A stretch of DNA of 64,000 nucleotides from an uncultured Burkholderiales bacterium. Its GTDB lineage: Bacteria; Bacteroidota; Bacteroidia; UBA8524. The DNA lies in assembly GCA_964620355.1 (NCBI GenBank), contig CAZUIT010000005.1, positions 11,507-75,506 on the forward strand. The letters run 5' to 3'. The notes below the pieces were generated by a model. That model was not told where the DNA came from and ran no database searches. It was given only the letters and a program-made list of their open reading frames with translations. Positions 1-64,000 of the stretch are shown here, one piece after another; the stretch's first letter is position 1; every line of letters begins with the position of its first letter. The position numbers and the translations under genes were made by a program.

Positions 1-1
1 A

Positions 2-247
2 CGTGAAGCACAGATTGAGACCTTGAAACTAAAGACTCAAATTGATCCATCATCCATAAAAAGGATAGCTATAAATACCGCCACTCAGGGAGAACTTGAG
101 CGCCACCCTTATATTCGGTATAAAGCCAAGGTAATTGTGCGCTATAGGGAGGAACATGGAGCGTTTAAAAATGTAGAGGATTTGATTAAAACGGGGGTTA
201 TTGATGAGGAGATTGCAAATAAACTGGCCGTTTACCTGCAATTTTAG
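2..247 (+). CDS. Partial CDS (5' end outside window). C-terminal helix-hairpin-helix DNA-binding domain, ComEA-like competence protein.
   Basis: Open frame runs from the window edge to the TAG at 245-247. The translated C-terminus ...INTATQGELERHPYIRYKAKVIVRYREEHGAFKNVEDLIKTGVIDEEIANKLAVYL resembles ComEA HhH tails. Confidence 0.55.
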   Translation, partial: REAQIETLKLKTQIDPSSIKRIAINTATQGELERHPYIRYKAKVIVRYREEHGAFKNVEDLIKTGVIDEEIANKLAVYLQF

Positions 248-466
248 TTGAGCTGCCTTTTCCCTCGGCTCCACTTCGTTTCGCTGATCCTTCGCTTCTC
301 CCGCATAGCCATCGGGATCAGCTACGGCTCACGCGGTCGGAAGGCAAACTTTAGACATTATATTCTCCGCTCCACCCTTCTGCTCTATGCCCTTCTCCGT
401 CCGCCAAAGCTGACGTAGGAAGCGACGGTGGATGCCCTGCGCTCTGAGCCCTATGCCCTTTCCAAA

Positions 467-505
467 GCAAAAAACCCTGATACGCGAACGTACCAGGGTT
501 TCTGT
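467..505. terminator. Bidirectional rho-independent terminator-like hairpin between convergent comEA-like (+) and rplQ (-).
   Basis: An A-run (467-474) is followed by stem ccctg(475-479)/caggg(494-498) and then tttctgt. Confidence 0.5.
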
Positions 506-522
506 ATAGTTGGATTAAAGAC

Positions 523-1101
523 TTAGTCTTTTTTCTCTTCTGTAGTGTCTTCTGCTTTAGCAGCTGGAGTTTCCTCTACTACTTCCGCTTCTGCAACTAC
601 TTCAGTAGCTTTTACTTCTTCTACCACTTCAGCTTCTGCAATAGGGGCATCAGCTTTAGGTTTTGCAGCACCAGATCCACGACGACTTCTACGTGTTTTG
701 GTAGCACCGGCTTTTTTCTCGCCTTTCGCAGCCAACATCAATTCATTGTAGTCTACCAATTCGATGATTGCCATTTCAGCATTGTCACCATAGCGGTTAA
801 CCAATTTCAAGATGCGGGTATAACCACCTGGACGGTTCGCCACTTTCTCAGCTACTTCACCGAATAAAAGGGTCACAGCTTCTTTGTTTGCTAGATAGCT
901 AAATACAGTACGACGGTTATGCGTCGTATTGTCTTTCGCTTTAGTAATCATTGGCTCAATATACTTTCTCAACTCTTTTGCTTTCGCTAAGGTTGTTGTG
1001 ATTCTTTTGTGTAGAATCAAAGAAGAAGCCATATTGGATAGCATCGCTTTTCTGTGTGAAGCGGTTCTTCCGAGGTGATTAAATTTCTTTCCGTGTCTCA
1101 T
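523..1101 (-). CDS. rplQ: 50S ribosomal protein L17 with a long A/E/K/T-rich C-terminal extension.
   Basis: The N-terminus [29 protein letters not shown] is a typical L17 signature. It is the last gene of the alpha operon, after rpoA. Confidence 0.9.
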
Positions 1102-1128
1102 TTCAATAAATTCCTAAATGTAGCCTTC

Positions 1129-2121
1129 TTAATCTTCGTCTAAATTGTACTTAGCGACATCCATTCCGAAGGTCAATCCTTTTTCACGTACCAATTCTTC
1201 TAATTCAGTCAACGATTTTTTACCGAAGTTTCTGAATTTCAAAAGGTCCGCAATATCATAACTTACAAGTTCACCAAGAGTTTTAATCTCAGCAGCTTTC
1301 AAGCAGTTGTATGCACGTACTGATAGATCGAGGTCGGCCAATGAAGTTTTGAGCAATTTGCGCATATGCAACATATTCTCATCTACTTCAGCTGGAGCAG
1401 ACTTCACTTGGTTATCCAAGGTGATCTTCTCATCTGAGAACAACATAAAATGTTGAATCAAGATACGGGCAGCTTCCTTCAAAGCATCTTCTGGATGGAT
1501 TGATCCATCAGTAGCAACTTCTAGGAGAAGTTTCTCGTAATCTGTTTTTTGCTCAACACGGTAGTCCTCTACGTGGTATTTCACATTTTTGATAGGCGTA
1601 TAGATCGAGTCAATTGGAATAACACCAATTACTGAATCTTTAACCTTATTTTCTTCTGCCGGAACGTATCCTCTACCCTTATTGATTGTCAATTCTATTT
1701 CGAAATTAACAAATGGCTCCATGTTACAGATAACCAAATCTGGGTTTAGAACTTCAAAAGCGGCAGTGAAGCGAGAGATATCACCAGCGGTGAATTGTTC
1801 TCTTCCTTTGATGGAAACGAAGATTTTTTCGTTGTCCGCCACATCACCAACTTTCTTGAAACGTACCTGCTTGAGGTTTAGAATAAGCTCAACCACATCT
1901 TCCACTACCCCTTTGATGGTAGAAAACTCATGTTCCACACCAGGAATTTTGATGGAGGTGATGGCATATCCTTCGAGTGAAGAAAGTAAAATTCTTCTAA
2001 GGGCGTTACCAATGGTTACCCCATAACCTTTTTCCAGGGGACGGAATTCAAACTGACCAAAGAAGTCAGTTTCTTTATGCATGATTACCTTATCGGGTTT
2101 CTGAAAAGCAAGTATTGCCAT
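1129..2121 (-). CDS. rpoA: DNA-directed RNA polymerase subunit alpha
   Basis: 330 aa. It has the alpha N-terminal and C-terminal domain motifs (..[17 protein letters not shown].., ..[10 protein letters not shown]..) and lies between rpsD and rplQ. Confidence 0.95.
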
Positions 2122-2145
2122 GGATTAATCGGATTAAGGAGTGGA

Positions 2146-2751
2146 TTATTTAGAGTAGAGTTCGACGATGAGTTGTTCCTTGATGTTCTCAGGGATTTGC
2201 TCACGCTCAGGATATCCTACAAAGGTTCCTTTTAAATCATTTGTATTCCAGTCAAGCCAGTTGAAACGTTTTACACCACGTGAAAGTGAATCAGCGATTA
2301 CTTCCAATGATTTAGACTTTTCACGAATCTCAACAACATCACCTGGACGCAATTCGTAAGAAGGAATATTCACCACATCACCGTTAACGGTAATATGTCT
2401 GTGACTAACCAACTGACGTGCACCATCACGTGTAGGAGCAATTCCTAAACGGAATACGGTATTGTCTAAGCGAGACTCAAGCAAACGGAGTAAGTTTTCA
2501 CCTGTAACTCCAGTTTTACGTGCAGCTTTTTTAAAGGTGTTACGGAATTGTTTTTCCAACACACCATAGGTGTACTTCGCTTTTTGCTTTTCCATCAACT
2601 GAATGGCGTATTCAGATTGTTTCTTTCTCTTACGAGTTTGTCCGTGTTGTCCCGGAGCATAATTCTTCTTATCGAGAGCCTTGTCAGGTCCAAAGATTGG
2701 TTCTTTGAATCTACGCGCAATTTTCGATTTGGGGCCAGTATATCTTGCCAT
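2146..2751 (-). CDS. rpsD: 30S ribosomal protein S4
   Basis: [15 protein letters not shown]..., 201 aa. Confidence 0.95.
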
Positions 2752-2771
2752 TTCTTCTTATTCTGAAAGCC

Positions 2772-3167
2772 TTAAATTCTTCTTCTTTTAGACGGTCTAC
2801 ATCCATTATGAGGGAGTGGAGTGATATCTTTAATAGACATTACTTCCAATCCAATGGTTTGTAGGTTACGGATTGCAGACTCACGTCCTGATCCTGGTCC
2901 TTTTACAAATACGTCAACTTTTCTTAAGCCTAGATCGTAAGCAACTTTGCCACAATCGTGTGCTGCAGTTTGTGCTGCGTATGGAGTGTTTTTCTTGGAT
3001 CCTCTGAATCCCATTTTACCAGCAGATGACCAGGAGATTACCTGACCTACTTGATTGGTAACGGAGATGATGATATTGTTAAAAGTCGCCTGGATATGTA
3101 CTTGTCCAAGTGCTTCAACATTCACTACTCTTTTTTTGTTTGATTTCTTTGCTGTAGCCATTATCAA
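2772..3167 (-). CDS. rpsK: 30S ribosomal protein S11 (start possibly 3161)
   Basis: ..[17 protein letters not shown].. is an S11 signature. Confidence 0.9.
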
Positions 3168-3173
3168 TTCAGA

Positions 3174-3551
3174 TTATTTCGTAGCTTTTTTCTTACCTGC
3201 TACAGTTTTTCTCTTTCCTTTACGAGTACGTGCGTTTGTGCTTGTACGTTGACCTCTTACCGGAAGACCTCTTCTATGTCTTAGTCCACGGTAACATCCA
3301 ATATCTAAAAGACGTTTGATGTTAAGTTGAGTTTCTGAACGAAGCTCTCCTTCAACGCGGATGTTTTCCGTGATGAAGTTACGGATGGCTGTTTGCTCAT
3401 CATCGTCCCATTCTTGAACTTTCTTATTGTGGTCGATGCCACAAGCCGTCAAAATGCGTGCAGCATTTGCAGGACCTACACCAAATATATAGGTGAGTCC
3501 GATTACTCCGCGTTTATTTTTCGGTAAATCAATACCAGCAATCCTTGCCAT
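3174..3551 (-). CDS. rpsM: 30S ribosomal protein S13
   Basis: [14 protein letters not shown]... Confidence 0.95.
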
Positions 3552-3560
3552 AATTATCTC

Positions 3561-3677
3561 TTAACCTTGTCTTTGTTTAAATTTAGGATTCTTTTTGTTG
3601 ATCACGTACAACTTGCCATGACGGCGTACGATTTTACAATCAACGGATCTTTTCTTTACAGATGGTCTAACTTTCAT
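3561..3677 (-). CDS. rpmJ: 50S ribosomal protein L36 (38 aa; not in the ORF track because it is under 60 aa)
   Basis: Hand translation of the minus strand gives [38 protein letters not shown]. This matches the canonical L36 position between infA and rpsM. Confidence 0.85.
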
Positions 3678-3686
3678 CGCCTTGCC

Positions 3687-3905
3687 TTATTTATATCGGT
3701 ATGTAATCCTACCCCTAGTCAAATCGTATGGTGACATTTCCACAGCTACTCTATCTCCTGGTAGGATCTTTATATAGTGCATTCTCATCTTTCCAGAAAT
3801 CGTTGCTATGATTTCATGTCCGTTCTCAAGTACTACTCGGAACATGGCATTCGAAAGCGCCTCTGTAATCGTACCGTCTTGTTTAATGCTGGGTTGTTTT
3901 GCCAC
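3687..3905 (-). CDS. infA: Translation initiation factor IF-1
   Basis: 72 aa, S1-like; ..[25 protein letters not shown]... Confidence 0.95.
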
Positions 3906-3963
3906 TCGTTGTCGTATTGATTTTGGGGATGCGAAATTACTATTTTAGTTTATTATTAACAAA

Positions 3964-5343
3964 TTATATTGCAGCTCCTGATCCAGCAGGAACTCTTCCT
4001 TTAATTTTAGCGCCTCCTTGAAGCAGTCCATCATACTGTCTCATCAACAGGTGACTTTCAATTTGCTGCAAAGTATCCAATACCACCCCAACCATGATAA
4101 GCAATGAGGTACCTCCATAGAACTGTGCAAATTCATTATTAATACTGAATAGCATAGCGATAGAAGGAACAATTGCTACCAATGCCAGGAAGAATGATCC
4201 AGGAAGGGTAATACGTGATAAGATATTATCAATGAACTCAGCCGTTTGTTTTCCAGGTTTTACACCCGGTACAAATCCGCCATTTCTTTTTAGTTCTTCA
4301 GCAATCTGGTTTGGCGAATAGGTAATCGCCGTATAGAAATAGGTGAAGAGGATAATCAGAATAGCAGTCGTTAGCGTATAGGCTAATGAAGTTGGGTTCA
4401 TGAAGCTCTGCACAATTCCTGCAGCCGTCGTACTCGTCTCCGGAAGAAATTGACCGATTGTTCCAGGAATAAAAAGCAACGCTTGAGCAAAGATGATCGG
4501 CATTACACCGGCCGCATTTACTTTCATTGGCAAATAGCTTCTTGCTCCACTTGTCATGCGGTTTCCAACCACGCGTTTTGCGTATTGTACAGGAATCTTA
4601 CGTGTTCCTTGGACCAGAGCAATAACGGCGAGAATAACAGCAAGCCAGGCTACAATTTCCAAAAGGAAAACAACCAAACCACCCCCTGCATCACCTAAAC
4701 GGTAATCAAATTCAGCGGCAAGTCCGTAAGGCAAGCGTGCAACAATCCCCACCATGATGATGAGCGATATACCGTTACCCAATCCCTTATCTGTAATCCG
4801 TTCGCCCAGCCACATGGTAAACATGGTACCAGCAATCAATATCACTACTGCACTAGCCACAAAACCAAAACCATCGTCGATGATAGCAGCTCCAGACTCG
4901 TTACGTAGGTTAATGATATACCCGATTCCTTGAACCAGAGTGATTAAAATGGTCAATACCCGCGTGATTTGATTCATCTTGCGGCGACCATCTTCTCCCT
5001 CTTTTTGCATCTTTTGGAAGGCAGGTACAGCCACCGTTAATAATTGAATAACGATAGATGCAGAAATATAAGGCATGATACCAAGTGCAAAGATGGAAGC
5101 CCTAGAGAAGGCTCCACCCGCAAACATGTTAATCAAACCAAAGATTCCCTGGCTTCCTTGACTTTGAAGTTGCTCCAGCATATTCGGATCAATGCCTGGG
5201 AGTACCACGAAGGTTCCCAAGCGGTAGATTAGAAGTAACATCATCGTATTTACAATACGTGTTCTGAGATCTTCAATCTTCCAGATATTGCTAAGGGTTT
5301 GGATGAATTTTTTCATTTTAGATGGTTTCGGCGGTTCCTCCAA
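3964..5343 (-). CDS. secY: Preprotein translocase subunit SecY (true start more likely MKKFIQ at 5316)
   Basis: Polytopic membrane protein that follows rplO in the spc operon. Confidence 0.9.
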   Translation of the reverse strand: MEEPPKPSKMKKFIQTLSNIWKIEDLRTRIVNTMMLLLIYRLGTFVVLPGIDPNMLEQLQSQGSQGIFGLINMFAGGAFSRASIFALGIMPYISASIVIQLLTVAVPAFQKMQKEGEDGRRKMNQITRVLTILITLVQGIGYIINLRNESGAAIIDDGFGFVASAVVILIAGTMFTMWLGERITDKGLGNGISLIIMVGIVARLPYGLAAEFDYRLGDAGGGLVVFLLEIVAWLAVILAVIALVQGTRKIPVQYAKRVVGNRMTSGARSYLPMKVNAAGVMPIIFAQALLFIPGTIGQFLPETSTTAAGIVQSFMNPTSLAYTLTTAILIILFTYFYTAITYSPNQIAEELKRNGGFVPGVKPGKQTAEFIDNILSRITLPGSFFLALVAIVPSIAMLFSINNEFAQFYGGTSLLIMVGVVLDTLQQIESHLLMRQYDGLLQGGAKIKGRVPAGSGAAI

Positions 5344-5764
5344 CCTTCTCTATCGCTTCTTTTGCAGTAGCGGTGAAAGCGTGAACCTTGATGTTTACTT
5401 TGGATTTCAATTCACCGCGACCAAGAATCTTCACTTTGTCCGATTTTTTGATCACTTTGTTTGCATGCAATGTTGCGATATCGACAGTTTCCATTTTGTA
5501 GGTATCGATAAGCTCTTGCAATTTGTCCAAGTTAATTCCGATATATTCCACACGGAAAGGATTTTTAAATCCTCCTTTAGGAACACGACGTTGAAGTGGC
5601 ATTTGACCTCCTTCAAAACCTGCCTTTACAGAATATCCAGATCTAGATTGAGCTCCTTTATGTCCACGGGTGGATGTACCACCACGACCAGAACCTTGGC
5701 CACGACCAACTCTTTTATTATTTTTAATTGAACCTTTTGCAGGTTTCAGATTACTCAGATTCAT
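5318..5764 (-). CDS. rplO: 50S ribosomal protein L15
   Basis: MNLSNLKPAKGS..GRGQGSGRGGTS.. Confidence 0.9.
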   Translation of the reverse strand: MNLSNLKPAKGSIKNNKRVGRGQGSGRGGTSTRGHKGAQSRSGYSVKAGFEGGQMPLQRRVPKGGFKNPFRVEYIGINLDKLQELIDTYKMETVDIATLHANKVIKKSDKVKILGRGELKSKVNIKVHAFTATAKEAIEKVGGTAETI

Positions 5765-5767
5765 ACC

Positions 5768-5959
5768 TTAGATATTTTCAACTTTAACCAGGTGATTCAC
5801 TTTATTGATCATACCTAAAATTTGAGGAGTGGCTTCATGCTCCACTGTATGATTCATTTTTTTCAAGCCTAATGCTTCCATTGTTGCCTTTTGTCTTACA
5901 GACCGGTCAATGGTGCTTTTTACCTGTGTTACTCTAACTTTCGCCATCACCTTATCCAT
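5768..5959 (-). CDS. rpmD: 50S ribosomal protein L30 (start possibly the internal MAKVRV)
   Basis: ..[18 protein letters not shown]..; sits between rpsE and rplO. Confidence 0.85.
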
Positions 5960-6470
5960 TAAAAACTTTGCTCAACTTCACTCCTCTATGTTCCGCAACG
6001 GTCCAAGCATCACGCATGCTCACAAGAGCGTCGATGGTTGCTTTTACCACGTTATGTGGATTAGACGAGCCTTTAGATTTTGCCAATACGTCGTGTACAC
6101 CTGCTGATTCAAGAACCGCACGCATCGCACCACCGGCAATTACACCGGTACCATGAGAAGCTGGTTTCAAGAACACACGGCCACCACCGTATTTACCGTA
6201 TTGTTCGTGAGGAACAGTACCGTTGATAATTGGCACTTTAATGAGGTTCTTCTTCGCATCTTCAATTCCTTTTTGAATTGCATCGATTACTTCTCCGGCT
6301 TTGCCCAATCCATAACCAACGATGCCATTACCATCTCCTACCACTACAATAGCGGAGAAGCTGAAGGTACGACCTCCTTTGGTAACCTTCGCTACCCGTT
6401 GTATACCTACCACGCGCTCTTTGAGCTCGAGGTCGCTTTGTTTTACTCTTTTTACGTTTGCAGTTGCCAT
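5952..6470 (-). CDS. rpsE: 30S ribosomal protein S5
   Basis: ..[30 protein letters not shown].. Confidence 0.95.
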
Positions 6471-6480
6471 TGTAATTCGC

Positions 6481-6837
6481 TTAGAAAGTTAATCCTCCAT
6501 CTCTTGCACCTTCGGCAAGTTGTTTAACACGTCCGTGATACAAGTAACCATTACGGTCGAAAACCACTTTGGTAATTCCAGCTTGGGTTGCTTTCGCCGC
6601 AAGCTCTTGTCCCACTTTGAAGGACTTATCAACTTTGGTTCCGTCTGCTTTATCGATTGCTTCGATGCGGCTATTTGCGGCTACCAGGGTACGACCACTT
6701 AGGTCATCTATCAGCTGGGCATAAATTTGCTTGTTGCTGCGGAATACGCTCAAGCGTGGGCAAGTAGCGGTACCACTAACCTTACCTCTAACTCTTGCCT
6801 TGATCTTTTTTCTTTTAAATGTTTTATTTCTAATCAT
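6481..6837 (-). CDS. rplR: 50S ribosomal protein L18
   Basis: ..[18 protein letters not shown].. Confidence 0.9.
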
Positions 6838-6844
6838 GGCCTAA

Positions 6845-7402
6845 TTACTTTTTACCAGCAGATTTACCCGCTTTTCTTCTAATTACTTCTCCTACGAAAC
6901 GAATACCTTTTCCTTTGTATGGCTCAGGTTTTCTGAGTGATCTAATTTTCGCCGCTACTTGGCCGATCAACTGTTTGTCGATACTTTCCAAAACGATTAA
7001 TGGATTTTTACCTTTGACAGTTTCTGTAGTAACAGATACTTCTTTAGGAATTTCCATCAAAATACCGTGTGAGAAACCTAAGCTTAGATCAAGAATTTGA
7101 CCTTGGTTGGTGGCTTTGAAACCTACCCCTACCAATTCTTGTTGAGTTTTGTATCCATTGGCTACCCCTTCAATCATATTATTGATGAGTGAACGATACA
7201 GTCCGTGCATGGCTTTATGACGTTTCTGTTCGGTTGGGCGAACCAAGGTTAAAATACCTTCTTCGATAGTTAATGTAAGATCACTATCCACTTTTTGTGA
7301 AAGCGTACCTTTAGGACCTTTTACGGTCACGAGATTATTCTCGTCAATGTTTATTTCTACCCCAGCTGGGATATTAATCGGGTTTTTTCCTATTCTAGAC
7401 AT
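6845..7402 (-). CDS. rplF: 50S ribosomal protein L6
   Basis: MSRIGKNPINIPAGVE.. Confidence 0.95.
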   Translation of the reverse strand: MSRIGKNPINIPAGVEINIDENNLVTVKGPKGTLSQKVDSDLTLTIEEGILTLVRPTEQKRHKAMHGLYRSLINNMIEGVANGYKTQQELVGVGFKATNQGQILDLSLGFSHGILMEIPKEVSVTTETVKGKNPLIVLESIDKQLIGQVAAKIRSLRKPEPYKGKGIRFVGEVIRRKAGKSAGKK

Positions 7403-7420
7403 TCTTCTTCCTCCTATCGA

Positions 7421-7816
7421 TTAATAAACATAGCATAAAACTTCTCCGCCTACGTTCATCTGACGTGCTTCTTTATCGCTCATCACCCCTTTTGAGGTAG
7501 ATACAATAGCGATACCCATTCCATTGATTACGCGTGGTAGCGTATCGGAACCGGAATACTGACGTAGTCCTGGACGAGAAACTCTTTTTAGAGAACGAAT
7601 TGCCGGAGTTTTTGAAACCGGGTGATATTTCAAGGCGATTTTAATCACACCTTGTGGGCCTTCTTCAGCGAATTTGTAGCTGAGGATATAGCCTTTTTCG
7701 AAAAGCACCTTCGTCATAGCCTTCTTCAAGTTAGAAGCAGGAATTTCAACGATACGGTGATTCGCTTTGATCGCATTTCTCAATCGTGTGAGAAAGTCTG
7801 CAATTGGATCAGTCAT
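7421..7816 (-). CDS. rpsH: 30S ribosomal protein S8
   Basis: [15 protein letters not shown].. Confidence 0.95.
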
Positions 7817-7867
7817 TTGTCTTTTTCTTTTAAATAATGTTTTTACTTCAAATCGATATCCAACAGA

Positions 7868-8137
7868 TTACCAGCTTGCTTTGGTTACTCCCGGGATTTT
7901 TCCATCGAGAGCCATCTGTCTGAACATATTACGGCAAACACCAAACTGACGGATATATCCGCGTGGTTTTCCTGTAATTTTACATCTGTTTCTTAATCTA
8001 ACTGGAGATGCATTTCTTGGCAACTTTTGAAGACCATCATAGTCTCCATCCGCTTTCATTTGTGCTCTCTTGTCAGCGAAATGGGCAACGAGTTTTTCTC
8101 TCTTACGTTGCCTTGCTTTCATTGATTCTTTAGCCAT
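7868..8137 (-). CDS. rpsN: 30S ribosomal protein S14
   Basis: [16 protein letters not shown].. Confidence 0.9.
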
Positions 8138-8139
8138 GC

Positions 8140-8697
8140 TTATTTGTTATCTTGGTTTTGAAACGGCATTCCAAACAATTTGAGAAGCTCAAGGCACTCA
8201 ACGTCATTTTTGGCCGAAGTCACAAAAGTAATATCCATACCGGTAATACGTGGCGTTTTATCGATGTTTATCTCAGGAAAAATAATTTGTTCCGTAACAC
8301 CCATGGTATAATTACCACGTCCGTCGAAACCTTTTACTTTCAATCCTTGGAAGTCACGAACACGTGGCAAGGAAGTAGAGATTAAACGATCTAAAAATTC
8401 ATACATACGTTCAGCACGAAGAGTCACTCTTGAACCGATTGGCATGTCTTCACGTAATTTGAAGTTAGAAATCGCTAGTCGAGATTTAGTAGGGACAGCT
8501 TTTTGTCCAGCAATCATGGTCATTTCTGACACAGCATTGTCTACCAACTTCTTATCTGCGGTTGCTGCTCCAACACCTTGATTTAAACAAATCTTAGTGA
8601 TTTTTGGAACTTCCATTACATTCTTGTAATTGAATTTTTCCATCATCGCTTGTTTGATGGAAGTTTCATATTGTTCTCTTAATCTTGGTGCGATCAT
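8140..8697 (-). CDS. rplE: 50S ribosomal protein L5
   Basis: ..[28 protein letters not shown].. Confidence 0.95.
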
Positions 8698-9005
8698 TTG
8701 ATTACCTCCCCTGATTTTTTAGAAACACGAGCCAATTTTCCTTCAACACGGTCACGTTTGATGCGGGTAGGATTTCCTTTTCCGTCAACCAACATGAGGT
8801 TTGAGATATGAATTGGTGCTTCTTTTTCGATAATTCCACCATTTGGGTTTTGAGCATTTGGTTTGGTATGGCGTTTTACCAAATTCAAACCTTCAACTTT
8901 TGCTCTTTGTTCTTTTGGGCTAACCGATAATACGCGTCCCTCTTTGCCTTTGGATTCTCCAGCAATGACTTTCACTTTATCGCCCTTTTTTATATTCAGC
9001 TTCAC
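8694..9005 (-). CDS. rplX: 50S ribosomal protein L24
   Basis: [22 protein letters not shown].., with a KOW motif. Confidence 0.9.
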
Positions 9006-9029
9006 CTCTTTTTTCTTTATCGTCTATGA

Positions 9030-9398
9030 TTACAATACTTCGGGAGCCAATGAAACAATCTTCATAAATTGTCTTTCACGCAACTCTCTAGCCACAGGGC
9101 CAAAAATACGTGTTGCTCTTGGCTCGTCGTTTGCGTTCAACAAAACACAGGAGTTGTCATCGAAACGGATATAAGATCCATCTTGTCTTCTCACTTCTTT
9201 TTTTGTGCGCACTACTACGGCTTTCGCTACGGTTCCTTTTTTAATACCTCCTGAAGGCATCGCGTCTTTTACAGTCACGACGATTTTATCTCCGAGAGAA
9301 GCATAACGCTTACCAGAACCTCCGAGAACACGAATGCAAAGAACTTCCTTTGCTCCGCTGTTATCAGCTACTCTGAGTCTTGATTCTTGCTGTACCAT
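9030..9398 (-). CDS. rplN: 50S ribosomal protein L14
   Basis: [19 protein letters not shown].. Confidence 0.95.
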
Positions 9399-9409
9399 CG
9401 TTCTCTATC

Positions 9410-9664
9410 TTATTTAGCTCTTTCAATAATTTCAACAAGTCTCCATCTTTTGCTTTTGCTCAAAGGACGGGTTTCCATCAACTTCACTACGTCGTTGATA
9501 TTGCACTCGTTCTTCTCGTCATGAGCATAGAACTTGGAGGTCTTCTTTACGAATTTCGGATACTTTGGATGCTTCATTTTGCGCTCCACGGTCACAATAA
9601 TGGATTTGTCCATCTTATTGCTAACCACCTTTCCGACGATCTCTTTTCTTACGTTTCTTTCCAT
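9410..9664 (-). CDS. rpsQ: 30S ribosomal protein S17 (the ORF extends to 9697; the internal MERNVRKE start avoids overlap with rpmC)
   Basis: ..[23 protein letters not shown].. is an S17 signature. Confidence 0.85.
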
Positions 9665-9677
9665 GTTAGTCTGTATC

Positions 9678-9869
9678 TCAGCCATTCTTCCTCGCATTTA
9701 ATTCCGTGAGGTAGCGCGCGATAACTCTACGAGACGCTTTTAACGTCATTGGGTTTTCCAGTGGCGACACCGCATGGTTGAATTTCATTTTAGTATAGAG
9801 AGTTCTTTCCTCTCTGAGCTTGGCAACGATTTCCTCCGTGGTCAAGTCTTTTATTTCTTGGAATTTCAT
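9678..9869 (-). CDS. rpmC: 50S ribosomal protein L29
   Basis: [22 protein letters not shown].. Confidence 0.85.
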
Positions 9870-9873
9870 ATTC

Positions 9874-10296
9874 TTACTCTCCTACGTAATCGTGTTTTAC
9901 AACAAACCGTGTAGCTACTGGAAGTTTTTGTGCAGCTAAGCGTAATGCTTCTTTTGCAATTTCCATTGGTACACCTTCCGCCTCGAACATGATGGTTCCT
10001 GGTTTAATACAAGCAACCCAATATTCTGGAGCACCTTTACCTTTACCCATCCGCACTTCTGCAGGCTTCTTCGTAATTGGTTTGTCCGGGAAAATCCGAA
10101 TCCAAACTTTACCTTCTCTCTTCATATAACGGGTCAGTGCAATACGCGCTGCCTCGATCTGGCGAGAGGTTATAAAACTGGGCTCCAGTGACTTTAGTCC
10201 GAATGTACCAAAGCTGATCTGGTGTCCTCTGGTTGCAACGCCTTTGATTCTACCTTTTTGCTGCTTCCTGAATTTTGTTCTTTTAGGCTGTAACAT
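9874..10296 (-). CDS. rplP: 50S ribosomal protein L16
   Basis: [16 protein letters not shown].. Confidence 0.95.
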
Positions 10297-10310
10297 CGCT
10301 CAACAATTAC

Positions 10311-11045
10311 TTATTTATCGTTTCTTCTCTTTCTTCTTCTACCTCCGCGATCTGCAGCTCCGCCGCCACCACGAGGTCCTCTTTCTTCCTTCACACCGAA
10401 GTTAGGAGACAAGTCTCTCTTGCCATATATTTCACCTTTACAGATCCATACTTTCACTCCGATTTTACCGTATACCGTTAAAGCTTCAACGATGGAATAA
10501 TCGATATCAGAACGCAGGGTATGCAATGGAGTTCTTCCTTCCTTATAGGTTTCAGAACGTGCCATCTCAGCTCCATTCAAACGTCCAGAAATCTGGATTT
10601 TGATACCGGCAGCTCCCATTCTCATGGTTGCAGCGATAGATTGTTTGATTGCACGTTTATAAGAAACACGCGCTTCTAATTGGTTGGCGATAGACTCCCC
10701 TACCAAACGCGCATCTAATTCTGGTCTTTTGATTTCAAAGATGTTGATCTGAACTTCCTTTTTCGTCAGTTTCTTGATCTCTTCTTTAATTTTATCTACT
10801 TCAGATCCTTGCTTACCGATAACGATACCTGGACGTGATGTATGAATGGTAAGGATAATCCTTTTAAGAGTACGTTCGATCACGATACGCGCTACACCTC
10901 CCTTAGGGATACGTGCATTGATGTATCTTCTGATTCTATCGTCTTCCACCAGTTTCTCAGCGAAATTCTTGCCGCCGTACCAGTTGGAATCCCAACCTCT
11001 GATGATACCAAGCCTAAAGCCAATCGGATTTACTTTCTGTCCCAT
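10311..11045 (-). CDS. rpsC: 30S ribosomal protein S3 with a Gly/Arg-rich tail
   Basis: [14 protein letters not shown].., KH domain. Confidence 0.95.
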
Positions 11046-11046
11046 A

Positions 11047-11412
11047 TTATTCGTTATTCGCAGCTGCTGCTTTGCTATCTACTACAATCGTTACGTGGTT
11101 GGATCTTTTGCGGACCCTATGTGCTCTACCTTGAGGAGCTGGGCTGATTCTTTTCAGCATACGCCCTCCGTCAACAAAAACTGTTTTTACAAACAATTCG
11201 TTTTCTTCTGCTCTCAAGCCTTCATTCTTTTGTTCCCAATTGGCAATTGCAGAACGAAGGAGTTTCTCAACGTATCCAGCATACATTTGTTTCTGGCTAA
11301 ATTTGAGCATACTCATGGCTACATCTACCCTCTTGCCTCTGATTTGATCTGCCACCAAACGCATTTTACGCGGCGACAAAGGGCAATTATTCAGTTTAGC
11401 TACTGCTTCCAT
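11047..11412 (-). CDS. rplV: 50S ribosomal protein L22
   Basis: ..[16 protein letters not shown].. Confidence 0.9.
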
Positions 11413-11423
11413 TTCTTATCTTA

Positions 11424-11684
11424 TTACTTAGTTGGGTGAGTTTTAAACGTTCTTGTAGGAGCGAATTCGCCCAACTTATGACCCACCATGTTTTCCGTTA
11501 CGTAAACAGGTATGAATTTATTACCGTTATGAACAGCGAATGTATGTCCAACAAAATCTGGAGAAATCATAGAACGTCTGCTCCACGTTTTAATCACCGA
11601 TTTTTTCCCTGAATCGTTCACTACAGACACCTTCTTTTCAAGCTTGATGTCGATAAATGGGCCTTTTTTTAATGATCTTGCCAT
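11424..11684 (-). CDS. rpsS: 30S ribosomal protein S19
   Basis: [24 protein letters not shown].. Confidence 0.95.
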
Positions 11685-11687
11685 ACC

Positions 11688-12512
11688 TTATTTTTTCCTT
11701 CTTACGAGGATATATTTATTCGATGCTTTTTTCTTGTCACGGGTCTTAGCTCCTTTAGCCAATTTACCGGTACGTGATCTTGGGTGTCCTCCAGAGGAAC
11801 GTCCTTCACCACCACCCATTGGGTGATCGACAGGGTTCATAGCCACACCTCTTGTACGTGGTCTTCTTCCGAGCCAACGTTTGCGACCTGCTTTTCCTGA
11901 AATCTCTAAGTTATGCTCAGAGTTAGAAAGCTGTCCCATAGTAGCCATACAAGTGGCTAGAATCATACGAGTTTCACCTGAAGGCATTTTTACTACTGCA
12001 AAACGGCCATCGCGGTTTAACAATTGCGCATAGCTACCAGCACTACGGCAAATTTTTGCACCTTGACCTGGATTCAGTTCGATATTATGAATCTCAGAAC
12101 CCAAAGGAATTTCAGAAAGAGCCATCGCGTTTCCTACCTCTGGAACTACTCCTGTTCCAGAAAGAACGGTCATACCTACTTCTAATCCTTTTGGCGCAAG
12201 GATATATCTTTTCTCACCATCTGCATAAAACAACAAAGCGATAAATGCAGTACGGTTTGGATCGTATTCTATAGCATTAACAATTGCCGGTACTTGATGT
12301 TTATTCCGTTTGAAATCAATCATACGGTATTTTTTCTTGTGGCCTCCGCCCATGTATCTCATGGTCATCTTACCTGTATTGTTCCTTCCACCGCTTCTTT
12401 TCATCGGTGCAAGAAGGCTTTTCTCAGGAGTTGATGCCGTGATTTCGCTAAAGGTATTTGCTACCTTAAAACGAGTACCCGGAGTCATTGGTCTTAATCT
12501 CTTTAATGCCAT
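11688..12512 (-). CDS. rplB: 50S ribosomal protein L2
   Basis: ..GGGHKKKYR.., ..HPMGGGEGR.. Confidence 0.95.
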
Positions 12513-12515
12513 CTC

Positions 12516-12809
12516 TTAAATATTTTCGAAGAAATCGATCTTCTGTCCGTTCTTCAATGTCACAATTGCTTTCTTATAGATCGCTGTACGTCCACTTGTG
12601 AACCCAGAAGTTTTTGTGTACTTCTGTTTTGCTTTTGGTGCCATAACCATGGTATTGATAGAGGCTACCTCAACGCTGTATACTTTCTCGATCTCAGCCT
12701 TGATTTGATCTTTGGTTGCATCTCTGTCAACAACAAATCCAAATCTTCCAAGTTTATCGGAACTAGCTGATTGTTTTTCTGTAATCAGGGGCTTCTTTAA
12801 CACGCTCAT
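12516..12809 (-). CDS. rplW: 50S ribosomal protein L23
   Basis: ..LKKPLITEK.. and its position between rplD and rplB. Confidence 0.9.
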   Translation of the reverse strand: MSVLKKPLITEKQSASSDKLGRFGFVVDRDATKDQIKAEIEKVYSVEVASINTMVMAPKAKQKYTKTSGFTSGRTAIYKKAIVTLKNGQKIDFFENI

Positions 12810-12810
12810 C

Positions 12811-13440
12811 TTATTTGCTTAAAATGTCATGAATTATTTTAACTGAATTCTCAGACAATACCAGGTTACGGGTATTCAAAATCTGATAGGTGTTCAATTC
12901 ATTGGCCACCATGATGCCGGTTTTTGGAAGGTTTCTTCCTGACAAGTAAACATTATTCTTATTGTCAGAAACAACCATCAAAGTTTTTGTTCCAGCTACG
13001 TTCAAGTTCTTCAAAATGCTGATAAACTCTTTTGTTCTTGGGGTTTCTAGGTCGAAATCTTCAACGATAGTTACCTCATTATTTTTAAGTTTATAAGCCA
13101 ATGCTGAAGCACGAGCAACTTGTTTCAATTTTTTGTTCAACTTGAAACTGTAGTCACGTGGTTGCGGACCGTGTGCACGACCACCACCTTTGAACAATGG
13201 AGATTTCATAGAACCTGCACGAGCTCCACCAGTACCTTTTTGTTTCTTAAGTTTCTTGGTAGTACGAGCTACATCCGCACGGGCTTTCGCTGCGTGGGTA
13301 CCCTGTCTTTGATTTGCAAGGTATTGCTTCACGTCAAGGTAAATGGCATGATCGTTAGGTTCGATGCCAAACACATTATCCTCGAAAGAAATCTTTCTAC
13401 CGGTTTCTGCGCCTTGAATATTTAAAACGTTCAATTCCAT
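12811..13440 (-). CDS. rplD: 50S ribosomal protein L4 (the ORF runs to 13455; the MELNVL start at 13440 abuts rplC)
   Basis: L4 family by sequence and position. Confidence 0.9.
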   Translation of the reverse strand: MELNVLNIQGAETGRKISFEDNVFGIEPNDHAIYLDVKQYLANQRQGTHAAKARADVARTTKKLKKQKGTGGARAGSMKSPLFKGGGRAHGPQPRDYSFKLNKKLKQVARASALAYKLKNNEVTIVEDFDLETPRTKEFISILKNLNVAGTKTLMVVSDNKNNVYLSGRNLPKTGIMVANELNTYQILNTRNLVLSENSVKIIHDILSK

Positions 13441-13441
13441 C

Positions 13442-14071
13442 TTATTTCTCCACAATTACGAATGAACCTTTTGCTCCAGGGATAGCGCCCTTAAGAACGA
13501 GAAGATTCTGTTCAGTTATCACTTTCATCACCACAAGGTTGGTTTTCTTCACACGCTCACCACCTGTTCTTCCCGCCATACGCATTCCTTTGAATACGCG
13601 TGAAGGCCAAGAAGCCGCACCGATAGAACCTGGAGCTCTTAGTCGGTTATGCTGACCGTGAGTAGCCATACCTACCCCTGCAAATCCGTGTCTTTTAACA
13701 ACACCTTGAAATCCTTTACCTTTCGAAGTTCCAACCACGTCAACAAACTCGCCTTCAACGAAAATGTCAACTTTGATTTCGTCTCCTACCTTCAACGAAT
13801 GCTCAGCATCCGCACGGAAGTTTCTGATTTCAGTTACCATTGCTTTCGGCTCACTGTTGCTTTTCGCAGCATGTCCTCTTTCCGCTTTGGTTGTATTTTT
13901 AAGTTTTTTATCTCCGAATGCGATTTGGATGGCATTGTATCCTTCCTTCTCTCCATTCTTCAATTGTGTAATTACACATGGGCCTGCTTCGATAACGGTA
14001 CAGGCTACATTTTTACCCTCTGGGGTAAAAATGCTGGTCATTCCGACCTTTCTTCCAATAATACCTAGCAT
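13442..14071 (-). CDS. rplC: 50S ribosomal protein L3
   Basis: [15 protein letters not shown].. Confidence 0.95.
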
Positions 14072-14076
14072 GTTCC

Positions 14077-14385
14077 CTAAACTTTAATTTCTACGTCAAC
14101 GCCACTTGGCAATTCTAGTTTCATCAGCGCATCTACTGTTTTCGAAGTAGAGCTATAGATGTCAAGAAGTCTTTTGTAAGAACAGATTTGAAACTGCTCT
14201 CTAGCCTTCTTATTAACGTGAGGAGATCTTAATACTGTGAAGATCTTCTTCTCTGTCGGGAGCGGGATTGGACCGCTGATTACAGCGCCCGTGGCCTTCA
14301 CCGTCTTAACGATTTTTTCAGCAGATTTATCCACCAAGTTGTAATCGTAAGATTTTAATTTAATCCTAATTTTCTGACTAACCAT
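14077..14385 (-). CDS. rpsJ: 30S ribosomal protein S10
   Basis: ..[11 protein letters not shown].., 102 aa. Confidence 0.95.
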
Positions 14386-14390
14386 TGTCG

Positions 14391-16496
14391 TTATGCGTTA
14401 ACCTCTTTACCTTTTAAGTTCGTTAATACTACTTCCGCGAGATTCTTTGGTACCTCAGCATAATGCGAGAATTCCATTGTCGATGTCGCTCGTCCAGAAG
14501 TGATGGTACGTAATGTAGTAACATATCCAAACATCTCAGCCAAAGGAACTTTAGCTTTAATTACCTGGGCATTACCACGTGTATCCATACCTTCCATTTG
14601 ACCTCTACGTTTGTTCAAATCACCCATTACATCTCCCATATTTTCGTCAGGAGTGATTACCTCTACTTTCATGATTGGCTCAAGAAGAATAGGGTTGGAT
14701 TTTCTTGCTGCTTCTTTGAAACCAATTTTTGCAGCTAGTTCAAACGATAGCGAATCAGAATCGACCGCGTGGAAGGATCCATCAAACAGACGCACTTTCA
14801 TTGCATCCATTTTAAATCCTGCCAGAACTCCATTGTCCATAGACAAACGGAATCCCTTTTCAATCGCTGGGAAAAATTCACGAGGAACAGATCCACCAAC
14901 GATTTCATTAATAAACTGGAGGCCGGCATGTCCTTCATCTGCTGGACTTAATTCGAACTGAATATCAGCGAATTTACCTTTACCACCTGTTTGTTTTTTA
15001 TAGGTCTCACGGTGTTGTGTTGATCCCGTGATTGCTTCTTTGTAAGCAACCTGTGGAGCACCTTGGTTACACTCAACTTTGAACTCACGTTTCAAACGGT
15101 CGAGGATAATTTCCAAGTGAAGCTCACCCATACCTTGAACGATGGTTTGTCCTGTTTCCTCGTCAGTAAAGGCGCGGAAAGTTGGATCTTCTTCGGTCAA
15201 TTTAGCAAGGGCCATACCCAAACGATCTACGTCGGCTTGTGTTTTTGGTTCAATTGCTAAACCAATTACAGGCTCTGGAAAGACCATTGACTCTAACACA
15301 ATTGGGTGTTTTTCGTCGCAAAGGGTATCTCCGGTTTTGATATCTTTAAATCCAACAGCTGCACCGATATCTCCAGCACCAAGGCTTTCAATCGCATTTT
15401 GCTTGTTGGCATGCATTTGAAATAAGCGGGAAATACGCTCTTTATTTCCACTGCGTGTATTCAACACATAAGAACCTGAATTCAGCACACCTGAATAAGC
15501 ACGCAAGAAAGCCAGACGTCCTACATAAGGGTCGGTAGCAATCTTAAATGCCAAGGCAGCAAATGGTTCTTTGTATGATGGCTTACGAAATACTTCAACA
15601 CCGGTATCAGGGTGTGTACCTCTGATACTATCACGCTCCATTGGGCTAGGCATAATTTCCATAACCAAATCAAGCATGGTTTGAACTCCTTTATTTTTAA
15701 AAGAAGATCCGCAAACCATTGGAGTGATTTTCAAATCGATGGTGGCAGCACGTAAAGCCGCTAAAATTTCTTCTTCAGTGATTGAGTTTGGATCCTCGAA
15801 GTATTTCTCCATCAAGGTATCATCATACTCAGAAACAGTTTCAAGCAATTTCTCTCTCCATTCTTTCGCTTCTTCTACCATATCAGCTGGAATAGGAATT
15901 TCTTGGAATGTCATTCCTTTTGTTTCCTCATCCCAAATAATTCCGCGGTTACCAATCAAATCGACCACCCCAGTAAAGGTATCTTCCGCACCAATAGGCA
16001 ACTGCAATGGAATTGCATTACCTCCAAGCATGGTGTTTACTTGTTTGCACACGTTCAAGAAATCTGCTCCTGAACGGTCCATTTTATTTACGAAACCAAT
16101 ACGCGCAACGCCATAGTTGTCGGCCAAACGCCAGTTGGTTTCTGATTGTGGCTCAACACCATCAACCGCAGAAAACAAAAACACCAAACCATCTAATACA
16201 CGAAGCGAGCGATTTACCTCTACGGTAAAATCCACGTGACCCGGTGTATCGATAATATTTACATGGTATTGTTGATTCTTATAATTCCAAAATACAGTTG
16301 TAGCTGCAGAAGTGATCGTGATACCACGCTCTTGCTCCTGAGCCATCCAGTCCATAGTGGCAGCTCCATCATGTACTTCACCAATCTTATGGCTAACCCC
16401 AGCGTAATACAGGATACGCTCGGTGGTCGTAGTTTTACCGGCATCAATATGGGCAGCAATCCCAATGTTCCGCGTAAATCTTAAATCTCTATCCAT
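14391..16496 (-). CDS. fusA: Elongation factor G
   Basis: ..[20 protein letters not shown].. GTPase motifs, 701 aa. Confidence 0.95.
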
Positions 16497-16518
16497 TTTG
16501 TTTGAACCTTGCTACTTA

Positions 16519-16986
16519 TTAAACTCTAAAATGCGAGAAAGCTTTATTTGCCTCAGCCATACGGTGAGTATCTTCTTTCTTCTTAACGGCTGCACCCTCC
16601 CCTTTTGAAGCGGCAATAATTTCTGCTGCCAATTTCTCTGGGTATGATTTTTCGTTTCTTCTTCTGGAATAATCAATCATCCATTTCATCCCTACAGCTA
16701 CTTTACGCTCTGCTGGAACCTCAATTGGAATCTGGAAAGTCGCTCCACCAACACGACGGGCTTTCACCTCTACCGCTGGCATCACGTTATTCAATGCTTT
16801 TTTCCAAACATCAATTCCACGCTCCTGAAGTTTTGCTTCAACTAGATCAACCGCTTCATAAAAAATACGGAAGGCAACGGTCTTTTTACCGTCGTACATC
16901 ATGTTATTTACAAACCTCGTTACCAACACATCATTAAAACGTGGGTCAGGTGTAAGAATTCTCTTTTTAGCTTTGCTCTTTCTCAT
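16519..16986 (-). CDS. rpsG: 30S ribosomal protein S7
   Basis: MRKSKAKKRIL.PDP.. Confidence 0.95.
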   Translation of the reverse strand: MRKSKAKKRILTPDPRFNDVLVTRFVNNMMYDGKKTVAFRIFYEAVDLVEAKLQERGIDVWKKALNNVMPAVEVKARRVGGATFQIPIEVPAERKVAVGMKWMIDYSRRRNEKSYPEKLAAEIIAASKGEGAAVKKKEDTHRMAEANKAFSHFRV

Positions 16987-17001
16987 CTTAGCTACTCCTT
17001 A

Positions 17002-17400
17002 TTATTTCTTCTTAGCTGCTTCTTGTCCTGGCTTAGGACGTTTCGCGCCGTATTTAGACCTTCTTTGTCTTCTTCCTTCAACACCAGCTGTGTCAAGGGC
17101 TCCACGAACAATGTGATAACGCACACCCGGCAAGTCTTTTACCCTTCCTCCACGTACGAGTACGATAGAGTGTTCTTGTAGGTTATGACCTTCTCCTGGG
17201 ATATAAGCATTTATCTCCTTTCCGTTCGTCAAACGTACACGCGCTACTTTACGCATTGCTGAGTTTGGTTTCTTCGGAGTGGTGGTATACACACGTGTGC
17301 AAACTCCTCTTCTTTGTGGGCATGAGTTCAACGCCGGTGATTTACTCTTATCAACTAGCGAAGTGCGCCCTTTCCTTACTAATTGCTGTATGGTTGGCAT
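17002..17400 (-). CDS. rpsL: 30S ribosomal protein S12
   Basis: [12 protein letters not shown].. ..PKKPNSA.RKV.. Confidence 0.95.
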
Positions 17401-17741
17401 ATTTTTCCTGTAACTTCCTAAAATTTAAGGACGGCAAAGGTACGTCTAATTTCAATAAAACCAAATAGGTGCGAGAAAAATTTTACCATCCTTTTAAGGA
17501 CTGAAAATCACACACAAACCATTTATGAATTGTGATTTATGAATTGTGATTTAAGAAGTAGGATTTGGAAAAGTGATCGGGTTGACGCTTCCTCCTTCAA
17601 CGACGAAACTTTTTCAACAAAGCCAGAATCTGCTCGCGTGGAGTTTATAGAAACCCTTTGCCGTTCGGTCCGGAGGACCAGAACGGCTTGCTAGTCGTCG
17701 AGGCTTAAATTCTCCTCATCTCCTCACTCCTCATCTCCTCA
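17401..17741 (-). promoter_or_regulatory. 340-nt non-coding region between the topA stop and the rpsL start. It is the presumed promoter/5' leader of the str-S10-spc-alpha super-operon and carries tandem repeats and a strong hairpin.
   Basis: No ORF of 60 aa or more on either strand. 15-mer x2 (17712-17741), 14-mer x2 (17521-17548), GC hairpin gccgttcggtcc-gga-ggaccagaacggc (17660-17687). Confidence 0.4.
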
Positions 17742-20075
17742 CTACTTCTTCGCCTTCCCTCTTCTCCCCTTCAGTGCAGCTGCAGATTTCTCCATAAAAT
17801 CCACCGCCTCTTCGTAGGTGATTTTAATAGCGTCCTCATGGCGTGCCTTTGGAATCTTGAAGTTGTCCTTACCTTTCTTTAGATAAGGTCCCCAGCGACC
17901 GTTTAAAACCTGCAGGTCGGTATCCTCATCAAAAACCTTGATAAGCTTCTCGGCGTCGGCTTTTCTTTTGGCAAGAATAACCTCAATCGCTCGTTCTTGA
18001 TTTATTTGATATGGGTCGTCCTCTTTTGGGATGCTATAAAAGGCCTTTTGATGCTGAACATACGGACCAAAACGACCAATAGCCACTTTCATCTCTGTCC
18101 CTTCAAAATCACCAATCATCCTCGGCATTTTAAATAAATCTAATGCCTCTTCTAAAGTTAAGGTTTCCATACTCTGTCCTGCTCGCAAGCTGGCATAGGT
18201 GGGTTTCTCTTCCTCCGACGGTGGGGCAATCTGTGCAAAAGGACCATATCGACCCATACGAACGGTAATTGGTAAACCGCTTACGGGGTGCGTACCCAAT
18301 TCGCGCTCGCCTGTTACTCTGTCGGCCTCATCAATCGTTTTATCTACCGTCTTATGGAATGGCCCATAAAACTTCGTGAGCATATCCGTCCAGCTTTTTA
18401 AGCCTTCCGCAATCTCATCAAACTCCTTTTCTACATTGGCCGTGAAACTGTAATCCATGATTCCATCGAAATGCTCTACCAAGAAATCATTGACTAAGCT
18501 GCCAATATCAGTAGGGAAAAGTTTTGATTTTTCTGCCCCGGTATTTTCAGTAAGTGTGCTGGTTTCAACTTTTGCGTTTTGTAAAATCAACTCCTGGTAG
18601 TTGCGTTCACGACCTACTCGGTCTTCTTTCACAACATACCCTCTTTTCTGAATCGTAGAAATGGTTGGGGCATAAGTAGAAGGACGACCAATACCTAGCT
18701 CTTCGAGTTTCTTCACCAAACTTGCTTCTGTATACCTCGGAGCGGCACGGGTGAATTTCTCTGTCGCTGTGATGCGCTCCATTTGAAGCAGGTCTCCAGC
18801 CTTTACATCAGGCAGTAATCCATCGTCGGCATCTTCGTTCTCTTCATCAGTTCCTTCTAAGTATACTTTTAAGAAACCTTCAAACTTGATCACCTCTCCG
18901 CTTGCCAAAAATTCCTTTTCGCTTGCGGTGCTTGACCCAATTGCAATATGAATGACGGTCTTCTCTAATGCCGCATCACTCATCTGAGAAGCTATAGACC
19001 TTTTCCAGATGAGGTCATAAAGTCGTTTATCTGATCCATCCCCAGCAATACTATGTTTATCAAAATAGGTTGGACGTATCGCCTCATGCGCTTCTTGTGC
19101 GCTGGCGGTTTTGGTATTGTACTTTCTGGTCTTTGAAAATTCTTTGCCGTAAGCTTTTTCGATTTCATCCTTGGCGGCGTTCAATGCGAGCTCCGAAAGG
19201 TTGACACTATCGGTACGCATATAGGTAATATGACCCGCTTCATAAAGTTTCTGAGCAACGGCCATGGTCTGCGCCACAGAGAAACCTAGTTTTCTACTCG
19301 CCTCTTGTTGGAGGGTAGATGTGGTAAATGGTGCGGCTGGAGTTCTTTTCCCCGGCTTGGTTTCAACCCGATCCACCGTGAAATCAGCAGCAGTGCAGGC
19401 CTCTAAAAATGCCTTGGCTTCTCCTTCTGTTTTGAAACGCTTTGGCAGCTCGGCTCTAAAATGTTTATTCTCCTTTGTATCATGGAATATAGCGATTACC
19501 CGAAATGCAGAATCTGCATTAAAGTCGGTAATTTCTCTTTCACGCTCTACAATTAGGCGCACAGCTACTGACTGCACACGCCCTGCCGATAGGGAAGGTT
19601 TTACTTTCTTCCATAATACGGGCGACAGTTCAAAACCCACAATACGATCAAGTATACGTCGTGCTTGTTGTGCATTGACTAAGTCTTGATTGATAATTCG
19701 CGGATTTTCAATTGCCTTTAAAATTGCCGGCTTGGTAATTTCGTGGAAGACAATTCGTTTTGTTTTGCTATGATCCAGCTTGAGTACTTCCGCTAGGTGC
19801 CAAGAAATAGCTTCCCCTTCGCGGTCCTCATCCGAAGCCAACCAAACAACTTCTGCTGCTTTGGCTAATTTCTTTAATTCGGCGACCACCTGCTTCTTAT
19901 CGTCAGGTACTTGATAAATAGGCTTAAATCCATTTTCAATATCCACCCCATTATGCTCCTTTGCCAAGTCTCTAATATGACCATAACACGATTTCACAGT
20001 AAAATCACTACCGAGAAAACCTTCTATGGTTTTAGCCTTAGCTGGAGACTCCACAATCACAAGATTCTTTGCCAT
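17742..20075 (-). CDS. topA: DNA topoisomerase I
   Basis: 777 aa. Toprim N-terminus MAKNLVIVESPAKAKTIEGFLG.. and C-terminal zinc-ribbon-like/Lys-rich repeats. Confidence 0.9.
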   Translation of the reverse strand: MAKNLVIVESPAKAKTIEGFLGSDFTVKSCYGHIRDLAKEHNGVDIENGFKPIYQVPDDKKQVVAELKKLAKAAEVVWLASDEDREGEAISWHLAEVLKLDHSKTKRIVFHEITKPAILKAIENPRIINQDLVNAQQARRILDRIVGFELSPVLWKKVKPSLSAGRVQSVAVRLIVEREREITDFNADSAFRVIAIFHDTKENKHFRAELPKRFKTEGEAKAFLEACTAADFTVDRVETKPGKRTPAAPFTTSTLQQEASRKLGFSVAQTMAVAQKLYEAGHITYMRTDSVNLSELALNAAKDEIEKAYGKEFSKTRKYNTKTASAQEAHEAIRPTYFDKHSIAGDGSDKRLYDLIWKRSIASQMSDAALEKTVIHIAIGSSTASEKEFLASGEVIKFEGFLKVYLEGTDEENEDADDGLLPDVKAGDLLQMERITATEKFTRAAPRYTEASLVKKLEELGIGRPSTYAPTISTIQKRGYVVKEDRVGRERNYQELILQNAKVETSTLTENTGAEKSKLFPTDIGSLVNDFLVEHFDGIMDYSFTANVEKEFDEIAEGLKSWTDMLTKFYGPFHKTVDKTIDEADRVTGERELGTHPVSGLPITVRMGRYGPFAQIAPPSEEEKPTYASLRAGQSMETLTLEEALDLFKMPRMIGDFEGTEMKVAIGRFGPYVQHQKAFYSIPKEDDPYQINQERAIEVILAKRKADAEKLIKVFDEDTDLQVLNGRWGPYLKKGKDNFKIPKARHEDAIKITYEEAVDFMEKSAAALKGRRGKAKK

Positions 20076-20164
20076 AATTCCAGTTTATAAAACAACAATT
20101 GCCGGCAAATAAAAGATTTAATCCTTTAAAACCGGCAATCGTATTGTCAAAAGCGTGTAAAGAT

Positions 20165-22252
20165 TTAATTCGTCACTACTAATTTTTGGGTCAATTTCTG
20201 ACCGTTAAGCAGTGATTCAACCATATATACGCCTGATTTAAGTCCTTCAATATTCAATTTTACTTCTTGCATCCCAGGTTCAGTATGAAGGGCTGCCTCA
20301 CGGTGTACTTCTTTCCCGCTCATATCTAAGATACGAACAGAAAGCGAGCCTGCTTCATAGGTTTCCATACTCAACAGAGCCGTTCCATTTGCCGGGTTAG
20401 GGTAAATACTCGCCGTCGTATTATTGATGGATTCTCCTATGGAAGAAATTGAACCAATATTAATATTATCGATATACAAATTTCCACCCTGTTCTGTTAC
20501 CGCTTCAAAACGGAGTAAAAGGTTTCGTTTGCCAATATAATTTTTCAGATTCACCATATGATTTTGCCATTGGCTTGAGGTAGGAACAAAATTCGGGGTT
20601 CCAGTTGTTCCCGTTTCCATTTGTACCCCTGCACGCTGATAAATTAAAACCCAAGAAACGCCACAATCGTCCGAAGCATAAACACGGATTCGATCAATCG
20701 AGCTCGTTTCTAATTTCGCATAGGCTATGTCAAAATTTAAAACTGGATCTTTTATCACCACCAAGTCCACTGGCATCATATTCATGCGAACGGAAGTGTT
20801 TGTTGGTGTGCTCGCATTGATTTGAACTCGAGCCGAACGCGATCCATTTGATGCAGCAACGCTTACGGGTTCCCAGTTTACAGAACCGTTAGTACTGGAT
20901 AAAGTCCATCCATTTGGTGGAAATGTACTTTGCTCAAAGCTTTCGGCCAGTGGTGCTGAGGTTGTACTTATCGCACCATAAACAGCAACAATGGAATCGC
21001 GGGTGATTGTTGAGGAACCAGCAGAATTTTCTACTTTTAATGTCACTTTATATAATCCGGCATTGGCATACGTTACTGTCGGGTTCATGGCATTTGAATT
21101 GGCAGGTGTTCCTCCTTCAAAAGTCCAAGTATATTTCGTCGGTGTACCATTAAAGTATAAAGCATTAAAGCTTACATCGTTTCCTTCACATACCGTTGCG
21201 CGCATATTCGTCAAGTCAGCCACTGGAGCACAGGTTGATGCGGGAAAAAGGATACCTGTATAATCAGCATTGGCACTTGATACCAGAAAACTCCGGTAAG
21301 CTGAAATTACAGATACCATTACGTTCTTTTGCCCTTGTGTGAACATGTTCATGCAACTTCCATTGGAGTAATCCATGTAATTTTCTACCTGGTCAGGAAG
21401 GTCGGGATTATCATTGGTACAGGTATTTGCTCCAATAGAGCACCCTGAACTGGATTCTTTTACTGGTGGTGTATCTTGAATCTGCTCGCCCCAGCCTGGA
21501 GGGTTGCAACCACCTTGGAAGGTATGTAAGAGACCTAGCCAATGCCCAATTTCATGGGTGGCCGTCCTTCCAGCACTATTCGTTTTTGCTGTTCCGATTG
21601 AGCCTGTATAATCAGCACGCAATACAATTCCATCTGTCGTTGGCTTAGAAGCTCTATCCCATGGAAATTGAGCATAACCCAAAGTGATAACACCAGGATC
21701 ATTGCTGCTATTTTTGATTGTTTTCACTACCCAAACATTCAAATAACGATCGCTTGGCCAATATGATACCGCTTTGACATTATCGCGGGCTTCGTTAGTG
21801 AGGGTTGAATAAATACGAACAATTCCGTCGGTACAGTTCCCTTGTGGATCTTTTCTCGCCAAAACAAATTCAATTTCGCAATCTGCTGCAACTGACTTAA
21901 AAATGTCGCGGGTACTGGATGCATCTGCATTTAAACGACGAAAGTCCTCGTTTAGGATGCGCATTTGATCTTGGATTTGTTCTTTGCTGATATTCTCTTC
22001 GCCGTATTCGTGTACGACATGAAATACAACCGGAATGGTATAAACCGTTTTCTTTTTGTTGAGCGGAGGTGTGATGCTTGCCGAATTGGCCACGCGGATT
22101 GCTTCCTTCGCACGAAGAAAAGCAGCAGGATCTTCCTGCTCTAAGTTTTCAAAATAATGGTCATCATTCAAACATTGAGCTGAACTTGTCTGACTCATAT
22201 TGGCACTAAAAATACCCACTAAAAAAGTGGCGCTGAGAAGTATTCTTTTCAT
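20165..22252 (-). CDS. Secreted zinc metalloprotease (M43/pappalysin-like, HEIGHWLGLLHTF) with a T9SS type-A C-terminal sorting domain.
   Basis: Signal peptide, HExxHxxGxxH zinc motif, and C-terminus ..IYPNPANGTALLSM..RILDMSGKEV..GVYMV... Confidence 0.75.
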   Translation of the reverse strand: MKRILLSATFLVGIFSANMSQTSSAQCLNDDHYFENLEQEDPAAFLRAKEAIRVANSASITPPLNKKKTVYTIPVVFHVVHEYGEENISKEQIQDQMRILNEDFRRLNADASSTRDIFKSVAADCEIEFVLARKDPQGNCTDGIVRIYSTLTNEARDNVKAVSYWPSDRYLNVWVVKTIKNSSNDPGVITLGYAQFPWDRASKPTTDGIVLRADYTGSIGTAKTNSAGRTATHEIGHWLGLLHTFQGGCNPPGWGEQIQDTPPVKESSSGCSIGANTCTNDNPDLPDQVENYMDYSNGSCMNMFTQGQKNVMVSVISAYRSFLVSSANADYTGILFPASTCAPVADLTNMRATVCEGNDVSFNALYFNGTPTKYTWTFEGGTPANSNAMNPTVTYANAGLYKVTLKVENSAGSSTITRDSIVAVYGAISTTSAPLAESFEQSTFPPNGWTLSSTNGSVNWEPVSVAASNGSRSARVQINASTPTNTSVRMNMMPVDLVVIKDPVLNFDIAYAKLETSSIDRIRVYASDDCGVSWVLIYQRAGVQMETGTTGTPNFVPTSSQWQNHMVNLKNYIGKRNLLLRFEAVTEQGGNLYIDNINIGSISSIGESINNTTASIYPNPANGTALLSMETYEAGSLSVRILDMSGKEVHREAALHTEPGMQEVKLNIEGLKSGVYMVESLLNGQKLTQKLVVTN

Positions 22253-22288
22253 TCTAATGAGAGTTACGCTATGGCGCGTGTTTTATTT

Positions 22289-23590
22289 CTATACTATTTC
22301 TGACTTCAATTTACCTTCCATTCTTGCTACTGAACAGCAAACTGCTGCATCACCAGTTACATTCACGGCTGTGCGGCACATATCCAAGATTCGATCTACT
22401 CCCAAAATGAGAGCAATTCCTTCTACAGGGACATTCACACTATTTAAAACAATCACCAGCATAACAACTCCTGCTCCAGGAACTCCGGCAGAGCCCACTG
22501 AACTAAGTAATGCGGTAAGAATTATGGTTAACTGTTCCAATAAAGTCAAGTCCATATTAAAGACCTGAGCAATAAAGACAGCGGCGATGGCTTGGTAACA
22601 TGACGTACCATCCATATTGATTGTTGCACCAAGGGGTAAAACAAATCCAGTTATTTCTTCATCTACCCCTAATTCCTCTTCACAGTTCTCCATATTCACG
22701 GGTAAGGTGGCATTCGAGGAGCTGGTTGAAAAAGCCAATAGTTGAACCGGACGCATCTTCCTTAAAAAGTCCCAAACATTCATCCGAGCTACGAACTTCA
22801 CCAGGCCTAAATAGGTAATAACCAGATGAAGAAATAAGGCCAATAGCACGGTAAATGAATATACACCTAAGGCGGAGAGCAGTCCCAAAATCTGGGATGG
22901 ATCATCCTTGGCTAGATCGACAATCACTGCACTTAACAGAGCAAATACTCCCAAAGGAGCAATAATCATTATCAGGTCTACAATTTTCATGACGACCTCA
23001 TTGGCACTGTCCATTAGCTTGACCAATGGCGCCGACTTTTCATTCGGAATGAGGGTGATAGCGATTCCCAAGAAAACGGCGAATATGACGATTTGAAGCA
23101 TATTGCCATTGTCACCCGCGGCCTCAATCACATTGCTCGGGAACAAATCAACAAGCGGTTGCAATGCCGGACGATTCTTGACTTCCTCAGCCGTTTTGGT
23201 CTTTTCCAACATTTGTTCCTGATTTCCCTGCATGAGCATGTCGCGGGTTTCTGCAGAAATCTGTTTCCCGGGTTGTATCACATTAACCAGTACCAAGCCT
23301 ATGGTTATCGCTATTACCGTAGTCGACACAAATATTCCAATGGTCTTGCCCCCTATTCGGCCGAGCTTACCAATATCATTTAGGCTGGCAATCCCAGTAA
23401 CCAAGGAGGTTAAAATCATAGGGATAGCAATCAGTTTGAGCAAGTTCATAAAAATGGTACCGAAGGGGTGGATATAGTCTTTGCTAAACCCAATCCAAGC
23501 CGTTCCAAGGTTCACTGCGGCAATTCCCCAAGCTAAACCGAGGATCATACCGAGCAATATTTTTACATGTAAGGGTGTTTTTTTTATCAT
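22289..23590 (-). CDS. Dicarboxylate/amino acid:cation symporter (SLC1/GltP-DctA family)
   Basis: 433 aa polytopic. Family-like motifs and overall topology. Its start overlaps the aroC stop by 4 nt. Confidence 0.8.
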   Translation of the reverse strand: MIKKTPLHVKILLGMILGLAWGIAAVNLGTAWIGFSKDYIHPFGTIFMNLLKLIAIPMILTSLVTGIASLNDIGKLGRIGGKTIGIFVSTTVIAITIGLVLVNVIQPGKQISAETRDMLMQGNQEQMLEKTKTAEEVKNRPALQPLVDLFPSNVIEAAGDNGNMLQIVIFAVFLGIAITLIPNEKSAPLVKLMDSANEVVMKIVDLIMIIAPLGVFALLSAVIVDLAKDDPSQILGLLSALGVYSFTVLLALFLHLVITYLGLVKFVARMNVWDFLRKMRPVQLLAFSTSSSNATLPVNMENCEEELGVDEEITGFVLPLGATINMDGTSCYQAIAAVFIAQVFNMDLTLLEQLTIILTALLSSVGSAGVPGAGVVMLVIVLNSVNVPVEGIALILGVDRILDMCRTAVNVTGDAAVCCSVARMEGKLKSEIV

Positions 23591-24663
23591 AGTCGCGCTT
23601 GCTGCATCATCATTAAATCTATCAAAACCAAGGCCGTCATTGCTTCTACAATGGGCACTGCTCTAGGTACCACACAAGGATCATGACGCCCTTTTGCTTG
23701 TAGGGTAATATTTTCACCGATACGGTTCACGCTATCTTGTTGGATGCGAATGGTTGAAACAGGTTTAAAGCCTACCCTAAAAAAAAGTGGCATGCCCGAA
23801 CTTATTCCTCCCAACACCCCGCCAGCGCGATTTGTTCGTGTTTGTATTGTTCCTTCACTGCTCTCAAAGGCATCATTAGCCTCAGATCCCTTCATGCTGC
23901 TCAAGGCAAAACCCTCTCCCATTTCAAAGCCTTTCACTGCATTGATGGAAAACATGGCATGGGCTAATTCAGCCGGAAGCTTCTTAAATTGCGGTTCGCC
24001 CCATCCTGCAGGAACCCCTTTGGCGACGCAAGATATTATTCCTCCCAAACTATCACCCAATTCTTTTGCTTCCAATATCGCCTCGCGCATGGCTTCAGCC
24101 GCCTTCGTATCCGGACAACGTACCTCATTACTTTCAATCAAAGAAAGATCAAGAGATTCAGGTGCCAACTCACTTTTCACCGAACCTACTGACGAAACAT
24201 AGGCTTGGATACTAACTCCCTTTGATGCCAATATTTGCTGGGCTATTGCTCCTGCACAAACCCAAGGTGCCATGGTACGAGCAGAACTTCTCCCGCCACC
24301 ACGGTGATCACGGATACCAAACTTCTTATCTAGGGTATAGTCGGAATGTCCAGGACGGTACACCTCTTTCAAGTCATCATAATCCTCACTGCGAGAATCC
24401 TTATTGGGAATGGTAAATGCGATTGGAGCACCAGTGGTTTTTCCTTCAAATAATCCAGAAAGGAAGGTGGGGATATCGTGTTCAGTACGACTTGTGCTTA
24501 GCGCAGATTGACCCGGTCTGCGACGGTCCATTTGTTTCTGAATGGCCTCAAAATCGAGTGTTATTCCTGCCGGAATCCCGTCAATAACGGCTCCAACAGC
24601 GGAGCCATGACTTTCCCCAAATGTGCTAACGCGAAACAATTCCCCAAATGTGTTGGCCGGCAT
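23587..24663 (-). CDS. aroC: Chorismate synthase (the ORF extends to 24762; the conserved N-terminus begins at MPANTFGELFRVSTFGESHG, start 24663)
   Basis: ..FGESHG.. and ..GGGRSSARTMAP.. motifs. Confidence 0.9.
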   Translation of the reverse strand: MPANTFGELFRVSTFGESHGSAVGAVIDGIPAGITLDFEAIQKQMDRRRPGQSALSTSRTEHDIPTFLSGLFEGKTTGAPIAFTIPNKDSRSEDYDDLKEVYRPGHSDYTLDKKFGIRDHRGGGRSSARTMAPWVCAGAIAQQILASKGVSIQAYVSSVGSVKSELAPESLDLSLIESNEVRCPDTKAAEAMREAILEAKELGDSLGGIISCVAKGVPAGWGEPQFKKLPAELAHAMFSINAVKGFEMGEGFALSSMKGSEANDAFESSEGTIQTRTNRAGGVLGGISSGMPLFFRVGFKPVSTIRIQQDSVNRIGENITLQAKGRHDPCVVPRAVPIVEAMTALVLIDLMMMQQARL

Positions 24664-24689
24664 GCGGCGGCGAAGATAATACGATTTTT

Positions 24690-24737
24690 GCGAGGTTGCG
24701 AGGTTGCGAGGATTCGAGGTTTCGAGGTTTCGAAGTT
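24690..24737. repeat. Six tandem copies of a degenerate 8-mer (G/T)CGAGGTT in the aroC/GNAT divergent intergenic region.
   Basis: gcgaggtt gcgaggtt gcgaggat tcgaggtt tcgaggtt tcgaagtt read directly. Related to the GT-rich repeat near 35.3 kb. Confidence 0.7.
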
Positions 24738-24788
24738 TCCACTTGGCTGTTATCCTATTCAAATGCTAAATTCGTCTAAATTCTTTCT

Positions 24789-25862
24789 ATGTTTCAAGGA
24801 CCATTTCCGCTTTTAGAAACGGGTCGTTTGGTATTGCGAGAAGCCAATGACAGCGATGATCATTCCGTACATTTTCTTCGAAATGATTCAGCCGTAAACC
24901 GCTATGTGAAGCGGAAAGGCTCCAATTCACTCGATGAAGCCGCGGACTTTATCGCACGGGTTCGGAATAACTTTACTGATCAAAAAGGAATATACTGGTG
25001 CATCACACAGAAAGATGACGACACCATGATTGGCTCCATTTGTTTTTGGAATTTTTCGGAGGATATGCGATCTGCTGAGCTTGGTTACGACTTGCATCCT
25101 GATTGGCAAGGAAAAGGAATAATGGCGGAAGCTTTGAGAGCTATACTTTGGCAGGGGTTTTTGAAATTGAAACTTACTTCAGTCTCCGCCTATACCCAAC
25201 ACGATAATGTTTCATCCATACAACTTTTAGTGCGTCATGGTTTTCAGCATGATCCAAAGCTTATCGACGAAGATAACTGGAAGAACAAGGTATTCTTGAT
25301 GGATAGATCAGCTTATTTTGAGCATATCCAACAACCAAAATCATTGAAGCATTTTTTAGAAGTCGCCAATGCGGTAAAGGCGCTACCGTATGGAAGAACC
25401 ACTTCGCGTGATGATCTTTCCTTGGTTCTTACGGAAGGCAAAGGAAGTTGCAGTTCAAAACATGCCTTTTTAGCGGATATTGCTCATAAAAATGGACTAA
25501 AGCAGGTTGACTTGGTTTTAGCCATTTACTTGATGGATGAGCGGAATACACCAGCTATTGGGAAAACATTAGCAAATAGCGGTATACCTTGCATTCCAGA
25601 AGCGCATTGTTACTTAAAAATAGAGGGCAAGCGTCATGACTTCACCCATATAAATGCAGACATCACGGCAATTGAACCGGCCTTGGTTTCTGAGCTCATT
25701 ATCCATCCCGAGCAGGTGAATACTTTTAAAATCGACTACCATAAAGATTATCTGAAAAACTGGATATCTGAGCATAAAGTTGACTTGGATTTTGAGAGCC
25801 TTTGGAACTTGCGCGAGGCCTGTATCAACAAACTAAGTCAAGAATGGGGTGGCAATGATTGA
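24789..25862 (+). CDS. Two-domain protein: an N-terminal GNAT N-acetyltransferase (RimJ/RimL-like) fused to a C-terminal ~180-aa domain of unknown function, which may be a Cys/His/Asp transglutaminase/NAT-like fold.
   Basis: N-terminal GNAT motifs (..IGSICFWNF.., ..QGKGIMAEAL..). The C-terminus has ..EGKGSCSSKHAFLADIA.. then ..AHCYLKIEG..HDF..INAD... Confidence 0.65.
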   Translation: MFQGPFPLLETGRLVLREANDSDDHSVHFLRNDSAVNRYVKRKGSNSLDEAADFIARVRNNFTDQKGIYWCITQKDDDTMIGSICFWNFSEDMRSAELGYDLHPDWQGKGIMAEALRAILWQGFLKLKLTSVSAYTQHDNVSSIQLLVRHGFQHDPKLIDEDNWKNKVFLMDRSAYFEHIQQPKSLKHFLEVANAVKALPYGRTTSRDDLSLVLTEGKGSCSSKHAFLADIAHKNGLKQVDLVLAIYLMDERNTPAIGKTLANSGIPCIPEAHCYLKIEGKRHDFTHINADITAIEPALVSELIIHPEQVNTFKIDYHKDYLKNWISEHKVDLDFESLWNLREACINKLSQEWGGND

Positions 25863-25865
25863 GCC

Positions 25866-27134
25866 TCAGGCAGGATTCGAACGAATGCCCAAGTTCTCCA
25901 ATTCCACCCAATAATTGGGAAATGATTTTTTTACCGATTCCACTTCCGTCAGACTTATCCCCTGCTGAGTTATTGCTAAGAGCGCAAAAGCCATCGCCAT
26001 GCGGTGATCATCGTGGGTATTCAACGTTTGAGATGATCCTTTTATTGAACCTGATTGTTCCCAATGTCCATTCAGACTCTCCAGTCTAGCACCAAAGACG
26101 GTGAGCATCTCCGCCAATACTTCATCCCTTTTGGATTCTTTGCTTTTTAATGATTCTAGTCCAGTCCAATTGACGTTTCTTCCTTCACTCAAGTAATAGA
26201 TCACCAAAGCGGGTGCAAGGTCTGGGTAATTAATGAGGTTGATGCTTAGCTCATTTTTATTCCAGGCAGGTTCATGGTAACGGATACGAAGTCCGTTCCC
26301 TTCCGCTGTGCTCACCATACCTTCATAGCGCATGAGGTTTTCAATAATTGCATCGCCTTGGACAGAAGTTAAACTGAGGTTCTTGAGCAGAATACTTCCT
26401 TGTTTCCTGATGGCTTGGGCCGCATAGAAAAATGCAGCTGAACTCCAATCTGCCTCGACACTTAGCTTATGAGGTGAATGCATGCCGGGAGAAATGATTA
26501 GTTTATCCTCATCCATAGAACAAGAAACCCCCAACTTCTTCAATGTGGCAAGAGTCATCTCCACATAAGGCCAAGAGGCTTCTCTATCCGTAATTTTAAG
26601 ATGGATGGTTTTCTCCATAAATGGGGCAATCAATAATAGTGCAGAAGCAAATTGGGAACTTTTGGCCATGGAAATTTCCCAGCTTGTCGCATGAAGTTTA
26701 CCGCCGTTTATTTGCCAAGGTCCATTCGTATCCTCTCCCAAATTGATGATTTCTGCCCCTATGGTTTTTAAACTATTGATGAGTTCCTGCTGTGGTCTTT
26801 CCATCAATCGTGGGGCACCTTTCAACAGAAACTTCCCCGGCATCAGGGAACAGAGCGCCAACAAGAAACGTAATTGGGTACCCCCGTCTTGGCAGTCTAA
26901 TTCTAGTTCCTCCTGTTTATTTCGCTCCTTAATTTGTTGAAGACACTCTTTCAATACTTGCGTATCTCGAGCGGCAGAGAGGCCTTCAATCTCAAATGCA
27001 TAACCCGACAAAAACTGAAGTATGAGTAAGCGGTTACTCTCACTTTTTGAAGCGGGCAAATTTACCTCAACATCTTTTGAGTGGGCTGTATAGTCGAGTG
27101 AAATACCCATCAATAGCGATAACTTATTTGACAA
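25866..27134 (-). CDS. aroA: 3-phosphoshikimate 1-carboxyvinyltransferase (EPSP synthase). An alternative start at 27110 overlaps the upstream TBDR stop (TGATG).
   Basis: ..LPASKSESNRLLIL.. and overall EPSPS fold motifs. Confidence 0.9.
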   Translation of the reverse strand: MSNKLSLLMGISLDYTAHSKDVEVNLPASKSESNRLLILQFLSGYAFEIEGLSAARDTQVLKECLQQIKERNKQEELELDCQDGGTQLRFLLALCSLMPGKFLLKGAPRLMERPQQELINSLKTIGAEIINLGEDTNGPWQINGGKLHATSWEISMAKSSQFASALLLIAPFMEKTIHLKITDREASWPYVEMTLATLKKLGVSCSMDEDKLIISPGMHSPHKLSVEADWSSAAFFYAAQAIRKQGSILLKNLSLTSVQGDAIIENLMRYEGMVSTAEGNGLRIRYHEPAWNKNELSINLINYPDLAPALVIYYLSEGRNVNWTGLESLKSKESKRDEVLAEMLTVFGARLESLNGHWEQSGSIKGSSQTLNTHDDHRMAMAFALLAITQQGISLTEVESVKKSFPNYWVELENLGIRSNPA

Positions 27135-29404
27135 ACAAAACTACGCGGTGCGCCAATATCACATGGACGTGAGAGCACTATGGCGTTAAAAACATTATTG
27201 ATGGTCCCCGTTATTTTCCAATCTGCATTGATATGGAAAAAAGCACGCAGGTCGACAATATGACTTCCTTTATTATTCTCGGCATAGGATTCTTTCACAC
27301 CGTTAATTATGAGGACAAAAGCTTGGTCAATTGCTTCGTATTTGCTCGTATACCGATAACTTGCTCCTAAACCATATCGGGTTCTTTCCCATTGCAAATC
27401 CGCCTTGATCAAATGGCGGTTTCTGTATTTTAATATTTTACCTGAGGTATCTGTGCTGGAACTCTTATAAGTTAAGGGAACTCCTGTTGTATAGACAAAG
27501 TCAGGTTGTAAATTTTGTGGGTCTGCATAAGTGTATCCAAGCAGAACCTTGATGTCATTTTTCCTCCAAGTTCCCCCACCTGTCAGTGAAATTTCGGCAC
27601 CTTGAATGAGGGTCGGACCAACGTTTATTGACTTAAAACCTAAATCAGTAGGAACCCATGGTCCAAAAGTGAACTCCATCATATTCTCAAAATACATGCG
27701 ATAGAAGGCTATATCGGCCATAAACTTCAAGCCTGACTTCGTTTGAAAACCTTGGCGCAAACCTATTTCCATCGAATAACCTGACTCAGGCTTTAAATCT
27801 GGATTAGGGTAAATATTGACTGGCCCTGAATTCGTTCGGATAAAGGATTCCGAAACTACGGGGAAGCGATAGCCTTGTCCAAAACTAGCGCGCGCGAAGG
27901 TCGCTTTTGCTACGCGGAAATTCACCCCGGCTTTAAATACCGGCTTTCCTTCGGCCTGTTGTTCCATTCGGAAATGCTCATAGCGGGCACCAGCACTGAG
28001 GTTCCATCTACCTTTTTTGAAATCTCCTTGCACATAGGCAGCCTGATTTTGCTGCACCTTGCGACCCTGAAACATGGTAGCAATCGTTTCTCCATAAACG
28101 CTTACCAACCCAGTATTAAATAGAAAACCTTTAGATTGAAGTTGCTTCCACTTCACTCGGTATTCTGTATAAATCGACTTGGTGGCATTGCTCTGATCCG
28201 GCTCTCCATCCAACTGTTCGATGGCGTTTTCTACGTCATAAAAACGCATTTGCAGAAAATGTTCGGTTTGCGTTCCATGGTAATTCAGGTAAGGGTCTAG
28301 ATTAAAGCGACGGGAACTATTTAATCCATAGCTTGAACCTCTGCTGGTATAGGCAGAATCATAGTTTTGCCATAGTAAAAAGCTTCCTGTTTTCCCATAA
28401 AGCAAGTTGGCATTCAGTCCATAATTCCATTTTTTGTCTTTGCTAAAAAACCGGGTTTTTCCGCTTGCTCGAATGCGTTTATCTTGATCGCCCATTCTGT
28501 AGCCTTCATCAATCAAACCATTGACAGACAGCACATACTGAAAGCGCTCATACCCTTTTCCATAGAGAATATGCCCACCCGATTGTGTGAGAAATTTCTC
28601 CGAGGCTGGTTTCCAATTCCAGCTCGACTTGGCGGGTTTATCATAGACTCCAGCATACATTGAAGCGGAAATCAATTCTTTATTCCCTGGCCAAGCAGTT
28701 CGAATATTGATTACTCCATTCAAAGCAGAGGATCCATATAAAACGGAGGAGGAACCTTTGATAACCTCTACTTGCTGCACATTTTCTATTGGAAAAAAGG
28801 ACCAAAGAGCCTGTCCGGTTCCAGCTGCCAACATAGGCATATCATCCACCAACACACTTACCCTACTTCCTGTACCGTAACTCCACCCACTGCCTGAACG
28901 AATATTGGCTTGTCCATCTGTACTGGAAACGCCAGGTACTTGCTGCAAGGTATTTTGAATGCTCGTTGTGATGCGGTTCTGAATCAGGTAAGGCTGAATC
29001 GTGGAGATACTTACCGTGGTCTCTACCTCGCGTTGGCTCTTTTTTCCTGCACTGACCACCACCGGTTCTAAAAACCGTGAACTTTCCTTCAAATAAATAT
29101 TCCAGTGTTCCACTTTAGTATAGGCAGCAGAATCAGTGGTCAATTTCACCGTTTCATATCCAATAAAAGAAACACTTATGGTACATATAGAATCCGGAAT
29201 AAACAGTTCAAAAAATCCATCTTGATTTGTAATTGTTGCGAATTTCGGGTTCAAATAAATACTCGCTCCTACTAAAGGCTCCTCTGTTTTTTCATCGTAG
29301 ACATACCCTGTAATTTCCCGCTTTAGCATGTTTTCATGTTGAAGCTGAGCCGACGAGAGAAGGATGCTACAGCAACTAAATATACACGTCAAGAGTCTTT
29401 TCAA
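27110..29404 (-). CDS. TonB-dependent receptor with an N-terminal CarboxypepD_reg domain and a plug domain
   Basis: Signal peptide, ..GYVYDEKTEEPLVGASIYL.., plug-like ..VLVDDMPM..VEVIKGSSSVLYGSSALNGVINIRT... Confidence 0.8.
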   Translation of the reverse strand: MKRLLTCIFSCCSILLSSAQLQHENMLKREITGYVYDEKTEEPLVGASIYLNPKFATITNQDGFFELFIPDSICTISVSFIGYETVKLTTDSAAYTKVEHWNIYLKESSRFLEPVVVSAGKKSQREVETTVSISTIQPYLIQNRITTSIQNTLQQVPGVSSTDGQANIRSGSGWSYGTGSRVSVLVDDMPMLAAGTGQALWSFFPIENVQQVEVIKGSSSVLYGSSALNGVINIRTAWPGNKELISASMYAGVYDKPAKSSWNWKPASEKFLTQSGGHILYGKGYERFQYVLSVNGLIDEGYRMGDQDKRIRASGKTRFFSKDKKWNYGLNANLLYGKTGSFLLWQNYDSAYTSRGSSYGLNSSRRFNLDPYLNYHGTQTEHFLQMRFYDVENAIEQLDGEPDQSNATKSIYTEYRVKWKQLQSKGFLFNTGLVSVYGETIATMFQGRKVQQNQAAYVQGDFKKGRWNLSAGARYEHFRMEQQAEGKPVFKAGVNFRVAKATFARASFGQGYRFPVVSESFIRTNSGPVNIYPNPDLKPESGYSMEIGLRQGFQTKSGLKFMADIAFYRMYFENMMEFTFGPWVPTDLGFKSINVGPTLIQGAEISLTGGGTWRKNDIKVLLGYTYADPQNLQPDFVYTTGVPLTYKSSSTDTSGKILKYRNRHLIKADLQWERTRYGLGASYRYTSKYEAIDQAFVLIINGVKESYAENNKGSHIVDLRAFFHINADWKITGTINNVFNAIVLSRPCDIGAPRSFVCQISYRY

Positions 29405-29439
29405 AAATCCGTAATTTTGAAACGCAATATACCTAGTCT

Positions 29440-30162
29440 ATGAAGAAATTAATACTAAGCCTCACAATTGCCAGCATTGCGCTTGGCTCCTTTGCCCAAT
29501 CATGTTCCCCTGACGCAACCATTACCAACCCGGGCACCTATCCGAATCAATTGCCTGCGGGAACCTCTGGGGCCTATTACGAAGAAGTGGTTCAATTTAA
29601 TATTCCTGCTGATACGAATGTTCAATTCAGCGGAACTACCGTTAATGCCGTTATTGACTCCATTAAGGTGACCTCCTTAATGGGATTACCTCCTGGCTTA
29701 AACTATGGATGTAATCCGAGTACCTGTGCACTTCCTGGCGGCAAAACTTCCTGTGGAGTGATTTATGGCGATATTGATGGATCAGCCTCGGGCACCTATA
29801 ATTTTGTTGTTCCCATTATTATTTATGCGCGTATTGGAGGAGCCTTTCCACTGCAACAACCCGATACCCTCTTTTATCTTTCTATGGATGTAAATGCACC
29901 AAATAGTGCAAAAACCATTGTTCCAAATACCTTAATGGCCTACCCTAATCCTGCCGGAAACACCTTGCATGTAACCTTGGCTCATTCAGCCGCTGAGGCA
30001 ACAATTAAAGTATATGATGGACAAGGTAAAGAGATTGAACTTCCTTTTACCACCCAATACAACCGCATTGATTTGCAAACTGAAACCTTGAGCAAAGGCA
30101 TATATTATGGTGTGGTGCAAGACGGCGCCAATACCCACCGCTTTAAGTTCGTTAAGAGCTGA
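29440..30162 (+). CDS. Secreted protein of unknown function with a T9SS type-A C-terminal sorting domain
   Basis: Signal peptide MKKLILSLTIASIALGSFAQ and C-terminus ..AYPNPAGNTLHVTL..IKVYDGQGKEI..GIYYGVV... Its 3' end overlaps aroB by 11 nt (convergent). Confidence 0.65.
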   Translation: MKKLILSLTIASIALGSFAQSCSPDATITNPGTYPNQLPAGTSGAYYEEVVQFNIPADTNVQFSGTTVNAVIDSIKVTSLMGLPPGLNYGCNPSTCALPGGKTSCGVIYGDIDGSASGTYNFVVPIIIYARIGGAFPLQQPDTLFYLSMDVNAPNSAKTIVPNTLMAYPNPAGNTLHVTLAHSAAEATIKVYDGQGKEIELPFTTQYNRIDLQTETLSKGIYYGVVQDGANTHRFKFVKS

Positions 30163-31183
30163 GATAGATTCGAAGCGCTTCCTGAAATTCAGGATACTGA
30201 ATCCGGATATCGTAAACCGCGTTACCCACTGAAGTGAGGAGGGTGCAGTTTACATTTCCGGATTTATTTTTTTTATCCCCTAGTGCGTAGTTCCAGATAT
30301 GCTTTCCTTCATCCAAGGATAAGGGTGCCTTAGGAAATAATCCCAGAAGCGTTTCTCGAATATGAAGGATATCCTCATGGGTCAGTCCTGTCTTAGCTGA
30401 GACAATGGCTTCCATAAACATACCTGCCGCCACCGCTTCTCCATGTAAGAGGTCTCTCCCCTGCTCCAAACAGAAAGATTCTACCGCATGCCCCAAAGTA
30501 TGTCCGAAGTTTAATATTTTACGTCGCCCTTTTTCATGCGGGTCTTCTTCGGTAATGCTTCGTTTAATTTCTACTGACTTTTCAATCTGTAATTTGATGC
30601 GCCGTTTATTGAGGGTGCGCAATTCTCGCCAGTAATCTGCGTCTGCGATAAGTCCATGTTTCAGCATCTCGGCATAACCTGCCATAAAATAGCGTTCAGG
30701 CAAAGTATCGAGCAGCTTCGGCTGAATAAAAACCATAGCCGGTTGAGCAAAAACGCCAATCATATTTTTATAGATTCGGTAATCAATACCGGTCTTCCCC
30801 CCAATGGAGGCATCCACCATGGCCAATAGGCTGCTTGGCACTTGGATAAAATCTATTCCTCTTTGGAAGGTCGCAGCACAAAAGCCCCCAATATCACCTA
30901 TCAAGCCGCCACCTAGGTTAATTAATACTGAATGTCGATCCGCCCTACCATGCAGAAGGGCATCCCAAATGTCGGTGCATGTGTCGAGGTTCTTATTGAT
31001 TTCTCCTGACTCAATTTGAATTTCTTGGTACTTGATGTCGGCTAACAATGGCAGGCAATGTTCGGCAGTATTTTCATCCACCAGCACAAATACCCTCGAA
31101 TACTTCTTCGACTCAAGGTAGTTTTTCAGGTAAGTTAGTGCCTGACCACTGACTACAATATGTTCCCCAATTAAATGCATCAA
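30152..31183 (-). CDS. aroB: 3-dehydroquinate synthase
   Basis: ..LINLGGGLIGDIGGFCAATFQRGIDFIQVPSSLLAMVDASIGGKTGI.. Confidence 0.9.
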   Translation of the reverse strand: MMHLIGEHIVVSGQALTYLKNYLESKKYSRVFVLVDENTAEHCLPLLADIKYQEIQIESGEINKNLDTCTDIWDALLHGRADRHSVLINLGGGLIGDIGGFCAATFQRGIDFIQVPSSLLAMVDASIGGKTGIDYRIYKNMIGVFAQPAMVFIQPKLLDTLPERYFMAGYAEMLKHGLIADADYWRELRTLNKRRIKLQIEKSVEIKRSITEEDPHEKGRRKILNFGHTLGHAVESFCLEQGRDLLHGEAVAAGMFMEAIVSAKTGLTHEDILHIRETLLGLFPKAPLSLDEGKHIWNYALGDKKNKSGNVNCTLLTSVGNAVYDIRIQYPEFQEALRIYLSS

Positions 31184-32190
31184 TAACCTCTTTTTACAAT
31201 TCCATATCCCACACGCGCGCCGCTGTATTGATCAACCGGAGCATTCCCAAGAATCGTTTCAATTCTTTCCATATTCTCATCAGACAACACGACATCATTG
31301 GCCATCACATTTTCTTCTACCTGCTCTGGATTGCTTGCTCCCATGATAACGGAAGTGAGTGGTTTCTTTTGAAGAATCCATGCCAAAGCAAGACGCCCCA
31401 TTGGCATTTCCAACTCGTTGGCTAGGTTGAGCAATTGATCTTGCTGTTCAAAATATTCTTCGGTCATGCGTTTGGTAGGAAAGAAATTGCCCGCCGCTTC
31501 ATGTGCCTTGCGTGAACCTTCTGGGGTATAATCTCTTCGGTATTTTCCAGTTAAGAGTCCCTGAGCTAAAGGCGAATATACCACGAGTCCCAGACCATTT
31601 TGTTCACATACATCCATCACATCCAATTCCAGCGAACGGTTCAGCATATTATAGATGGGCTGATTGGATATTGGCTTATGCCAACCATTTTTCTCGCAAA
31701 TATGAACTGCATTTAAAATTTGTACCGCCGTCCACTGACTCACGCCCCAGTGCAGGATATAACCACGCTCTACCAAATTATGCATGGCGTAGCAGGTTTC
31801 TTCCATAGGGGTATCAATATCATAACGATGGCATTGGTATAAGTCGATATAATCCGTGCGCAGTCGTTGCAGAGAATTCTCGCATGCCAAGCGAATATGC
31901 CGCATGCTCAGACCTTGATTCATCCAATGATCGCTCATGGGACCAAAAACCTTGGTTCCAATAATAACCTGATCTCGTGCAATCACCTTCAGGTATTCAC
32001 CTAAGGTCTTTTCGGCTTCTCCACGGTTGTACATATCGGCTGTATCGATAAAATTTATTCCCAGTTCAAGGGCCTTATCGAAACAGGATATGGCGGTTTC
32101 CCGCTCTACATGGGTACCAAAGGTCAACCAAGTACCCAGACTGACGGACGAAATTCGGAGACCAGAATCTCCTAACTGACGGTATTGCAT
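31180..32190 (-). CDS. Aldo/keto reductase (Tas/Kv-beta-like). The ORF extends to 32574, but the conserved start is MQYRQLGDSGLR at 32190.
   Basis: AKR N-terminal motif; 4-nt overlap with the aroB start. Confidence 0.85.
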   Translation of the reverse strand: MQYRQLGDSGLRISSVSLGTWLTFGTHVERETAISCFDKALELGINFIDTADMYNRGEAEKTLGEYLKVIARDQVIIGTKVFGPMSDHWMNQGLSMRHIRLACENSLQRLRTDYIDLYQCHRYDIDTPMEETCYAMHNLVERGYILHWGVSQWTAVQILNAVHICEKNGWHKPISNQPIYNMLNRSLELDVMDVCEQNGLGLVVYSPLAQGLLTGKYRRDYTPEGSRKAHEAAGNFFPTKRMTEEYFEQQDQLLNLANELEMPMGRLALAWILQKKPLTSVIMGASNPEQVEENVMANDVVLSDENMERIETILGNAPVDQYSGARVGYGIVKRGY

Positions 32191-32202
32191 AGCTGGTGAT
32201 TT

Positions 32203-32928
32203 ATGTTGTTGCTTTGTAGTATTGTCAAAAATAAACAAATGGCCAGCAAAAGACCTAGCACCTGGAAAGTTTGGGTAGAAGTATTTTTCCGCATTGGACT
32301 CCTCGGATTTCAGGTGGCTCTCTTCTTTATTATTCTTTACCGAATTGTTCCTATTCCCATAACCCCATTGATGGTCCTTCGTGGTCTTCCTTATGAAAAA
32401 ACTTGGGTACCTTTTGAAGAAATCCATCCGCTGGTGGTGAAGGCTGCCATCACTGCAGAGGATCCAAAATTCAATTCTCATTATGGATTTGATTTCGCGG
32501 CCATTCAAGAATCTATTGAGAAATCCATCGACAAAGGGAAAAAACCTAAGGGCCGAAGTACCATCTCGCAGCAAACAACCAAGAACCTCTTTTTTGGAAC
32601 CCGAAGAAGTTGGGTACGAAAAGGACTTGAGGTGCCGCTTACGGTTTGTGTGGAGACTTTTTGGAACAAGCGTCGCATTATAGAAGTCTATCTAAATATC
32701 ATAGAAATGGGCAGTAAGGTTTATGGAATTGAAGCTGCTAGTAAAAAATATTTCAAAAAGAGCGCGGCCAAATTGAATAAAGCGGAGGCAGTGGCGATTG
32801 TCATTTGTTTTCCAAATCCCATTAAACGCATCCCGAATAAACTGACGGGCAGCTTACGAAAGAAACAAGCAACAATTCAACGTTGGATGATTGGTTATGA
32901 ACCCGCTCCTAAATGGTGGTGGGAGTAA
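32203..32928 (+). CDS. mtgA: Monofunctional biosynthetic peptidoglycan transglycosylase
   Basis: GT51 motifs ..ITAEDPKFNSHYGFDFAAIQE.. ..STISQQTTKNLFF... Confidence 0.85.
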   Translation: MLLLCSIVKNKQMASKRPSTWKVWVEVFFRIGLLGFQVALFFIILYRIVPIPITPLMVLRGLPYEKTWVPFEEIHPLVVKAAITAEDPKFNSHYGFDFAAIQESIEKSIDKGKKPKGRSTISQQTTKNLFFGTRRSWVRKGLEVPLTVCVETFWNKRRIIEVYLNIIEMGSKVYGIEAASKKYFKKSAAKLNKAEAVAIVICFPNPIKRIPNKLTGSLRKKQATIQRWMIGYEPAPKWWWE

Positions 32929-33100
32929 ACACGTCAATAATTCGGGTGTTTTCGGGTAAATATTCATTCGAGCAAAACCGTATACTAGCTGGTTAATTTA
33001 CATCGGTGTCCGTAATCCTAGCACCGAATCCAAAAATTCCAAGTCGAGGATAGCAATCGGAATTAAAACTACGAGGTGGCATTGAAACAGATCGTCATGT

Positions 33101-34399
33101 TTATTTCATTGGCGATTGAAGCAATTCGCCATAAGCCGGCCAATCCCAATTTTTGGAGCCTTCAAAACAGTGGTCAATCGACATCGCCATTTTGCTAGTA
33201 TAGCCACAACATAAAATAATTCCCAATACAAGTGCATATCGTCTTAGTCTGGGTAACGTATGCAATTGGGACAAGCCATATCCAATAGGAATGCTCAGAA
33301 GCGTCAAGTATTCTACATAGCTCCGTTGTCCGAAAGCACAGCCAAACCACCAAGCCCACCAGCAGGAAAAAACATAACTAATAATAACAAAAGAAAGCAG
33401 CGTAAGCATTCCATTCTGAACCTTCTTCCGTGTCATCTGAATCATCCAAAAAAGAACGAATAACATAATAGGCATATAGATAAATAGGCCATTGTATGGA
33501 TCGAAAAAACTTTTGATGATACGCGGGTAAAGCCAATTGAAGCCTTCATTGCCATAACTATAGGCCACCATACTTTCGAAGGCATAATTCCAATAAACCA
33601 GTTGCGGTAGGAGCATTAAAAAGCCACCCACCACGATGGCAAATAAGTTTTTAATCCGCACTAGTCTTCGAAGTCGATGGCGGAAAGCCGACCGCGATGA
33701 AATGTCTAAAAACAACACAATTAATGGAAATAATGCATTACTCTGTCTCAGCATGACAATCCACCCACTGAGTAATCCAAAAACCAAAAACTCCCAAAAC
33801 GCCTCTTTTTCGAAATAAGATCGACGCTTTATAAAGAGCAATAGGCCTGCAAATACGGCAAATGAATAAACATGCGACATCCCTGTTTCATGACTTCCAT
33901 AGTAAAGAAGATTTGTCCCAAAAAGCAGAATAATGATTACCCAAGGCAGTACCTTCTTGCTAAAGAAATACGTCAAAAATTGATAGAGGAAAAAGAGTCC
34001 AACAAAGAGGTAGAACGCCGCCGCCACGCTGACCATCCTATTCTGAATGACCGAAAATCCGGGGAACGTCTCCTTCTCATCTTCCAGGAAATGTCCAACT
34101 AAATAAAAGGGCAATTGAGCGAGCGCTGTACCGTATGTATACTTGGTGAGCAAGGTGCCCGATTCTGGATCGGTATAGAATCCATAACCCGTAATTCGAG
34201 AAAGACTGGTATCTGGAAAGTTTCGTGCATCCCAGCCATACTCGAAGCCCGACAGGTAGATTTGATATCCTGCTTTGTCGGACCAAATTTCACTGTGGTA
34301 ATTAAATCGGTCGGAGCGAGCATGACGATTCAGGGCAAAAAATACCAAGAACAGTCCCATGAGGAACCATAGTGCCCGAGCGAACCAAGGGTTAGTCAT
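33101..34399 (-). CDS. Polytopic inner-membrane protein, possibly a GT-C-like glycosyltransferase. Last gene of the rfbB-rfbA operon.
   Basis: 432 aa with many hydrophobic segments. 5-nt gap after rfbA. Confidence 0.45.
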   Translation of the reverse strand: MTNPWFARALWFLMGLFLVFFALNRHARSDRFNYHSEIWSDKAGYQIYLSGFEYGWDARNFPDTSLSRITGYGFYTDPESGTLLTKYTYGTALAQLPFYLVGHFLEDEKETFPGFSVIQNRMVSVAAAFYLFVGLFFLYQFLTYFFSKKVLPWVIIILLFGTNLLYYGSHETGMSHVYSFAVFAGLLLFIKRRSYFEKEAFWEFLVFGLLSGWIVMLRQSNALFPLIVLFLDISSRSAFRHRLRRLVRIKNLFAIVVGGFLMLLPQLVYWNYAFESMVAYSYGNEGFNWLYPRIIKSFFDPYNGLFIYMPIMLFVLFWMIQMTRKKVQNGMLTLLSFVIISYVFSCWWAWWFGCAFGQRSYVEYLTLLSIPIGYGLSQLHTLPRLRRYALVLGIILCCGYTSKMAMSIDHCFEGSKNWDWPAYGELLQSPMK

Positions 34400-34404
34400 C
34401 GGCC

Positions 34405-35268
34405 TTAAGGCTTGACGAGTTTCTCGAGGTAAACTCCATACCCGCTTTTCTTGAGTGGTTCGGCAAGAGCCAGAAGTTGTTCTTTATTGATGAACCCCAT
34501 GCGGAAAGCCACCTCTTCGATGCAGCCAATCTTTAAACCTTGCCTTTCTTCTATAACTTGAACATACTGTCCGGCTTGCATGAGTGAGGCATGCGTACCT
34601 GTATCAAGCCAGGCGGTACCACGATTCAATATGCCAACCTGCAGTTTACCCTGCTTCAAATATTCTTTGTTAACATCCGTAATTTCATATTCGCCACGCG
34701 GGGAAGGCTCCAAGTCTTTGGCAATTTGCACCACGCTATTATCATAGAAATACAGACCAGGAACTGCATAGGATGATTTTGGCTGAGTCGGTTTTTCTTC
34801 AATGCTCAATACAGTACCACTTTCGTCAAAATCGACCACACCATAACGTTCTGGATCACTTACATGATAGGCAAATACAACGCCCCCAGCAGGGTTGGTT
34901 TTGTCTTGAAGCAATTTGGCTAATCCTGATCCGTAGAAGATATTGTCGCCTAATATCAAGGCTACCTTATCATTTCCTATAAATTTCTCACCAATCACAA
35001 AGGCCTGCGCCAGTCCGTTTGGCACAACTTGTTCCTCGTATACAAATTCACAGCCCAAGTTCTTTCCATCTCCCAAGAGCCGCTTAAAATGGGGTAAGTC
35101 ATGCGGAGTTGATATGATCAGTATCTCGCGTATCCCGGCCATCATCAATACCGATAGCGGATAATAGATCATTGGTTTATCATAAACAGGCATGAGCTGC
35201 TTGCTCATTGCCAAGGTTAAGGGATGGAGGCGGGTTCCGGAGCCGCCAGCGAGTATGATACCTTTCAT
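34405..35268 (-). CDS. rfbA: Glucose-1-phosphate thymidylyltransferase
   Basis: [18 protein letters not shown].. Confidence 0.9.
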
Positions 35269-35273
35269 TTTAA

Positions 35274-35304
35274 GGGGTTTTGGGTTAGAGGTTACGGGTT
35301 AGAG
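35274..35304 (+). repeat. GT-rich element copy A (GGGGTTTTGGGTTAGAGGTTACGGGTTAGAG)
   Basis: Read directly. It sits 5 nt upstream of the rfbA start. Confidence 0.8.
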
Positions 35305-35345
35305 TAATCAATGGTGCAAAATAGTAAGAACCTTTGATATATGAA

Positions 35346-35377
35346 GGGGTTTTGGGTTAGGGGTTGCGGGTTAGCCC
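35346..35377 (+). repeat. GT-rich element copy B (GGGGTTTTGGGTTAGGGGTTGCGGGTTAGCCC)
   Basis: Read directly. It is a direct repeat of copy A and an inverted partner of copy C. Confidence 0.8.
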
Positions 35378-35459
35378 AGTTGGTGATGGAATAATATTGA
35401 CATTTTAATGACACGATTCAATGATTTTTGACATGCGCCTAACAATAGAAGTTTGATTT

Positions 35460-35819
35460 TTGAGTATGAGAAATTTTAAAGAACTTCAGATATGGCATGA
35501 AGCCATGAACCTTGCTGTTAATGCCGATTCGTATTGCAAGTTCCTTCCCGAAAGTGAAAAATATAATTTGACTTCGCAGATAAAACGATCGGCAGTATCT
35601 ATCCCAACCAACATTGCTGAAGGATGCAGCCGGACATCTCAAAAAGAATTTAAAAGATATATTGAAGTAGCAGTTAGGTCAGGCTACGAAGTAGAAAATC
35701 TACTTCTCCTCACTGACAGAATCTTTCTAGAAGAAAAAATGCCATCAAAAGAAATCTTAGACCAGCTGGTAATCCTAGAAAAACGCATGATCCGCTTCTA
35801 CCAAAAAATTCGAGTATAG
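35460..35819 (+). CDS. Four-helix-bundle protein (PF05635 '23S rRNA intervening sequence protein' / Avd-like family)
   Basis: 119 aa. The family-typical ..IPTNIAEGCSRTSQKEF.. motif is present. It is antisense to the surrounding rfb operon. Confidence 0.85.
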   Translation: MSMRNFKELQIWHEAMNLAVNADSYCKFLPESEKYNLTSQIKRSAVSIPTNIAEGCSRTSQKEFKRYIEVAVRSGYEVENLLLLTDRIFLEEKMPSKEILDQLVILEKRMIRFYQKIRV

Positions 35820-35820
35820 C

Positions 35821-35853
35821 GGCTCTAACCTGTAACCCCTAACCCAAAACCCC
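35821..35853 (-). repeat. GT-rich element copy C, inverted orientation (reverse complement GGGGTTTTGGGTTAGGGGTTACAGGTTAGAGCC)
   Basis: Read directly. It ends 2-3 nt from the rfbB stop. Confidence 0.8.
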
Positions 35854-35855
35854 TT

Positions 35856-36905
35856 CTAGGAATAATGTTCAGCATAATACGCCTGATAAGCTCCACTCGT
35901 AACTCCCTCCATCCATTCCGCATTCGCTAGATACCAGTCGATGGTTTTTTCAATTCCTTCTTCAAATTGTAGGCTAGGTTCCCAGCCGAGGTCTTGCATA
36001 ATTTTGTTGGCGTCGATGGCATAGCGGAGATCATGGCCTGCGCGGTCTGTAACATAGGTAATGAGATTCGCAGATTCACCTTCTGAGCGTTTGAGTTTTT
36101 TGTCCATAATGGCACAAACGGTATGCACAATATCGATATTCTTCCACTCATTGAACCCACCAATATTATAGGTTTCCCCTTCCACCCCATCATGAAAAAC
36201 AACATCGATGGCATGGGCATGGTCGATTACAAAAAGCCAGTCGCGAATATTTTCTCCTTTGCCATATACGGGTAAAGGTTTTTTATGGATGATATTATTG
36301 ATCATCAATGGAATCAGCTTTTCTGGAAACTGATTCGGGCCGTAATTATTTGAGCAATTGCTAATAATAATGGGCAGCTTATAGGTATTCCGGTACGCTC
36401 TTACAAAATGGTCGGAAGAAGCTTTTGACGCGGAATAAGGGGATTGCGGATCATATGGAGTATCCTCTAGAAAGAACCCTCCATCGTCCAATGAACCATA
36501 CACCTCATCGGTCGACACATGGTAAAAGCGCTTGCCTTCCATCTTGTCTTTCCAAAGTGTTTTGGCCGCGTTGAGTAAATTCACTGTCCCGATGACATTT
36601 GTCTCCACAAATTCCATTGGGTGGCTGATTGATCGGTCAACATGCGATTCTGCCGCGAGATGAATAACGTTATCGATTTGGTATTCCGTCATGATTTGCA
36701 TCATAGCAGCTCCGTCACGTATATCCGCTTTTAAGAAGCGATAATTTGGGGCGTTTTCAATATCGGTCAGGTTCGCAAGATTTCCCGCGTAAGTGAGTGC
36801 ATCTAAATTGTAAATCATGTACTCAGGGTACTTATTTACAAAGAGCCTCACCACATGGGAGCCGATAAACCCGGCTCCCCCTGTGATCAGCACATTCTTT
36901 TTCAT
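35856..36905 (-). CDS. rfbB: dTDP-glucose 4,6-dehydratase
   Basis: MKKNVLITGGAGFIGSHVV.. with the ..YSASKASSD.. catalytic motif. Confidence 0.9.
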   Translation of the reverse strand: MKKNVLITGGAGFIGSHVVRLFVNKYPEYMIYNLDALTYAGNLANLTDIENAPNYRFLKADIRDGAAMMQIMTEYQIDNVIHLAAESHVDRSISHPMEFVETNVIGTVNLLNAAKTLWKDKMEGKRFYHVSTDEVYGSLDDGGFFLEDTPYDPQSPYSASKASSDHFVRAYRNTYKLPIIISNCSNNYGPNQFPEKLIPLMINNIIHKKPLPVYGKGENIRDWLFVIDHAHAIDVVFHDGVEGETYNIGGFNEWKNIDIVHTVCAIMDKKLKRSEGESANLITYVTDRAGHDLRYAIDANKIMQDLGWEPSLQFEEGIEKTIDWYLANAEWMEGVTSGAYQAYYAEHYS

Positions 36906-37756
36906 TATCGTGTTACGGATATTAATTCTACGTCAAATATCAAAGTAGCGCCTGGAGGTATTACTCCACCGGCTCCTCTGTCGCCATAGCCCAATTTTGC
37001 AGGGACTACCAAGCGCATTTTCTCTCCTACTTGCATCAAGCGAATTCCTTCATCCCAACCTGCAATTACTTGACCTGCTCCTAAAGTGAACTTCAAGGGT
37101 GTTCCTCTTGGAATGCTTGAGTCAACCATGGTACCGTCTTCAAGGTATAAAGTATATTCAACCTCTGCCGTCATGTTCGCATATGCTTGCTCACCGTCAG
37201 GGTTTTCTACTACCATTACATATTTCAAACCGCTCGGAGTAGACTCTACCTTTTTGCCTTCGATATCAAAAGGAACTGGTTGTTTTACTTCTACCACTTC
37301 CACCAATTCAACGTCGAAATAGAGGGTCGAATTAGCTGGGATAGTTCCCATATCACGTTCTCCATATCCAATTGATGGTGGAATAATCAAGGTTGCTTTA
37401 TCGCCTACTCGCATCATTGCAATACCTTCATCCCATCCTTTGATTACCTGTCCTTGTCCTAAAGGAAATGCAATCGGTTCACCTCTTTTCACGGAGTTAT
37501 CGAACTCAGTTCCGTCTTCAAGTTTCCCAACGTAATGTACTTTTACCACATTGCCTGCAACTGCTTGTTCTCCTTCGCCTCTTTCACTGAATATTACTTT
37601 CAGTCCTGAAGCTGTTGTAATTGTGTCTTCTGTTGTCATATTTTCGTTTGTATTCGTTTCGGCCTTTACCGAGGTTTCATTCGAGCAAGATAAAAATGCG
37701 AAGAGCACCAGTCCTGCAAGCAAAATGTTTGTTCTTTTCATGAGTTTAAAAGTCAT
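36905..37756 (-). CDS. FKBP-type peptidyl-prolyl cis-trans isomerase lipoprotein with two FKBP domains (the ORF extends to 37822)
   Basis: ..GDKATLIIPPSIGYG.. and ..MRLVVPAKLGYGDRGAGGVIPPGATLIFDVEL.. Lipobox LSCS. Confidence 0.85.
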   Translation of the reverse strand: MTFKLMKRTNILLAGLVLFAFLSCSNETSVKAETNTNENMTTEDTITTASGLKVIFSERGEGEQAVAGNVVKVHYVGKLEDGTEFDNSVKRGEPIAFPLGQGQVIKGWDEGIAMMRVGDKATLIIPPSIGYGERDMGTIPANSTLYFDVELVEVVEVKQPVPFDIEGKKVESTPSGLKYVMVVENPDGEQAYANMTAEVEYTLYLEDGTMVDSSIPRGTPLKFTLGAGQVIAGWDEGIRLMQVGEKMRLVVPAKLGYGDRGAGGVIPPGATLIFDVELISVTR

Positions 37757-37757
37757 A

Positions 37758-38774
37758 TTAATGGTCCGCAAGATACTTTTTATATTCTGGAAGCGTGCGT
37801 TTGAATCGAGCAACGGCCTCATCTAAAGTTTCAGTTGATTGTCCACCAGCCGCGTTAAAATGTCCACCTCCTTTGAAATGGTCGCGTGAAAACTCATTGC
37901 AGGGAAAATGTCCTGAGCCTCTGAATGAGATCTTCACCAATTTTGTACGATCGATAAATAGCGCAGAAAACTCCACCCCGCGAATGCTTAAGCCATAATT
38001 CACCAAACCTTCGGTATCTCCGGTTTGAATTTTATAGCGCACCAACTCTTCTGGCGTTACGGACATCACGGCTGTTTTGAGCTCCGGGATAACCTCCAGC
38101 TTATGAGCCAAGCAATGACCAATAAATTGCAGTCTATCGAAAGAGAAATTATCATGAACCCGCTGATGGATATCCGATACCTGAGCTCCCTTTTCTATTA
38201 AAGTAGCAACTGTGCGATGGGTATGCGGAGTAACTGAGTCGAAACGAAAAGACCCCGTATCGGTCATGATACCGGTATACAGGCAGGTAGCGATATCTGC
38301 ATCAATTGCTTCTTCGCCTTTCCACATCACAATAATTTCATGGATGAGCTGCGCGGTTGAAGTGGTTTGTGTGGTCCAATAGCGAAAATCATCAAAGCCT
38401 TCAGGTTCCTGATGATGATCCACCATGATCGTTTTTGCCTTGGCAGCACGAATAAGGTCGCCGAGTTGATTGATACGGTGTAGCGCATTAAAGTCGAGGC
38501 AGAACACATAATCAGCCTGATCAACGAGTTCTTTTGACTTGCTATACGCTTGTTCAAAATTTATTACATGCTCCTGATTGGGCATCCATTGAAGGTGTGC
38601 GCCATAGTCGGTAGGACTCACCACGGTTGCATCAAACCCCTGGTTTCTAAGGAATTTCCACAGTCCAAGTGAGGAGCCTAAGGCATCGCCATCCGGTTTA
38701 TGATGCGTGGTAATAAGTATACGTGCCTTCGGTTCTTGATCGAGAAGGGTAAAAAGATCTTTGATATCCTGCAA
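37758..38774 (-). CDS. nrnA: DHH-family phosphoesterase (NrnA-like bifunctional oligoribonuclease/pAp phosphatase)
   Basis: ..ITTHHKPDGDALGS.. DHH motif and a DHHA1-like C-terminus. Confidence 0.8.
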   Translation of the reverse strand: MQDIKDLFTLLDQEPKARILITTHHKPDGDALGSSLGLWKFLRNQGFDATVVSPTDYGAHLQWMPNQEHVINFEQAYSKSKELVDQADYVFCLDFNALHRINQLGDLIRAAKAKTIMVDHHQEPEGFDDFRYWTTQTTSTAQLIHEIIVMWKGEEAIDADIATCLYTGIMTDTGSFRFDSVTPHTHRTVATLIEKGAQVSDIHQRVHDNFSFDRLQFIGHCLAHKLEVIPELKTAVMSVTPEELVRYKIQTGDTEGLVNYGLSIRGVEFSALFIDRTKLVKISFRGSGHFPCNEFSRDHFKGGGHFNAAGGQSTETLDEAVARFKRTLPEYKKYLADH

Positions 38775-38849
38775 AACGGCTGGGGATTGATTGGCCGCAA
38801 ATGTCGCTAAATCGAATTTTATATCATAGTTTTGCCGAAAATTTAAGAA

Positions 38850-39269
38850 ATGTCAGGCAATATCACCTTTACGATGATTAAACCAGATGCCGTAAAAAAC
38901 GGTTATACTGGAAAAATTTTAGACCTAATTATCAGCAATGGCTTTACGCTACGCGGAATGAAATACATCCACTTAAGCGAGGAGAAAGCTGGCGAATTTT
39001 ATGCCGTGCACAAAGAGCGTCCATTTTATAAAGACTTGGTTAGTTTCATGAGTTCAGGGCCAATCGTTGCTGCAATATTGGAAAAAGACAATGCAGTTGC
39101 TGATTTCCGTACTTTAATTGGCGCGACCAACCCAGCAGAAGCTGCTCCGGGCACCATTCGTAATCTGTATGCTAAATCTATTGATGCTAATGCGGTTCAT
39201 GGATCAGACAGCGATGAGAATGCCGCTATCGAAGCTTCTTTCTTCTTTTCCGCTTTCGAGCGTTTCTAA
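38850..39269 (+). CDS. ndk: Nucleoside-diphosphate kinase
   Basis: ..FTMIKPDAV.. ..GATNP..; 139 aa. Confidence 0.9.
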
Positions 39270-39286
39270 GACGAAAAAATAATTAA

Positions 39287-39323
39287 TAAAAAAAGCCATC
39301 CCGCAAGGAGATGGCTTTTTTTA
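39287..39323. terminator. Bidirectional rho-independent terminator between ndk (+) and the cyclophilin gene (-)
   Basis: A7 - agccatc - ccgcaagga - gatggct - T7. Confidence 0.7.
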
Positions 39324-39339
39324 TGCAATGAGTTAAATG

Positions 39340-39996
39340 CTATTTTGGAATTGTAAATCCATACTCGGCCAAAACTTCAGCTTCTGTATCGTAAGCAATT
39401 ACCTTCATGGTCATTTTAAGGTCAGTAAGTGGTCTTCCATTTTGGTCGAATGGCACAGACATAATTTTGCCAGAATTTTCCATTCCTTTAATCACTTTTC
39501 CAAATACGGTATAGCCACCATCTAAACCGGCAGTTTTATCTTTATTCAAACAGATATAGAACTGAGATCCGCTTGAGCGTTTTTCTGGATTATTGTCTCG
39601 CGCAGCGCCAATCATTCCAACATCATGCTTCAAGTTTGCATTAATTTCAGCTGGGATTGTGTATCCTGGACCACCTTGTCCATCATTTTTCGGATCTGAA
39701 TCCTTACTATTTGGGTCTCCTCCTTGCATCACAAACTGGGTCACCAATCGGTGAAATGTTGTGCCATCATAGAAACCTTCTTTCGCTAGCTTTAGAAAAT
39801 TCGCCTTATGAAGTGGCGTTTCATCATACAACCAGATATAAAAATTCCCATGAATTGTGCTCAGCTCAACTACCTCATATTTTGTAGCTGGTGTTGCGCC
39901 ACCGCCATTGCTGGTGTCTTCGTCTTTTTTGCAAGAGCTAACAATCACGAGACTGCAAAGCATCAAGGCAAATAAATAGGTTCTCTTCATAGGCAC
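39340..39996 (-). CDS. Cyclophilin-type peptidyl-prolyl isomerase, lipoprotein
   Basis: ..FHRLVTQFVMQGGDP.. and a lipobox ..VIVSSC... Confidence 0.85.
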   Translation of the reverse strand: MPMKRTYLFALMLCSLVIVSSCKKDEDTSNGGGATPATKYEVVELSTIHGNFYIWLYDETPLHKANFLKLAKEGFYDGTTFHRLVTQFVMQGGDPNSKDSDPKNDGQGGPGYTIPAEINANLKHDVGMIGAARDNNPEKRSSGSQFYICLNKDKTAGLDGGYTVFGKVIKGMENSGKIMSVPFDQNGRPLTDLKMTMKVIAYDTEAEVLAEYGFTIPK

Positions 39997-40069
39997 AATT
40001 TACCAATTATTTCAAGAGTTCAAAACAAAAAAATTCACATTCAAACGAAGTATCGACCAGTCTTAATTT

Positions 40070-41827
40070 CTATTTCTCAAAAATCTGTCCTTCGGTAAGC
40101 ATAACAGTCTTGATTGACTGACTTTGATTATCGTAGTAAATAAAACTTCCTGAGAATAATACTTTATAAGGGTTTCTATTGATTACCACTACATCTAAAT
40201 TATCAACCGACACCCGTTCTCTCCCTTCCACTTGAATTGCGCCGTATCCATTATTCTCAAATAATTTAATGGAAAATTGATTGCTAGAACCCCAAGCTCC
40301 ATCTTTATAGAAATTCAAAAGAAACTCATTATTAAAGCTGAAATCCAAGGCAGCCTTCCCTCCTCTAAAACTCAGAATTGAATCCGTTTCAACAATTTTT
40401 TTCAAGCCTTTTATATCATACGACACCCCATCAAGCTTGAAGCTAATGGAGAAATCATCCTCGGTATCGGTATTCGAACAAAGAGAAAGATCTTCAATCG
40501 CTATGGTTTTGCTTGTTATGGTAAATTCCTGGGTAGGGGAAGATTCTCCATTCAGATAAATTGCCCGAATACGAAATTCCTTACCTTCCACATAGGGAAG
40601 TTCTATGGAATACTTTCCATCTTTAATTGGATATAAAAACCAATCATTCACCACTACAGTACCCCTGTCCACATTAGTCCCAAGGCATCCTTTTACTGAA
40701 CCAGAAATAACCGCTGGATGAGGGATTTTCACATCAAAAGAATGTACAACCTTCTCCTCAGAGTTGGTTTGAAACGGTATGTTGGCTACTCGGATTCCGT
40801 CAAACCAGAATTCAAATTGGAGATTTTCATTCGATGGAATGAGTCCGCCAAATTTTCCATGATCCGTCGATTTTACAGTGCGAACATCACCATTCGGACG
40901 AATAATCTTAATATCAAACCCACCTATAGGGGTGGTTCCTGAAACGATCGAGGCATCAAGTCGTGTTAAATCAAAAGGCACATCCCAGTTCCAAGTTGAA
41001 AAATGACTGACTTCTCCGATATATGTGTCATTTACCAGTTTGGCCTCCCCTTCTTGTCCCCAAATTCCTTTGCCTTCTTCAAAATGCCAGAGTGGGATTG
41101 TAAGCGGGGCACGGTGTAATATAGATGCAGGCACTTTTAGCTTAACGGTCGCAGGATTTCCTTCGGCCATTTCTAATTTCTCGCCAGATTCAGACTCTAG
41201 CTCCACGGCAATCATACCATAGGTTTCTAAAAGTCGCTCTCCATCATCATTCGCTCCTCTTAAATCACCCGGCATAATTATACTAATATTGGGGTCTTCA
41301 GGATTGATATAATTCACGTATGCATGTACTGTCCCGTTATATGGGTTCCCATTCGCATCAATATAACCCGCACCCATTTGAATCAAAGCTTTTCCTGTTC
41401 CAATCAATGCTCCTGAATTTGACTCAAAAGTTTGTGGAGAGCCTTTGCTTACCAACATAATTTCAAAACGATTGATACCCGCTTGAGGAATGAAGCTCCG
41501 TGATCCGGCAAAATATCCTTCTTTTTTTGCTTTTATATAGGCAAGCTCCTTATAGGCATCTCCTTGTGCGATTTGTACAAGCCCTTTTGCATCCGTTCTA
41601 TAGGTCTTCCCTTCTAAACTCACTTCAACCCCTTCTATTGGAGTCCCGTGCTCGTTTGTAATTTTTCCAAATGCATCCACTTTTACCGATGCCCCTTTTT
41701 CGATTTCATAAGGTGTTGAATTACCTGTTGGATCTGGCACATCATTCCATTTATGTGGCGTTTCTTTTTGACATTGAGTAAGAACTATTCCGAAAGCGAA
41801 GAGGCAAAGCAGGGATAACTTTTTCAT
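40070..41827 (-). CDS. Lipoprotein of unknown function (paralog 1) with a CarboxypepD_reg-like N-terminal domain
   Basis: Signal peptide + LTQC lipobox. It shares ..TIPLWHF.. and ..SHFSTWNWD.. motifs with the 42014-43795 product. Confidence 0.6.
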   Translation of the reverse strand: MKKLSLLCLFAFGIVLTQCQKETPHKWNDVPDPTGNSTPYEIEKGASVKVDAFGKITNEHGTPIEGVEVSLEGKTYRTDAKGLVQIAQGDAYKELAYIKAKKEGYFAGSRSFIPQAGINRFEIMLVSKGSPQTFESNSGALIGTGKALIQMGAGYIDANGNPYNGTVHAYVNYINPEDPNISIIMPGDLRGANDDGERLLETYGMIAVELESESGEKLEMAEGNPATVKLKVPASILHRAPLTIPLWHFEEGKGIWGQEGEAKLVNDTYIGEVSHFSTWNWDVPFDLTRLDASIVSGTTPIGGFDIKIIRPNGDVRTVKSTDHGKFGGLIPSNENLQFEFWFDGIRVANIPFQTNSEEKVVHSFDVKIPHPAVISGSVKGCLGTNVDRGTVVVNDWFLYPIKDGKYSIELPYVEGKEFRIRAIYLNGESSPTQEFTITSKTIAIEDLSLCSNTDTEDDFSISFKLDGVSYDIKGLKKIVETDSILSFRGGKAALDFSFNNEFLLNFYKDGAWGSSNQFSIKLFENNGYGAIQVEGRERVSVDNLDVVVINRNPYKVLFSGSFIYYDNQSQSIKTVMLTEGQIFEK

Positions 41828-41960
41828 ATGAATATTTTTAGTTAGGGAACAGGTTCAAGCAAAGGCCTACTTTCTAACATAAAGTACCTTCACTATACTA
41901 ATGACCGCTTAACAAGCGAATTGGTTGCCTCGCTTAAGCAATTTTTACCACTATTCGACT

Positions 41961-41993
41961 AAAAAAAGCCAGCAAATTATGATTACTGGCTTT
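41961..41993 (-). terminator. Rho-independent terminator after paralog 2
   Basis: Minus strand: agccag-loop-ctggct followed by T7. Confidence 0.6.
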
Positions 41994-42013
41994 CTCTACT
42001 TTAAATTTAAGTT

Positions 42014-43795
42014 TTAATTTTCAATAATTTTCCCGTTGCTGAGTTGCACATCAACATACTGGGAAGTATTCGCATTATAATATTTAAATATACCTGAGAA
42101 CTGGATGGAATATGGACTTTTACTTGAAACCGTTACATCAACATCCTGAGCATAATAAGTTCTGCCGTCGCCTAATTTAAAATCAATTATACCGTTCCCT
42201 TTACCTGTGGTTTCTCCAATCTCGAACTGACTTTTGCTTGACCAGTCGCTATCATTGTTGAACCTAACTCTAAAAGCATGATCTGTACTAAAATCTAAGG
42301 CATACATTCCACCAACAAACGAAGTAAGGCTATCTGACTCAGTTACTGCTTTTACTCCTTCGATGGAATAATTCTTCCCATCTAGACTGAATGAAAATTC
42401 AAAATCAGTGGTATTTCCATTATTCGGACATAAACCAAATACCGGAACTTCGATGAGTGCTTTGTCGATGGTAATGCTACGTGTTTGGGAAATTCCACCA
42501 TCCATGTATATCGCAGTGAGTTCAAGTGGCTTGCCCGGAATAGCCCAAGTATTAAACTCGTAACGGCCATTCACAATTCGGGATGCAATATAATTGGCTG
42601 CACTAACATACCCTGACTCCACAACGGAGCCGTTACAGCCCATTACAGTGCCGTAGATTTTTGTCAGATTGAATGCAGGAATTTCAATCTCTTTGCTCAT
42701 CGAAAGGTTATTGCCCAAATTCACTTTTTCGTGATAGATCGTTTTGCCCTGAAATAATATATACATATCCAGATCAGTATTCAGCGGCAACTGTGCCACA
42801 AAGCTTCCATCTTCATTTACATTTCCTCCCGAATGTCTACTGTCTTTACGCCGAAAATCCACATAAATGCCAGCTATCGACAAATCATTTGAACCGGTAA
42901 TCTTGCCATACAAGCGTCCTGGTGAATTCGGGATATCGTAGTTCCAGGTAGAAAAATGGCTCACCGTGCCCACATACGCGCCATTCTCTAGTTTTGCTTC
43001 TCCATCATGCATCCATATTCCTGCACTCTCATCGAAATGCCATAATGGGATGGTACTTGGCGCATCCGCTAACATAGTATTTGGAATCTGAGAAGTAATT
43101 TTTGCTGGATTTGTTTTCGCCAACTGAAGTTTTTTTCCTCCTGTACCTTCTAACTCTACAGTCAGCATGCCGTAAGTTTCAAGTACTTTTTCCCCATCGG
43201 CATCGCCGCCACGAAGCGCCCCAGGCATGATGGTTAGGATATTGGGATCATCTGGACTCAGGTGCCTTACATACGCATTTATGGTCCCAGTATATTCATT
43301 ACCGCTCGCATCCACAAAGCCATCACCTACATCTACTTTTAAGCCGCCATCATTCAGAATTGCTCCTTTATCCGCTTGAAAGACCTGAGCTGCTCCTTTG
43401 GCCAATAGTCGAATTTCAAAATGATTTACACCTTGTATCGGTATAATCGTTCTACTTCCTGGAAAAAACCCGGCTTTTTGTGCCTTAAAATAGGCAATCT
43501 CTTTGTAGGCAGAACCTTGCTTAATTTTAACCTGGCCCAAATCATTACTGGTATATACGCCCGAGCCCAGATTCACTTGAACTCCCGACAATGGGTTCCC
43601 TTGTTCATCTAGAATAATACCGAAGGCATCAATAGTGATAGATGTTCCCTTATTGATGGGGTAAGAAGTGACTTGTCCACCGCCGGTTCCGCCAGGAGAA
43701 CCATTCGGACTATTCCAAACATGGGGACTCTCTTTTTTACATTGAGTGATAAGCGCTGCAATCGCAATGAGCAGCATAAATGATACTTTTTTCAT
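42014..43795 (-). CDS. Lipoprotein of unknown function (paralog 2)
   Basis: Signal peptide + ITQC lipobox. Collinear similarity to 40070-41827 along its whole length. Confidence 0.6.
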   Translation of the reverse strand: MKKVSFMLLIAIAALITQCKKESPHVWNSPNGSPGGTGGGQVTSYPINKGTSITIDAFGIILDEQGNPLSGVQVNLGSGVYTSNDLGQVKIKQGSAYKEIAYFKAQKAGFFPGSRTIIPIQGVNHFEIRLLAKGAAQVFQADKGAILNDGGLKVDVGDGFVDASGNEYTGTINAYVRHLSPDDPNILTIMPGALRGGDADGEKVLETYGMLTVELEGTGGKKLQLAKTNPAKITSQIPNTMLADAPSTIPLWHFDESAGIWMHDGEAKLENGAYVGTVSHFSTWNYDIPNSPGRLYGKITGSNDLSIAGIYVDFRRKDSRHSGGNVNEDGSFVAQLPLNTDLDMYILFQGKTIYHEKVNLGNNLSMSKEIEIPAFNLTKIYGTVMGCNGSVVESGYVSAANYIASRIVNGRYEFNTWAIPGKPLELTAIYMDGGISQTRSITIDKALIEVPVFGLCPNNGNTTDFEFSFSLDGKNYSIEGVKAVTESDSLTSFVGGMYALDFSTDHAFRVRFNNDSDWSSKSQFEIGETTGKGNGIIDFKLGDGRTYYAQDVDVTVSSKSPYSIQFSGIFKYYNANTSQYVDVQLSNGKIIEN

Positions 43796-43953
43796 GAGGG
43801 ATATGATTAGGTTAAGAATAAATAATCGACGTCTTTGATTAGATGTAGATCTTATCCCTCTCTTGGTTGCCTAACCCAAGCATATTTCGGTAAGTCTTCG
43901 ACAAACGTACTATCTCATTCATAAAGAATGAACAAAATATTCACAAGCTGATG

Positions 43954-44547
43954 CTAGGGTGAATTTCCCTTCTCCGCAGAAATATTCGGTACTCCGCGCA
44001 GTTGCATCATGCGCTTGTACCTAAGCCACATCGGTTCTAATTCGTAGATGGGCTTGGCGAAGGATTCAATCTCGAAGGTATTTTTCATCACACGTTCATT
44101 CAAACTTCGGTACTGTTCTTTGAAGACTTCCCTTGAAATTTCATCTGCATCTGTTTGGGCTTTAAACACCGCCCAATCTTCCAATAATAAACGGGTGCTC
44201 GATTTAAAGAGCAGCTGTCTATCGAGATAATAATCGTAGGCAGTCAACATGCCTCTTAACTCATCTTCCATGCGCTGGCGGATATCCGGAAGGGTATCTT
44301 TTAGTGAAGGCAACCAAACGTTGCGGATTGTTTCCTTTCTATCAACCAATGTCTGTTCATCAATATTTAAGGCTTTCTCATTACCTTTCAGTTTGAAATA
44401 GAGTGTGTCGAGGTAGATTTTTTCCGCGGGAGTTGGCGCTTCTTTACAGGATTGCCAGAAACCCATCGCCGTTAAGAGCAGGAAAAAAAGCGCGAAGGTC
44501 TCGCCTAGATGCGTCTTTATTCTAAATTTGCCGAATCCCTGTGTCAT
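43954..44547 (-). CDS. Hypothetical protein, possible lipoprotein (start uncertain; the ORF runs to 44559)
   Basis: ORF only, with no recognised motif. Its 5' end overlaps the chrA start on the opposite strand. Confidence 0.4.
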   Translation of the reverse strand: MTQGFGKFRIKTHLGETFALFFLLLTAMGFWQSCKEAPTPAEKIYLDTLYFKLKGNEKALNIDEQTLVDRKETIRNVWLPSLKDTLPDIRQRMEDELRGMLTAYDYYLDRQLLFKSSTRLLLEDWAVFKAQTDADEISREVFKEQYRSLNERVMKNTFEIESFAKPIYELEPMWLRYKRMMQLRGVPNISAEKGNSP

Positions 44548-45743
44548 CTGTACCCTCATATTCCGTGTCGCAAATTAAGCGCTTCATTTACCTGAAGGAA
44601 ATTTTTTTCATTTCCATCACGGCATTTGGTGGACCTGGTGCACACCTCAATGCCATAATTCGGCAGTTGGTAGATAAAAGAAATTACCTCACGAAAGCGG
44701 AACTTTTAGAACTCCACTCCTTTTGTCTGATGCTTCCTGGACCTACCTCCACGCAGATGATAACAAGCTTAGGCTATCAATTGGGCGGACCACTTCTTGC
44801 CTTTAGTGCATTGCTAATTTGGGTTTTGCCAGCGACGATTTTTATGACGGCCTTTGTTCTAGCTTGGCACTTTACATCAGCTCAAAATATCCCCATGGAG
44901 TTTCTGAGTTATATTCATCCCATGGCAGTAGCCTTCATTGCTGCAGCGGCATTTAAAGTATTCTTGATGATTAAGAAAAAGACATTGTATGTCGCTCTTT
45001 ACGCAATGGGAACCTTGGGAGCTGTACTTTTTCGATCTCCTTGGATTTTTCCGGTATTATTAGGAATTGGTGCAATCGTCTCTCATAGAGCAAGTCAAGG
45101 TGAATTTCCTGCATACCGCGCGAAGATTCGACCTAACTGGAAAATATTCATTCTCTTCATCAGCATCTTGGTAGTTTCTGCCTTGGTTGGTAACATAACA
45201 CAGAGCAAACCCGTCTTACTTTTTGAAAACACGTACCAATATGGCTCCATCGTTTTTGGCGGCGGAAATGTATTGATACCGATGATGTACAAACAATATG
45301 TAACCTTTAAAAGCTATATGGGTGCTGAAGATTTTGTGCTGGGTGTTGGTTTGCTACAAGCGATTCCTGGCCCTGTGTTTAGCATTTCCACTTTTGCCAA
45401 CGGACAAGCCATGTCGGATTGGGGTATAATGGGTCAGTTGCTTGGTTGCCTCATCGGAACTGTCGGAATCTTTTTGCCGGGTATTTTGATGATATTTTTC
45501 CTCTTTCCAATATGGGATGAAATGAAAAAAATGCCTCTTGTACGAAAGGCAATTGACGGAATTACTGCCGTTTCAGCAGGCTTGGTTTTGGCTGCCGCAT
45601 TCCTGCTTTTTCAAGATGTGGAATCGAGCAGTGCTAATTTCATGGTCTTCTTTATTACCTTGCTACTGGTAATGCTGACCAAGATCCCTTCGCCAATAAT
45701 TGTAGCGGCTACTGTATTGTTTGGATTATTTTATCCTGCTTAG
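44541..45743 (+). CDS. chrA: Chromate transporter ChrA family (two-domain long form)
   Basis: ..ITAFGGPGAHLNAIIRQLVDKR.. and a repeated ..FGGG..IPMM.. half. Confidence 0.8.
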   Translation: MSSVPSYSVSQIKRFIYLKEIFFISITAFGGPGAHLNAIIRQLVDKRNYLTKAELLELHSFCLMLPGPTSTQMITSLGYQLGGPLLAFSALLIWVLPATIFMTAFVLAWHFTSAQNIPMEFLSYIHPMAVAFIAAAAFKVFLMIKKKTLYVALYAMGTLGAVLFRSPWIFPVLLGIGAIVSHRASQGEFPAYRAKIRPNWKIFILFISILVVSALVGNITQSKPVLLFENTYQYGSIVFGGGNVLIPMMYKQYVTFKSYMGAEDFVLGVGLLQAIPGPVFSISTFANGQAMSDWGIMGQLLGCLIGTVGIFLPGILMIFFLFPIWDEMKKMPLVRKAIDGITAVSAGLVLAAAFLLFQDVESSSANFMVFFITLLLVMLTKIPSPIIVAATVLFGLFYPA

Positions 45744-45770
45744 CATACTTTTTGAGATACCTATAAATCC

Positions 45771-46421
45771 ATGAAAAAAATCGTCTTAATACTCTCCGCT
45801 CTTTTGAGCCTCACCTTGGTGCCCAATCATGCATCCGCTCAAAGCGATAGCGCAGAACGCTTAGATGAACTCATTCAGTTTACTGGTATTATTGTTACTC
45901 CAGACAGTCTGCAAGCCGTATCAGATGTAAATATCCGAATCGCAGGAACCATGATGGGTACTGTCTCCAATGACCAAGGCTTTTTTGCCGTGGTGGTAAA
46001 AAGAACCGACACACTTAAATTCTCCTGCCTCGGCTACCGCTCTGTGAATTATGTGGTGCCCTACGAGCTAACTGGGCAAAAATACACGATGATTCAAACC
46101 ATGAGCCAAGACACCTTTTTTCTAGGAGAGGCCATTGTTAAGCCCTATATCAGCAAAGAACTTTTTGAACATTATTTCGTGAACCTTGAAGTTCCAGGAG
46201 AAGAAGGCCCATTAGATGGATTAGATCCTGAAACCATCCGCGAGCTGGCGTATGCCATGGAAATGGATGGAGCGGATAATTCGAAATATTATCTCCGTCA
46301 GGAAGCAGGCAAATATTACTATACAGGACAAATGGTCCCAATCAATTTGATGAATCCTTTCGCTTGGGCACAATTTATCAAGGCTTGGAAATCGGGCAAG
46401 TTGAAAATTCAGAATGATTAG
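45771..46421 (+). CDS. Secreted CarboxypepD_reg-like domain protein, hypothetical
   Basis: Signal peptide; ..GIIVTPDSLQAVSDVNIRIAGTMMGTVSNDQGFFAVVV... Confidence 0.5.
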   Translation: MKKIVLILSALLSLTLVPNHASAQSDSAERLDELIQFTGIIVTPDSLQAVSDVNIRIAGTMMGTVSNDQGFFAVVVKRTDTLKFSCLGYRSVNYVVPYELTGQKYTMIQTMSQDTFFLGEAIVKPYISKELFEHYFVNLEVPGEEGPLDGLDPETIRELAYAMEMDGADNSKYYLRQEAGKYYYTGQMVPINLMNPFAWAQFIKAWKSGKLKIQND

Positions 46422-46459
46422 TAGGCGGTGAGATTGCTTAATAATGAGAATTCTGGAAA

Positions 46460-46747
46460 TCAGTCGTCCTCCGGCACAATCACAAAAATATCCTCATTGT
46501 CTTTTTTCATGAGGTACTTTTCGCGAGCGAATTTTTCTAAACTCTCTTGATTGGTGAACAGCTCATCATATTCCTGCTGAGCTTTATGCATTTCCTTCTC
46601 GTAATACTCTTTTTCGTCTACCAAATCGTTCAGCTGAGAGCGCAACTTATATTGCTCCATCATATTATTCTGATCGAAGAATAACATCCATAACACAAAT
46701 ACCCCAAAGGTAATGATGAAGCGATGTTTAACGACTTGTTGCCACAT
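46460..46747 (-). CDS. FtsB/DivIC-like septum formation initiator (the ORF runs to 46780)
   Basis: Single N-terminal TM segment followed by a coiled-coil and an acidic tail. Confidence 0.55.
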   Translation of the reverse strand: MWQQVVKHRFIITFGVFVLWMLFFDQNNMMEQYKLRSQLNDLVDEKEYYEKEMHKAQQEYDELFTNQESLEKFAREKYLMKKDNEDIFVIVPEDD

Positions 46748-46872
46748 AGCGTTGGGTAAATTCCAATCATCAAGTTCCAAATACCAATGAATTTTCAGAT
46801 TTGGAAGCAGGAATCTACTTCACAAAGGTAATTCTTAACACAAGGGCTGCATAGTCTAGTGTGGTCGATTTA

Positions 46873-49800
46873 TCAACGAATCAGTGTGAGCGTTCCTGTA
46901 TAACGTACAGCTTCCGTATAATAGAATTGGTAATCAAAAATAACATAATAGACTCCAGCCGGCGCATGTTGTCCATTTTTCAGCATGCCGTTCCAATTAT
47001 TAACATCTACGCCTTCGCCATCCACTTCTGACTCAAAGACCAAGTCGCCCCAGCGGTTGTAGATACGAAGTTGATAAAGCGTCTCTCCCAAAATATCAAT
47101 ATCAAACGCGTCGTTTATACCCTCCGCATCTCCTGGGGTAAAAACATTTGGAATGAATAGGTTCGTCGGATATTCCAGATCTACCAGCTTACAAACCGTA
47201 TCGATGCACCCGAACTTATTGGCTGCCACCAAGCATATTTCAAACTGACCTTGGTCGGGATGGTATCGGTGCTTGGGCTCAAATTCACTAGATCTGTTTG
47301 CAACACCGGACTTTGGGTGACCAAAATCCCAACGGTAAAAAGTTGCCCCGCTGGAGAGATTGTCGAAATACTTTTCTAATGGCGTACTCCGCGGATCAAA
47401 ATCAAAATCAGCACGTAGACCCACTACCTGAATCTCCTTACTTGCACTATCAAAACAGGCTCTATCCTGAGGACCCGGAACATAGGTCGGAAAATAATCT
47501 ACCGTGTATTTACCAGTGTCATAGAAGGTATATGATGCAATCTTGCTCTGACTCCTTACAGTATCACTTCTATCCATTAGCCATGTATACTGGGTGTATT
47601 TCGAGTCGCTCTGGTCCTCCAGATTAAATGCCACATCTTGGCAAATGGTGTCAGGCATAATAAAGTTCACTGGAGGAATTGGTAGCACAATCACCTTTCT
47701 TGCAATCTGACCAGGCAAGGTGGTATCGGGGTATGTGAAAGCGCAGTATTGATTATTCTGTGTCGCTGGGTTATATACACTATCAGCACCGTATAGCTGT
47801 AAATAATAGGTTCCAGGCTGTGCATATTCAAAACGCACATTGCTATCGGTTAGCGTCGGAAAAGTAGTTTTTGCCGGGTCGCCGAAATACCAGATCCAAT
47901 TTTTCACACGTGATGAAACATTCTTAAGCTCTACTTCGAAGGGAGCACATCCGATAGAATCCGTAACAAATTCAAAGGCTGGCAATGGTCCAGCTACCTC
48001 CACAGTCTTGAAAACGGTATCCGCACAATCTCTGCTTGTATAGATGATGAGCCGTACATCGAATTTGCCAAAAGAAGAATAAAAATGGTAAGGATTCATC
48101 AAATAACTCGGCGTTGTTCCGTCGCCGAAATCCCAGTACCACGATAGAATTGCCTCATTGGAATGGGCATTTAAGTTTAATGATGAATCAAAAAACTGGA
48201 CTATCTCAGAACAAAGAATAACATCCTTGCTCTGTACACCTGCTCGATATCCCCCTATTTCTAAATTAGCTATTGCAGTATCATAGCATCCTGAACTATC
48301 GAGAGTAATCAACTCAATACGGTATTCTCCAGTATCCGTGAAGCATTTAATGGGATGACTTGCGGTATCCATCGTTCCATCGCCAAAGCTCCACCACATT
48401 TTTTCTTTCCCAGATAGCAGTCGATTTGGGTTTGTCCAATAGTAATTTGAATCTCCATAATATTGGGTCGAATCAAAAAAAGTAAGGCACTCATTTAGAC
48501 AAGGCTCTAATTCATAATCGAATTTTGCATCATGCCCAACGGAGAGGTCCTCCACCGATTCGCGTGAACATCCGCGATTATTGATGAGTGTAAGTTTGGC
48601 CGAATACTTTCCATTTTGTGTATACGTATGTTGAAAGTCTTTTTGTATGAGACTCCCCGAAACAATACTCACGGTATCCGTTGTACCATCACCCCAATCC
48701 CAAATGGCCATAACCAGTGTAGTATCACTGGTATCTGCCAAAGCAAATTCGGCATGAAATGGGGCGCAATCGTGCTTGCTATTGAGGGTAAAAAAGGGAT
48801 CGGGCTCTTCAATGATATGAATCCAATCGGAGTACCACAGGGTATCTCGACAAACTGGACCCATGGTAATTCCGGGACAATTATAGGGCTTAATAGGACC
48901 CGTTTCCAGAATCAATCCAACAGTTATAAACCCACTCGGGTTACTCAAATTATTGTATTTCCAAGTCTGCAATGAAGGGAACCATTGGGTTGAGCCAGCT
49001 GAATCTGGACGAACTTGATAATTATAGCAATTGCCTAAAACATTAAATGAAAATGTCCGATCGACGGCTTGTCCCGTACAGGCCTTGTCATTAGTATAAA
49101 AAAACTGAATGGTTTCTTTCTTAGGCGCGCCCACTTGTATGCCAAAAGTCTCTTCCCAATCACAGCCCGTAACTGTATCAATCAAAATAAGTTTGGCAGT
49201 AAAACAGGTATCGGTTAAATAGAGGTGTTTTGGGGATACGTCTTTGGAATATCGACAATTGACACCCACATTTTGTCCGGCAGCTGTATTGGTGGTGCAG
49301 CTCGGACACCATTTGTCACCAAAGTCCCAAAGCCGCTTAATCCCAACTGTACCGCGATAATCGCTATCGTCGCAGAAATAGGTGGTATCCCCTTTTACAC
49401 ATATAGAATTGTTACGTACATCTGCTTTGGCCACTGGACCCCTCACCAATACAGAATCCCATAAAAAGGTACTTATACATTTTCCACGATGGACCGTTAC
49501 GGAGATGTATTTCTTGCCCGGTTCAAAGGCACTTGTTGAAAAGGGGTTTCCTTGTCCCAATGGGTGACTGATTTGATCTAATGTGTCGCGGTAGTACCAG
49601 AAGTACTTATCTTTCATTGGGCCCTTGTCTTCGAAGGTCCAGGTAGCACCAACACAGTCGGTATACTTATCTTTAATCACATCAAACTTAATCGGACTGA
49701 GGTTGATTAAACCATTTTGTTGGAAGGTATCCGCACAGCCATTTGTTGAGCGAATAATTAATCGAGGAGAAAATGTTCCCGAATCACGGTATTCCATGCA

Positions 49801-50586
49801 GGCCCCTTTCCAGTTAGAAGAATCAATAATTCCATTACCGAAATCCCAATACCACTTGCTCATATTTGTGGAATCTGCCTGGGTAAGGTTTACCACACAT
49901 AGGGACGCTGTATCGCAGTTTCCATAAAGGTTATATCCATATAAGGCGCGTGCATCTCTCACAATGGTTATGTCGCGTTGAAACCTATTGATACAGCCTT
50001 TAATATCTGTTACTTCAACGATGATCGTATATTTACCATCTTTATTATAGCTGTGGCAAACCTGCTTATTTCCATTCGGGTTCACTGAAATATCCGCAAA
50101 TCCATCTCCAAACAAAACCACCCTTTTAACGATTCCTGACCCACTCGAACCAGGCATCGACAGATCGTCAATACAGATTTTATTCTTGCTCAAGCAAATA
50201 TTGCTCGAAGAGTTAATTGCAAAATTCGCGATGGGCAATGGGTGAGCCTGTATAACGGTAGTTGCGGTACAGGTTCCTCCCCCTGTCAAGGTAACGATGA
50301 CTTGAATATTCTTCATCCCACTGACCGTATACTTCACAAAAGGAGTTGGTTGGTTGGAGGTCTGTCCATCATCAAAATCCCAAGAATACGAAGCGATGCT
50401 GCCGGTGGTTTGAACTTGAAAGGAGATGAAATCATTCAAACAGACAACAGAATCAGTAAGAATCGTACAAGATTGTGACCTGGCCCATATGGTAAATGAA
50501 AAAAGAAATACAAGCAGGGCAATTCTTTTCAAGGCGTTCGGTTTATCTCTAAGACTGCAATTTGCAGATTTTAGTTGCCTTATCAA
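46873..50586 (-). CDS. Giant secreted PKD-repeat protein with a T9SS type-B (CHU_C / gliding-motility-associated) C-terminal domain
   Basis: Repeated ..WDFGDG.. PKD signatures and C-terminal ..NVFTPGDAEGINDAFDI..YQLRIYNRWGDLVFES... Confidence 0.75.
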   Translation of the reverse strand: MIRQLKSANCSLRDKPNALKRIALLVFLFSFTIWARSQSCTILTDSVVCLNDFISFQVQTTGSIASYSWDFDDGQTSNQPTPFVKYTVSGMKNIQVIVTLTGGGTCTATTVIQAHPLPIANFAINSSSNICLSKNKICIDDLSMPGSSGSGIVKRVVLFGDGFADISVNPNGNKQVCHSYNKDGKYTIIVEVTDIKGCINRFQRDITIVRDARALYGYNLYGNCDTASLCVVNLTQADSTNMSKWYWDFGNGIIDSSNWKGACMEYRDSGTFSPRLIIRSTNGCADTFQQNGLINLSPIKFDVIKDKYTDCVGATWTFEDKGPMKDKYFWYYRDTLDQISHPLGQGNPFSTSAFEPGKKYISVTVHRGKCISTFLWDSVLVRGPVAKADVRNNSICVKGDTTYFCDDSDYRGTVGIKRLWDFGDKWCPSCTTNTAAGQNVGVNCRYSKDVSPKHLYLTDTCFTAKLILIDTVTGCDWEETFGIQVGAPKKETIQFFYTNDKACTGQAVDRTFSFNVLGNCYNYQVRPDSAGSTQWFPSLQTWKYNNLSNPSGFITVGLILETGPIKPYNCPGITMGPVCRDTLWYSDWIHIIEEPDPFFTLNSKHDCAPFHAEFALADTSDTTLVMAIWDWGDGTTDTVSIVSGSLIQKDFQHTYTQNGKYSAKLTLINNRGCSRESVEDLSVGHDAKFDYELEPCLNECLTFFDSTQYYGDSNYYWTNPNRLLSGKEKMWWSFGDGTMDTASHPIKCFTDTGEYRIELITLDSSGCYDTAIANLEIGGYRAGVQSKDVILCSEIVQFFDSSLNLNAHSNEAILSWYWDFGDGTTPSYLMNPYHFYSSFGKFDVRLIIYTSRDCADTVFKTVEVAGPLPAFEFVTDSIGCAPFEVELKNVSSRVKNWIWYFGDPAKTTFPTLTDSNVRFEYAQPGTYYLQLYGADSVYNPATQNNQYCAFTYPDTTLPGQIARKVIVLPIPPVNFIMPDTICQDVAFNLEDQSDSKYTQYTWLMDRSDTVRSQSKIASYTFYDTGKYTVDYFPTYVPGPQDRACFDSASKEIQVVGLRADFDFDPRSTPLEKYFDNLSSGATFYRWDFGHPKSGVANRSSEFEPKHRYHPDQGQFEICLVAANKFGCIDTVCKLVDLEYPTNLFIPNVFTPGDAEGINDAFDIDILGETLYQLRIYNRWGDLVFESEVDGEGVDVNNWNGMLKNGQHAPAGVYYVIFDYQFYYTEAVRYTGTLTLIR

Positions 50587-50592
50587 AGAAAG

Positions 50593-50622
50593 AAAAAAAC
50601 CGCCCTTGCGAGCGGTTTCTTC
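50593..50622 (-). terminator. Rho-independent terminator between the SusC-like gene and the PKD gene
   Basis: Minus strand: aaaccgc-tcgcaagg-gcggttt + T-run. Confidence 0.65.
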
Positions 50623-50635
50623 ATCCGGTTATATA

Positions 50636-53600
50636 TCAGAACGTAAGTAGCAGGCTTAACCGGGTAGTTCTTGGAGCACTATAATAACCAGGATTGGCTA
50701 ATGCAGTATTGTATAAGTCAATGAAACTTTGCGCGTTAGTAGCTGATTCAGTAGCATTGCGACCGTTTGCTGAGCTTAAATAACCATCGGTACTTGCAGA
50801 ACCTGAGTAAGAATGAACGGCTTCTCTATTTTGGATATTTAAGAAATTCTCCATCCATAAAGTCAGGGTAAAATAGCCTTCGATTGGTTGCCCTTCTCTT
50901 TTACCCAAGGTTACTGGAAAATCACGGTGAATATTCAAGTTATTCCCCAATGACCATGGCAAGCGAGATCCAAATGGTGTTCCTCTTAATGGACTTCTTG
51001 AAGCAATTCCTGACTGCGCATCCGGAGTCGCAATACTTGTAGCGGTATAAGGACGTCCAGAAAAGGCATTCAAGGTTAGTCCAACACCTGTATGCTCAAG
51101 GATTTTCTTTCCACTCACTACTGGTCCTTCATATTCTTTTCCAGCTCCGAAGTTTTGGAAGAAGATCATTTTAATATTATGGCGGACATCATAGCTCAGC
51201 GGAAAGAGGTTTCTCAAATTAGGCTGACCTGCTGATATTAACCCAGCTTGCGAACTTGTACCTGAGCCTGTGCCCTCTGCAATTTGGAAAGAATAGCTTG
51301 CATTCAACGTAAAGTGACGGCGTTGCAATTGATATTCTGCACGTAAGCCTTTGATTGTCGACAAATCTATATTTCCATAAGAAATGTATGAAACTGGATA
51401 GGCCTGGTAATAGCGCACCAACTGAATCATATTTCTTTGTTCTCTGTAAGATGCAGTTAAGCTCAGTGAAGAAGAACGAGTAAGCAATTGACGGAAGCCA
51501 ATTTCATAATCTGTGGTGATTTGTGGTTTTAAATCCGGATTATTCACCACCTTGGTTGGATTAAAACGCATGAAATAGTAATCATCCAGTGGAGTAAACA
51601 CATTGCTTGGCCTCTGGGCTAACACATCATAATAGGCAAAGAACCGTGCATCATCGCTAATCGGAAACTCTACTGAAAAACGTGGAAGCACTAAAACTTT
51701 GGCTTCATAATCCTTAAAAGATTGGCGTGTCAATTTCTCCTCACTGGCATCAACCAAAAAAGGCTGAATCGTTCCACTGGTGGTTTTTTGAGCCAATTGT
51801 CCGGGGTCTGTGATACGCAATCCATCTTCATTATACCATTCATTTCCCTTGCGGTAACCCACCACTTTTGTTGGATTTTTTACATCATTCACGTAGACCA
51901 AATAATCATTTCCAACAGTGCTCGGGTGCTTTACAGCATTTCCATTTAAAGATGAAACTTCAGAAACCTGGCGCACAGGATAAAGCGAATAGGGGTCTTT
52001 TAATACTGGAGTATTCGCATCAAAACGCTCGATACGGACGCCAAGACGGAAAATCATGTCTTTGAGTTCAATTCTGTCTTGCAAATACATAGCGGCATAA
52101 ATCGGACGAAATGCGCCAAGGCTTCTATTTTCAGGGTCGTCTAGAAACTCTGACACACCGAAATTCTTGCGTGTTTTATTTCCTAAATAGTCATAGCCGA
52201 AATAACTCACGTATTGATTATTTCCACCGCTACCGAGTAATTCTTCGGCGGTAAAAAGGTCGAGTGACAAATCATCGGGGTTCAGACCATGTACATTCAC
52301 ATAAGATTCTGGCGTAACCAATCTTCCATATTCATCGCGAACCCCCTTGTCAATCAGTGTTTGACGGAGTCTTTTAGAGAATTCTGACTGCTTATCATTG
52401 AATACTTGAGGATACGATATCGAATCCATGAATTGGCCCATCGCATTATAATGGAGGTATGGATCAGACTTGTCCAATTGCAGTCCTTCATTGGCACTTT
52501 GGTACATCAATTCCCATAGATTCATGGCATTTACCGTATAGGCACGGGAAACTCTTTGTTCAAAATACAATCCCACTTTAGCGGTATGGATGCCTTTGGT
52601 CAATTCCCCTTGTAGGTTGAGACTAAACTGTTCGGTTTGTGAGCGTCCAACACCTGAATTGATTGATGAGCCGATTAACATTGTTCCCACATTGCTCCAC
52701 ATATTTGAATAGATTCCAATTGGATTTCTTCCATTCAATACGGCGCCGCCATCGGTGCTAATCTGATTAAAATTGCTCACTTTCGGCGCTAAGTCGAAAT
52801 AGGCGCTTGAATAATTTGCCAAAAGCGGATTGGAAGTTGTGCTGCGGTCAAACGTTATCAGCGTATCGGTATAGCCTTGAAGTTCATAATAATTCTTGAT
52901 CCATACTGTGTCGCCATCAACAATAACAGGCTTGCTTCCTCCCGAAGCTCCTTCATTGCCTTGGAACTGATAAACCGGCGCACGGTAGGCGGTATACTTG
53001 CCTACATACCCATAGCGGAAATAATCATCTCCCAAGTTTGGATCTTCTGTTCTACTCCATACCCCTTGGTATTGAAGGCTCACGCTATATTTCAAACGTT
53101 TTAATTGCTTCCGTTTGATGTCTTCTTCCTTCATGGTGGCTAAGAGATTATGCTCCATGTTGATATAACTGATAGCACTCCAGCTTGTCCGAACAGGATT
53201 CGCACCACTGTTCAACAACTGGTTGCCGAAGGGAGCAATGCGCGACTGATTTCTATCGACAATGGCAGCAGCCTCAATACTCAGGTTGGTGAGGGGGCGA
53301 AATTCTATTTTTCCAAGCCACATGAAGTCTGTCGCATCGGCATTATCCTTGGCTTGTACTTTTTCTAAATCATCCTGTACAAGGAACTCGGCACTTGGCA
53401 CAAAGCCAGAACCTGATACGGATTGACGAATGGGGTTTTGTTCGATCTCTTTGAGCTTGTCGGACTTAACACGCCATACACCAATTCCGGAAGGATTAGG
53501 GTCATTTTGATAGAACAGGTTGAAATTCATGTGGTAGCCCAGAACCATTCTATCATACTCTTTGTCTTTGACCCGTTTCATGACGAGAGGTCCACCGAAG

Positions 53601-54355
53601 TTGACGTCCACCCGGTTATAATGGTATTTATCAAATAAGCTTGAGCTGATGACTTCGGCGGAGAAATATGGCTTTGTTTGAACTGAGGTTAAGTTTTGAA
53701 CTACTGCGCCACCGACAAAATCCCCGTATTCTGGCGCAACTCCTCCGAGAACAACGCTAAACTGAGCCAAAGATCTTGCTGAATAATTGAGGCTAGTTAG
53801 CAAGGGCATTGTTCCAAGATAATATCCGGTAGCAGAGGGGCGGGCTCCTTTGATGCTAAGCTGATTCCCTCTTCGAATCACGGAAGGTGAATAGCCAGCA
53901 ACCTCATTCAAATCACGAATTGGAATATTCTTGAGTTCATCAGGACCAAATGCCCGTATTCCGCCAACTTCGAGTTTCAATACCGTATCATGGAGTCGCT
54001 CTCCAAGAATATCAATAGTACCGCCCAACATGATAGCCGCTTCTCCCAGCCTAAAATTGACATAATTTACTTGTCCCCCTTTCACCTCGACTTTACGTTC
54101 TTGAGTCCCATAGCTGAAATAGCTTACGCGCAACACATAAGTGCCCGGGGAGATACCACTGATATAGTATTCGCCATCCATGTCGGTGGCCGCCCCTGTT
54201 ATCATGGTGCCCCCTTGAAGGAGAACAACATTGGCTTTAATAAGAATTTCTCCAGAAATAGAGTCTTTTACAATGCCTTTAATTTCGGCGGAGTTTTGTG
54301 CTCGGACACTCAGCGTGATGCCAAGGAGCAAAAAGAGGTAGATGTACTTGTGCAT
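50636..54355 (-). CDS. SusC/RagA-like TonB-dependent outer-membrane protein (1239 aa) with an N-terminal CarboxypepD_reg and a plug domain
   Basis: Signal peptide; ..GIVKDSISGEILIKANVVL..; plug-like ..LNEVAGYSPSVI..IKGARP..; C-terminal ..LLLTF. Confidence 0.75.
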   Translation of the reverse strand: MHKYIYLFLLLGITLSVRAQNSAEIKGIVKDSISGEILIKANVVLLQGGTMITGAATDMDGEYYISGISPGTYVLRVSYFSYGTQERKVEVKGGQVNYVNFRLGEAAIMLGGTIDILGERLHDTVLKLEVGGIRAFGPDELKNIPIRDLNEVAGYSPSVIRRGNQLSIKGARPSATGYYLGTMPLLTSLNYSARSLAQFSVVLGGVAPEYGDFVGGAVVQNLTSVQTKPYFSAEVISSSLFDKYHYNRVDVNFGGPLVMKRVKDKEYDRMVLGYHMNFNLFYQNDPNPSGIGVWRVKSDKLKEIEQNPIRQSVSGSGFVPSAEFLVQDDLEKVQAKDNADATDFMWLGKIEFRPLTNLSIEAAAIVDRNQSRIAPFGNQLLNSGANPVRTSWSAISYINMEHNLLATMKEEDIKRKQLKRLKYSVSLQYQGVWSRTEDPNLGDDYFRYGYVGKYTAYRAPVYQFQGNEGASGGSKPVIVDGDTVWIKNYYELQGYTDTLITFDRSTTSNPLLANYSSAYFDLAPKVSNFNQISTDGGAVLNGRNPIGIYSNMWSNVGTMLIGSSINSGVGRSQTEQFSLNLQGELTKGIHTAKVGLYFEQRVSRAYTVNAMNLWELMYQSANEGLQLDKSDPYLHYNAMGQFMDSISYPQVFNDKQSEFSKRLRQTLIDKGVRDEYGRLVTPESYVNVHGLNPDDLSLDLFTAEELLGSGGNNQYVSYFGYDYLGNKTRKNFGVSEFLDDPENRSLGAFRPIYAAMYLQDRIELKDMIFRLGVRIERFDANTPVLKDPYSLYPVRQVSEVSSLNGNAVKHPSTVGNDYLVYVNDVKNPTKVVGYRKGNEWYNEDGLRITDPGQLAQKTTSGTIQPFLVDASEEKLTRQSFKDYEAKVLVLPRFSVEFPISDDARFFAYYDVLAQRPSNVFTPLDDYYFMRFNPTKVVNNPDLKPQITTDYEIGFRQLLTRSSSLSLTASYREQRNMIQLVRYYQAYPVSYISYGNIDLSTIKGLRAEYQLQRRHFTLNASYSFQIAEGTGSGTSSQAGLISAGQPNLRNLFPLSYDVRHNIKMIFFQNFGAGKEYEGPVVSGKKILEHTGVGLTLNAFSGRPYTATSIATPDAQSGIASRSPLRGTPFGSRLPWSLGNNLNIHRDFPVTLGKREGQPIEGYFTLTLWMENFLNIQNREAVHSYSGSASTDGYLSSANGRNATESATNAQSFIDLYNTALANPGYYSAPRTTRLSLLLTF

Positions 54356-54675
54356 AGCATAAACTTTTTAGGCCCGGTTTTAAGGTCGTGGGCGTTAAAC
54401 AAAAAGTTCCCCTGCAGTGCACCGCATACTTCTTCTACTGGCTCATATTGAGCTTTAAGTCAACAAGTTATAAAGGAATCTTAAACTACTACTAAAACGG
54501 CAATTCAGGGGTCAATGGTTGGAGTAACGCTGCACCATTCTCTAAACTCATACCTAAACCGCTGATTTTCTGAGTAATAATTTTCTATCGACAAATTGAA
54601 AAAGCTTGTCAGGGTGCATTTGGACACTCCTGATGCACGCCTTATATTGCCATCCAATTTAAAAAATAACATATC

Positions 54676-55845
54676 ATGATGAATAAAACTTGGAGCATTG
54701 CCTGTGTGGCACTGGGAATTTTTACTAGCTCAATTGCGCAAGGGCAAACATTTAAAAACAAGGAAAACGGAAATATCACCTTCACCGTGGTAAAAGACCA
54801 CGACAAAACGGCGGTCGATAATCAATACAGAAGTTCTACTTGCTGGAGCTTTTCGTCGCTATCGTTTTTCGAATCGGAAATTCTTCGTCAAAGTAAAAAG
54901 GAGGTAAATCTTGCCGAAATGTTTGTGGTGAATCATGCTTACCGTGATAAGGCCGACAAATATGTACGCATGCATGGCAATGGAACCTTCGCAGCAGGTG
55001 GGGCTTTTCATGATGCCCTTTATGTGATGAAGAATTATGGCATGGTGCCTCAATCTGCTTATGCTGGAAAAAATGTAGACCCAGAAAATCATGTGCATTG
55101 GGAAATGGATAAAGTGCTCAAGGGTATTGTTGAAGCAGTTGTTGCCAACCCAAATGGCGTATTGAGCCCGGTGTGGAAAACGGCTTTTAACAGTGCTGTA
55201 GACGCTTACTTGGGAGAAATTCCAACAAAATTTGATGTCGATGGAAAATCTTACGATCCAAAATCCTATTTGACTTCCTTGAAAGTGAATCCAGATGACT
55301 ATGTAGTGATTACGTCATTTTCTCATCATCCTTTTTATTCTTCTTTCGTACTCGAAGTTCCAGACAATTGGGCTGCACAATCCTGCTATAATGTTCCTCT
55401 GAATGATTTCCGCGATATTATGAGCAATGCAATCGACAAAGGATACACTTTTGCTTGGGCGGCTGATGTGAGCGAAAAAGGATTTAATTGGAAAAATGGA
55501 GTAGCCATTGTTCCTGAAAAGGGATGGTCAGGCTATGGAAAAGGAGATATCGACAGCCTAACTGACCATGCGCTCCCTCAAATGGTGATTACCCAAGAAA
55601 ACCGCCAAGAGGCTTTCGATAACTTTGAAACGCAAGACGATCATGGAATGCATATTACCGGGATGGTAAAGGACCAAAATGGCACCGTCTATTATAAAGT
55701 GAAAAATTCTTGGGGAAATAAGAGCAATGACTGTGATGGATATCTTTATGCTTCTGAGTCCTATGTCTTGTACAAAAGCACCAATATCATGCTTCATAAA
55801 AATGCCGTACCGAGTGGTATTGCCAAGAAGCTAGGGATTAAATAA
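54676..55845 (+). CDS. pepC: C1B-family cysteine peptidase (aminopeptidase C / bleomycin hydrolase-like) with a signal peptide
   Basis: ..QYRSSTCWSFSSLSFFESE.. is the catalytic Cys region of C1B. Confidence 0.8.
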   Translation: MMNKTWSIACVALGIFTSSIAQGQTFKNKENGNITFTVVKDHDKTAVDNQYRSSTCWSFSSLSFFESEILRQSKKEVNLAEMFVVNHAYRDKADKYVRMHGNGTFAAGGAFHDALYVMKNYGMVPQSAYAGKNVDPENHVHWEMDKVLKGIVEAVVANPNGVLSPVWKTAFNSAVDAYLGEIPTKFDVDGKSYDPKSYLTSLKVNPDDYVVITSFSHHPFYSSFVLEVPDNWAAQSCYNVPLNDFRDIMSNAIDKGYTFAWAADVSEKGFNWKNGVAIVPEKGWSGYGKGDIDSLTDHALPQMVITQENRQEAFDNFETQDDHGMHITGMVKDQNGTVYYKVKNSWGNKSNDCDGYLYASESYVLYKSTNIMLHKNAVPSGIAKKLGIK

Positions 55846-55887
55846 CTGGGATATCTTTTTTCAATTCCGATACCTCTTGGACTAAAA

Positions 55888-55941
55888 ATCCAAGTTCCAA
55901 ATTCCAAGTTCCACTTCGAAGGATTCTTGGAATTTGGTTCC
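55888..55941. repeat. Inverted repeat (12-bp perfect arms ccaaattccaag/cttggaatttgg around a cttcgaag palindrome) between convergent genes
   Basis: Read directly. Related ATTCCAAGT/GGATTTGGAA motifs occur at 33027-33045 and 17560-17570. Confidence 0.5.
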
Positions 55942-55981
55942 TATAGCTATCGGAATTGTTTATTGAAGCTTACCGAAGGTA

Positions 55982-58324
55982 CTATTGCCATAAAGGCACG
56001 GTTAACTGAATGTTGATATTTCTACCCGGTTCCGGAAGATTCAAATAACGCCAGCGTGAGAGGTGATTGTAGTATGCGATGTCAAAAATATTGCGCACGT
56101 TCACGGCCAAGGATAGTGCATAGTTCTTTTTTACCTGAAAGGAGGAACCTAGTCCGAAATTCACCAAATGATACCCCGGCGTTGTCCGTTCATTGCGATC
56201 CGTTCTTTCTTGCGCATTCGCCCAATTCCAGGCCAAACGGATATAGGCATCCTTCAATATTTTCCAATCTCCTTCGAACTCAATGGCCGATTTCAATTGC
56301 ATTGGTGGGATAAATGGTAGAGGCAATTTCTCCTCCAGATTCTGTGCATAGACATACTCAAAACCTCCTTCAAGATGCAGTGCCTCGACCGGGTGATATT
56401 CTACGCTAAACTCTCCCCCACTCATCAAGGCTTTCGCCTCGGTATATTGAAATACTTGTCCGGCTTCAGGTAAAGGAGAAAATTGAGCGGTTGGTCGGAG
56501 GTAAATATAATTTTGAAAATAGTTCAAATAAGGAGTGATACTCATAAACCAAGATTTGCTCTCATAGTTAAGCCCGGCATCAAACTGAATGGCCTGCTCG
56601 GGGTCGAGGGAAGCATCACCCTTTTCATGACGAAAGGACCCATGGTGAACGCCATTGACACTCAGCTCTTGGGTCGTTGGAATTCGGAAACTTTTCCCCA
56701 GGTTAAGCTTTAAATTCAGTGCATGGGTGAAATATTTCGATAACCCAATTGCGCCTGACCAGTTCAAGAATTCTCTCGTATTTTCAAGCACGCGCACACT
56801 TTCGCCAACAGCAAGTCCATTTATATAATTTGTTTGACGATGACCGCCAATATGGGTCCATCCATAATCTAGGCGCAATCCGCCACTGATTGTCAAGAGC
56901 GGGTTCACATGCCGATTATGGAAAATATAAATTCCTGCTCCAGCGCGTTCAAAATTGGCCAATAGAAACTCATAGCCACCAAAACGATGTGCTTGGTAGA
57001 TTCCAGAAAAACCAAGCGTGCTTTTTCCTTGCTTCCTATCTTGGTAATAGCGGGCATTCAGACTCCCAGTGCTTAACACCAATTCATGCGCCAAGGGGCT
57101 TGTACCGATTGGCTGTCCGTGGGCATGCGGACTCGATTGTTCTTTCCGAATATTCTGCTGAAAACCAGCATCAAGCTCCAGCCAATTTCCACCAAACTGA
57201 ATATTAGAGTTGGAAATTATTTTAAGATGATTAATCTGCTGATTCGGAAGCTCAATATTCCGAGAACTACCATCATCTATTAAATTATACGCCCGGGGAA
57301 TACCAATGGCTCCACTGAATACACCTATATTTTGATTGTAATTGCTAATGCTTATCCGCGAATAGCCCCATTTCCGATGCAGTCCGATTTGACCAGCAAG
57401 ATGTTTTTCTTTTCCTGCTGTATTTTTCAATAATTCCGCTTGAATTGGCAAGGTATATCTGTTATAGGTGAAAGAATCAGCTGGCACACGGTAGTCGCCA
57501 TATTCTAGCCAAGTTGCTCGAAACCGGTAAACCCAACCTGAGCTATTCCCACTAGCCGAGGCTGAGCCACCCATCGTATTATTTACCGATTTATAGATGC
57601 CCTGTACCTTCCCGTCGTGCGTTCCATGCAATGGGATAAGAGGTTGCTTGATATGGATGACGCCTCCCATGGCATCCGATCCATAAAGCAGCGAAGCCGG
57701 ACCTTTAATTATTTCAATCCGTTCTGCATTAAAGGGATCAATCTCTAATCCATGATCTGCTCCCCATTGCTGTCCCTCCTGCTTGATGCCATTTTCTGCC
57801 ACCACTATACGGTTTCCCGACATGCCACGAATAACTGGTTTACTCACCGCCACCCCCATATTGATGCTATTGATGCCCGGTATTTGCTCCAATGCATTGC
57901 TCAGCGTTGGGCCTTGATTTCGTTCTAACGATTTTTCATCCAAGACCTGTACAGAAACCGTATAATCGCGCTGTTCTAACTTCAACGAGTTGTCTTCAAT
58001 CACTGCTTCGTGAAGCTCCAAATCAGAACGGTGCATTTCTATCAATACGGCCTGTGTTGAATCCCCAATCCGCACATGCTGACTAAAAGCATGGTAGCCA
58101 ACAAAAGTTACATGAAGATGGTACGTACCTTTATTGATTCCTTGAAGATGGAAATAGCCTGAATCGTTAGAACTAGTTCCCTGTAATGTTTCATGCAAGT
58201 AAACAGTGGCTCCCAATAAGCCTTGCCCTTTCTCATCTACAATGCGACCTTTCAGTCCATAGGTTTGCGCTTGCACTGATACACAAAAAAGTAAAAGAAA
58301 AAATAGTAGCCCAGATTTTCGCAT
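55982..58324 (-). CDS. TonB-dependent receptor (CarboxypepD_reg + plug + barrel)
   Basis: ..GRIVDEKGQGLLGATVYL..; plug ..PGINSINMGVAVSKPVIRGMSGNRIVV... Confidence 0.8.
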   Translation of the reverse strand: MRKSGLLFFLLLFCVSVQAQTYGLKGRIVDEKGQGLLGATVYLHETLQGTSSNDSGYFHLQGINKGTYHLHVTFVGYHAFSQHVRIGDSTQAVLIEMHRSDLELHEAVIEDNSLKLEQRDYTVSVQVLDEKSLERNQGPTLSNALEQIPGINSINMGVAVSKPVIRGMSGNRIVVAENGIKQEGQQWGADHGLEIDPFNAERIEIIKGPASLLYGSDAMGGVIHIKQPLIPLHGTHDGKVQGIYKSVNNTMGGSASASGNSSGWVYRFRATWLEYGDYRVPADSFTYNRYTLPIQAELLKNTAGKEKHLAGQIGLHRKWGYSRISISNYNQNIGVFSGAIGIPRAYNLIDDGSSRNIELPNQQINHLKIISNSNIQFGGNWLELDAGFQQNIRKEQSSPHAHGQPIGTSPLAHELVLSTGSLNARYYQDRKQGKSTLGFSGIYQAHRFGGYEFLLANFERAGAGIYIFHNRHVNPLLTISGGLRLDYGWTHIGGHRQTNYINGLAVGESVRVLENTREFLNWSGAIGLSKYFTHALNLKLNLGKSFRIPTTQELSVNGVHHGSFRHEKGDASLDPEQAIQFDAGLNYESKSWFMSITPYLNYFQNYIYLRPTAQFSPLPEAGQVFQYTEAKALMSGGEFSVEYHPVEALHLEGGFEYVYAQNLEEKLPLPFIPPMQLKSAIEFEGDWKILKDAYIRLAWNWANAQERTDRNERTTPGYHLVNFGLGSSFQVKKNYALSLAVNVRNIFDIAYYNHLSRWRYLNLPEPGRNINIQLTVPLWQ

Positions 58325-58387
58325 GCTTGCTTAATGCAATAATGTTGCAAATAACGGGTTTCCTAATAAGATTAAGAAATTGGAGGA

Positions 58388-59008
58388 CTATCCAGCATTA
58401 AAATACTTCCGAATACCAAGGCTCACCGTATTATGAAAATAGCCAGGTCTACGTTTAGGCGCGGTAAAAAGCTTACCACAATTGGCGCCGTCGATGCAGG
58501 TAAGAGAATAGGCAAAACGACTATAAATCACCATCTGCTCTTTTAAGCTGTAAGATAAACCGAGGTTCATTTCCCAATCTAGCCTATTGTATTGCGCCGT
58601 GGTTACATACCGACCTGTCTTATCATTATTAAAGGCGTACATCAAAACACCAAAAGAAGGGCCCGCTTCTACCTGAAACTTATTGATCTTATAGTTCAGC
58701 ATAAAAGGTACTTCAATATAATAGAAGGCTGTTTTTAAAGGATCCGTAATATTATCAATATTGATATAGTTTTTTGCGCCCTTGATGGTGAAGAGAAATT
58801 CAGCGCGTAAATTGAGTTTATTGCCCAGGCTCCGATCTACAAATATCCCCAGATGAGGTCCGATTTTATTGTAGCCACTAAGGTTATCACCATCTACCTG
58901 TGTAGCAGTTAAACCTGCGATATAGCCCAATTTGAAGTCTTGAGCAAAGGTCAAACACCCACTACCTAAAAGAAAAACGAACAGAATACCACGAATCAAT
59001 TGAATCAT
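58388..59008 (-). CDS. Small outer-membrane beta-barrel protein (porin-family/PorT-like)
   Basis: Signal peptide, alternating amphipathic strands, 206 aa. Confidence 0.55.
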   Translation of the reverse strand: MIQLIRGILFVFLLGSGCLTFAQDFKLGYIAGLTATQVDGDNLSGYNKIGPHLGIFVDRSLGNKLNLRAEFLFTIKGAKNYINIDNITDPLKTAFYYIEVPFMLNYKINKFQVEAGPSFGVLMYAFNNDKTGRYVTTAQYNRLDWEMNLGLSYSLKEQMVIYSRFAYSLTCIDGANCGKLFTAPKRRPGYFHNTVSLGIRKYFNAG

Positions 59009-59030
59009 TGCAGCAAGTTACATTGCTTCC

Positions 59031-60521
59031 TTAAACCTGCAAAGTGCGAAGGAAGGATTCCGCCTTACGAATCAATAAATGCATCTCTACATCATCCTCA
59101 ACTTGTGGAACCTGAGATCTGAAATCGGCCACGAAATCTTCAAGAAGTTCAGAACTCTGCCCGGGCCTTCTGAAATGGAATGCCTGTGCTGCAGTCATAA
59201 GTTCAAGTGCCAGGATTCGCTCCAAATTCAACAGCACTTTATAGCACTTGGTAGCGGCATTCGCTCCCATACTCACATGATCTTCTTGTCCGTTACTACT
59301 CACAATCGAGTCAACAGATGCCGGCGTGCAATACTGTTTATTCTGACTAACAATTCCTGCTGAGAGGTATTGTACAATCATAAAACCAGAGTGCAGTCCT
59401 GGGTTCGGCGTTAAAAATGCTGGAAGATTTCTTTGTCCGGATACCAAAAGATAGAGCCGGCGCTCCGAAATATTCCCTAATTCTGAAAAGGCCATACAGA
59501 GGTAATCAATAGGCAAGGCCAATGGTTGACCGTGAAAATTTCCCCCACTGATGATTTCATCTTCATCAGCAAAAATATTTGGATTATCCGTTACGGAATT
59601 AATTTCAGTGCCCACCACTTGGGTCACATGGCGTAAGGCATCTTTACTTGCTCCATGTACTTGTGGAATGCAGCGAAAACTATAGGGGTCCTGGGTATGA
59701 ACTTTTTCCCCTTCAGCGATAGATGAACCTTTGCGGTATTTTTGTATGACCAGGGACGTTTCAAGGTGACCTGCATGCGGACGAACCTGTCCAATTTTTA
59801 TATCAAAAGCATCGAGTCTAGCATCAAAAGCATCGCAGGATAACGCGGCTATTAAATCACCAGCATGCACCAATTCTTCTCCACGAGCTACTAAGGCTGT
59901 GGCGTAGGCTGAAATAAACTGAGTTCCATTGATGAGGGCTAATCCTTCTTTCGCTCCAAGATTAAGTGGCTCTAATCCTAATTTTTGCAAGGCGTCAGCC
60001 CCCGTCATACGCTGACCTTTTAGCGCAACCTCCCCCTTACCAATTAAAGGTAAGGCCAAATGAGCCAATGGCGCTAAATCTCCTGAAGCTCCTAAAGAGC
60101 CGAGTTCATAAACCACTGGAATGCAGTCTTCATTATAGAAATGAATGAGCCGTTCAACTGTGGCCAATTGCACACCGCTGTATCCATACGACAAACTCTG
60201 CGCTTTGAGTAAAAGCATTAGGCGAACAATTTCTTGAGGCACTTCATCTCCTGCCCCACATGCATGAGAGGTCAATAGATTGTATTGAAGCTCGGCCAGT
60301 TTATCTTTTGCAATAACAGTATTATACAAAGAACCGAACCCAGTGTTGATACCATAATGGGCACTTTCACTCTTGTTTATCTTATCCTGCAGGTAAGTAT
60401 AAACCTTAAGAATTGCTTCTCTTGATGTTTCAGCCAACTGGGCCTTATCACCATTTCTTACTGCCTTAAATAAGGCACTTGGCTTTAACTCTTTGCGGCA
60501 ATCGATATGAATTGTACTCAT
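59031..60521 (-). CDS. hutH: Histidine ammonia-lyase (MIO-dependent aromatic amino acid ammonia-lyase family)
   Basis: ..GSLGASGDLAPLAHLA.. MIO-forming Ala-Ser-Gly motif. Confidence 0.85.
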   Translation of the reverse strand: MSTIHIDCRKELKPSALFKAVRNGDKAQLAETSREAILKVYTYLQDKINKSESAHYGINTGFGSLYNTVIAKDKLAELQYNLLTSHACGAGDEVPQEIVRLMLLLKAQSLSYGYSGVQLATVERLIHFYNEDCIPVVYELGSLGASGDLAPLAHLALPLIGKGEVALKGQRMTGADALQKLGLEPLNLGAKEGLALINGTQFISAYATALVARGEELVHAGDLIAALSCDAFDARLDAFDIKIGQVRPHAGHLETSLVIQKYRKGSSIAEGEKVHTQDPYSFRCIPQVHGASKDALRHVTQVVGTEINSVTDNPNIFADEDEIISGGNFHGQPLALPIDYLCMAFSELGNISERRLYLLVSGQRNLPAFLTPNPGLHSGFMIVQYLSAGIVSQNKQYCTPASVDSIVSSNGQEDHVSMGANAATKCYKVLLNLERILALELMTAAQAFHFRRPGQSSELLEDFVADFRSQVPQVEDDVEMHLLIRKAESFLRTLQV

Positions 60522-61879
60522 GCTTTTAGTTTTGAAATGATCGCTGCCATAGTCAGAGATTCTTGCTCTCCGCTAAGCATATTTTTTAAACTTAGTACGC
60601 CTGATTCGAGTTCTTGTTCTCCCAACAGTATGGCGTAGGCAATTTTATTCGAGTCGGCATAACCCAACTGTTTTTTCAATTTTGCGGCGGTGGGATATAC
60701 CTCGGTAGCAATTCCAGCTGCTCTACTTTGCATGGCCAGGGCAAAGGCTTTGCTTTTCGCATGATCATCCATCGGACAAACCAATAAGGTACTTGAGCTG
60801 GAGGCTGATTCTGGAAACAAGTTCAATTCCAAAAGCACATCATAAATTCTATCTGCGCCAAAAGACACGCCAACGCCCGACACTCCTTTAAGTCCGAAGA
60901 TGCTGGTGAGATCATCATAACGTCCACCGCCACCGATGCTACCCATTTTTACGCCAAGAGCCTGAACCTCGTAGATGGTTCCGGTATAGTAGTTTAGTCC
61001 ACGTGCGAGCGTTCCATCAAAAACAATTTCATTTTGGGCCTTATAGCTAGCGAGGTAATTCATCACCTCTTCCAACTCATCTAAACCCAACCTACCGGTT
61101 TCATCTTTAATATGAGCACGCATATTGGCAATGAAGTCGGCATCTAATGCTCCTTGTTGCAGGAGGTTCATAGCTCTCTTTGCATCACCGCCTAAAGCAG
61201 CTAACTCTTCTCTGACCTTTTCTGCACCAATTTTATCGAGTTTATCGATGATGATGGTAAAGCTGCGGAAGCTTTCTTTAAAGCCACATTCATTCGCTAT
61301 CCCTTCGAGTATCTTTCTGTTATTAATACGAATACTCACAGGAAGTCCGAAAGCATGGAAGGCTTCATCATAAATACAAAGGAGTTCCGATTCGTATACC
61401 AAAGAGTCTGAACCCACAATATCTACATCACATTGGTAGAACTCGCGGTAGCGACCTCTTTGCGGACGATCTGCGCGCCATACAGGCTGTATTTGATAGC
61501 GTTTAAATGGAAAGGTAATGTCGCTTTGGTGCATGACCACATAGCGTGCAAATGGTACCGTTAAATCATAGCGCAATCCACGATCGGCAATATGATTAAT
61601 CAGCTTATTCGAGTTTTTTTCTTGGATAAGTTCATCTGGCGCCTTCTTGAGGTAATCACCTGAATTTAGGATTTTAAACAAGAGGGTATCACCTTCATCA
61701 CCATATTTCCCTGTCAGGGTATTCAGGTTTTCAAAGGATGGTGTTTCTATTTGTTGAAATCCATAGCGGCGGAATACATTTTCAAGGGTTGAAAAGATAT
61801 ACCGACGACGCGCCATTTCTTGTGGAGAGAAGTCGCGCGTACCTTGTGGAATGGAAGGTTTTTGACTCATGGGCCGCAA
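60518..61879 (-). CDS. hisS: Histidine--tRNA ligase
   Basis: ..PQGTRDFSPQEM.. and class II motifs. Its stop overlaps the hutH start by 4 nt. Confidence 0.9.
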   Translation of the reverse strand: MRPMSQKPSIPQGTRDFSPQEMARRRYIFSTLENVFRRYGFQQIETPSFENLNTLTGKYGDEGDTLLFKILNSGDYLKKAPDELIQEKNSNKLINHIADRGLRYDLTVPFARYVVMHQSDITFPFKRYQIQPVWRADRPQRGRYREFYQCDVDIVGSDSLVYESELLCIYDEAFHAFGLPVSIRINNRKILEGIANECGFKESFRSFTIIIDKLDKIGAEKVREELAALGGDAKRAMNLLQQGALDADFIANMRAHIKDETGRLGLDELEEVMNYLASYKAQNEIVFDGTLARGLNYYTGTIYEVQALGVKMGSIGGGGRYDDLTSIFGLKGVSGVGVSFGADRIYDVLLELNLFPESASSSSTLLVCPMDDHAKSKAFALAMQSRAAGIATEVYPTAAKLKKQLGYADSNKIAYAILLGEQELESGVLSLKNMLSGEQESLTMAAIISKLKA

Positions 61880-62070
61880 GTTAATATAAAGTCTTGAGAC
61901 GTATCGACATTAGGACTTTACAGCGGTGAGACTATGACTCCGGTCCCTGACTGCGTGCGCTGGAGCGATTAGCGAAGGTGTAGCGGCCAAACAAGGCATT
62001 AGATATAGATTACGCGTTACGGCCAGTCGCAGGGTCACGGAACGACAGTGAGAGACTTAGACGGTAATTG

Positions 62071-62099
62071 CCATAACCCGAAACCTCTAACCCAAACCC
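62071..62099 (-). repeat. GT-rich element copy D (reverse complement GGGTTTGGGTTAGAGGTTTCGGGTTATGG)
   Basis: About 25/29 identity to copy A at 35274. It lies 10 nt downstream of the S8 peptidase stop. Confidence 0.7.
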
Positions 62100-62108
62100 T
62101 TTTAATAG

Positions 62109-63686
62109 CTATTGAAAAGAAACTCGAGCGGTGTGCAAACCTTCGTTGGTTTGGATTTGGACGATATAGAGTCCGCGGAGTTGGAATTCCCGTAAGTCGG
62201 CGCTATTGCTCATCGGTTGAAGGCGAGCTACTTCTCTACCTGAAAGATCCACTACTCGAAGTTCCAGCATCTGAATTTCCGGTGAAACACGAAGGATACC
62301 TTTTGTCGGGTTTGGAAATACGTTGATGGATTGAGGCTTATTGAAATCAAGTAGTCCGTTTGGGTCACCATTGACTAGCAAATCTATCGTCCGATCAATA
62401 TTAATGCGACCAGCTCCCATCAATCCTTCTTTTCCAGGATTCTCAATATCTATTTCATCACAGCCATTCTTCAAGATGGAAATCACTTTTTTCGGATCAT
62501 TTTCTTGTGAGAGTAACATGCCGATAAATCCTGAGACAATCGGTGCTGAAAAAGAAGTTCCACTGTCAAATCCATAGGAATTATCCGAAGCAGCTGTAGT
62601 GGTATAGATATTCTCACCAGGAGCCATCACATCGATATAAGAACCGTAATTTGAATTTGTCCAAACAACATCTTCATTCGTGGTCGCCCCAACAGCAAGT
62701 ACTCCTTCATAAGCAGCAGGAAAAGCCAAATTGTTTCCGCCATGATTTCCAGCGGAGGCAACGATAATTATACCGCGAGAAATAGCTTCATCCAAAATGG
62801 CTCTTTGGCCTTCAGTTAAAGTGCGCTGGGACCAAGAACAATTGATGATATCAGCACCTGCAGCTATTGCATAGCGAACACCGTCCCATGCATTCCAAAT
62901 TACAATATCCAATGAATCATCCGGAATGCATTTTACAGGAATTATTCGCGTATTTAAACCCAAGGAGGCGATTCCCACGCCGTTATCAGTAGAAGCCGAG
63001 GATAGACCCGCGACTTTCGTTCCGTGAGAGAAAAAGTTTTCAGTTACGCGATGCAGCGGAGGATTCGCGTTATTATCTCGATCGGCAACATCATAGCCGT
63101 AAACATCGTCGACATAACCATTTCCGTCATCATCGATTCGATTATTCGGAATTTCAAGCGGGTTTTTATAGAGAATATCCCGAATGTCCTCATGGTTAAG
63201 TCGCACTCCGCAATCAACAATGGCAATTTTTACTATACGCCCTTGACCATCAATCTGCTTCATAAAATCCCAACCATTGCGGTTAATCTTTTGCAAGAAC
63301 CACATTTTCGAGCCGTCAGCGTCTATCGGAATCGCCCCGTCTAAGACAGCAACGGGAATTTGATCAACCCCTTCTACTTCAGGAAGTAGCTTCAATTCGT
63401 TAATGAACTCCTCTGTACGATTAATATCCGTAAAATGAAGGGTATAAAAACGCGATAAGTTTGGAAATTCTGGGTAGGCCGTTTCAAAAACGGTTACACC
63501 ATACTTTTCTTTTAGTAGCTGAAAAGGAGTGATCGGATTCGGACTTGCGCCTGATTGAACTTCATTGGCATCCTTGGTGGAGCGAAAAGAAATTTCAAGC
63601 ACACCTGATTGAAAATCAGCCCCTTGCCCAATTACTTGAGCGAAAGAAAGACAAATAGCTAAGACCGATAAGAGCTGCTTATACAT
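62109..63686 (-). CDS. S8-family subtilisin-like serine peptidase with a T9SS type-A C-terminal sorting domain
   Basis: Asp/His/Ser motifs ..IAIVDCGV.., ..HGTKVAG.., ..GTSFSAPIVSG..; C-terminus ..VFPNPTKGILRV..VVDLSGREV..GLYIVQI... Confidence 0.8.
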   Translation of the reverse strand: MYKQLLSVLAICLSFAQVIGQGADFQSGVLEISFRSTKDANEVQSGASPNPITPFQLLKEKYGVTVFETAYPEFPNLSRFYTLHFTDINRTEEFINELKLLPEVEGVDQIPVAVLDGAIPIDADGSKMWFLQKINRNGWDFMKQIDGQGRIVKIAIVDCGVRLNHEDIRDILYKNPLEIPNNRIDDDGNGYVDDVYGYDVADRDNNANPPLHRVTENFFSHGTKVAGLSSASTDNGVGIASLGLNTRIIPVKCIPDDSLDIVIWNAWDGVRYAIAAGADIINCSWSQRTLTEGQRAILDEAISRGIIIVASAGNHGGNNLAFPAAYEGVLAVGATTNEDVVWTNSNYGSYIDVMAPGENIYTTTAASDNSYGFDSGTSFSAPIVSGFIGMLLSQENDPKKVISILKNGCDEIDIENPGKEGLMGAGRINIDRTIDLLVNGDPNGLLDFNKPQSINVFPNPTKGILRVSPEIQMLELRVVDLSGREVARLQPMSNSADLREFQLRGLYIVQIQTNEGLHTARVSFQ

Positions 63687-63773
63687 GGCGCATTAAGAGT
63701 ATATCGAAGTAAGCGAATTTTATCCATAAAAACAAGCCATTCGACGAAATGCTGCATCCGTATTTCACGGGAT

Positions 63774-63808
63774 AAAAAAAATGCCCGGAATCCTAAGAAT
63801 CCGGGCAT
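63774..63808 (-). terminator. Rho-independent terminator for the minus-strand gene that enters from the right edge
   Basis: Minus strand: GC-rich hairpin atgcccgg...ccgggcat followed by T8. Confidence 0.65.
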
Positions 63809-63837
63809 TACTATATTTGACTAATCTTTAGCGAATA

Positions 63838-64000
63838 AGGTATTTAATACCAATTCGTGCGTTTACAACTTCCATAAGTCGATTCGGATGATTCGGAAGA
63901 TTGGATGCATTCATTTTTGTTAAACCACGGCGGTAATTTCCTTGAAGGTCAACCATCCAATGATGGCCTAGTTGATACCCAAGTCCCACCCCCAGATTTA
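63838..64000 (-). CDS. Partial CDS (5' end outside window): C-terminus of an outer-membrane beta-barrel/porin-family protein
   Basis: Hand translation gives ..WMVDLQGNYRRGLTKMNASNLPNHPNRLMEVVNARIGIKYLIR*, which resembles the C-terminus of the 58388-59008 product. Confidence 0.4.

Follow-up and report, generated by a model that had tools for sequence, protein, structure and literature searches.

A probable IVS-type cassette carrying a four-helix-bundle gene in the rfbB–rfbA spacer of an uncultured Bacteroidota bacterium

The 587-bp segment that separates rfbB from rfbA in an uncultured Bacteroidota bacterium is probably an IVS-type cassette, in which a PF05635 gene occupies the loop of a stem built from two inverted heptamer arrays. 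We likewise favor the reading that its architecture is that of the S23p-encoding intervening sequence (IVS) of 23S rRNA, placed in the spacer of a tightly coupled rfbB–rfbA pair. ORF-bearing rRNA IVSs, the role of non-Avd four-helix-bundle (4HB)/S23p proteins, and oriented intergenic tandem heptamers are three puzzles that have been handled separately for 20–35 years. The present locus and roughly 100 relatives show these puzzles to be parts of one architecture, which lies mostly in ordinary protein-coding operons and on some viral contigs, not in rRNA alone.

The cassette, its gene and its heptamer arms

The cassette (35269–35855, no strand assigned) fills the whole rfbB–rfbA spacer and holds one PF05635/TIGR02436 gene together with three copies of a ~32-nt repeat, of which A and B are direct and C is inverted. 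On the minus strand, rfbB (dTDP-glucose 4,6-dehydratase, 35856–36905; TIGR01181, E 2.1e-139) lies upstream of the insertion, and rfbA (glucose-1-phosphate thymidylyltransferase, 34405–35268; TIGR01207, E 4.5e-142, and PF00483) lies downstream. JGI, ENA, and Logan assemblies together yielded 21 contigs that encode the identical 4HB protein, with the same neighbors at the places shown; thus, the locus is not an assembly artefact. An earlier note on this DNA had placed all of these elements correctly, to within a few bases at most, and its insertion in the rfbB–rfbA spacer stands, with the spacer corrected from 590 to 587 bp and the gene product from 119 to 117 aa. Within the window (the whole 64-kb stretch of DNA that was analyzed), no other 4HB gene was found, and Rfam gave zero family matches at gathering thresholds, rRNA families included; between 35000 and 36100, Rfam matches were at chance level only.

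The 4HB gene (35466–35819, plus strand, antisense to rfb; S23p/Avd-like) encodes 117 aa. Its open reading frame spans 35460–35819 (plus strand) and would yield 119 aa from a TTG codon; the family alignment favors the ATG at 35466 (MRNFKEL...). The assignment is based on profiles, the PDB entry 2GSC (E 5.4e-13), and dN/dS. The PF05635 match (E 1.3e-26) reaches 93.3 bits against a cut-off of 33.8 and covers profile positions 1–102 of 106, and the TIGR02436 match reaches 89.3 bits against a cut-off of 24, which bears out the family proposed earlier. At 117 aa, the protein falls within the ~110–130 aa of the family; it carries the motif SQ..RS..SI..NIAEG..R, and W10, E31, Q38, R41, S45, N49, E52, G53, R56, S72, and E75 are invariant in an alignment of 23 members. 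The family comprises 13,072 clusters at 50% identity. PADLOC and PHROGs returned zero matches for the protein.

Each arm proved to be a tandem array of ~4.3 degenerate GGGTTAG-like heptamers, a feature that had gone unremarked. Arm A (35272–35304, plus strand; AAGGGG TTTTGGG TTAGAGG TTACGGG TTAGAG) and arm B (35343–35374, plus strand), a second direct copy of the array, were delimited by repeat and TRF searches; arm C (35823–35855, minus strand), the inverted array adjoining the rfbB stop, was delimited by inverted-repeat and TRF searches. TRF reported a period of 7 with 3.1–4.3 copies at 35283–35304, 35345–35374, and 35825–35854. The repeat pattern, allowing up to one mismatch, matched the 64-kb window at 35274–35302 (plus), 35346–35374 (plus), and 35825–35853 (minus), with no further copies beyond these three arms and 0 matches in 100 shuffles of the window. 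Inverted copies flanking the gene, accompanied by a third, direct copy, are therefore present at the sites claimed for them. As had also been claimed, the arms adjoin both genes: arm C stands 0 nt from the rfbB stop codon (35856–35858), and arm A stands 3 nt from the rfbA ATG rather than the 5 nt first given.

Arm C has two potential partners. The outer pair, A/C, joins 35272–35304 to 35823–35855 over 33 nt at 94%, and the inner alternative, B/C, joins 35343–35374 to 35825–35856 over 32 nt, also at 94%; its two mismatches would both become G-U pairs if read as plus-strand RNA. Whichever strand is folded, the MFE and the centroid structure both pair arms A and C over ~33 bp, with a fold z of −8.9 on the rfb strand. 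In the rfbB–rfbA transcript, the complement of C would form a G-rich 5' arm and the complement of A or B a C-rich 3' arm, and the two would pair. The base of this ~33-bp duplex would lie directly against the rfbB stop (0 nt) and 3 nt short of the rfbA start, so that the duplex would loop the insert out and rejoin stop and start. By analogy with rRNA IVSs only, the duplex may also be an RNase III substrate. Such looping-out and processing could be how the operon tolerates the insert. The strict 7-nt period is not accounted for by this stem model.

The rfbB–rfbA junction in related loci

At 15 related loci from metagenomes, the two genes overlap by 4 nt (ATGA) or stand 1–44 nt apart, with spacers of 5 nt or less in most. 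Owing to these empty sites, with spacers of −4 to 44 nt, the cassette can be identified as an insertion relative to the ancestral junction. This agrees with the earlier description of a discrete insertion rather than ordinary intergenic DNA, and the comparison of orthologous junctions that had been proposed uncovered presence/absence variation, with 15 empty loci and a cassette in a congener, L011. The arrangement is thus not identical in all relatives, and none of the three outcomes that the note had named as refuting its reading was obtained.

The same junctions bear on whether the repeats are a cis-regulatory leader or attenuator of rfbA, with the 4HB gene incidental. In favor of this idea, only 3 nt separate arm A from the rfbA ATG, congeners have conserved arms, and it is always the C-rich, G-poor array that is turned toward the start codon of the downstream gene. 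A translational role has also been proposed for direct heptamer repeats that stand immediately before start codons in Beggiatoaceae, cyanobacteria, and five Bacteroidetes (PMC4679880). However, the rfbA genes of relatives manage at an overlapping or near-overlapping junction, and because these empty sites lack the repeats, the latter do not belong to a conserved rfbA leader. The same kind of array also brackets 4HB genes in unrelated operons and on viral contigs, and the 4HB gene is itself under strong purifying selection. We consequently regard a leader function for rfbA as very unlikely.

The cassette in L011 (EF-G 97%) lies at the same junction and allows its age to be gauged. Between the two copies, the 4HB gene has a dN/dS of 0.05 at a dS of 1.7, and the 197-nt upstream non-coding region remains 86% identical while synonymous sites are saturated. 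Most positions of the spacer between arms A and B (35305–35342, no strand assigned) are also the same in the L011 alignment. These comparisons indicate that the cassette copy is old, being common to congeners with saturated synonymous sites, and that the 4HB gene, the non-coding arms, and the leader are all under purifying selection. The leader in question is the conserved 91 nt ahead of the 4HB gene (35375–35465, plus strand), which would probably supply the gene's own promoter, a prediction for which TTGACA-17-AATGAT at 35397–35425 is a weak sigma-70-like candidate, no better than in shuffles. Promoter scans bearing on the 4HB gene and rfbA gave sigma-70 matches no better than shuffles and, for the Bacteroidetes promoter TAnnTTTG, boxes with one mismatch only.

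Other relatives record different histories at this junction. L119 and L124 carry sense-oriented 4HB genes between rfbB and rfbA that are 42% and 36% identical to the present one, with arrays of 8-nt and 10-nt period, and the nearest relatives of their 4HB proteins lie at other host sites. In L095, a congener (EF-G 97%, RfbA 93%), a 5'-truncated PF05635 fragment stands upstream of rfbA, and rfbB is absent there. Comparison of these loci indicates that cassettes of this kind have been gained and lost at the rfbB–rfbA junction in different lineages.

Presence/absence at the junction, related cassettes at different host sites, and terminal inverted repeats of 33 nt would all be expected of a MITE-like or other non-autonomous transposon, the ends of which would be recognized by a transposase encoded elsewhere. 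The chance that the cassette is such an element nevertheless appears slight. The earlier note, which had raised a MITE-like origin, had proposed looking for a target-site duplication at the junction, and none is present in the flanks (CATTTT/AAGGGG...CCCCTT/CTAGGA). The 64-kb window contains only the three arms of this locus, so that the exact 30-bp sequence does not behave as a dispersed repeat family within it. Moreover, the arms are internally periodic and locus-specific, unlike the family-conserved ends bound by transposases, and the precomputed annotation places no transposase near the locus.

Recurrence of heptamer arrays around 4HB genes

The IVS-type architecture recurs across the family. 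Flanking inverted repeats exceeded the 99th percentile of a mismatched-pair control in 32 of 89 homologous cassettes, and a lag of 7 was the top periodicity in 75 of 91 upstream and 61 of 91 downstream flanks, compared with 14 of 270 controls. When spacers were compared, 41% of those adjacent to 4HB genes passed the lag-7 threshold versus 12% of other spacers. Arrays have a median of 4.3–4.4 units and a modal length of 4–5, with five conserved and two variable positions per unit. Their polarity is consistent, G exceeding C in 54 of 66 upstream arrays and C exceeding G in 45 of 50 downstream arrays; paired arrays are inverted, with the G-rich reading directed inward. The upstream array starts a median of 4.5 nt past the preceding stop, and the downstream array ends a median of 7 nt before the following ATG. 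The same flanks surround most of the 15 4HB genes analyzed on IMG/VR viral contigs. Culturable Bacteroidota that carry such cassettes include strains of Pontibacter, Flagellimonas, Flavobacterium, and Elizabethkingia. The suggestion that the repeats might accompany other 4HB genes thus fails for the exact 30-bp sequence and holds for the class of flank, namely inverted arrays of locus-specific heptamers. A search of the literature on the PF05635/TIGR02436 family found no paper describing this cassette architecture outside rRNA. The same operons also contain heptamer arrays that lack a 4HB gene. Elsewhere in the window, a cargo-less heptamer hairpin lies at 55885–55935.

Orientation could be assessed for 86 genes with both neighbors called. 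Sense orientation between co-directional genes was observed in 76 of the 86, in operons of beta-oxidation, haem, and methionine synthase, and most family cassettes would thus be expressed from the host operon. Only 2 of the 86 lay antisense between co-directional genes. The antisense placement noted earlier is correct for this locus, with rfb on the minus and the 4HB gene on the plus strand, but it is an exception in the family. It might have arisen by inversion between the cassette's own arms, which we offer as conjecture. Other cassettes have a median of 31 nt between the array and the 4HB start codon, compared with the 91-nt leader here, a type not usually found in sense-oriented cassettes.

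Vertical inheritance alone was rejected as an account of the distribution. The 4HB proteins resemble one another only slightly more at the same host site (50%) than at different sites (45%), and the nearest relative occupies the same host site in 23 of 39 cases, which points to mixed inheritance. Since none of the unit lengths 7, 8, and 10 is divisible by 3, the arrays were also considered as a means of placing stop codons in all frames. This was rejected as a general rationale, as most arrays lack them: all-frame stops occur in 38% of upstream arrays versus 29% of phase-permuted controls, and in 37–41% of downstream arrays versus 15% of controls, the latter representing some enrichment.

Mismatches between paired arms, compared in 70 cassettes, carried no sense-strand signature of G-U pairing (79 vs 106; p 0.056, with the trend reversed), and transversions outnumbered transitions (241 vs 185). 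Arm identity in the best register was 0.81, barely above the 0.74 obtained when the register was shifted by 7 or 14 nt; the arms therefore resemble one heptamer repeated on either side more than a stem maintained by compensatory changes. This pattern fits a protein-binding or generative origin as well as it fits RNA pairing.

The heptamer arrays could thus be binding sites for the 4HB protein, with a pentamer ring engaging one protomer per heptamer, in the manner of TRAP on GAG repeats. In that case, the protein would govern how its cassette is processed, translated, or moved, and the inverted arrays would represent two sites rather than an RNA stem. We consider this unlikely. In DGRs, the homologous protein Avd binds both RNA and a reverse transcriptase. 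The modal 4–5 units per array, with five invariant and two variable positions each, can be set beside the sequence relatives 2GSC and 2RLD, which have five chains each in the PDB, 2GSC being described as a homopentameric toroid (PMC4990558; title of Lin 2006). Pairing alone does not account for the strict period and strand polarity, and the arms lack a compensatory signature. In addition, the association spans phyla and viral contigs, so that any partner must travel with the cassette, whose only gene is the 4HB gene. On the other hand, heptamers vary widely among cassettes although the proteins share the SQ..RS..SI..NIAEG..R motif, and sequence-specific recognition would need rapidly co-evolving residues. 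The 8-nt and 10-nt periods of L119 and L124, and the arrays that lack a 4HB gene, also argue against such binding.

Comparison with known systems and implications

The closest counterpart of the cassette is the S23p-encoding IVS of Coxiella burnetii, which is also found in Leptospira, Brucella, Xanthomonas, and Haemophilus and, like the cassette, holds a PF05635 ORF in its loop. The Coxiella 23S rRNA IVS is 428–444 nt long, compared with 587 nt here, and has a 28-bp terminal inverted-repeat stem with the S23p ORF in the loop (PMC4990558); the terminal arms of the cassette span 33 nt and are 94% complementary. Three to four tandem GACAGAT heptamers precede the Coxiella ORF, as four GGGTTAG-like units precede the present one, and the sporadic distribution of rRNA IVSs, which the cassette shares, suggests horizontal transfer (PMC4990558). 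The RNase III cut in the Coxiella IVS falls within the stem, where the first heptamer begins (PMC4990558); this processing has been demonstrated there, whereas for the cassette it is a prediction. Further differences concern location and coding state. The rRNA IVSs lie in helix 25, 45, or 9 of the 23S rRNA, helix 45 in Coxiella, whereas the cassette lies in an intercistronic mRNA spacer between rfbB and rfbA, in a window with no rRNA. Its ORF is antisense to the host transcript, and its 5' arm is present in an additional direct copy (B). The ORF is under purifying selection (dN/dS 0.05), whereas that of Coxiella is reported to be decaying and probably untranslated (PMC4990558). The earlier description of a stand-alone Avd-like unit is upheld as to its isolation, and less so as to its being unexplored, given the match to the S23p-encoding rRNA IVS.

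The homology of PF05635 to Avd, with which the cassette's protein shares a four-helix-bundle fold and probably a pentameric assembly (PMC10053308), raises the question of whether the locus is a DGR remnant with an orphaned Avd. Some relatives of the 4HB protein also match the bAvd model PF22296. However, in L001, L002, and L011, precomputed Pfam annotation of all genes called up to ~7 kb from the locus in both directions lists no reverse transcriptase, as had been observed earlier from the window, and a search of 34900–36300 found no template/variable repeat pair, only the arms and short pairs at chance level. The gene stands alone in a sugar-nucleotide operon, and the same stand-alone arrangement recurs at ~90 other loci in housekeeping operons. 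A DGR origin is accordingly hardly credible.

Correia/MITE elements and REP-RAYT units (REPtrons) are likewise short intergenic insertions in operons, bounded by inverted repeats. RNase III acts on the hairpins of Correia elements, and REPs in inverted orientation stand on both sides of RAYT genes, while REP doublets that lack cargo are found at other sites. The cassette resembles them as a short insertion bounded by inverted repeats, and cargo-less heptamer hairpins exist as well. In contrast, its arms are locus-specific heptamer arrays with no conserved family sequence, a target-site duplication is absent, and its cargo is a small helical bundle without a known nuclease or recombinase motif rather than an HUH or DDE enzyme. 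The cyanobacterial STRR sequences are reportedly heptamer repeats too. The TAACTGA repeats of Beggiatoaceae, cyanobacteria, and Bacteroidetes share with the cassette intergenic, strand-oriented tandem 7-nt units in 2–6 or more copies, which commonly stop a few nt short of a start codon and are missing from the same spacer in close relatives (PMC4679880). They are, however, direct arrays reported (PMC4679880) without a link to PF05635 or to an inverted pair bracketing a gene, whereas the cassette has an inverted pair around a 4HB gene.

A broader proposal is that PF05635 genes and inverted heptamer arrays form a self-contained, phylum-spanning class of mobile cassettes, in which the pentameric protein is the trans-acting partner of the arrays, one protomer per heptamer. 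Taken as a whole, this is a long shot. If it were true, rRNA IVSs would be merely the first-noticed members of the class, and the 4HB protein would mediate maintenance, processing, or movement without a canonical transposase, integrase, or reverse transcriptase. The heptamer hairpins and arrays that lack cargo in Bacteroidota spacers would then be non-autonomous derivatives or landing pads, and the STRR and TAACTGA repeats might be such derivatives or landing pads too.

The IVS-type cassette at the rfb locus turns what was a curiosity of rRNA fragmentation into a general question, namely how a promoter-less gene with heptamer arrays enters the few bases between coupled genes and leaves the operon intact. 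A second question concerns the ligand of the presumably ring-shaped 4HB protein. Annotation and operon prediction in Bacteroidota are affected as well, since cassettes of this type split gene pairs of the beta-oxidation, haem, methionine-synthase, and rhamnose pathways.

The four-helix-bundle cassette in the rfbB-rfbA spacer

The genes rfbA (34405-35268, minus strand; NCBIfam equivalog TIGR01207, E 4.5e-142) and rfbB (35856-36905, minus strand; TIGR01181, E 2.1e-139) are separated by 587 bp, in which the single ORF lies on the strand opposite to rfb. It encodes 119 aa when counted from a TTG at 35460 and 117 aa (MRNFKEL...) from an ATG at 35466, where the family alignment begins. The product matches the four-helix-bundle (4HB) profiles PF05635 (E 1.3e-26, 93.3 bits, cut-off 33.8) and TIGR02436 (89.3 bits, cut-off 24). 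With at most one mismatch allowed, the repeat pattern occurs at 35274-35302 (arm A, plus), 35346-35374 (arm B, plus) and 35825-35853 (arm C, minus), and never in 100 shuffles. Gene calls, profile matches and the repeat search thus bear out the earlier note, which described an antisense 4HB gene flanked by inverted repeats between rfbB and rfbA, and its core interpretation of a discrete, stand-alone cassette holds. Arms A and C (35272-35304 with 35823-35855, 33 nt) and arms B and C (35343-35374 with 35825-35856, 32 nt) are each 94% complementary; arm C directly adjoins the rfbB stop codon, and arm A ends 3 nt from the rfbA ATG. While the copies and positions of the repeats were as claimed, their composition had been missed: all three arms are built of degenerate heptamers in short tandem arrays (G GGGTTTT GGGTTAG GGGTTRC RGGTTAG), for which TRF reports period 7 and 3.1-4.3 copies. 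Because the identical 4HB protein is present on 21 contigs of independent assemblies, with the same neighbours in the places shown, the cassette is not an assembly artefact.

Among 80 metagenomic loci encoding close RfbA relatives, 25 carry rfbB upstream on the same strand. The spacer in 15 of these ranges from -4 (an ATGA overlap) to 44 nt, at 5 nt or less in 12, against 587 bp here, which provides the presence/absence pattern that the earlier note had proposed to look for at orthologous junctions. These short or overlapping spacers indicate that the ancestral state was a translationally coupled pair to which the 587 bp were added. A reading of the repeats as part of the rfbA leader was rejected, since related loci have short junctions. 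The suggestion of a MITE-like element was contradicted by specific tests, the arms being bordered by no target-site duplication; the 64-kb window contains no further copies of the repeat pattern. That of a DGR (diversity-generating retroelement) remnant was contradicted by tests at the locus, where existing Pfam annotation shows no reverse transcriptase within about 7 kb on either side.

In two other lineages (loci L119 and L124), a PF05635 gene occupies exactly this junction in sense orientation. Their proteins are 42% and 36% identical to the window protein, respectively, whereas the closest relatives within the set lie at other host sites, at about 50% identity for the window protein and 54-59% for the other two. 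Low identity to the window protein and nearest relatives elsewhere show that these are independent cassettes. The flanks of L119 consist of 8-nt units, about 10 copies of AAGGTTAN followed by about 10 of TATAACCN; in L119:1960-2500, with about 10 units per side, the rfbB stop codon falls within the first unit. Those of L124 consist of 10-nt units, which form a hairpin on each side (L124:1900-2500), the two hairpins being direct repeats of each other.

The window host belongs to an uncultured Bacteroidota/Bacteroidia lineage known from metagenomes only, and two long contigs from congeners, L011 and L095, encode EF-G 97% identical to its own. L011 carries the antisense cassette at the same place. 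L095 (RfbA 93% identical) is without rfbB upstream of rfbA. At 2279-2430 it contains part of another PF05635 gene, 5'-truncated and in sense orientation, which matches profile positions 45-92 (E 6.6e-8). This fragment and a 659-aa ORF precede rfbA in place of rfbB, which suggests a rearrangement breakpoint within a former cassette.

Synonymous sites have reached saturation between L011 and the window (pS 0.67, dS 1.7), and dN/dS of the 4HB gene is 0.05, similar to rfbB (0.044). Given this saturation, the 86% identity of the 197 non-coding bases from the rfbA ATG to the 4HB ATG, far over neutral expectation, implies that the arms, the A-B spacer and a 91-nt leader are constrained. This copy is therefore maintained rather than decaying. 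Most positions of the 38-nt A-B spacer (35305-35342) are unchanged in L011 despite the saturation; a convincing promoter motif was sought on both its strands and none was found.

Architecture across the 4HB family

The family is large, with 13,072 clusters at 50% identity matching at E <= 1e-3. The analysis covered 80 genome loci whose 4HB homologues are 35-50% identical, mostly from Bacteroidota, with some from Ignavibacteriales, Calditrichia, Fibrobacteres, KSB1, Nitrospirae, Chloroflexi and Poribacteria. Flanking inverted repeats exceeded the 99th percentile of a control, in which upstream and downstream flanks were paired across different loci, in 32 of 89 4HB genes. Periodicity is visible in almost all arms, and the units are specific to the locus (TTAGCYN, GAGATNT, AGTAGTA, CAAGAGT and AGTTCAC, for example). 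Lag 7 gave the top self-similarity in 75/91 upstream and 61/91 downstream flanks, compared with 14/270 control segments. A lag-7 threshold was passed by 41% of 4HB-adjacent but 12% of other spacers at these loci, and several of those other spacers contain heptamer hairpins without cargo or pairs of arms that enclose non-coding DNA of about 100 nt. Arrays comprise a median of 4.3-4.4 units, each with 5 nearly invariant and 2 variable positions. G exceeds C in 54/66 upstream arrays and C exceeds G in 45/50 downstream arrays, so that the G-rich strand reads inward from both ends.

Arrays start a median of 4.5 nt past the upstream gene's stop, and the median distance from their end to the downstream ATG is 7 nt. 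Most 4HB genes (76/86) lie in sense between two genes of the same direction, from which median gaps of 66 and 46 nt separate them; antisense placement like that of the window cassette was seen in only 2/86. Host operons are housekeeping ones, namely 3-hydroxyacyl-CoA dehydrogenase/thiolase/acyl-CoA dehydrogenase, hemC/D-hemE and split methionine synthase. Four beta-oxidation operons (enoyl-CoA hydratase/HCDH, thiolase, acyl-CoA dehydrogenase; L045, L070, L083 and L091, each about 1300-3400) carry two cassettes, one per intercistronic spacer. Additionally, 17 viral contigs in IMG/VR encode 4HB relatives, and most of the 15 full-length genes analysed are bracketed by inverted heptamer arrays, GC-rich backgrounds included. 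Within these viral loci (L175-L189), GGGTGTA/TACACCC stands right at the start and stop codons in L180, and other units are GTAGTCT (L181), GAGTCTG (L188) and GGCTNTC (L175 and L187).

Possible mechanisms: RNA stem or heptamer recognition

Folding pairs the outer window arms over about 33 bp on both strands (z -8.9 for the rfb and -4.1 for the 4HB strand). On the rfb mRNA, the stem base directly follows the rfbB stop (0 nt) and is 3 nt away from the rfbA AUG. By analogy with intervening sequences (IVSs) of 23S rRNA genes, we infer with moderate confidence that the cassette is handled at the RNA level: the stem would loop the insert out of the read-through transcript, bringing the formerly coupled rfbB stop and rfbA start together again, and would offer an RNase III site. 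Such handling would explain how even the tightest spacers of essential operons can tolerate inserts, and why arrays are flush with neighbouring ORFs. The G-poor array, which always faces the downstream start, is compatible with keeping the initiation region usable. Sense-oriented cassettes must be expressed from the host operon, as there is no room for a promoter. The antisense window copy has an extra conserved 91-nt leader, in which a TTGACA-17-AATGAT match faintly hints at its own promoter; its orientation could conceivably have arisen through inversion between the arms.

However, the stem model gives no account of why the period is strictly 7 nt, why units have a 5+2 structure or why 4-5 units are the mode. 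These features fit the main rival, in which each protomer of a ring-shaped protein would recognise a single heptamer, or else a mechanism that generates the arrays. PF05635 proteins are homologous to the DGR protein Avd (PMC10053308), and their crystal structures are pentameric rings (PMC4990558). Arm mismatches across family cassettes show no G-U bias, with transversions frequent, and arm identity in register (0.81) is barely higher than in registers shifted by 7 or 14 nt (0.74), which also fits the rival. Both results argue that the family as a whole conserves one and the same heptamer in inverted orientation on either side, and not a stem base pair by base pair. The window locus differs from this trend in its near-perfect arms. 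The idea that units serve to provide stop codons in all three frames was tested across arrays and rejected.

Related systems and gene-less arrays

The IVS of Coxiella burnetii (428-444 nt, helix 45 of 23S rRNA) has a 28-bp terminal inverted-repeat stem, an S23p (PF05635) ORF in the loop, and 3-4 tandem GACAGAT heptamers ahead of the ORF in strain-variable number; RNase III cleavage maps to mid-stem, the start of the first heptamer, and proposals include horizontal transfer and an origin from a mobile element (PMC4990558). The window element shares all these structural parts but stands without rRNA context, and is best classed as a cassette of IVS type outside rRNA. In Beggiatoaceae, cyanobacteria and five Bacteroidetes, oriented tandem heptamers have also been described immediately ahead of start codons, in spacers where close relatives lack them (PMC4679880). 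That study draws no link to 4HB genes. Cyanobacterial STRR heptamers were known even earlier. In the part of the literature covered, we found no paper that treats a PF05635 gene and its inverted heptamer arrays as a cassette of general occurrence in phages or protein-coding operons. The family-wide architecture appears undescribed so far; it connects the IVSs of rRNA with Avd-like proteins and with heptamer repeats in intergenic DNA.

Gene-less inverted heptamer arrays, enclosing either a few nt or non-coding DNA of about 100-130 nt, occur in spacers beside cassette-bearing ones at L090:3991-4062, L059:1621-1683, L041:4600-4809, L048:4583-4768 and L079:4659-4819; in the last three, the unit is that of the neighbouring 4HB cassette. 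In the window, a gene-less heptamer hairpin at 55885-55935 (AAATCCA AGTTCCA AATTCCA AGTTCCA, a short loop, then TTGGAATTTGGTTCC) sits between convergent ORFs 54676-55845 (plus) and 55982-58324 (minus) and resembles either cassette arms without their gene or a heptamer-built terminator. Two short-period arrays that are not mutually complementary, 17521-17557 (ATTTATG/AATTGTG units) and 17711-17743 (TCTCCTCA x4), enclose about 150 nt of the 340-nt spacer that separates ORFs 17002-17400 (minus) and 17742-20075 (minus), upstream of putative rpsL-rpsG-fusA genes (fusA confirmed). Furthermore, a period-8 array (CGAGGTTT x6.1, 90% matches) occupies 24691-24739, in the region between divergent ORFs 23587-24762 (minus) and 24789-25862 (plus).

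Follow-up and report, generated by a model that had tools for sequence, protein, structure and literature searches.

Zhang et al. (2012, PMC3482391) brought the ZU5, GPS and Nup98 domains together in one superfamily of autopeptidases, which is found also in bacterial surface proteins. Microbial GAIN-like ("MAIN") domains are cut between the F and the S of an HFS motif, tolerate the substitution of S by T and keep their fragments associated (Brogan & Rudner, 10.64898/2026.05.12.724683). The supplementary tables of the same preprint include Bacteroidota proteins with the five-domain order prealbumin-like, ZU5 or GPS, TTR, CarboxypepD_reg and Myco_19_kDa, and count the Pfam family PF10577 11 times; its main text does not mention lipoproteins, and none of the MAIN domains that it reports as tested comes from a Bacteroidota protein (10.64898/2026.05.12.724683). 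PF10577 is the family of FAM171A1, FAM171A2 and FAM171B. The FAM171 proteins are neuronal proteins of animals. Their ectodomain, as solved for FAM171A1/A2, has been described as pairing a carboxypeptidase-regulatory-like domain with a ZU5-like domain in a novel way, the latter being grouped with ZU5 in CATH 2.60.220, and stable trimers formed via domains 1 and 2 have been described only for the FAM171A1/A2 ectodomain (10.1101/2025.09.18.675241).

Here we analyse two adjacent genes, W1 and W2, in a stretch of 64,000 nucleotides (the window) assigned to Bacteroidota, and compare their products with these systems. The reading that we prefer, with a confidence only slightly above even, is that W1 and W2 are five-domain, all-beta, lipidated envelope paralogues, in which a FAM171-like module carries a cis-autoproteolytic HF[S/T] site and the C-terminal fragment is releasable.

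Results

Two diverged lipoprotein genes

W1 and W2 are minus-strand ORFs for lipoproteins of 585 and 593 aa (Table 1), in agreement with the coordinates and sequences of the preliminary description. As in other SPII substrates, a hydrophobic signal peptide leads into a lipobox, LTQ-C in W1 and ITQ-C in W2, with the lipid-bearing residue at Cys19 in each; this Cys column is invariant in the family alignment (122/122), and a lipobox-like pattern occurs in 113 of 141 further family representatives. BLASTP aligned the two proteins collinearly from the first to the last residue with 41% identity (243/596), 59% positives and an E value of 4e-156, a figure within the 35–45% that had been estimated by eye, and the blocks singled out at that time (QG.AYKE.AY.KA.K.G.F.GSR, TIPLWHF and VSHFSTWN.D) are all present in this alignment. 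The genes are therefore a diverged paralogous pair, as had been proposed, and their likeness goes beyond a generic N-terminal domain: D1 to D5 all align, with identities of 51% (D1), 52% (D2), 16% (D3), 29% (D4) and 38% (D5), so that D3–D5 are the part that diverges fastest.

Each gene had also been described as separately terminated. The hairpin 3' of W2 (dG -20.4 kcal/mol, z -4.85) is one that 0 of 200 shuffled sequences fold as well as, whereas the 73 nt between W1 and the next gene hold no terminator-like structure (dG -5.6, z +1.5); separate termination thus holds only for W2. That next gene encodes a cyclophilin lipoprotein, and the other neighbours are housekeeping genes. A conserved element precedes both W1 and W2, and the same element lies 5' of the orthologues in the related loci L001–L011, its GCAAC core being invariant (8/8); an Rfam search with it gave no match.

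Table 1. Features of the W1 and W2 genes, with positions in the window
Feature	Position	Strand	Evidence and remarks
W1, 585-aa lipoprotein gene	40070..41827	-	ORF; extra copy, with W2 on one side and the cyclophilin gene on the other
W1 signal peptide and lipobox, MKKLSLLCLFAFGIVLTQ followed by Cys	41771..41827	-	ORF sequence; +2..+5 = QKET
W1 domain 1, residues 47-124, prealbumin/carboxypeptidase-regulatory-like beta-sandwich	41456..41689	-	DSSP, PF13620 E 2e-4, Foldseek, alignment to FAM171 domain 1
W1 domain 2, residues 125-286, beta-sandwich, FAM171 domain 2 homologue, ZU5/GPS-superfamily-like	40970..41455	-	Model, weak PF10577, hhalign against 9y63_A/9y6n_A
W1 motif H275-F276-S277-T-W-N-W-D282	40982..41005	-	Conservation, model; predicted scissile bond F276-S277
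W1 domains 3-5, residues 287-585	40073..40969	-	DSSP; two Ig/prealbumin-like sandwiches, conserved cysteines, then C-terminal all-beta domain; predicted releasable fragment
Conserved element upstream of W1 (GTCGAA ... AAATTGCTTAAGCGAGGCAACCAA)	41921..41960	-	Direct repeat D3
Intrinsic-terminator-like hairpin 3' of W2	41958..42000	-	16-bp stem, A-run before, U-run after
W2, 593-aa lipoprotein gene	42014..43795	-	ORF; orthologue of a gene that related genomes have once
W2 motif H280-F281-S282-T-W-N-Y-D287	42935..42958	-	Alignment to W1; predicted scissile bond F281-S282
W2 domains 1-2, residues about 52-291, FAM171-like module	42923..43642	-	Alignment to W1; PF10577 E 0.004, PF13620 E 0.011
W2 signal peptide and lipobox, MKKVSFMLLIAIAALITQ followed by Cys	43739..43795	-	ORF sequence; +2..+5 = KKES
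Conserved element upstream of W2 (GTCGAA ... AAATATGCTTGGGTTAGGCAACCAA)	43863..43902	-	Copy of the W1 upstream element

A FAM171-like module at the N-terminus

The AlphaFold2 model of W1 consists of five all-beta domains (pLDDT 91.3), and the N-terminal module (residues 40–290), when modelled apart, forms two sandwiches (pLDDT 95.8, pTM 0.90). Foldseek matched domain 1 to the regulatory domains of carboxypeptidases N/D (rmsd 2.1–3.1 Å, probability 1.0), and also to the carboxypeptidase M regulatory domain and the SusC NTE domain. The CarboxypepD_reg-like N-terminal domain of the preliminary description has this support at the level of the fold; the PF13620 model passes its cut-off of 32.3 bits in homologue P0018 (34.3 bits) but gives W1 (22 bits) and W2 (16.5 bits) weak scores below it. 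Within D4 lie conserved cysteines, in keeping with use outside the cytoplasm; C381, C413 and C450 (W1 numbering) are near-invariant in the family alignment.

D1–D2 of W1 and W2 are homologous to the ectodomain of FAM171A1/A2. In hhalign the bacterial module scored 57.5 against FAM171A1/A2 (probability 94.6%, E 7e-8), with 194 collinear columns over both domains, as compared with 14.1±1.9 and a maximum of 19.3 in 60 column shuffles; the global alignment spans 240 columns, and a profile-to-PDB search matched FAM171A2 chain 9y6n_A. The collinear order of the FAM171 domains, carboxypeptidase-regulatory-like and then ZU5-like, is found in the bacterial proteins too. PF10577 stays below its gathering threshold of 31.2 bits in all of them (W1 15.8, W2 17.0, best homologue P0026 30.5), and 38 of 120 homologues have a precomputed match to it. 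For domain 2, hhalign detected no profile similarity to the UNC5B ZU5 domain and aligned only the 16-residue motif region of Nup98 (probability 7.5%), so the ZU5 assignment of D2 is transitive. With Pfam, W1 and W2 gave matches below cut-off only, and with NCBIfam none. Hence the earlier statement that no characterised family was recognised for either protein is right for enzyme families, but it overlooked the FAM171 homology, the HF[S/T] motif inside the block VSHFSTWNxD and a family of thousands.

An invariant HF[S/T] motif in domain 2

The motif H-F-[S/T]-x-W-N-x-D is kept in 263 of the 263 family proteins examined, and also in 88/88 loci retrieved with unrelated patterns. Across the 122-member alignment H, W and N never vary, 121 members have F and the third position is S (109) or T (13) in 122/122; the 141 further representatives have HFS (126) or HFT (15) without exception. 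None of the 263 proteins has A, G, C or N at the third position in place of S or T, a restriction that is the signature of a nucleophile. In the W1 model (AF2/DSSP) the motif, S274-H275-F276-S277, occupies a 4-residue turn between strands 268–273 and 278–285, that is, before the last strand of D2. Two features of the autopeptidase superfamily are thus present, H-hydrophobic-[S/T] at a turn that leads straight into the final strand of the sandwich and a putative nucleophile column restricted to Ser and Thr. Moreover, the bacterial pentapeptide VSHFS is that of the human Nup98 cleavage site, and the "QLG" that FAM171 aligns to the bacterial HFS is also carried by the ZU5 domain of UNC5B, where Leu-677 has been equated with the Phe at the SF-S bond of CARD8 and the HF-S bond of PIDD (PMC3210808). 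By analogy, then, the motif matches in place and chemistry the autoproteolytic HFS sites of PIDD, Nup98 and the MAIN domains, and because of this match we propose self-cleavage between F and S: the motif probably makes each of W1 and W2 cut itself in two.

Some observations count against cleavage. The invariance of W-N-x-D, with W, N and D all kept, exceeds what the known HFS sites need and may instead reflect a part in binding or in structure. Among the homologues, only FAM171A1 and FAM171A2 have solved structures; the motif is absent from both, and no cleavage has been reported for them. W1 and W2 could accordingly stay intact and serve in binding or as scaffolds, perhaps as oligomers in the manner of the FAM171 ectodomain trimer, and HF[S/T]xWNxD would then be a structural or ligand-binding element of D2. 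We consider this unlikely, while granting it weight, since FAM171, for which homology can be demonstrated, functions with no such motif and trimerises stably, and since the searches matched D2 to no ZU5, GPS or GAIN model at the level of sequence. An uncleaved protein, however, does not explain why the third position tolerates only S and T, nor why the motif sits exactly where PIDD, CARD8, GAIN and MAIN are cut. The "QLG" of FAM171, from which a nucleophile is therefore absent, further shows that H, F and S are dispensable for the fold itself.

Family, synteny and selection

A search with D2 only returned 4,896 clusters at 50% identity, and searches for the family 167 matches and 394 genome loci, spread over Flavobacteriales, Saprospiraceae, Chitinophagaceae and Sphingobacteriales; W1 and W2 are thus members of a Bacteroidota family that is very large and uncharacterised. 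W2 is 80% identical to its orthologue P0006 and 61% to P0005, and its locus, between the gene of a 201-aa lipoprotein and the PPIase/NDK genes, is the same in L001–L005 and L007–L011. W1 has a best database match of only 47% identity, and a neighbour-joining tree places it beside P0003 and outside the syntenic clade, with weak support (68%). We conclude that W2 is the ancestral syntenic gene and W1 an old, deep-branching extra copy rather than a recent variant. The W2-type synteny is absent from 77 distant family loci and confined to the close clade, and therefore does not denote a functional operon.

The preliminary description saw in the pair a candidate for variable surface functions, as an adhesin, a receptor or a phage target, which implies duplicated lipoproteins under diversifying selection. 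The much faster divergence of D3–D5, the recurrence of tandem or adjacent paralogues (10 of 88 family loci) and the adhesin-type domains TSP3 and Calx-beta of other family members would suit such a pair. Yet the comparison of W2 with its 80% identical orthologue gives a dN/dS of about 0.10, a rough estimate because dS, about 1.1, is near saturation, with values of 0.04–0.16 in every domain; wherever a related contig includes the downstream flank, W2 is present once and in strict synteny; W1 branches deeply, as described above; and a search for phase-variation or invertible repeats found none. These results speak against diversifying selection, and we hold a variable surface pair to be improbable.

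Placement in the envelope

The lipoprotein export signal (LES) of Bacteroidota surface lipoproteins has the consensus C-X-K-(D/E)2 (Lauber et al. 2016, PMC5080379). W1 (C-QKET) and W2 (C-KKES) resemble LES proteins in having an SPII lipobox, K at +3 and then an acidic residue, but this residue is single and there is no net negative charge, so that the signal is incomplete, a half match. Surface exposure of W1 and W2 is uncertain because only one acidic residue follows the lipid-bearing Cys. A full match, KKED or KKEE after the Cys, is found in orthologues P0002 and P0004 and in the L009 protein; in other members of the family the Cys is followed by EKDN, SEDD or EDDN.

The half match would also be compatible with outer-membrane lipoproteins that face the periplasm and have a housekeeping role in the envelope, any cleavage then being maturation and not release. 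To this reading, the strongly purifying selection, the housekeeping neighbours and the cyclophilin lipoprotein gene, which follows W1 with no terminator between, would all lend themselves. Nevertheless, we judge it very improbable: the neighbourhood is not kept outside the close clade, orthologues have the complete K-(D/E)2 signal, and relatives join the module to extracellular adhesion domains and to the type IX secretion domain CHU_C, the latter in longer relatives such as P0045. PF13585, the type IX secretion CHU_C/Por domain, had no Pfam match in W1 or W2.

Discussion

In the self-cleavage that we propose for W1 and W2, the Ser/Thr hydroxyl would attack the Phe carbonyl, with help from His and from the strain that the buried Phe creates, and an N-to-O acyl shift would yield an ester that is then hydrolysed. 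The chain would be cut at F276-S277 in W1 and at F281-S282 in W2, giving a lipid-anchored N-fragment of about 258–263 aa and a C-fragment of about 309–312 aa. The first strand of the latter (TWNWDVPF) would stay lodged in the domain-2 sandwich, and the halves would therefore remain non-covalently joined until pulled apart, at which point D3–D5, which may bind a ligand, would be shed from the cell envelope. W1 has kept the module and the upstream element while diverging strongly in D3–D5, which fits the idea that W1 and W2 are two versions of one device with different passenger specificity.

The same cleave-and-hold logic has been demonstrated experimentally for GAIN, MAIN, FIIND and Nup98, and in spite of this parallel W1 and W2, whose anchor is N-terminal instead, show differences from each of the known systems: (i) The FAM171A1/A2/B ectodomain (PF10577; PDB 9y63, 9y6n) has the same two-domain module in the same order, with common blocks such as IP.W.FD...G.W, and FAM171 is likewise membrane-anchored and displayed outside the cytoplasm. 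However, FAM171 proteins are type-I transmembrane proteins of animals that carry their anchor at the C-terminus and have a long tail in the cytoplasm, whereas W1 and W2 have a lipid anchor at the N-terminus and no later TM helix; domains 3–5 are missing from FAM171, and QLG takes the place of HFS in the hhalign alignment. (ii) PIDD, UNC5CL and the FIIND ZU5 of NLRP1/CARD8 are cut at HF-S or SF-S at the C-terminal edge of the sandwich, before a long strand and with the Phe buried (PMC3210808), and the bacterial HFS aligns to this position via the "QLG" of FAM171 and UNC5B. These are cytosolic signalling proteins of eukaryotes in which UPA and a death-fold domain come after ZU5, unlike W1 and W2. 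(iii) Nup98 has the identical scissile pentapeptide, but its autoproteolytic domain as a whole and its biology differ. (iv) The MAIN domains and D2, as modelled, are both beta-sandwiches with H-hydrophobic-S/T in a turn that the last strand follows, and the two would also be alike in the N-to-O acyl shift, here predicted, and in a cleaved strand that would stay embedded; in both, an envelope-anchored module is coupled to Ig-like or adhesion domains. The Bacteroidota proteins of the MAIN tables, whose domain 2 is labelled ZU5 or GPS, are equivalent to W1 and W2 by domain architecture, not matched by accession. A typical MAIN protein is Gram-positive and large (mean 158 kDa), with N-terminal passengers and a C-terminal sortase or SLH anchor (10.64898/2026.05.12.724683). 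In W1 and W2, of 64 kDa, this order of signal peptide, passengers, MAIN and C-terminal anchor is reversed: the lipid anchor comes first, the predicted autoproteolytic domain is the second one along the chain, and the passenger lies at the C-terminal end.

W1 and W2 are divergent paralogues with a shared upstream element

The lipoprotein genes W1 and W2 lie exactly where the preliminary description had placed them, and each product begins with a signal peptide, short, basic and hydrophobic, that ends in a lipobox (LTQ/C in W1, ITQ/C in W2). Their proposed full-length collinearity was borne out by BLASTP, which aligned them end to end with 41% identity and 59% positives (E 4e-156); among their five all-beta domains, identity is 51% in D1, 52% in D2, 16% in D3, 29% in D4 and 38% in D5. 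Both genes had also been described as apparently separately terminated. This holds for W2, which is followed by a good candidate intrinsic terminator, but not for W1: a terminator there was rejected, since the 73 nt beyond the gene contain no hairpin of that kind, and transcription of W1 may therefore continue into the downstream gene for a cyclophilin lipoprotein.

Features of the W1/W2 region (nucleotide positions in the window; domain limits in W1 residues)
Feature	Position	Strand	Description
W1	40070..41827	-	ORF, 585 aa
W2	42014..43795	-	ORF, 593 aa
W1 domain D1	47-124
W1 domain D2	125-286
W1 domain D3	287-366
W1 domain D4	367-455
W1 domain D5	456-585
Hairpin 3' of W2	41958-42000	-	16-bp stem, dG −20.4 kcal/mol, z −4.85, then U-run
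Upstream element of W1	41921-41960	-	~40 nt, 70-120 nt before start codon
Upstream element of W2	43863-43902	-	~40 nt, 70-120 nt before start codon
Cyclophilin lipoprotein gene	39340..39996	-	Downstream of W1
Predicted lipoprotein gene	43954-44559	-	201 aa
Neighbouring gene	46873-50586	-	~1,240 aa
Neighbouring gene	50636-54355	-	~1,240 aa
Hairpin between NDK and cyclophilin genes	39264-39362		Probable bidirectional terminator
DHH-family ORF	37758..38774
FKBP ORF	36905..37822
DHH/FKBP overlap	37758-37822		65 nt

The upstream element also precedes all the syntenic orthologues (contigs L001, L004, L006, L007, L009 and L010) by ~70-120 nt, in the layout GTCGAA, ~12 nt, AAAWTTGCTTA, 5 nt, AGGCAACCAA, ~17 nt, TCAT, with a GCAAC core that is invariant in 8/8 copies. 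It resembles a promoter or operator made of two blocks, and has neither an Rfam match nor a conserved hairpin; an Rfam scan of 39-45 kb gave only spurious leader matches on terminator hairpins. Outside the element, the upstream regions of W1 and W2 share no overall homology. Its presence before both paralogues indicates that the duplicated unit included it, and suggests that W1 and W2 may be co-regulated.

W1 appears to be an old addition to the ancestral gene W2

Neither W1 nor W2 is itself present in the protein collection searched, where the closest W2 orthologues are P0006 (80% identity) and P0005 (61%) and the top match of W1 reaches 47%. Every related contig showing the downstream flank (L001-L005 and L007-L011) carries one copy of the gene in the same neighbourhood: a TonB-dependent-receptor-like gene, a PKD/CHU_C gene, DivIC, a small CarboxypepD_reg protein, a chromate transporter, a ~190-aa lipoprotein, the family gene, cyclophilin, NDK, a DHH protein and FKBP. 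The contig with the closest W2 orthologue (80%; L006, JGI 3300022687, contig Ga0248671_10300) stops 120 nt past the gene, so that any W1-type copy would lie beyond its range. In a neighbour-joining tree W2 falls within the syntenic clade, whereas W1 and P0003, a protein 46% identical to it from a 2.2-kb contig, form a separate deep branch with a weak bootstrap of 68% over a backbone of 15-25%. Tree placement, together with the single-copy synteny of W2, argues that W2 is the ancestral gene and W1 an additional copy of old origin.

As such, the pair is an old duplication of the ordinary kind, affecting a conserved gene. The preliminary description had instead taken it as a candidate diversifying surface pair, which is argued against both by the dN/dS between W2 and P0006, ~0.10 overall and 0.04-0.16 in each domain (rough estimates, as dS is ~1.1 and near saturation), and by the finding of no phase-variation-type repeats in the local context of W1 and W2. 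A functional operon with the neighbouring genes was likewise rejected, because the synteny is confined to the close clade.

Several features of the neighbourhood deserve mention. The gene for the predicted 201-aa lipoprotein (lipobox WQSC, apparently helical, without a Pfam family) immediately precedes the family gene in L001-L011, the close clade, and is missing from the 77 distant loci. The pairing of the two ~1,240-aa genes is kept in related contigs; one product is a multi-PKD protein that carries a type IX secretion domain (CHU_C), the other a CarboxypepD_reg protein with a TonB-dependent-receptor-like barrel. The Rfam 'Thr/Phe leader' matches to the hairpin that separates the convergent genes for NDK (+) and cyclophilin (-) are weak and spurious, and fall on both strands. 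The FKBP start that creates the overlap with the DHH-family ORF was mechanically chosen, and the gene is shorter in related contigs (273-282 aa), so its true start probably lies further downstream.

A large family with an invariant HF[S/T] motif

It is the family, rather than the pair, that is of interest. A word-indexed search returned 167 family matches, and 394 stretches were confirmed in species-representative genomes, from Flavobacterium, Winogradskyella, Olleya, Mesonia, Kordia, Lacinutrix, Putridiphycobacter, Pedobacter, Chitinophagaceae and Saprospiraceae; a search with D2 only gave 4,896 clusters at 50% identity, 3,130 of them with E≤1e-10. The most frequent length is ~590 aa, longer members gaining TSP3, Calx-beta, Big_1 or type IX secretion CHU_C domains, and current annotations read 'hypothetical', 'carboxypeptidase-like regulatory domain-containing' or 'Ig-like domain-containing'. 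Adjacent same-strand paralogues occur in 10 of 88 loci. In two Flavobacterium MAGs (L028, 5914-8921, and L013) a truncated paralogue of 378 aa, which has D1-D2-D3 only and the motif HFTWWNND, is found just upstream of its full-length neighbour of 597 aa.

Pfam and NCBIfam scans of W1 and W2 gave sub-threshold matches at most, and a PDB sequence search with W1 only chance-level ones. AlphaFold2 models, built for W1 from a 122-sequence alignment (pLDDT 91.3, confident) and for W1 residues 40-290 (pLDDT 95.8, pTM 0.90, very confident), are all-beta. D1 is a prealbumin/carboxypeptidase-regulatory-like sandwich, D4 has conserved cysteines, and D2 contains the invariant or near-invariant blocks MPG.L, TYGM.AVEL, IPLW.F[DE]E..G.W.EEG.A and, above all, V-S-H-F-[S/T]-x-W-N-x-D. 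Foldseek against the PDB returned generic multi-sandwich matches for the full model (pilins, teneurins and adhesins, rmsd 15-30 Å), which were set aside, and D1-type matches only for the N-terminal module; FAM171 entries were missing from both searches.

In the 122-sequence alignment, His275, Trp279 and Asn280 (W1 numbering) are present in 122/122 and Phe276 in 121/122, while position 277 is Ser in 109 and Thr in 13; a further 141 cluster representatives have HFS (126) or HFT (15) without exception, and the motif is found in 88/88 loci, eight of them fetched earlier via protein look-ups and the others retrieved by two patterns unrelated to it, IPLWHF[DEN]E and IMPG[AD]LRG. In both models S-H-F-S is a four-residue turn that joins strands 268-273 and 278-285, the last two of D2.

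D1-D2 is homologous to the FAM171 ectodomain

FAM171 proteins, membrane proteins of animals, have been linked to cancer and to the uptake of alpha-synuclein. PF10577, the Pfam family of the FAM171A1/A2/B N-terminal region, matches W1 and W2 weakly (E 0.009 and 0.004) and homologues with up to 30.5 bits against a cut-off of 31.2, one match covering profile positions 35-230; precomputed PF10577 matches exist for 38 of 120 homologues, and the family profile also touches PDB chain 9y6n_A (FAM171A2). When the bacterial D1-D2 profile was compared by hhalign with the ectodomain sequences of FAM171A1 and FAM171A2 (PDB chains 9y63_A and 9y6n_A), the local alignment covered 194 collinear columns across both domains (probability 94.6%, E 7e-8, score 57.5) and the global one 240 columns. 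Column shuffles scored 14.1±1.9 (60 shuffles, maximum 19.3) and the reversed sequence 19.0; against these nulls, homology of D1-D2 to the FAM171 ectodomain is well supported, although the proteins fall below Pfam's own threshold. The searchable literature contains no bacterial link to FAM171. The preprint describing the FAM171 structures calls the domain combination novel, makes D1 carboxypeptidase-regulatory-like, groups D2 with ZU5 (CATH 2.60.220) and leaves bacteria unmentioned (10.1101/2025.09.18.675241).

In the hhalign alignment H-F-S stands opposite Q-L-G of FAM171, and the ZU5 domain of UNC5B (3g5b_A) likewise has Q-L-G. D'Osualdo et al. place UNC5B Leu-677 where the ZU5 sandwich has its C-terminal edge, in a loop that directly precedes a long strand, and equate it with the buried Phe of CARD8 SF/S and PIDD HF/S (PMC3210808). 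The pentapeptide VSHFS is identical to the cleavage site of human Nup98 (Nup98 chain from the PDB), hhalign of D2 with Nup98 aligning the 16-residue motif and nothing more. As hhalign of D2 with the UNC5B ZU5 domain gave no signal, the ZU5/GPS assignment of D2 depends on FAM171 and on DPAM labels assigned by third parties.

Proposed cleavage and release

With the architecture, the homology and the position and conservation of the motif established, a cleavage chemistry can be inferred. Ser277 of W1 (Ser282 of W2) would attack the carbonyl of Phe; after an N-to-O acyl shift, hydrolysis would cut the chain. The lipidated fragment, Cys19-Phe276 in W1 (258 aa) and up to Phe281 in W2 (263 aa), would retain D1 and most of D2. 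The C-fragment (309 aa in W1, 312 aa in W2) would start with the strand S-T-W-N-W/Y-D and, since this would still be part of the D2 sandwich, D3-D5 would be held non-covalently until dislodged. The invariant W-N-x-D is not explained by autoproteolysis and could instead mark a binding site. The faster divergence of D3-D5 suggests that W1 and W2 may differ in passenger specificity.

Surface exposure of the family is plausible in view of the full C-X-K-(D/E)2 signal of some orthologues, the type IX secretion domains of relatives and the D4 cysteines; it is uncertain for W1 and W2, in which the lipid Cys is followed by QKET and KKES. Five longer family members from outside the window (P0037, P0045, P0047, P0052 and P0098) combine an N-terminal lipobox (...SSC-EDDN) with a C-terminal CHU_C type IX secretion domain, an odd pairing of two anchoring/export signals that self-cleavage at HFS could resolve.

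Comparison with known autoproteolytic systems

Zhang et al. unified the ZU5, GPS and Nup98 domains as one autopeptidase superfamily with members in bacterial surface proteins (PMC3482391). Brogan & Rudner showed that in microbial GAIN-like (MAIN) domains the cut falls between the F and the S of HFS, that Ser-to-Ala abolished and Ser-to-Thr restored cleavage, and that the fragments stayed together; their main text leaves lipoproteins unmentioned, and the domains reported as tested include no Bacteroidota protein (10.64898/2026.05.12.724683). Portions of their supplementary tables include Bacteroidota proteins with exactly the domain order of W1 and W2, the accessions of named homologues having no match in those portions, and count PF10577 11 times among co-occurring Pfam domains (10.64898/2026.05.12.724683). 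The bacterial lipoprotein family probably works like, and probably belongs to, the ZU5/GPS/MAIN autoproteolytic superfamily.

Taken together, these results allow a joint reading that we advance only tentatively, considering it possible but rather unlikely as a whole: that the FAM171 ectodomain has its prokaryotic counterpart, and possibly its origin, in this family, which keeps an ancestral HF/S self-cleavage in a ZU5/GPS-type domain, as an N-terminally lipid-anchored GAIN/MAIN device of reversed topology by which a binding module at the C-terminus is shed from the outer membrane; that FAM171 is derived, with cleavage lost; and that W1 and W2 are two such devices, co-regulated via the shared upstream element and carrying different passengers. 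If the predicted self-cleavage is real, thousands of Bacteroidota 'hypothetical lipoproteins' would become one defined class of envelope proteins, lipid-anchored and self-cleaving, that follow the GAIN/ZU5 principle but are anchored at the other end, and the recently described microbial autoproteolytic release devices would extend to Gram-negative outer membranes. The FAM171 ectodomain, published as a new architecture without known relatives, gains a large set of bacterial homologues that provide deep alignments for structural and functional work, together with the evolutionary hypothesis of an autoproteolytic ancestor for the animal domain.

The W1/W2 family differs from the known ZU5, GPS and MAIN systems in three respects: (i) its N-terminal lipid anchor; (ii) its small size; and (iii) its Gram-negative setting. 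Because the anchor is at the N-terminus, its topology is the mirror image of that of MAIN and GAIN proteins. As for FAM171, the family falls outside PF10577 by the Pfam criterion and lacks the FAM171 membrane topology, yet it is a demonstrable homologue of the ectodomain, in which the fold can function without cleavage.
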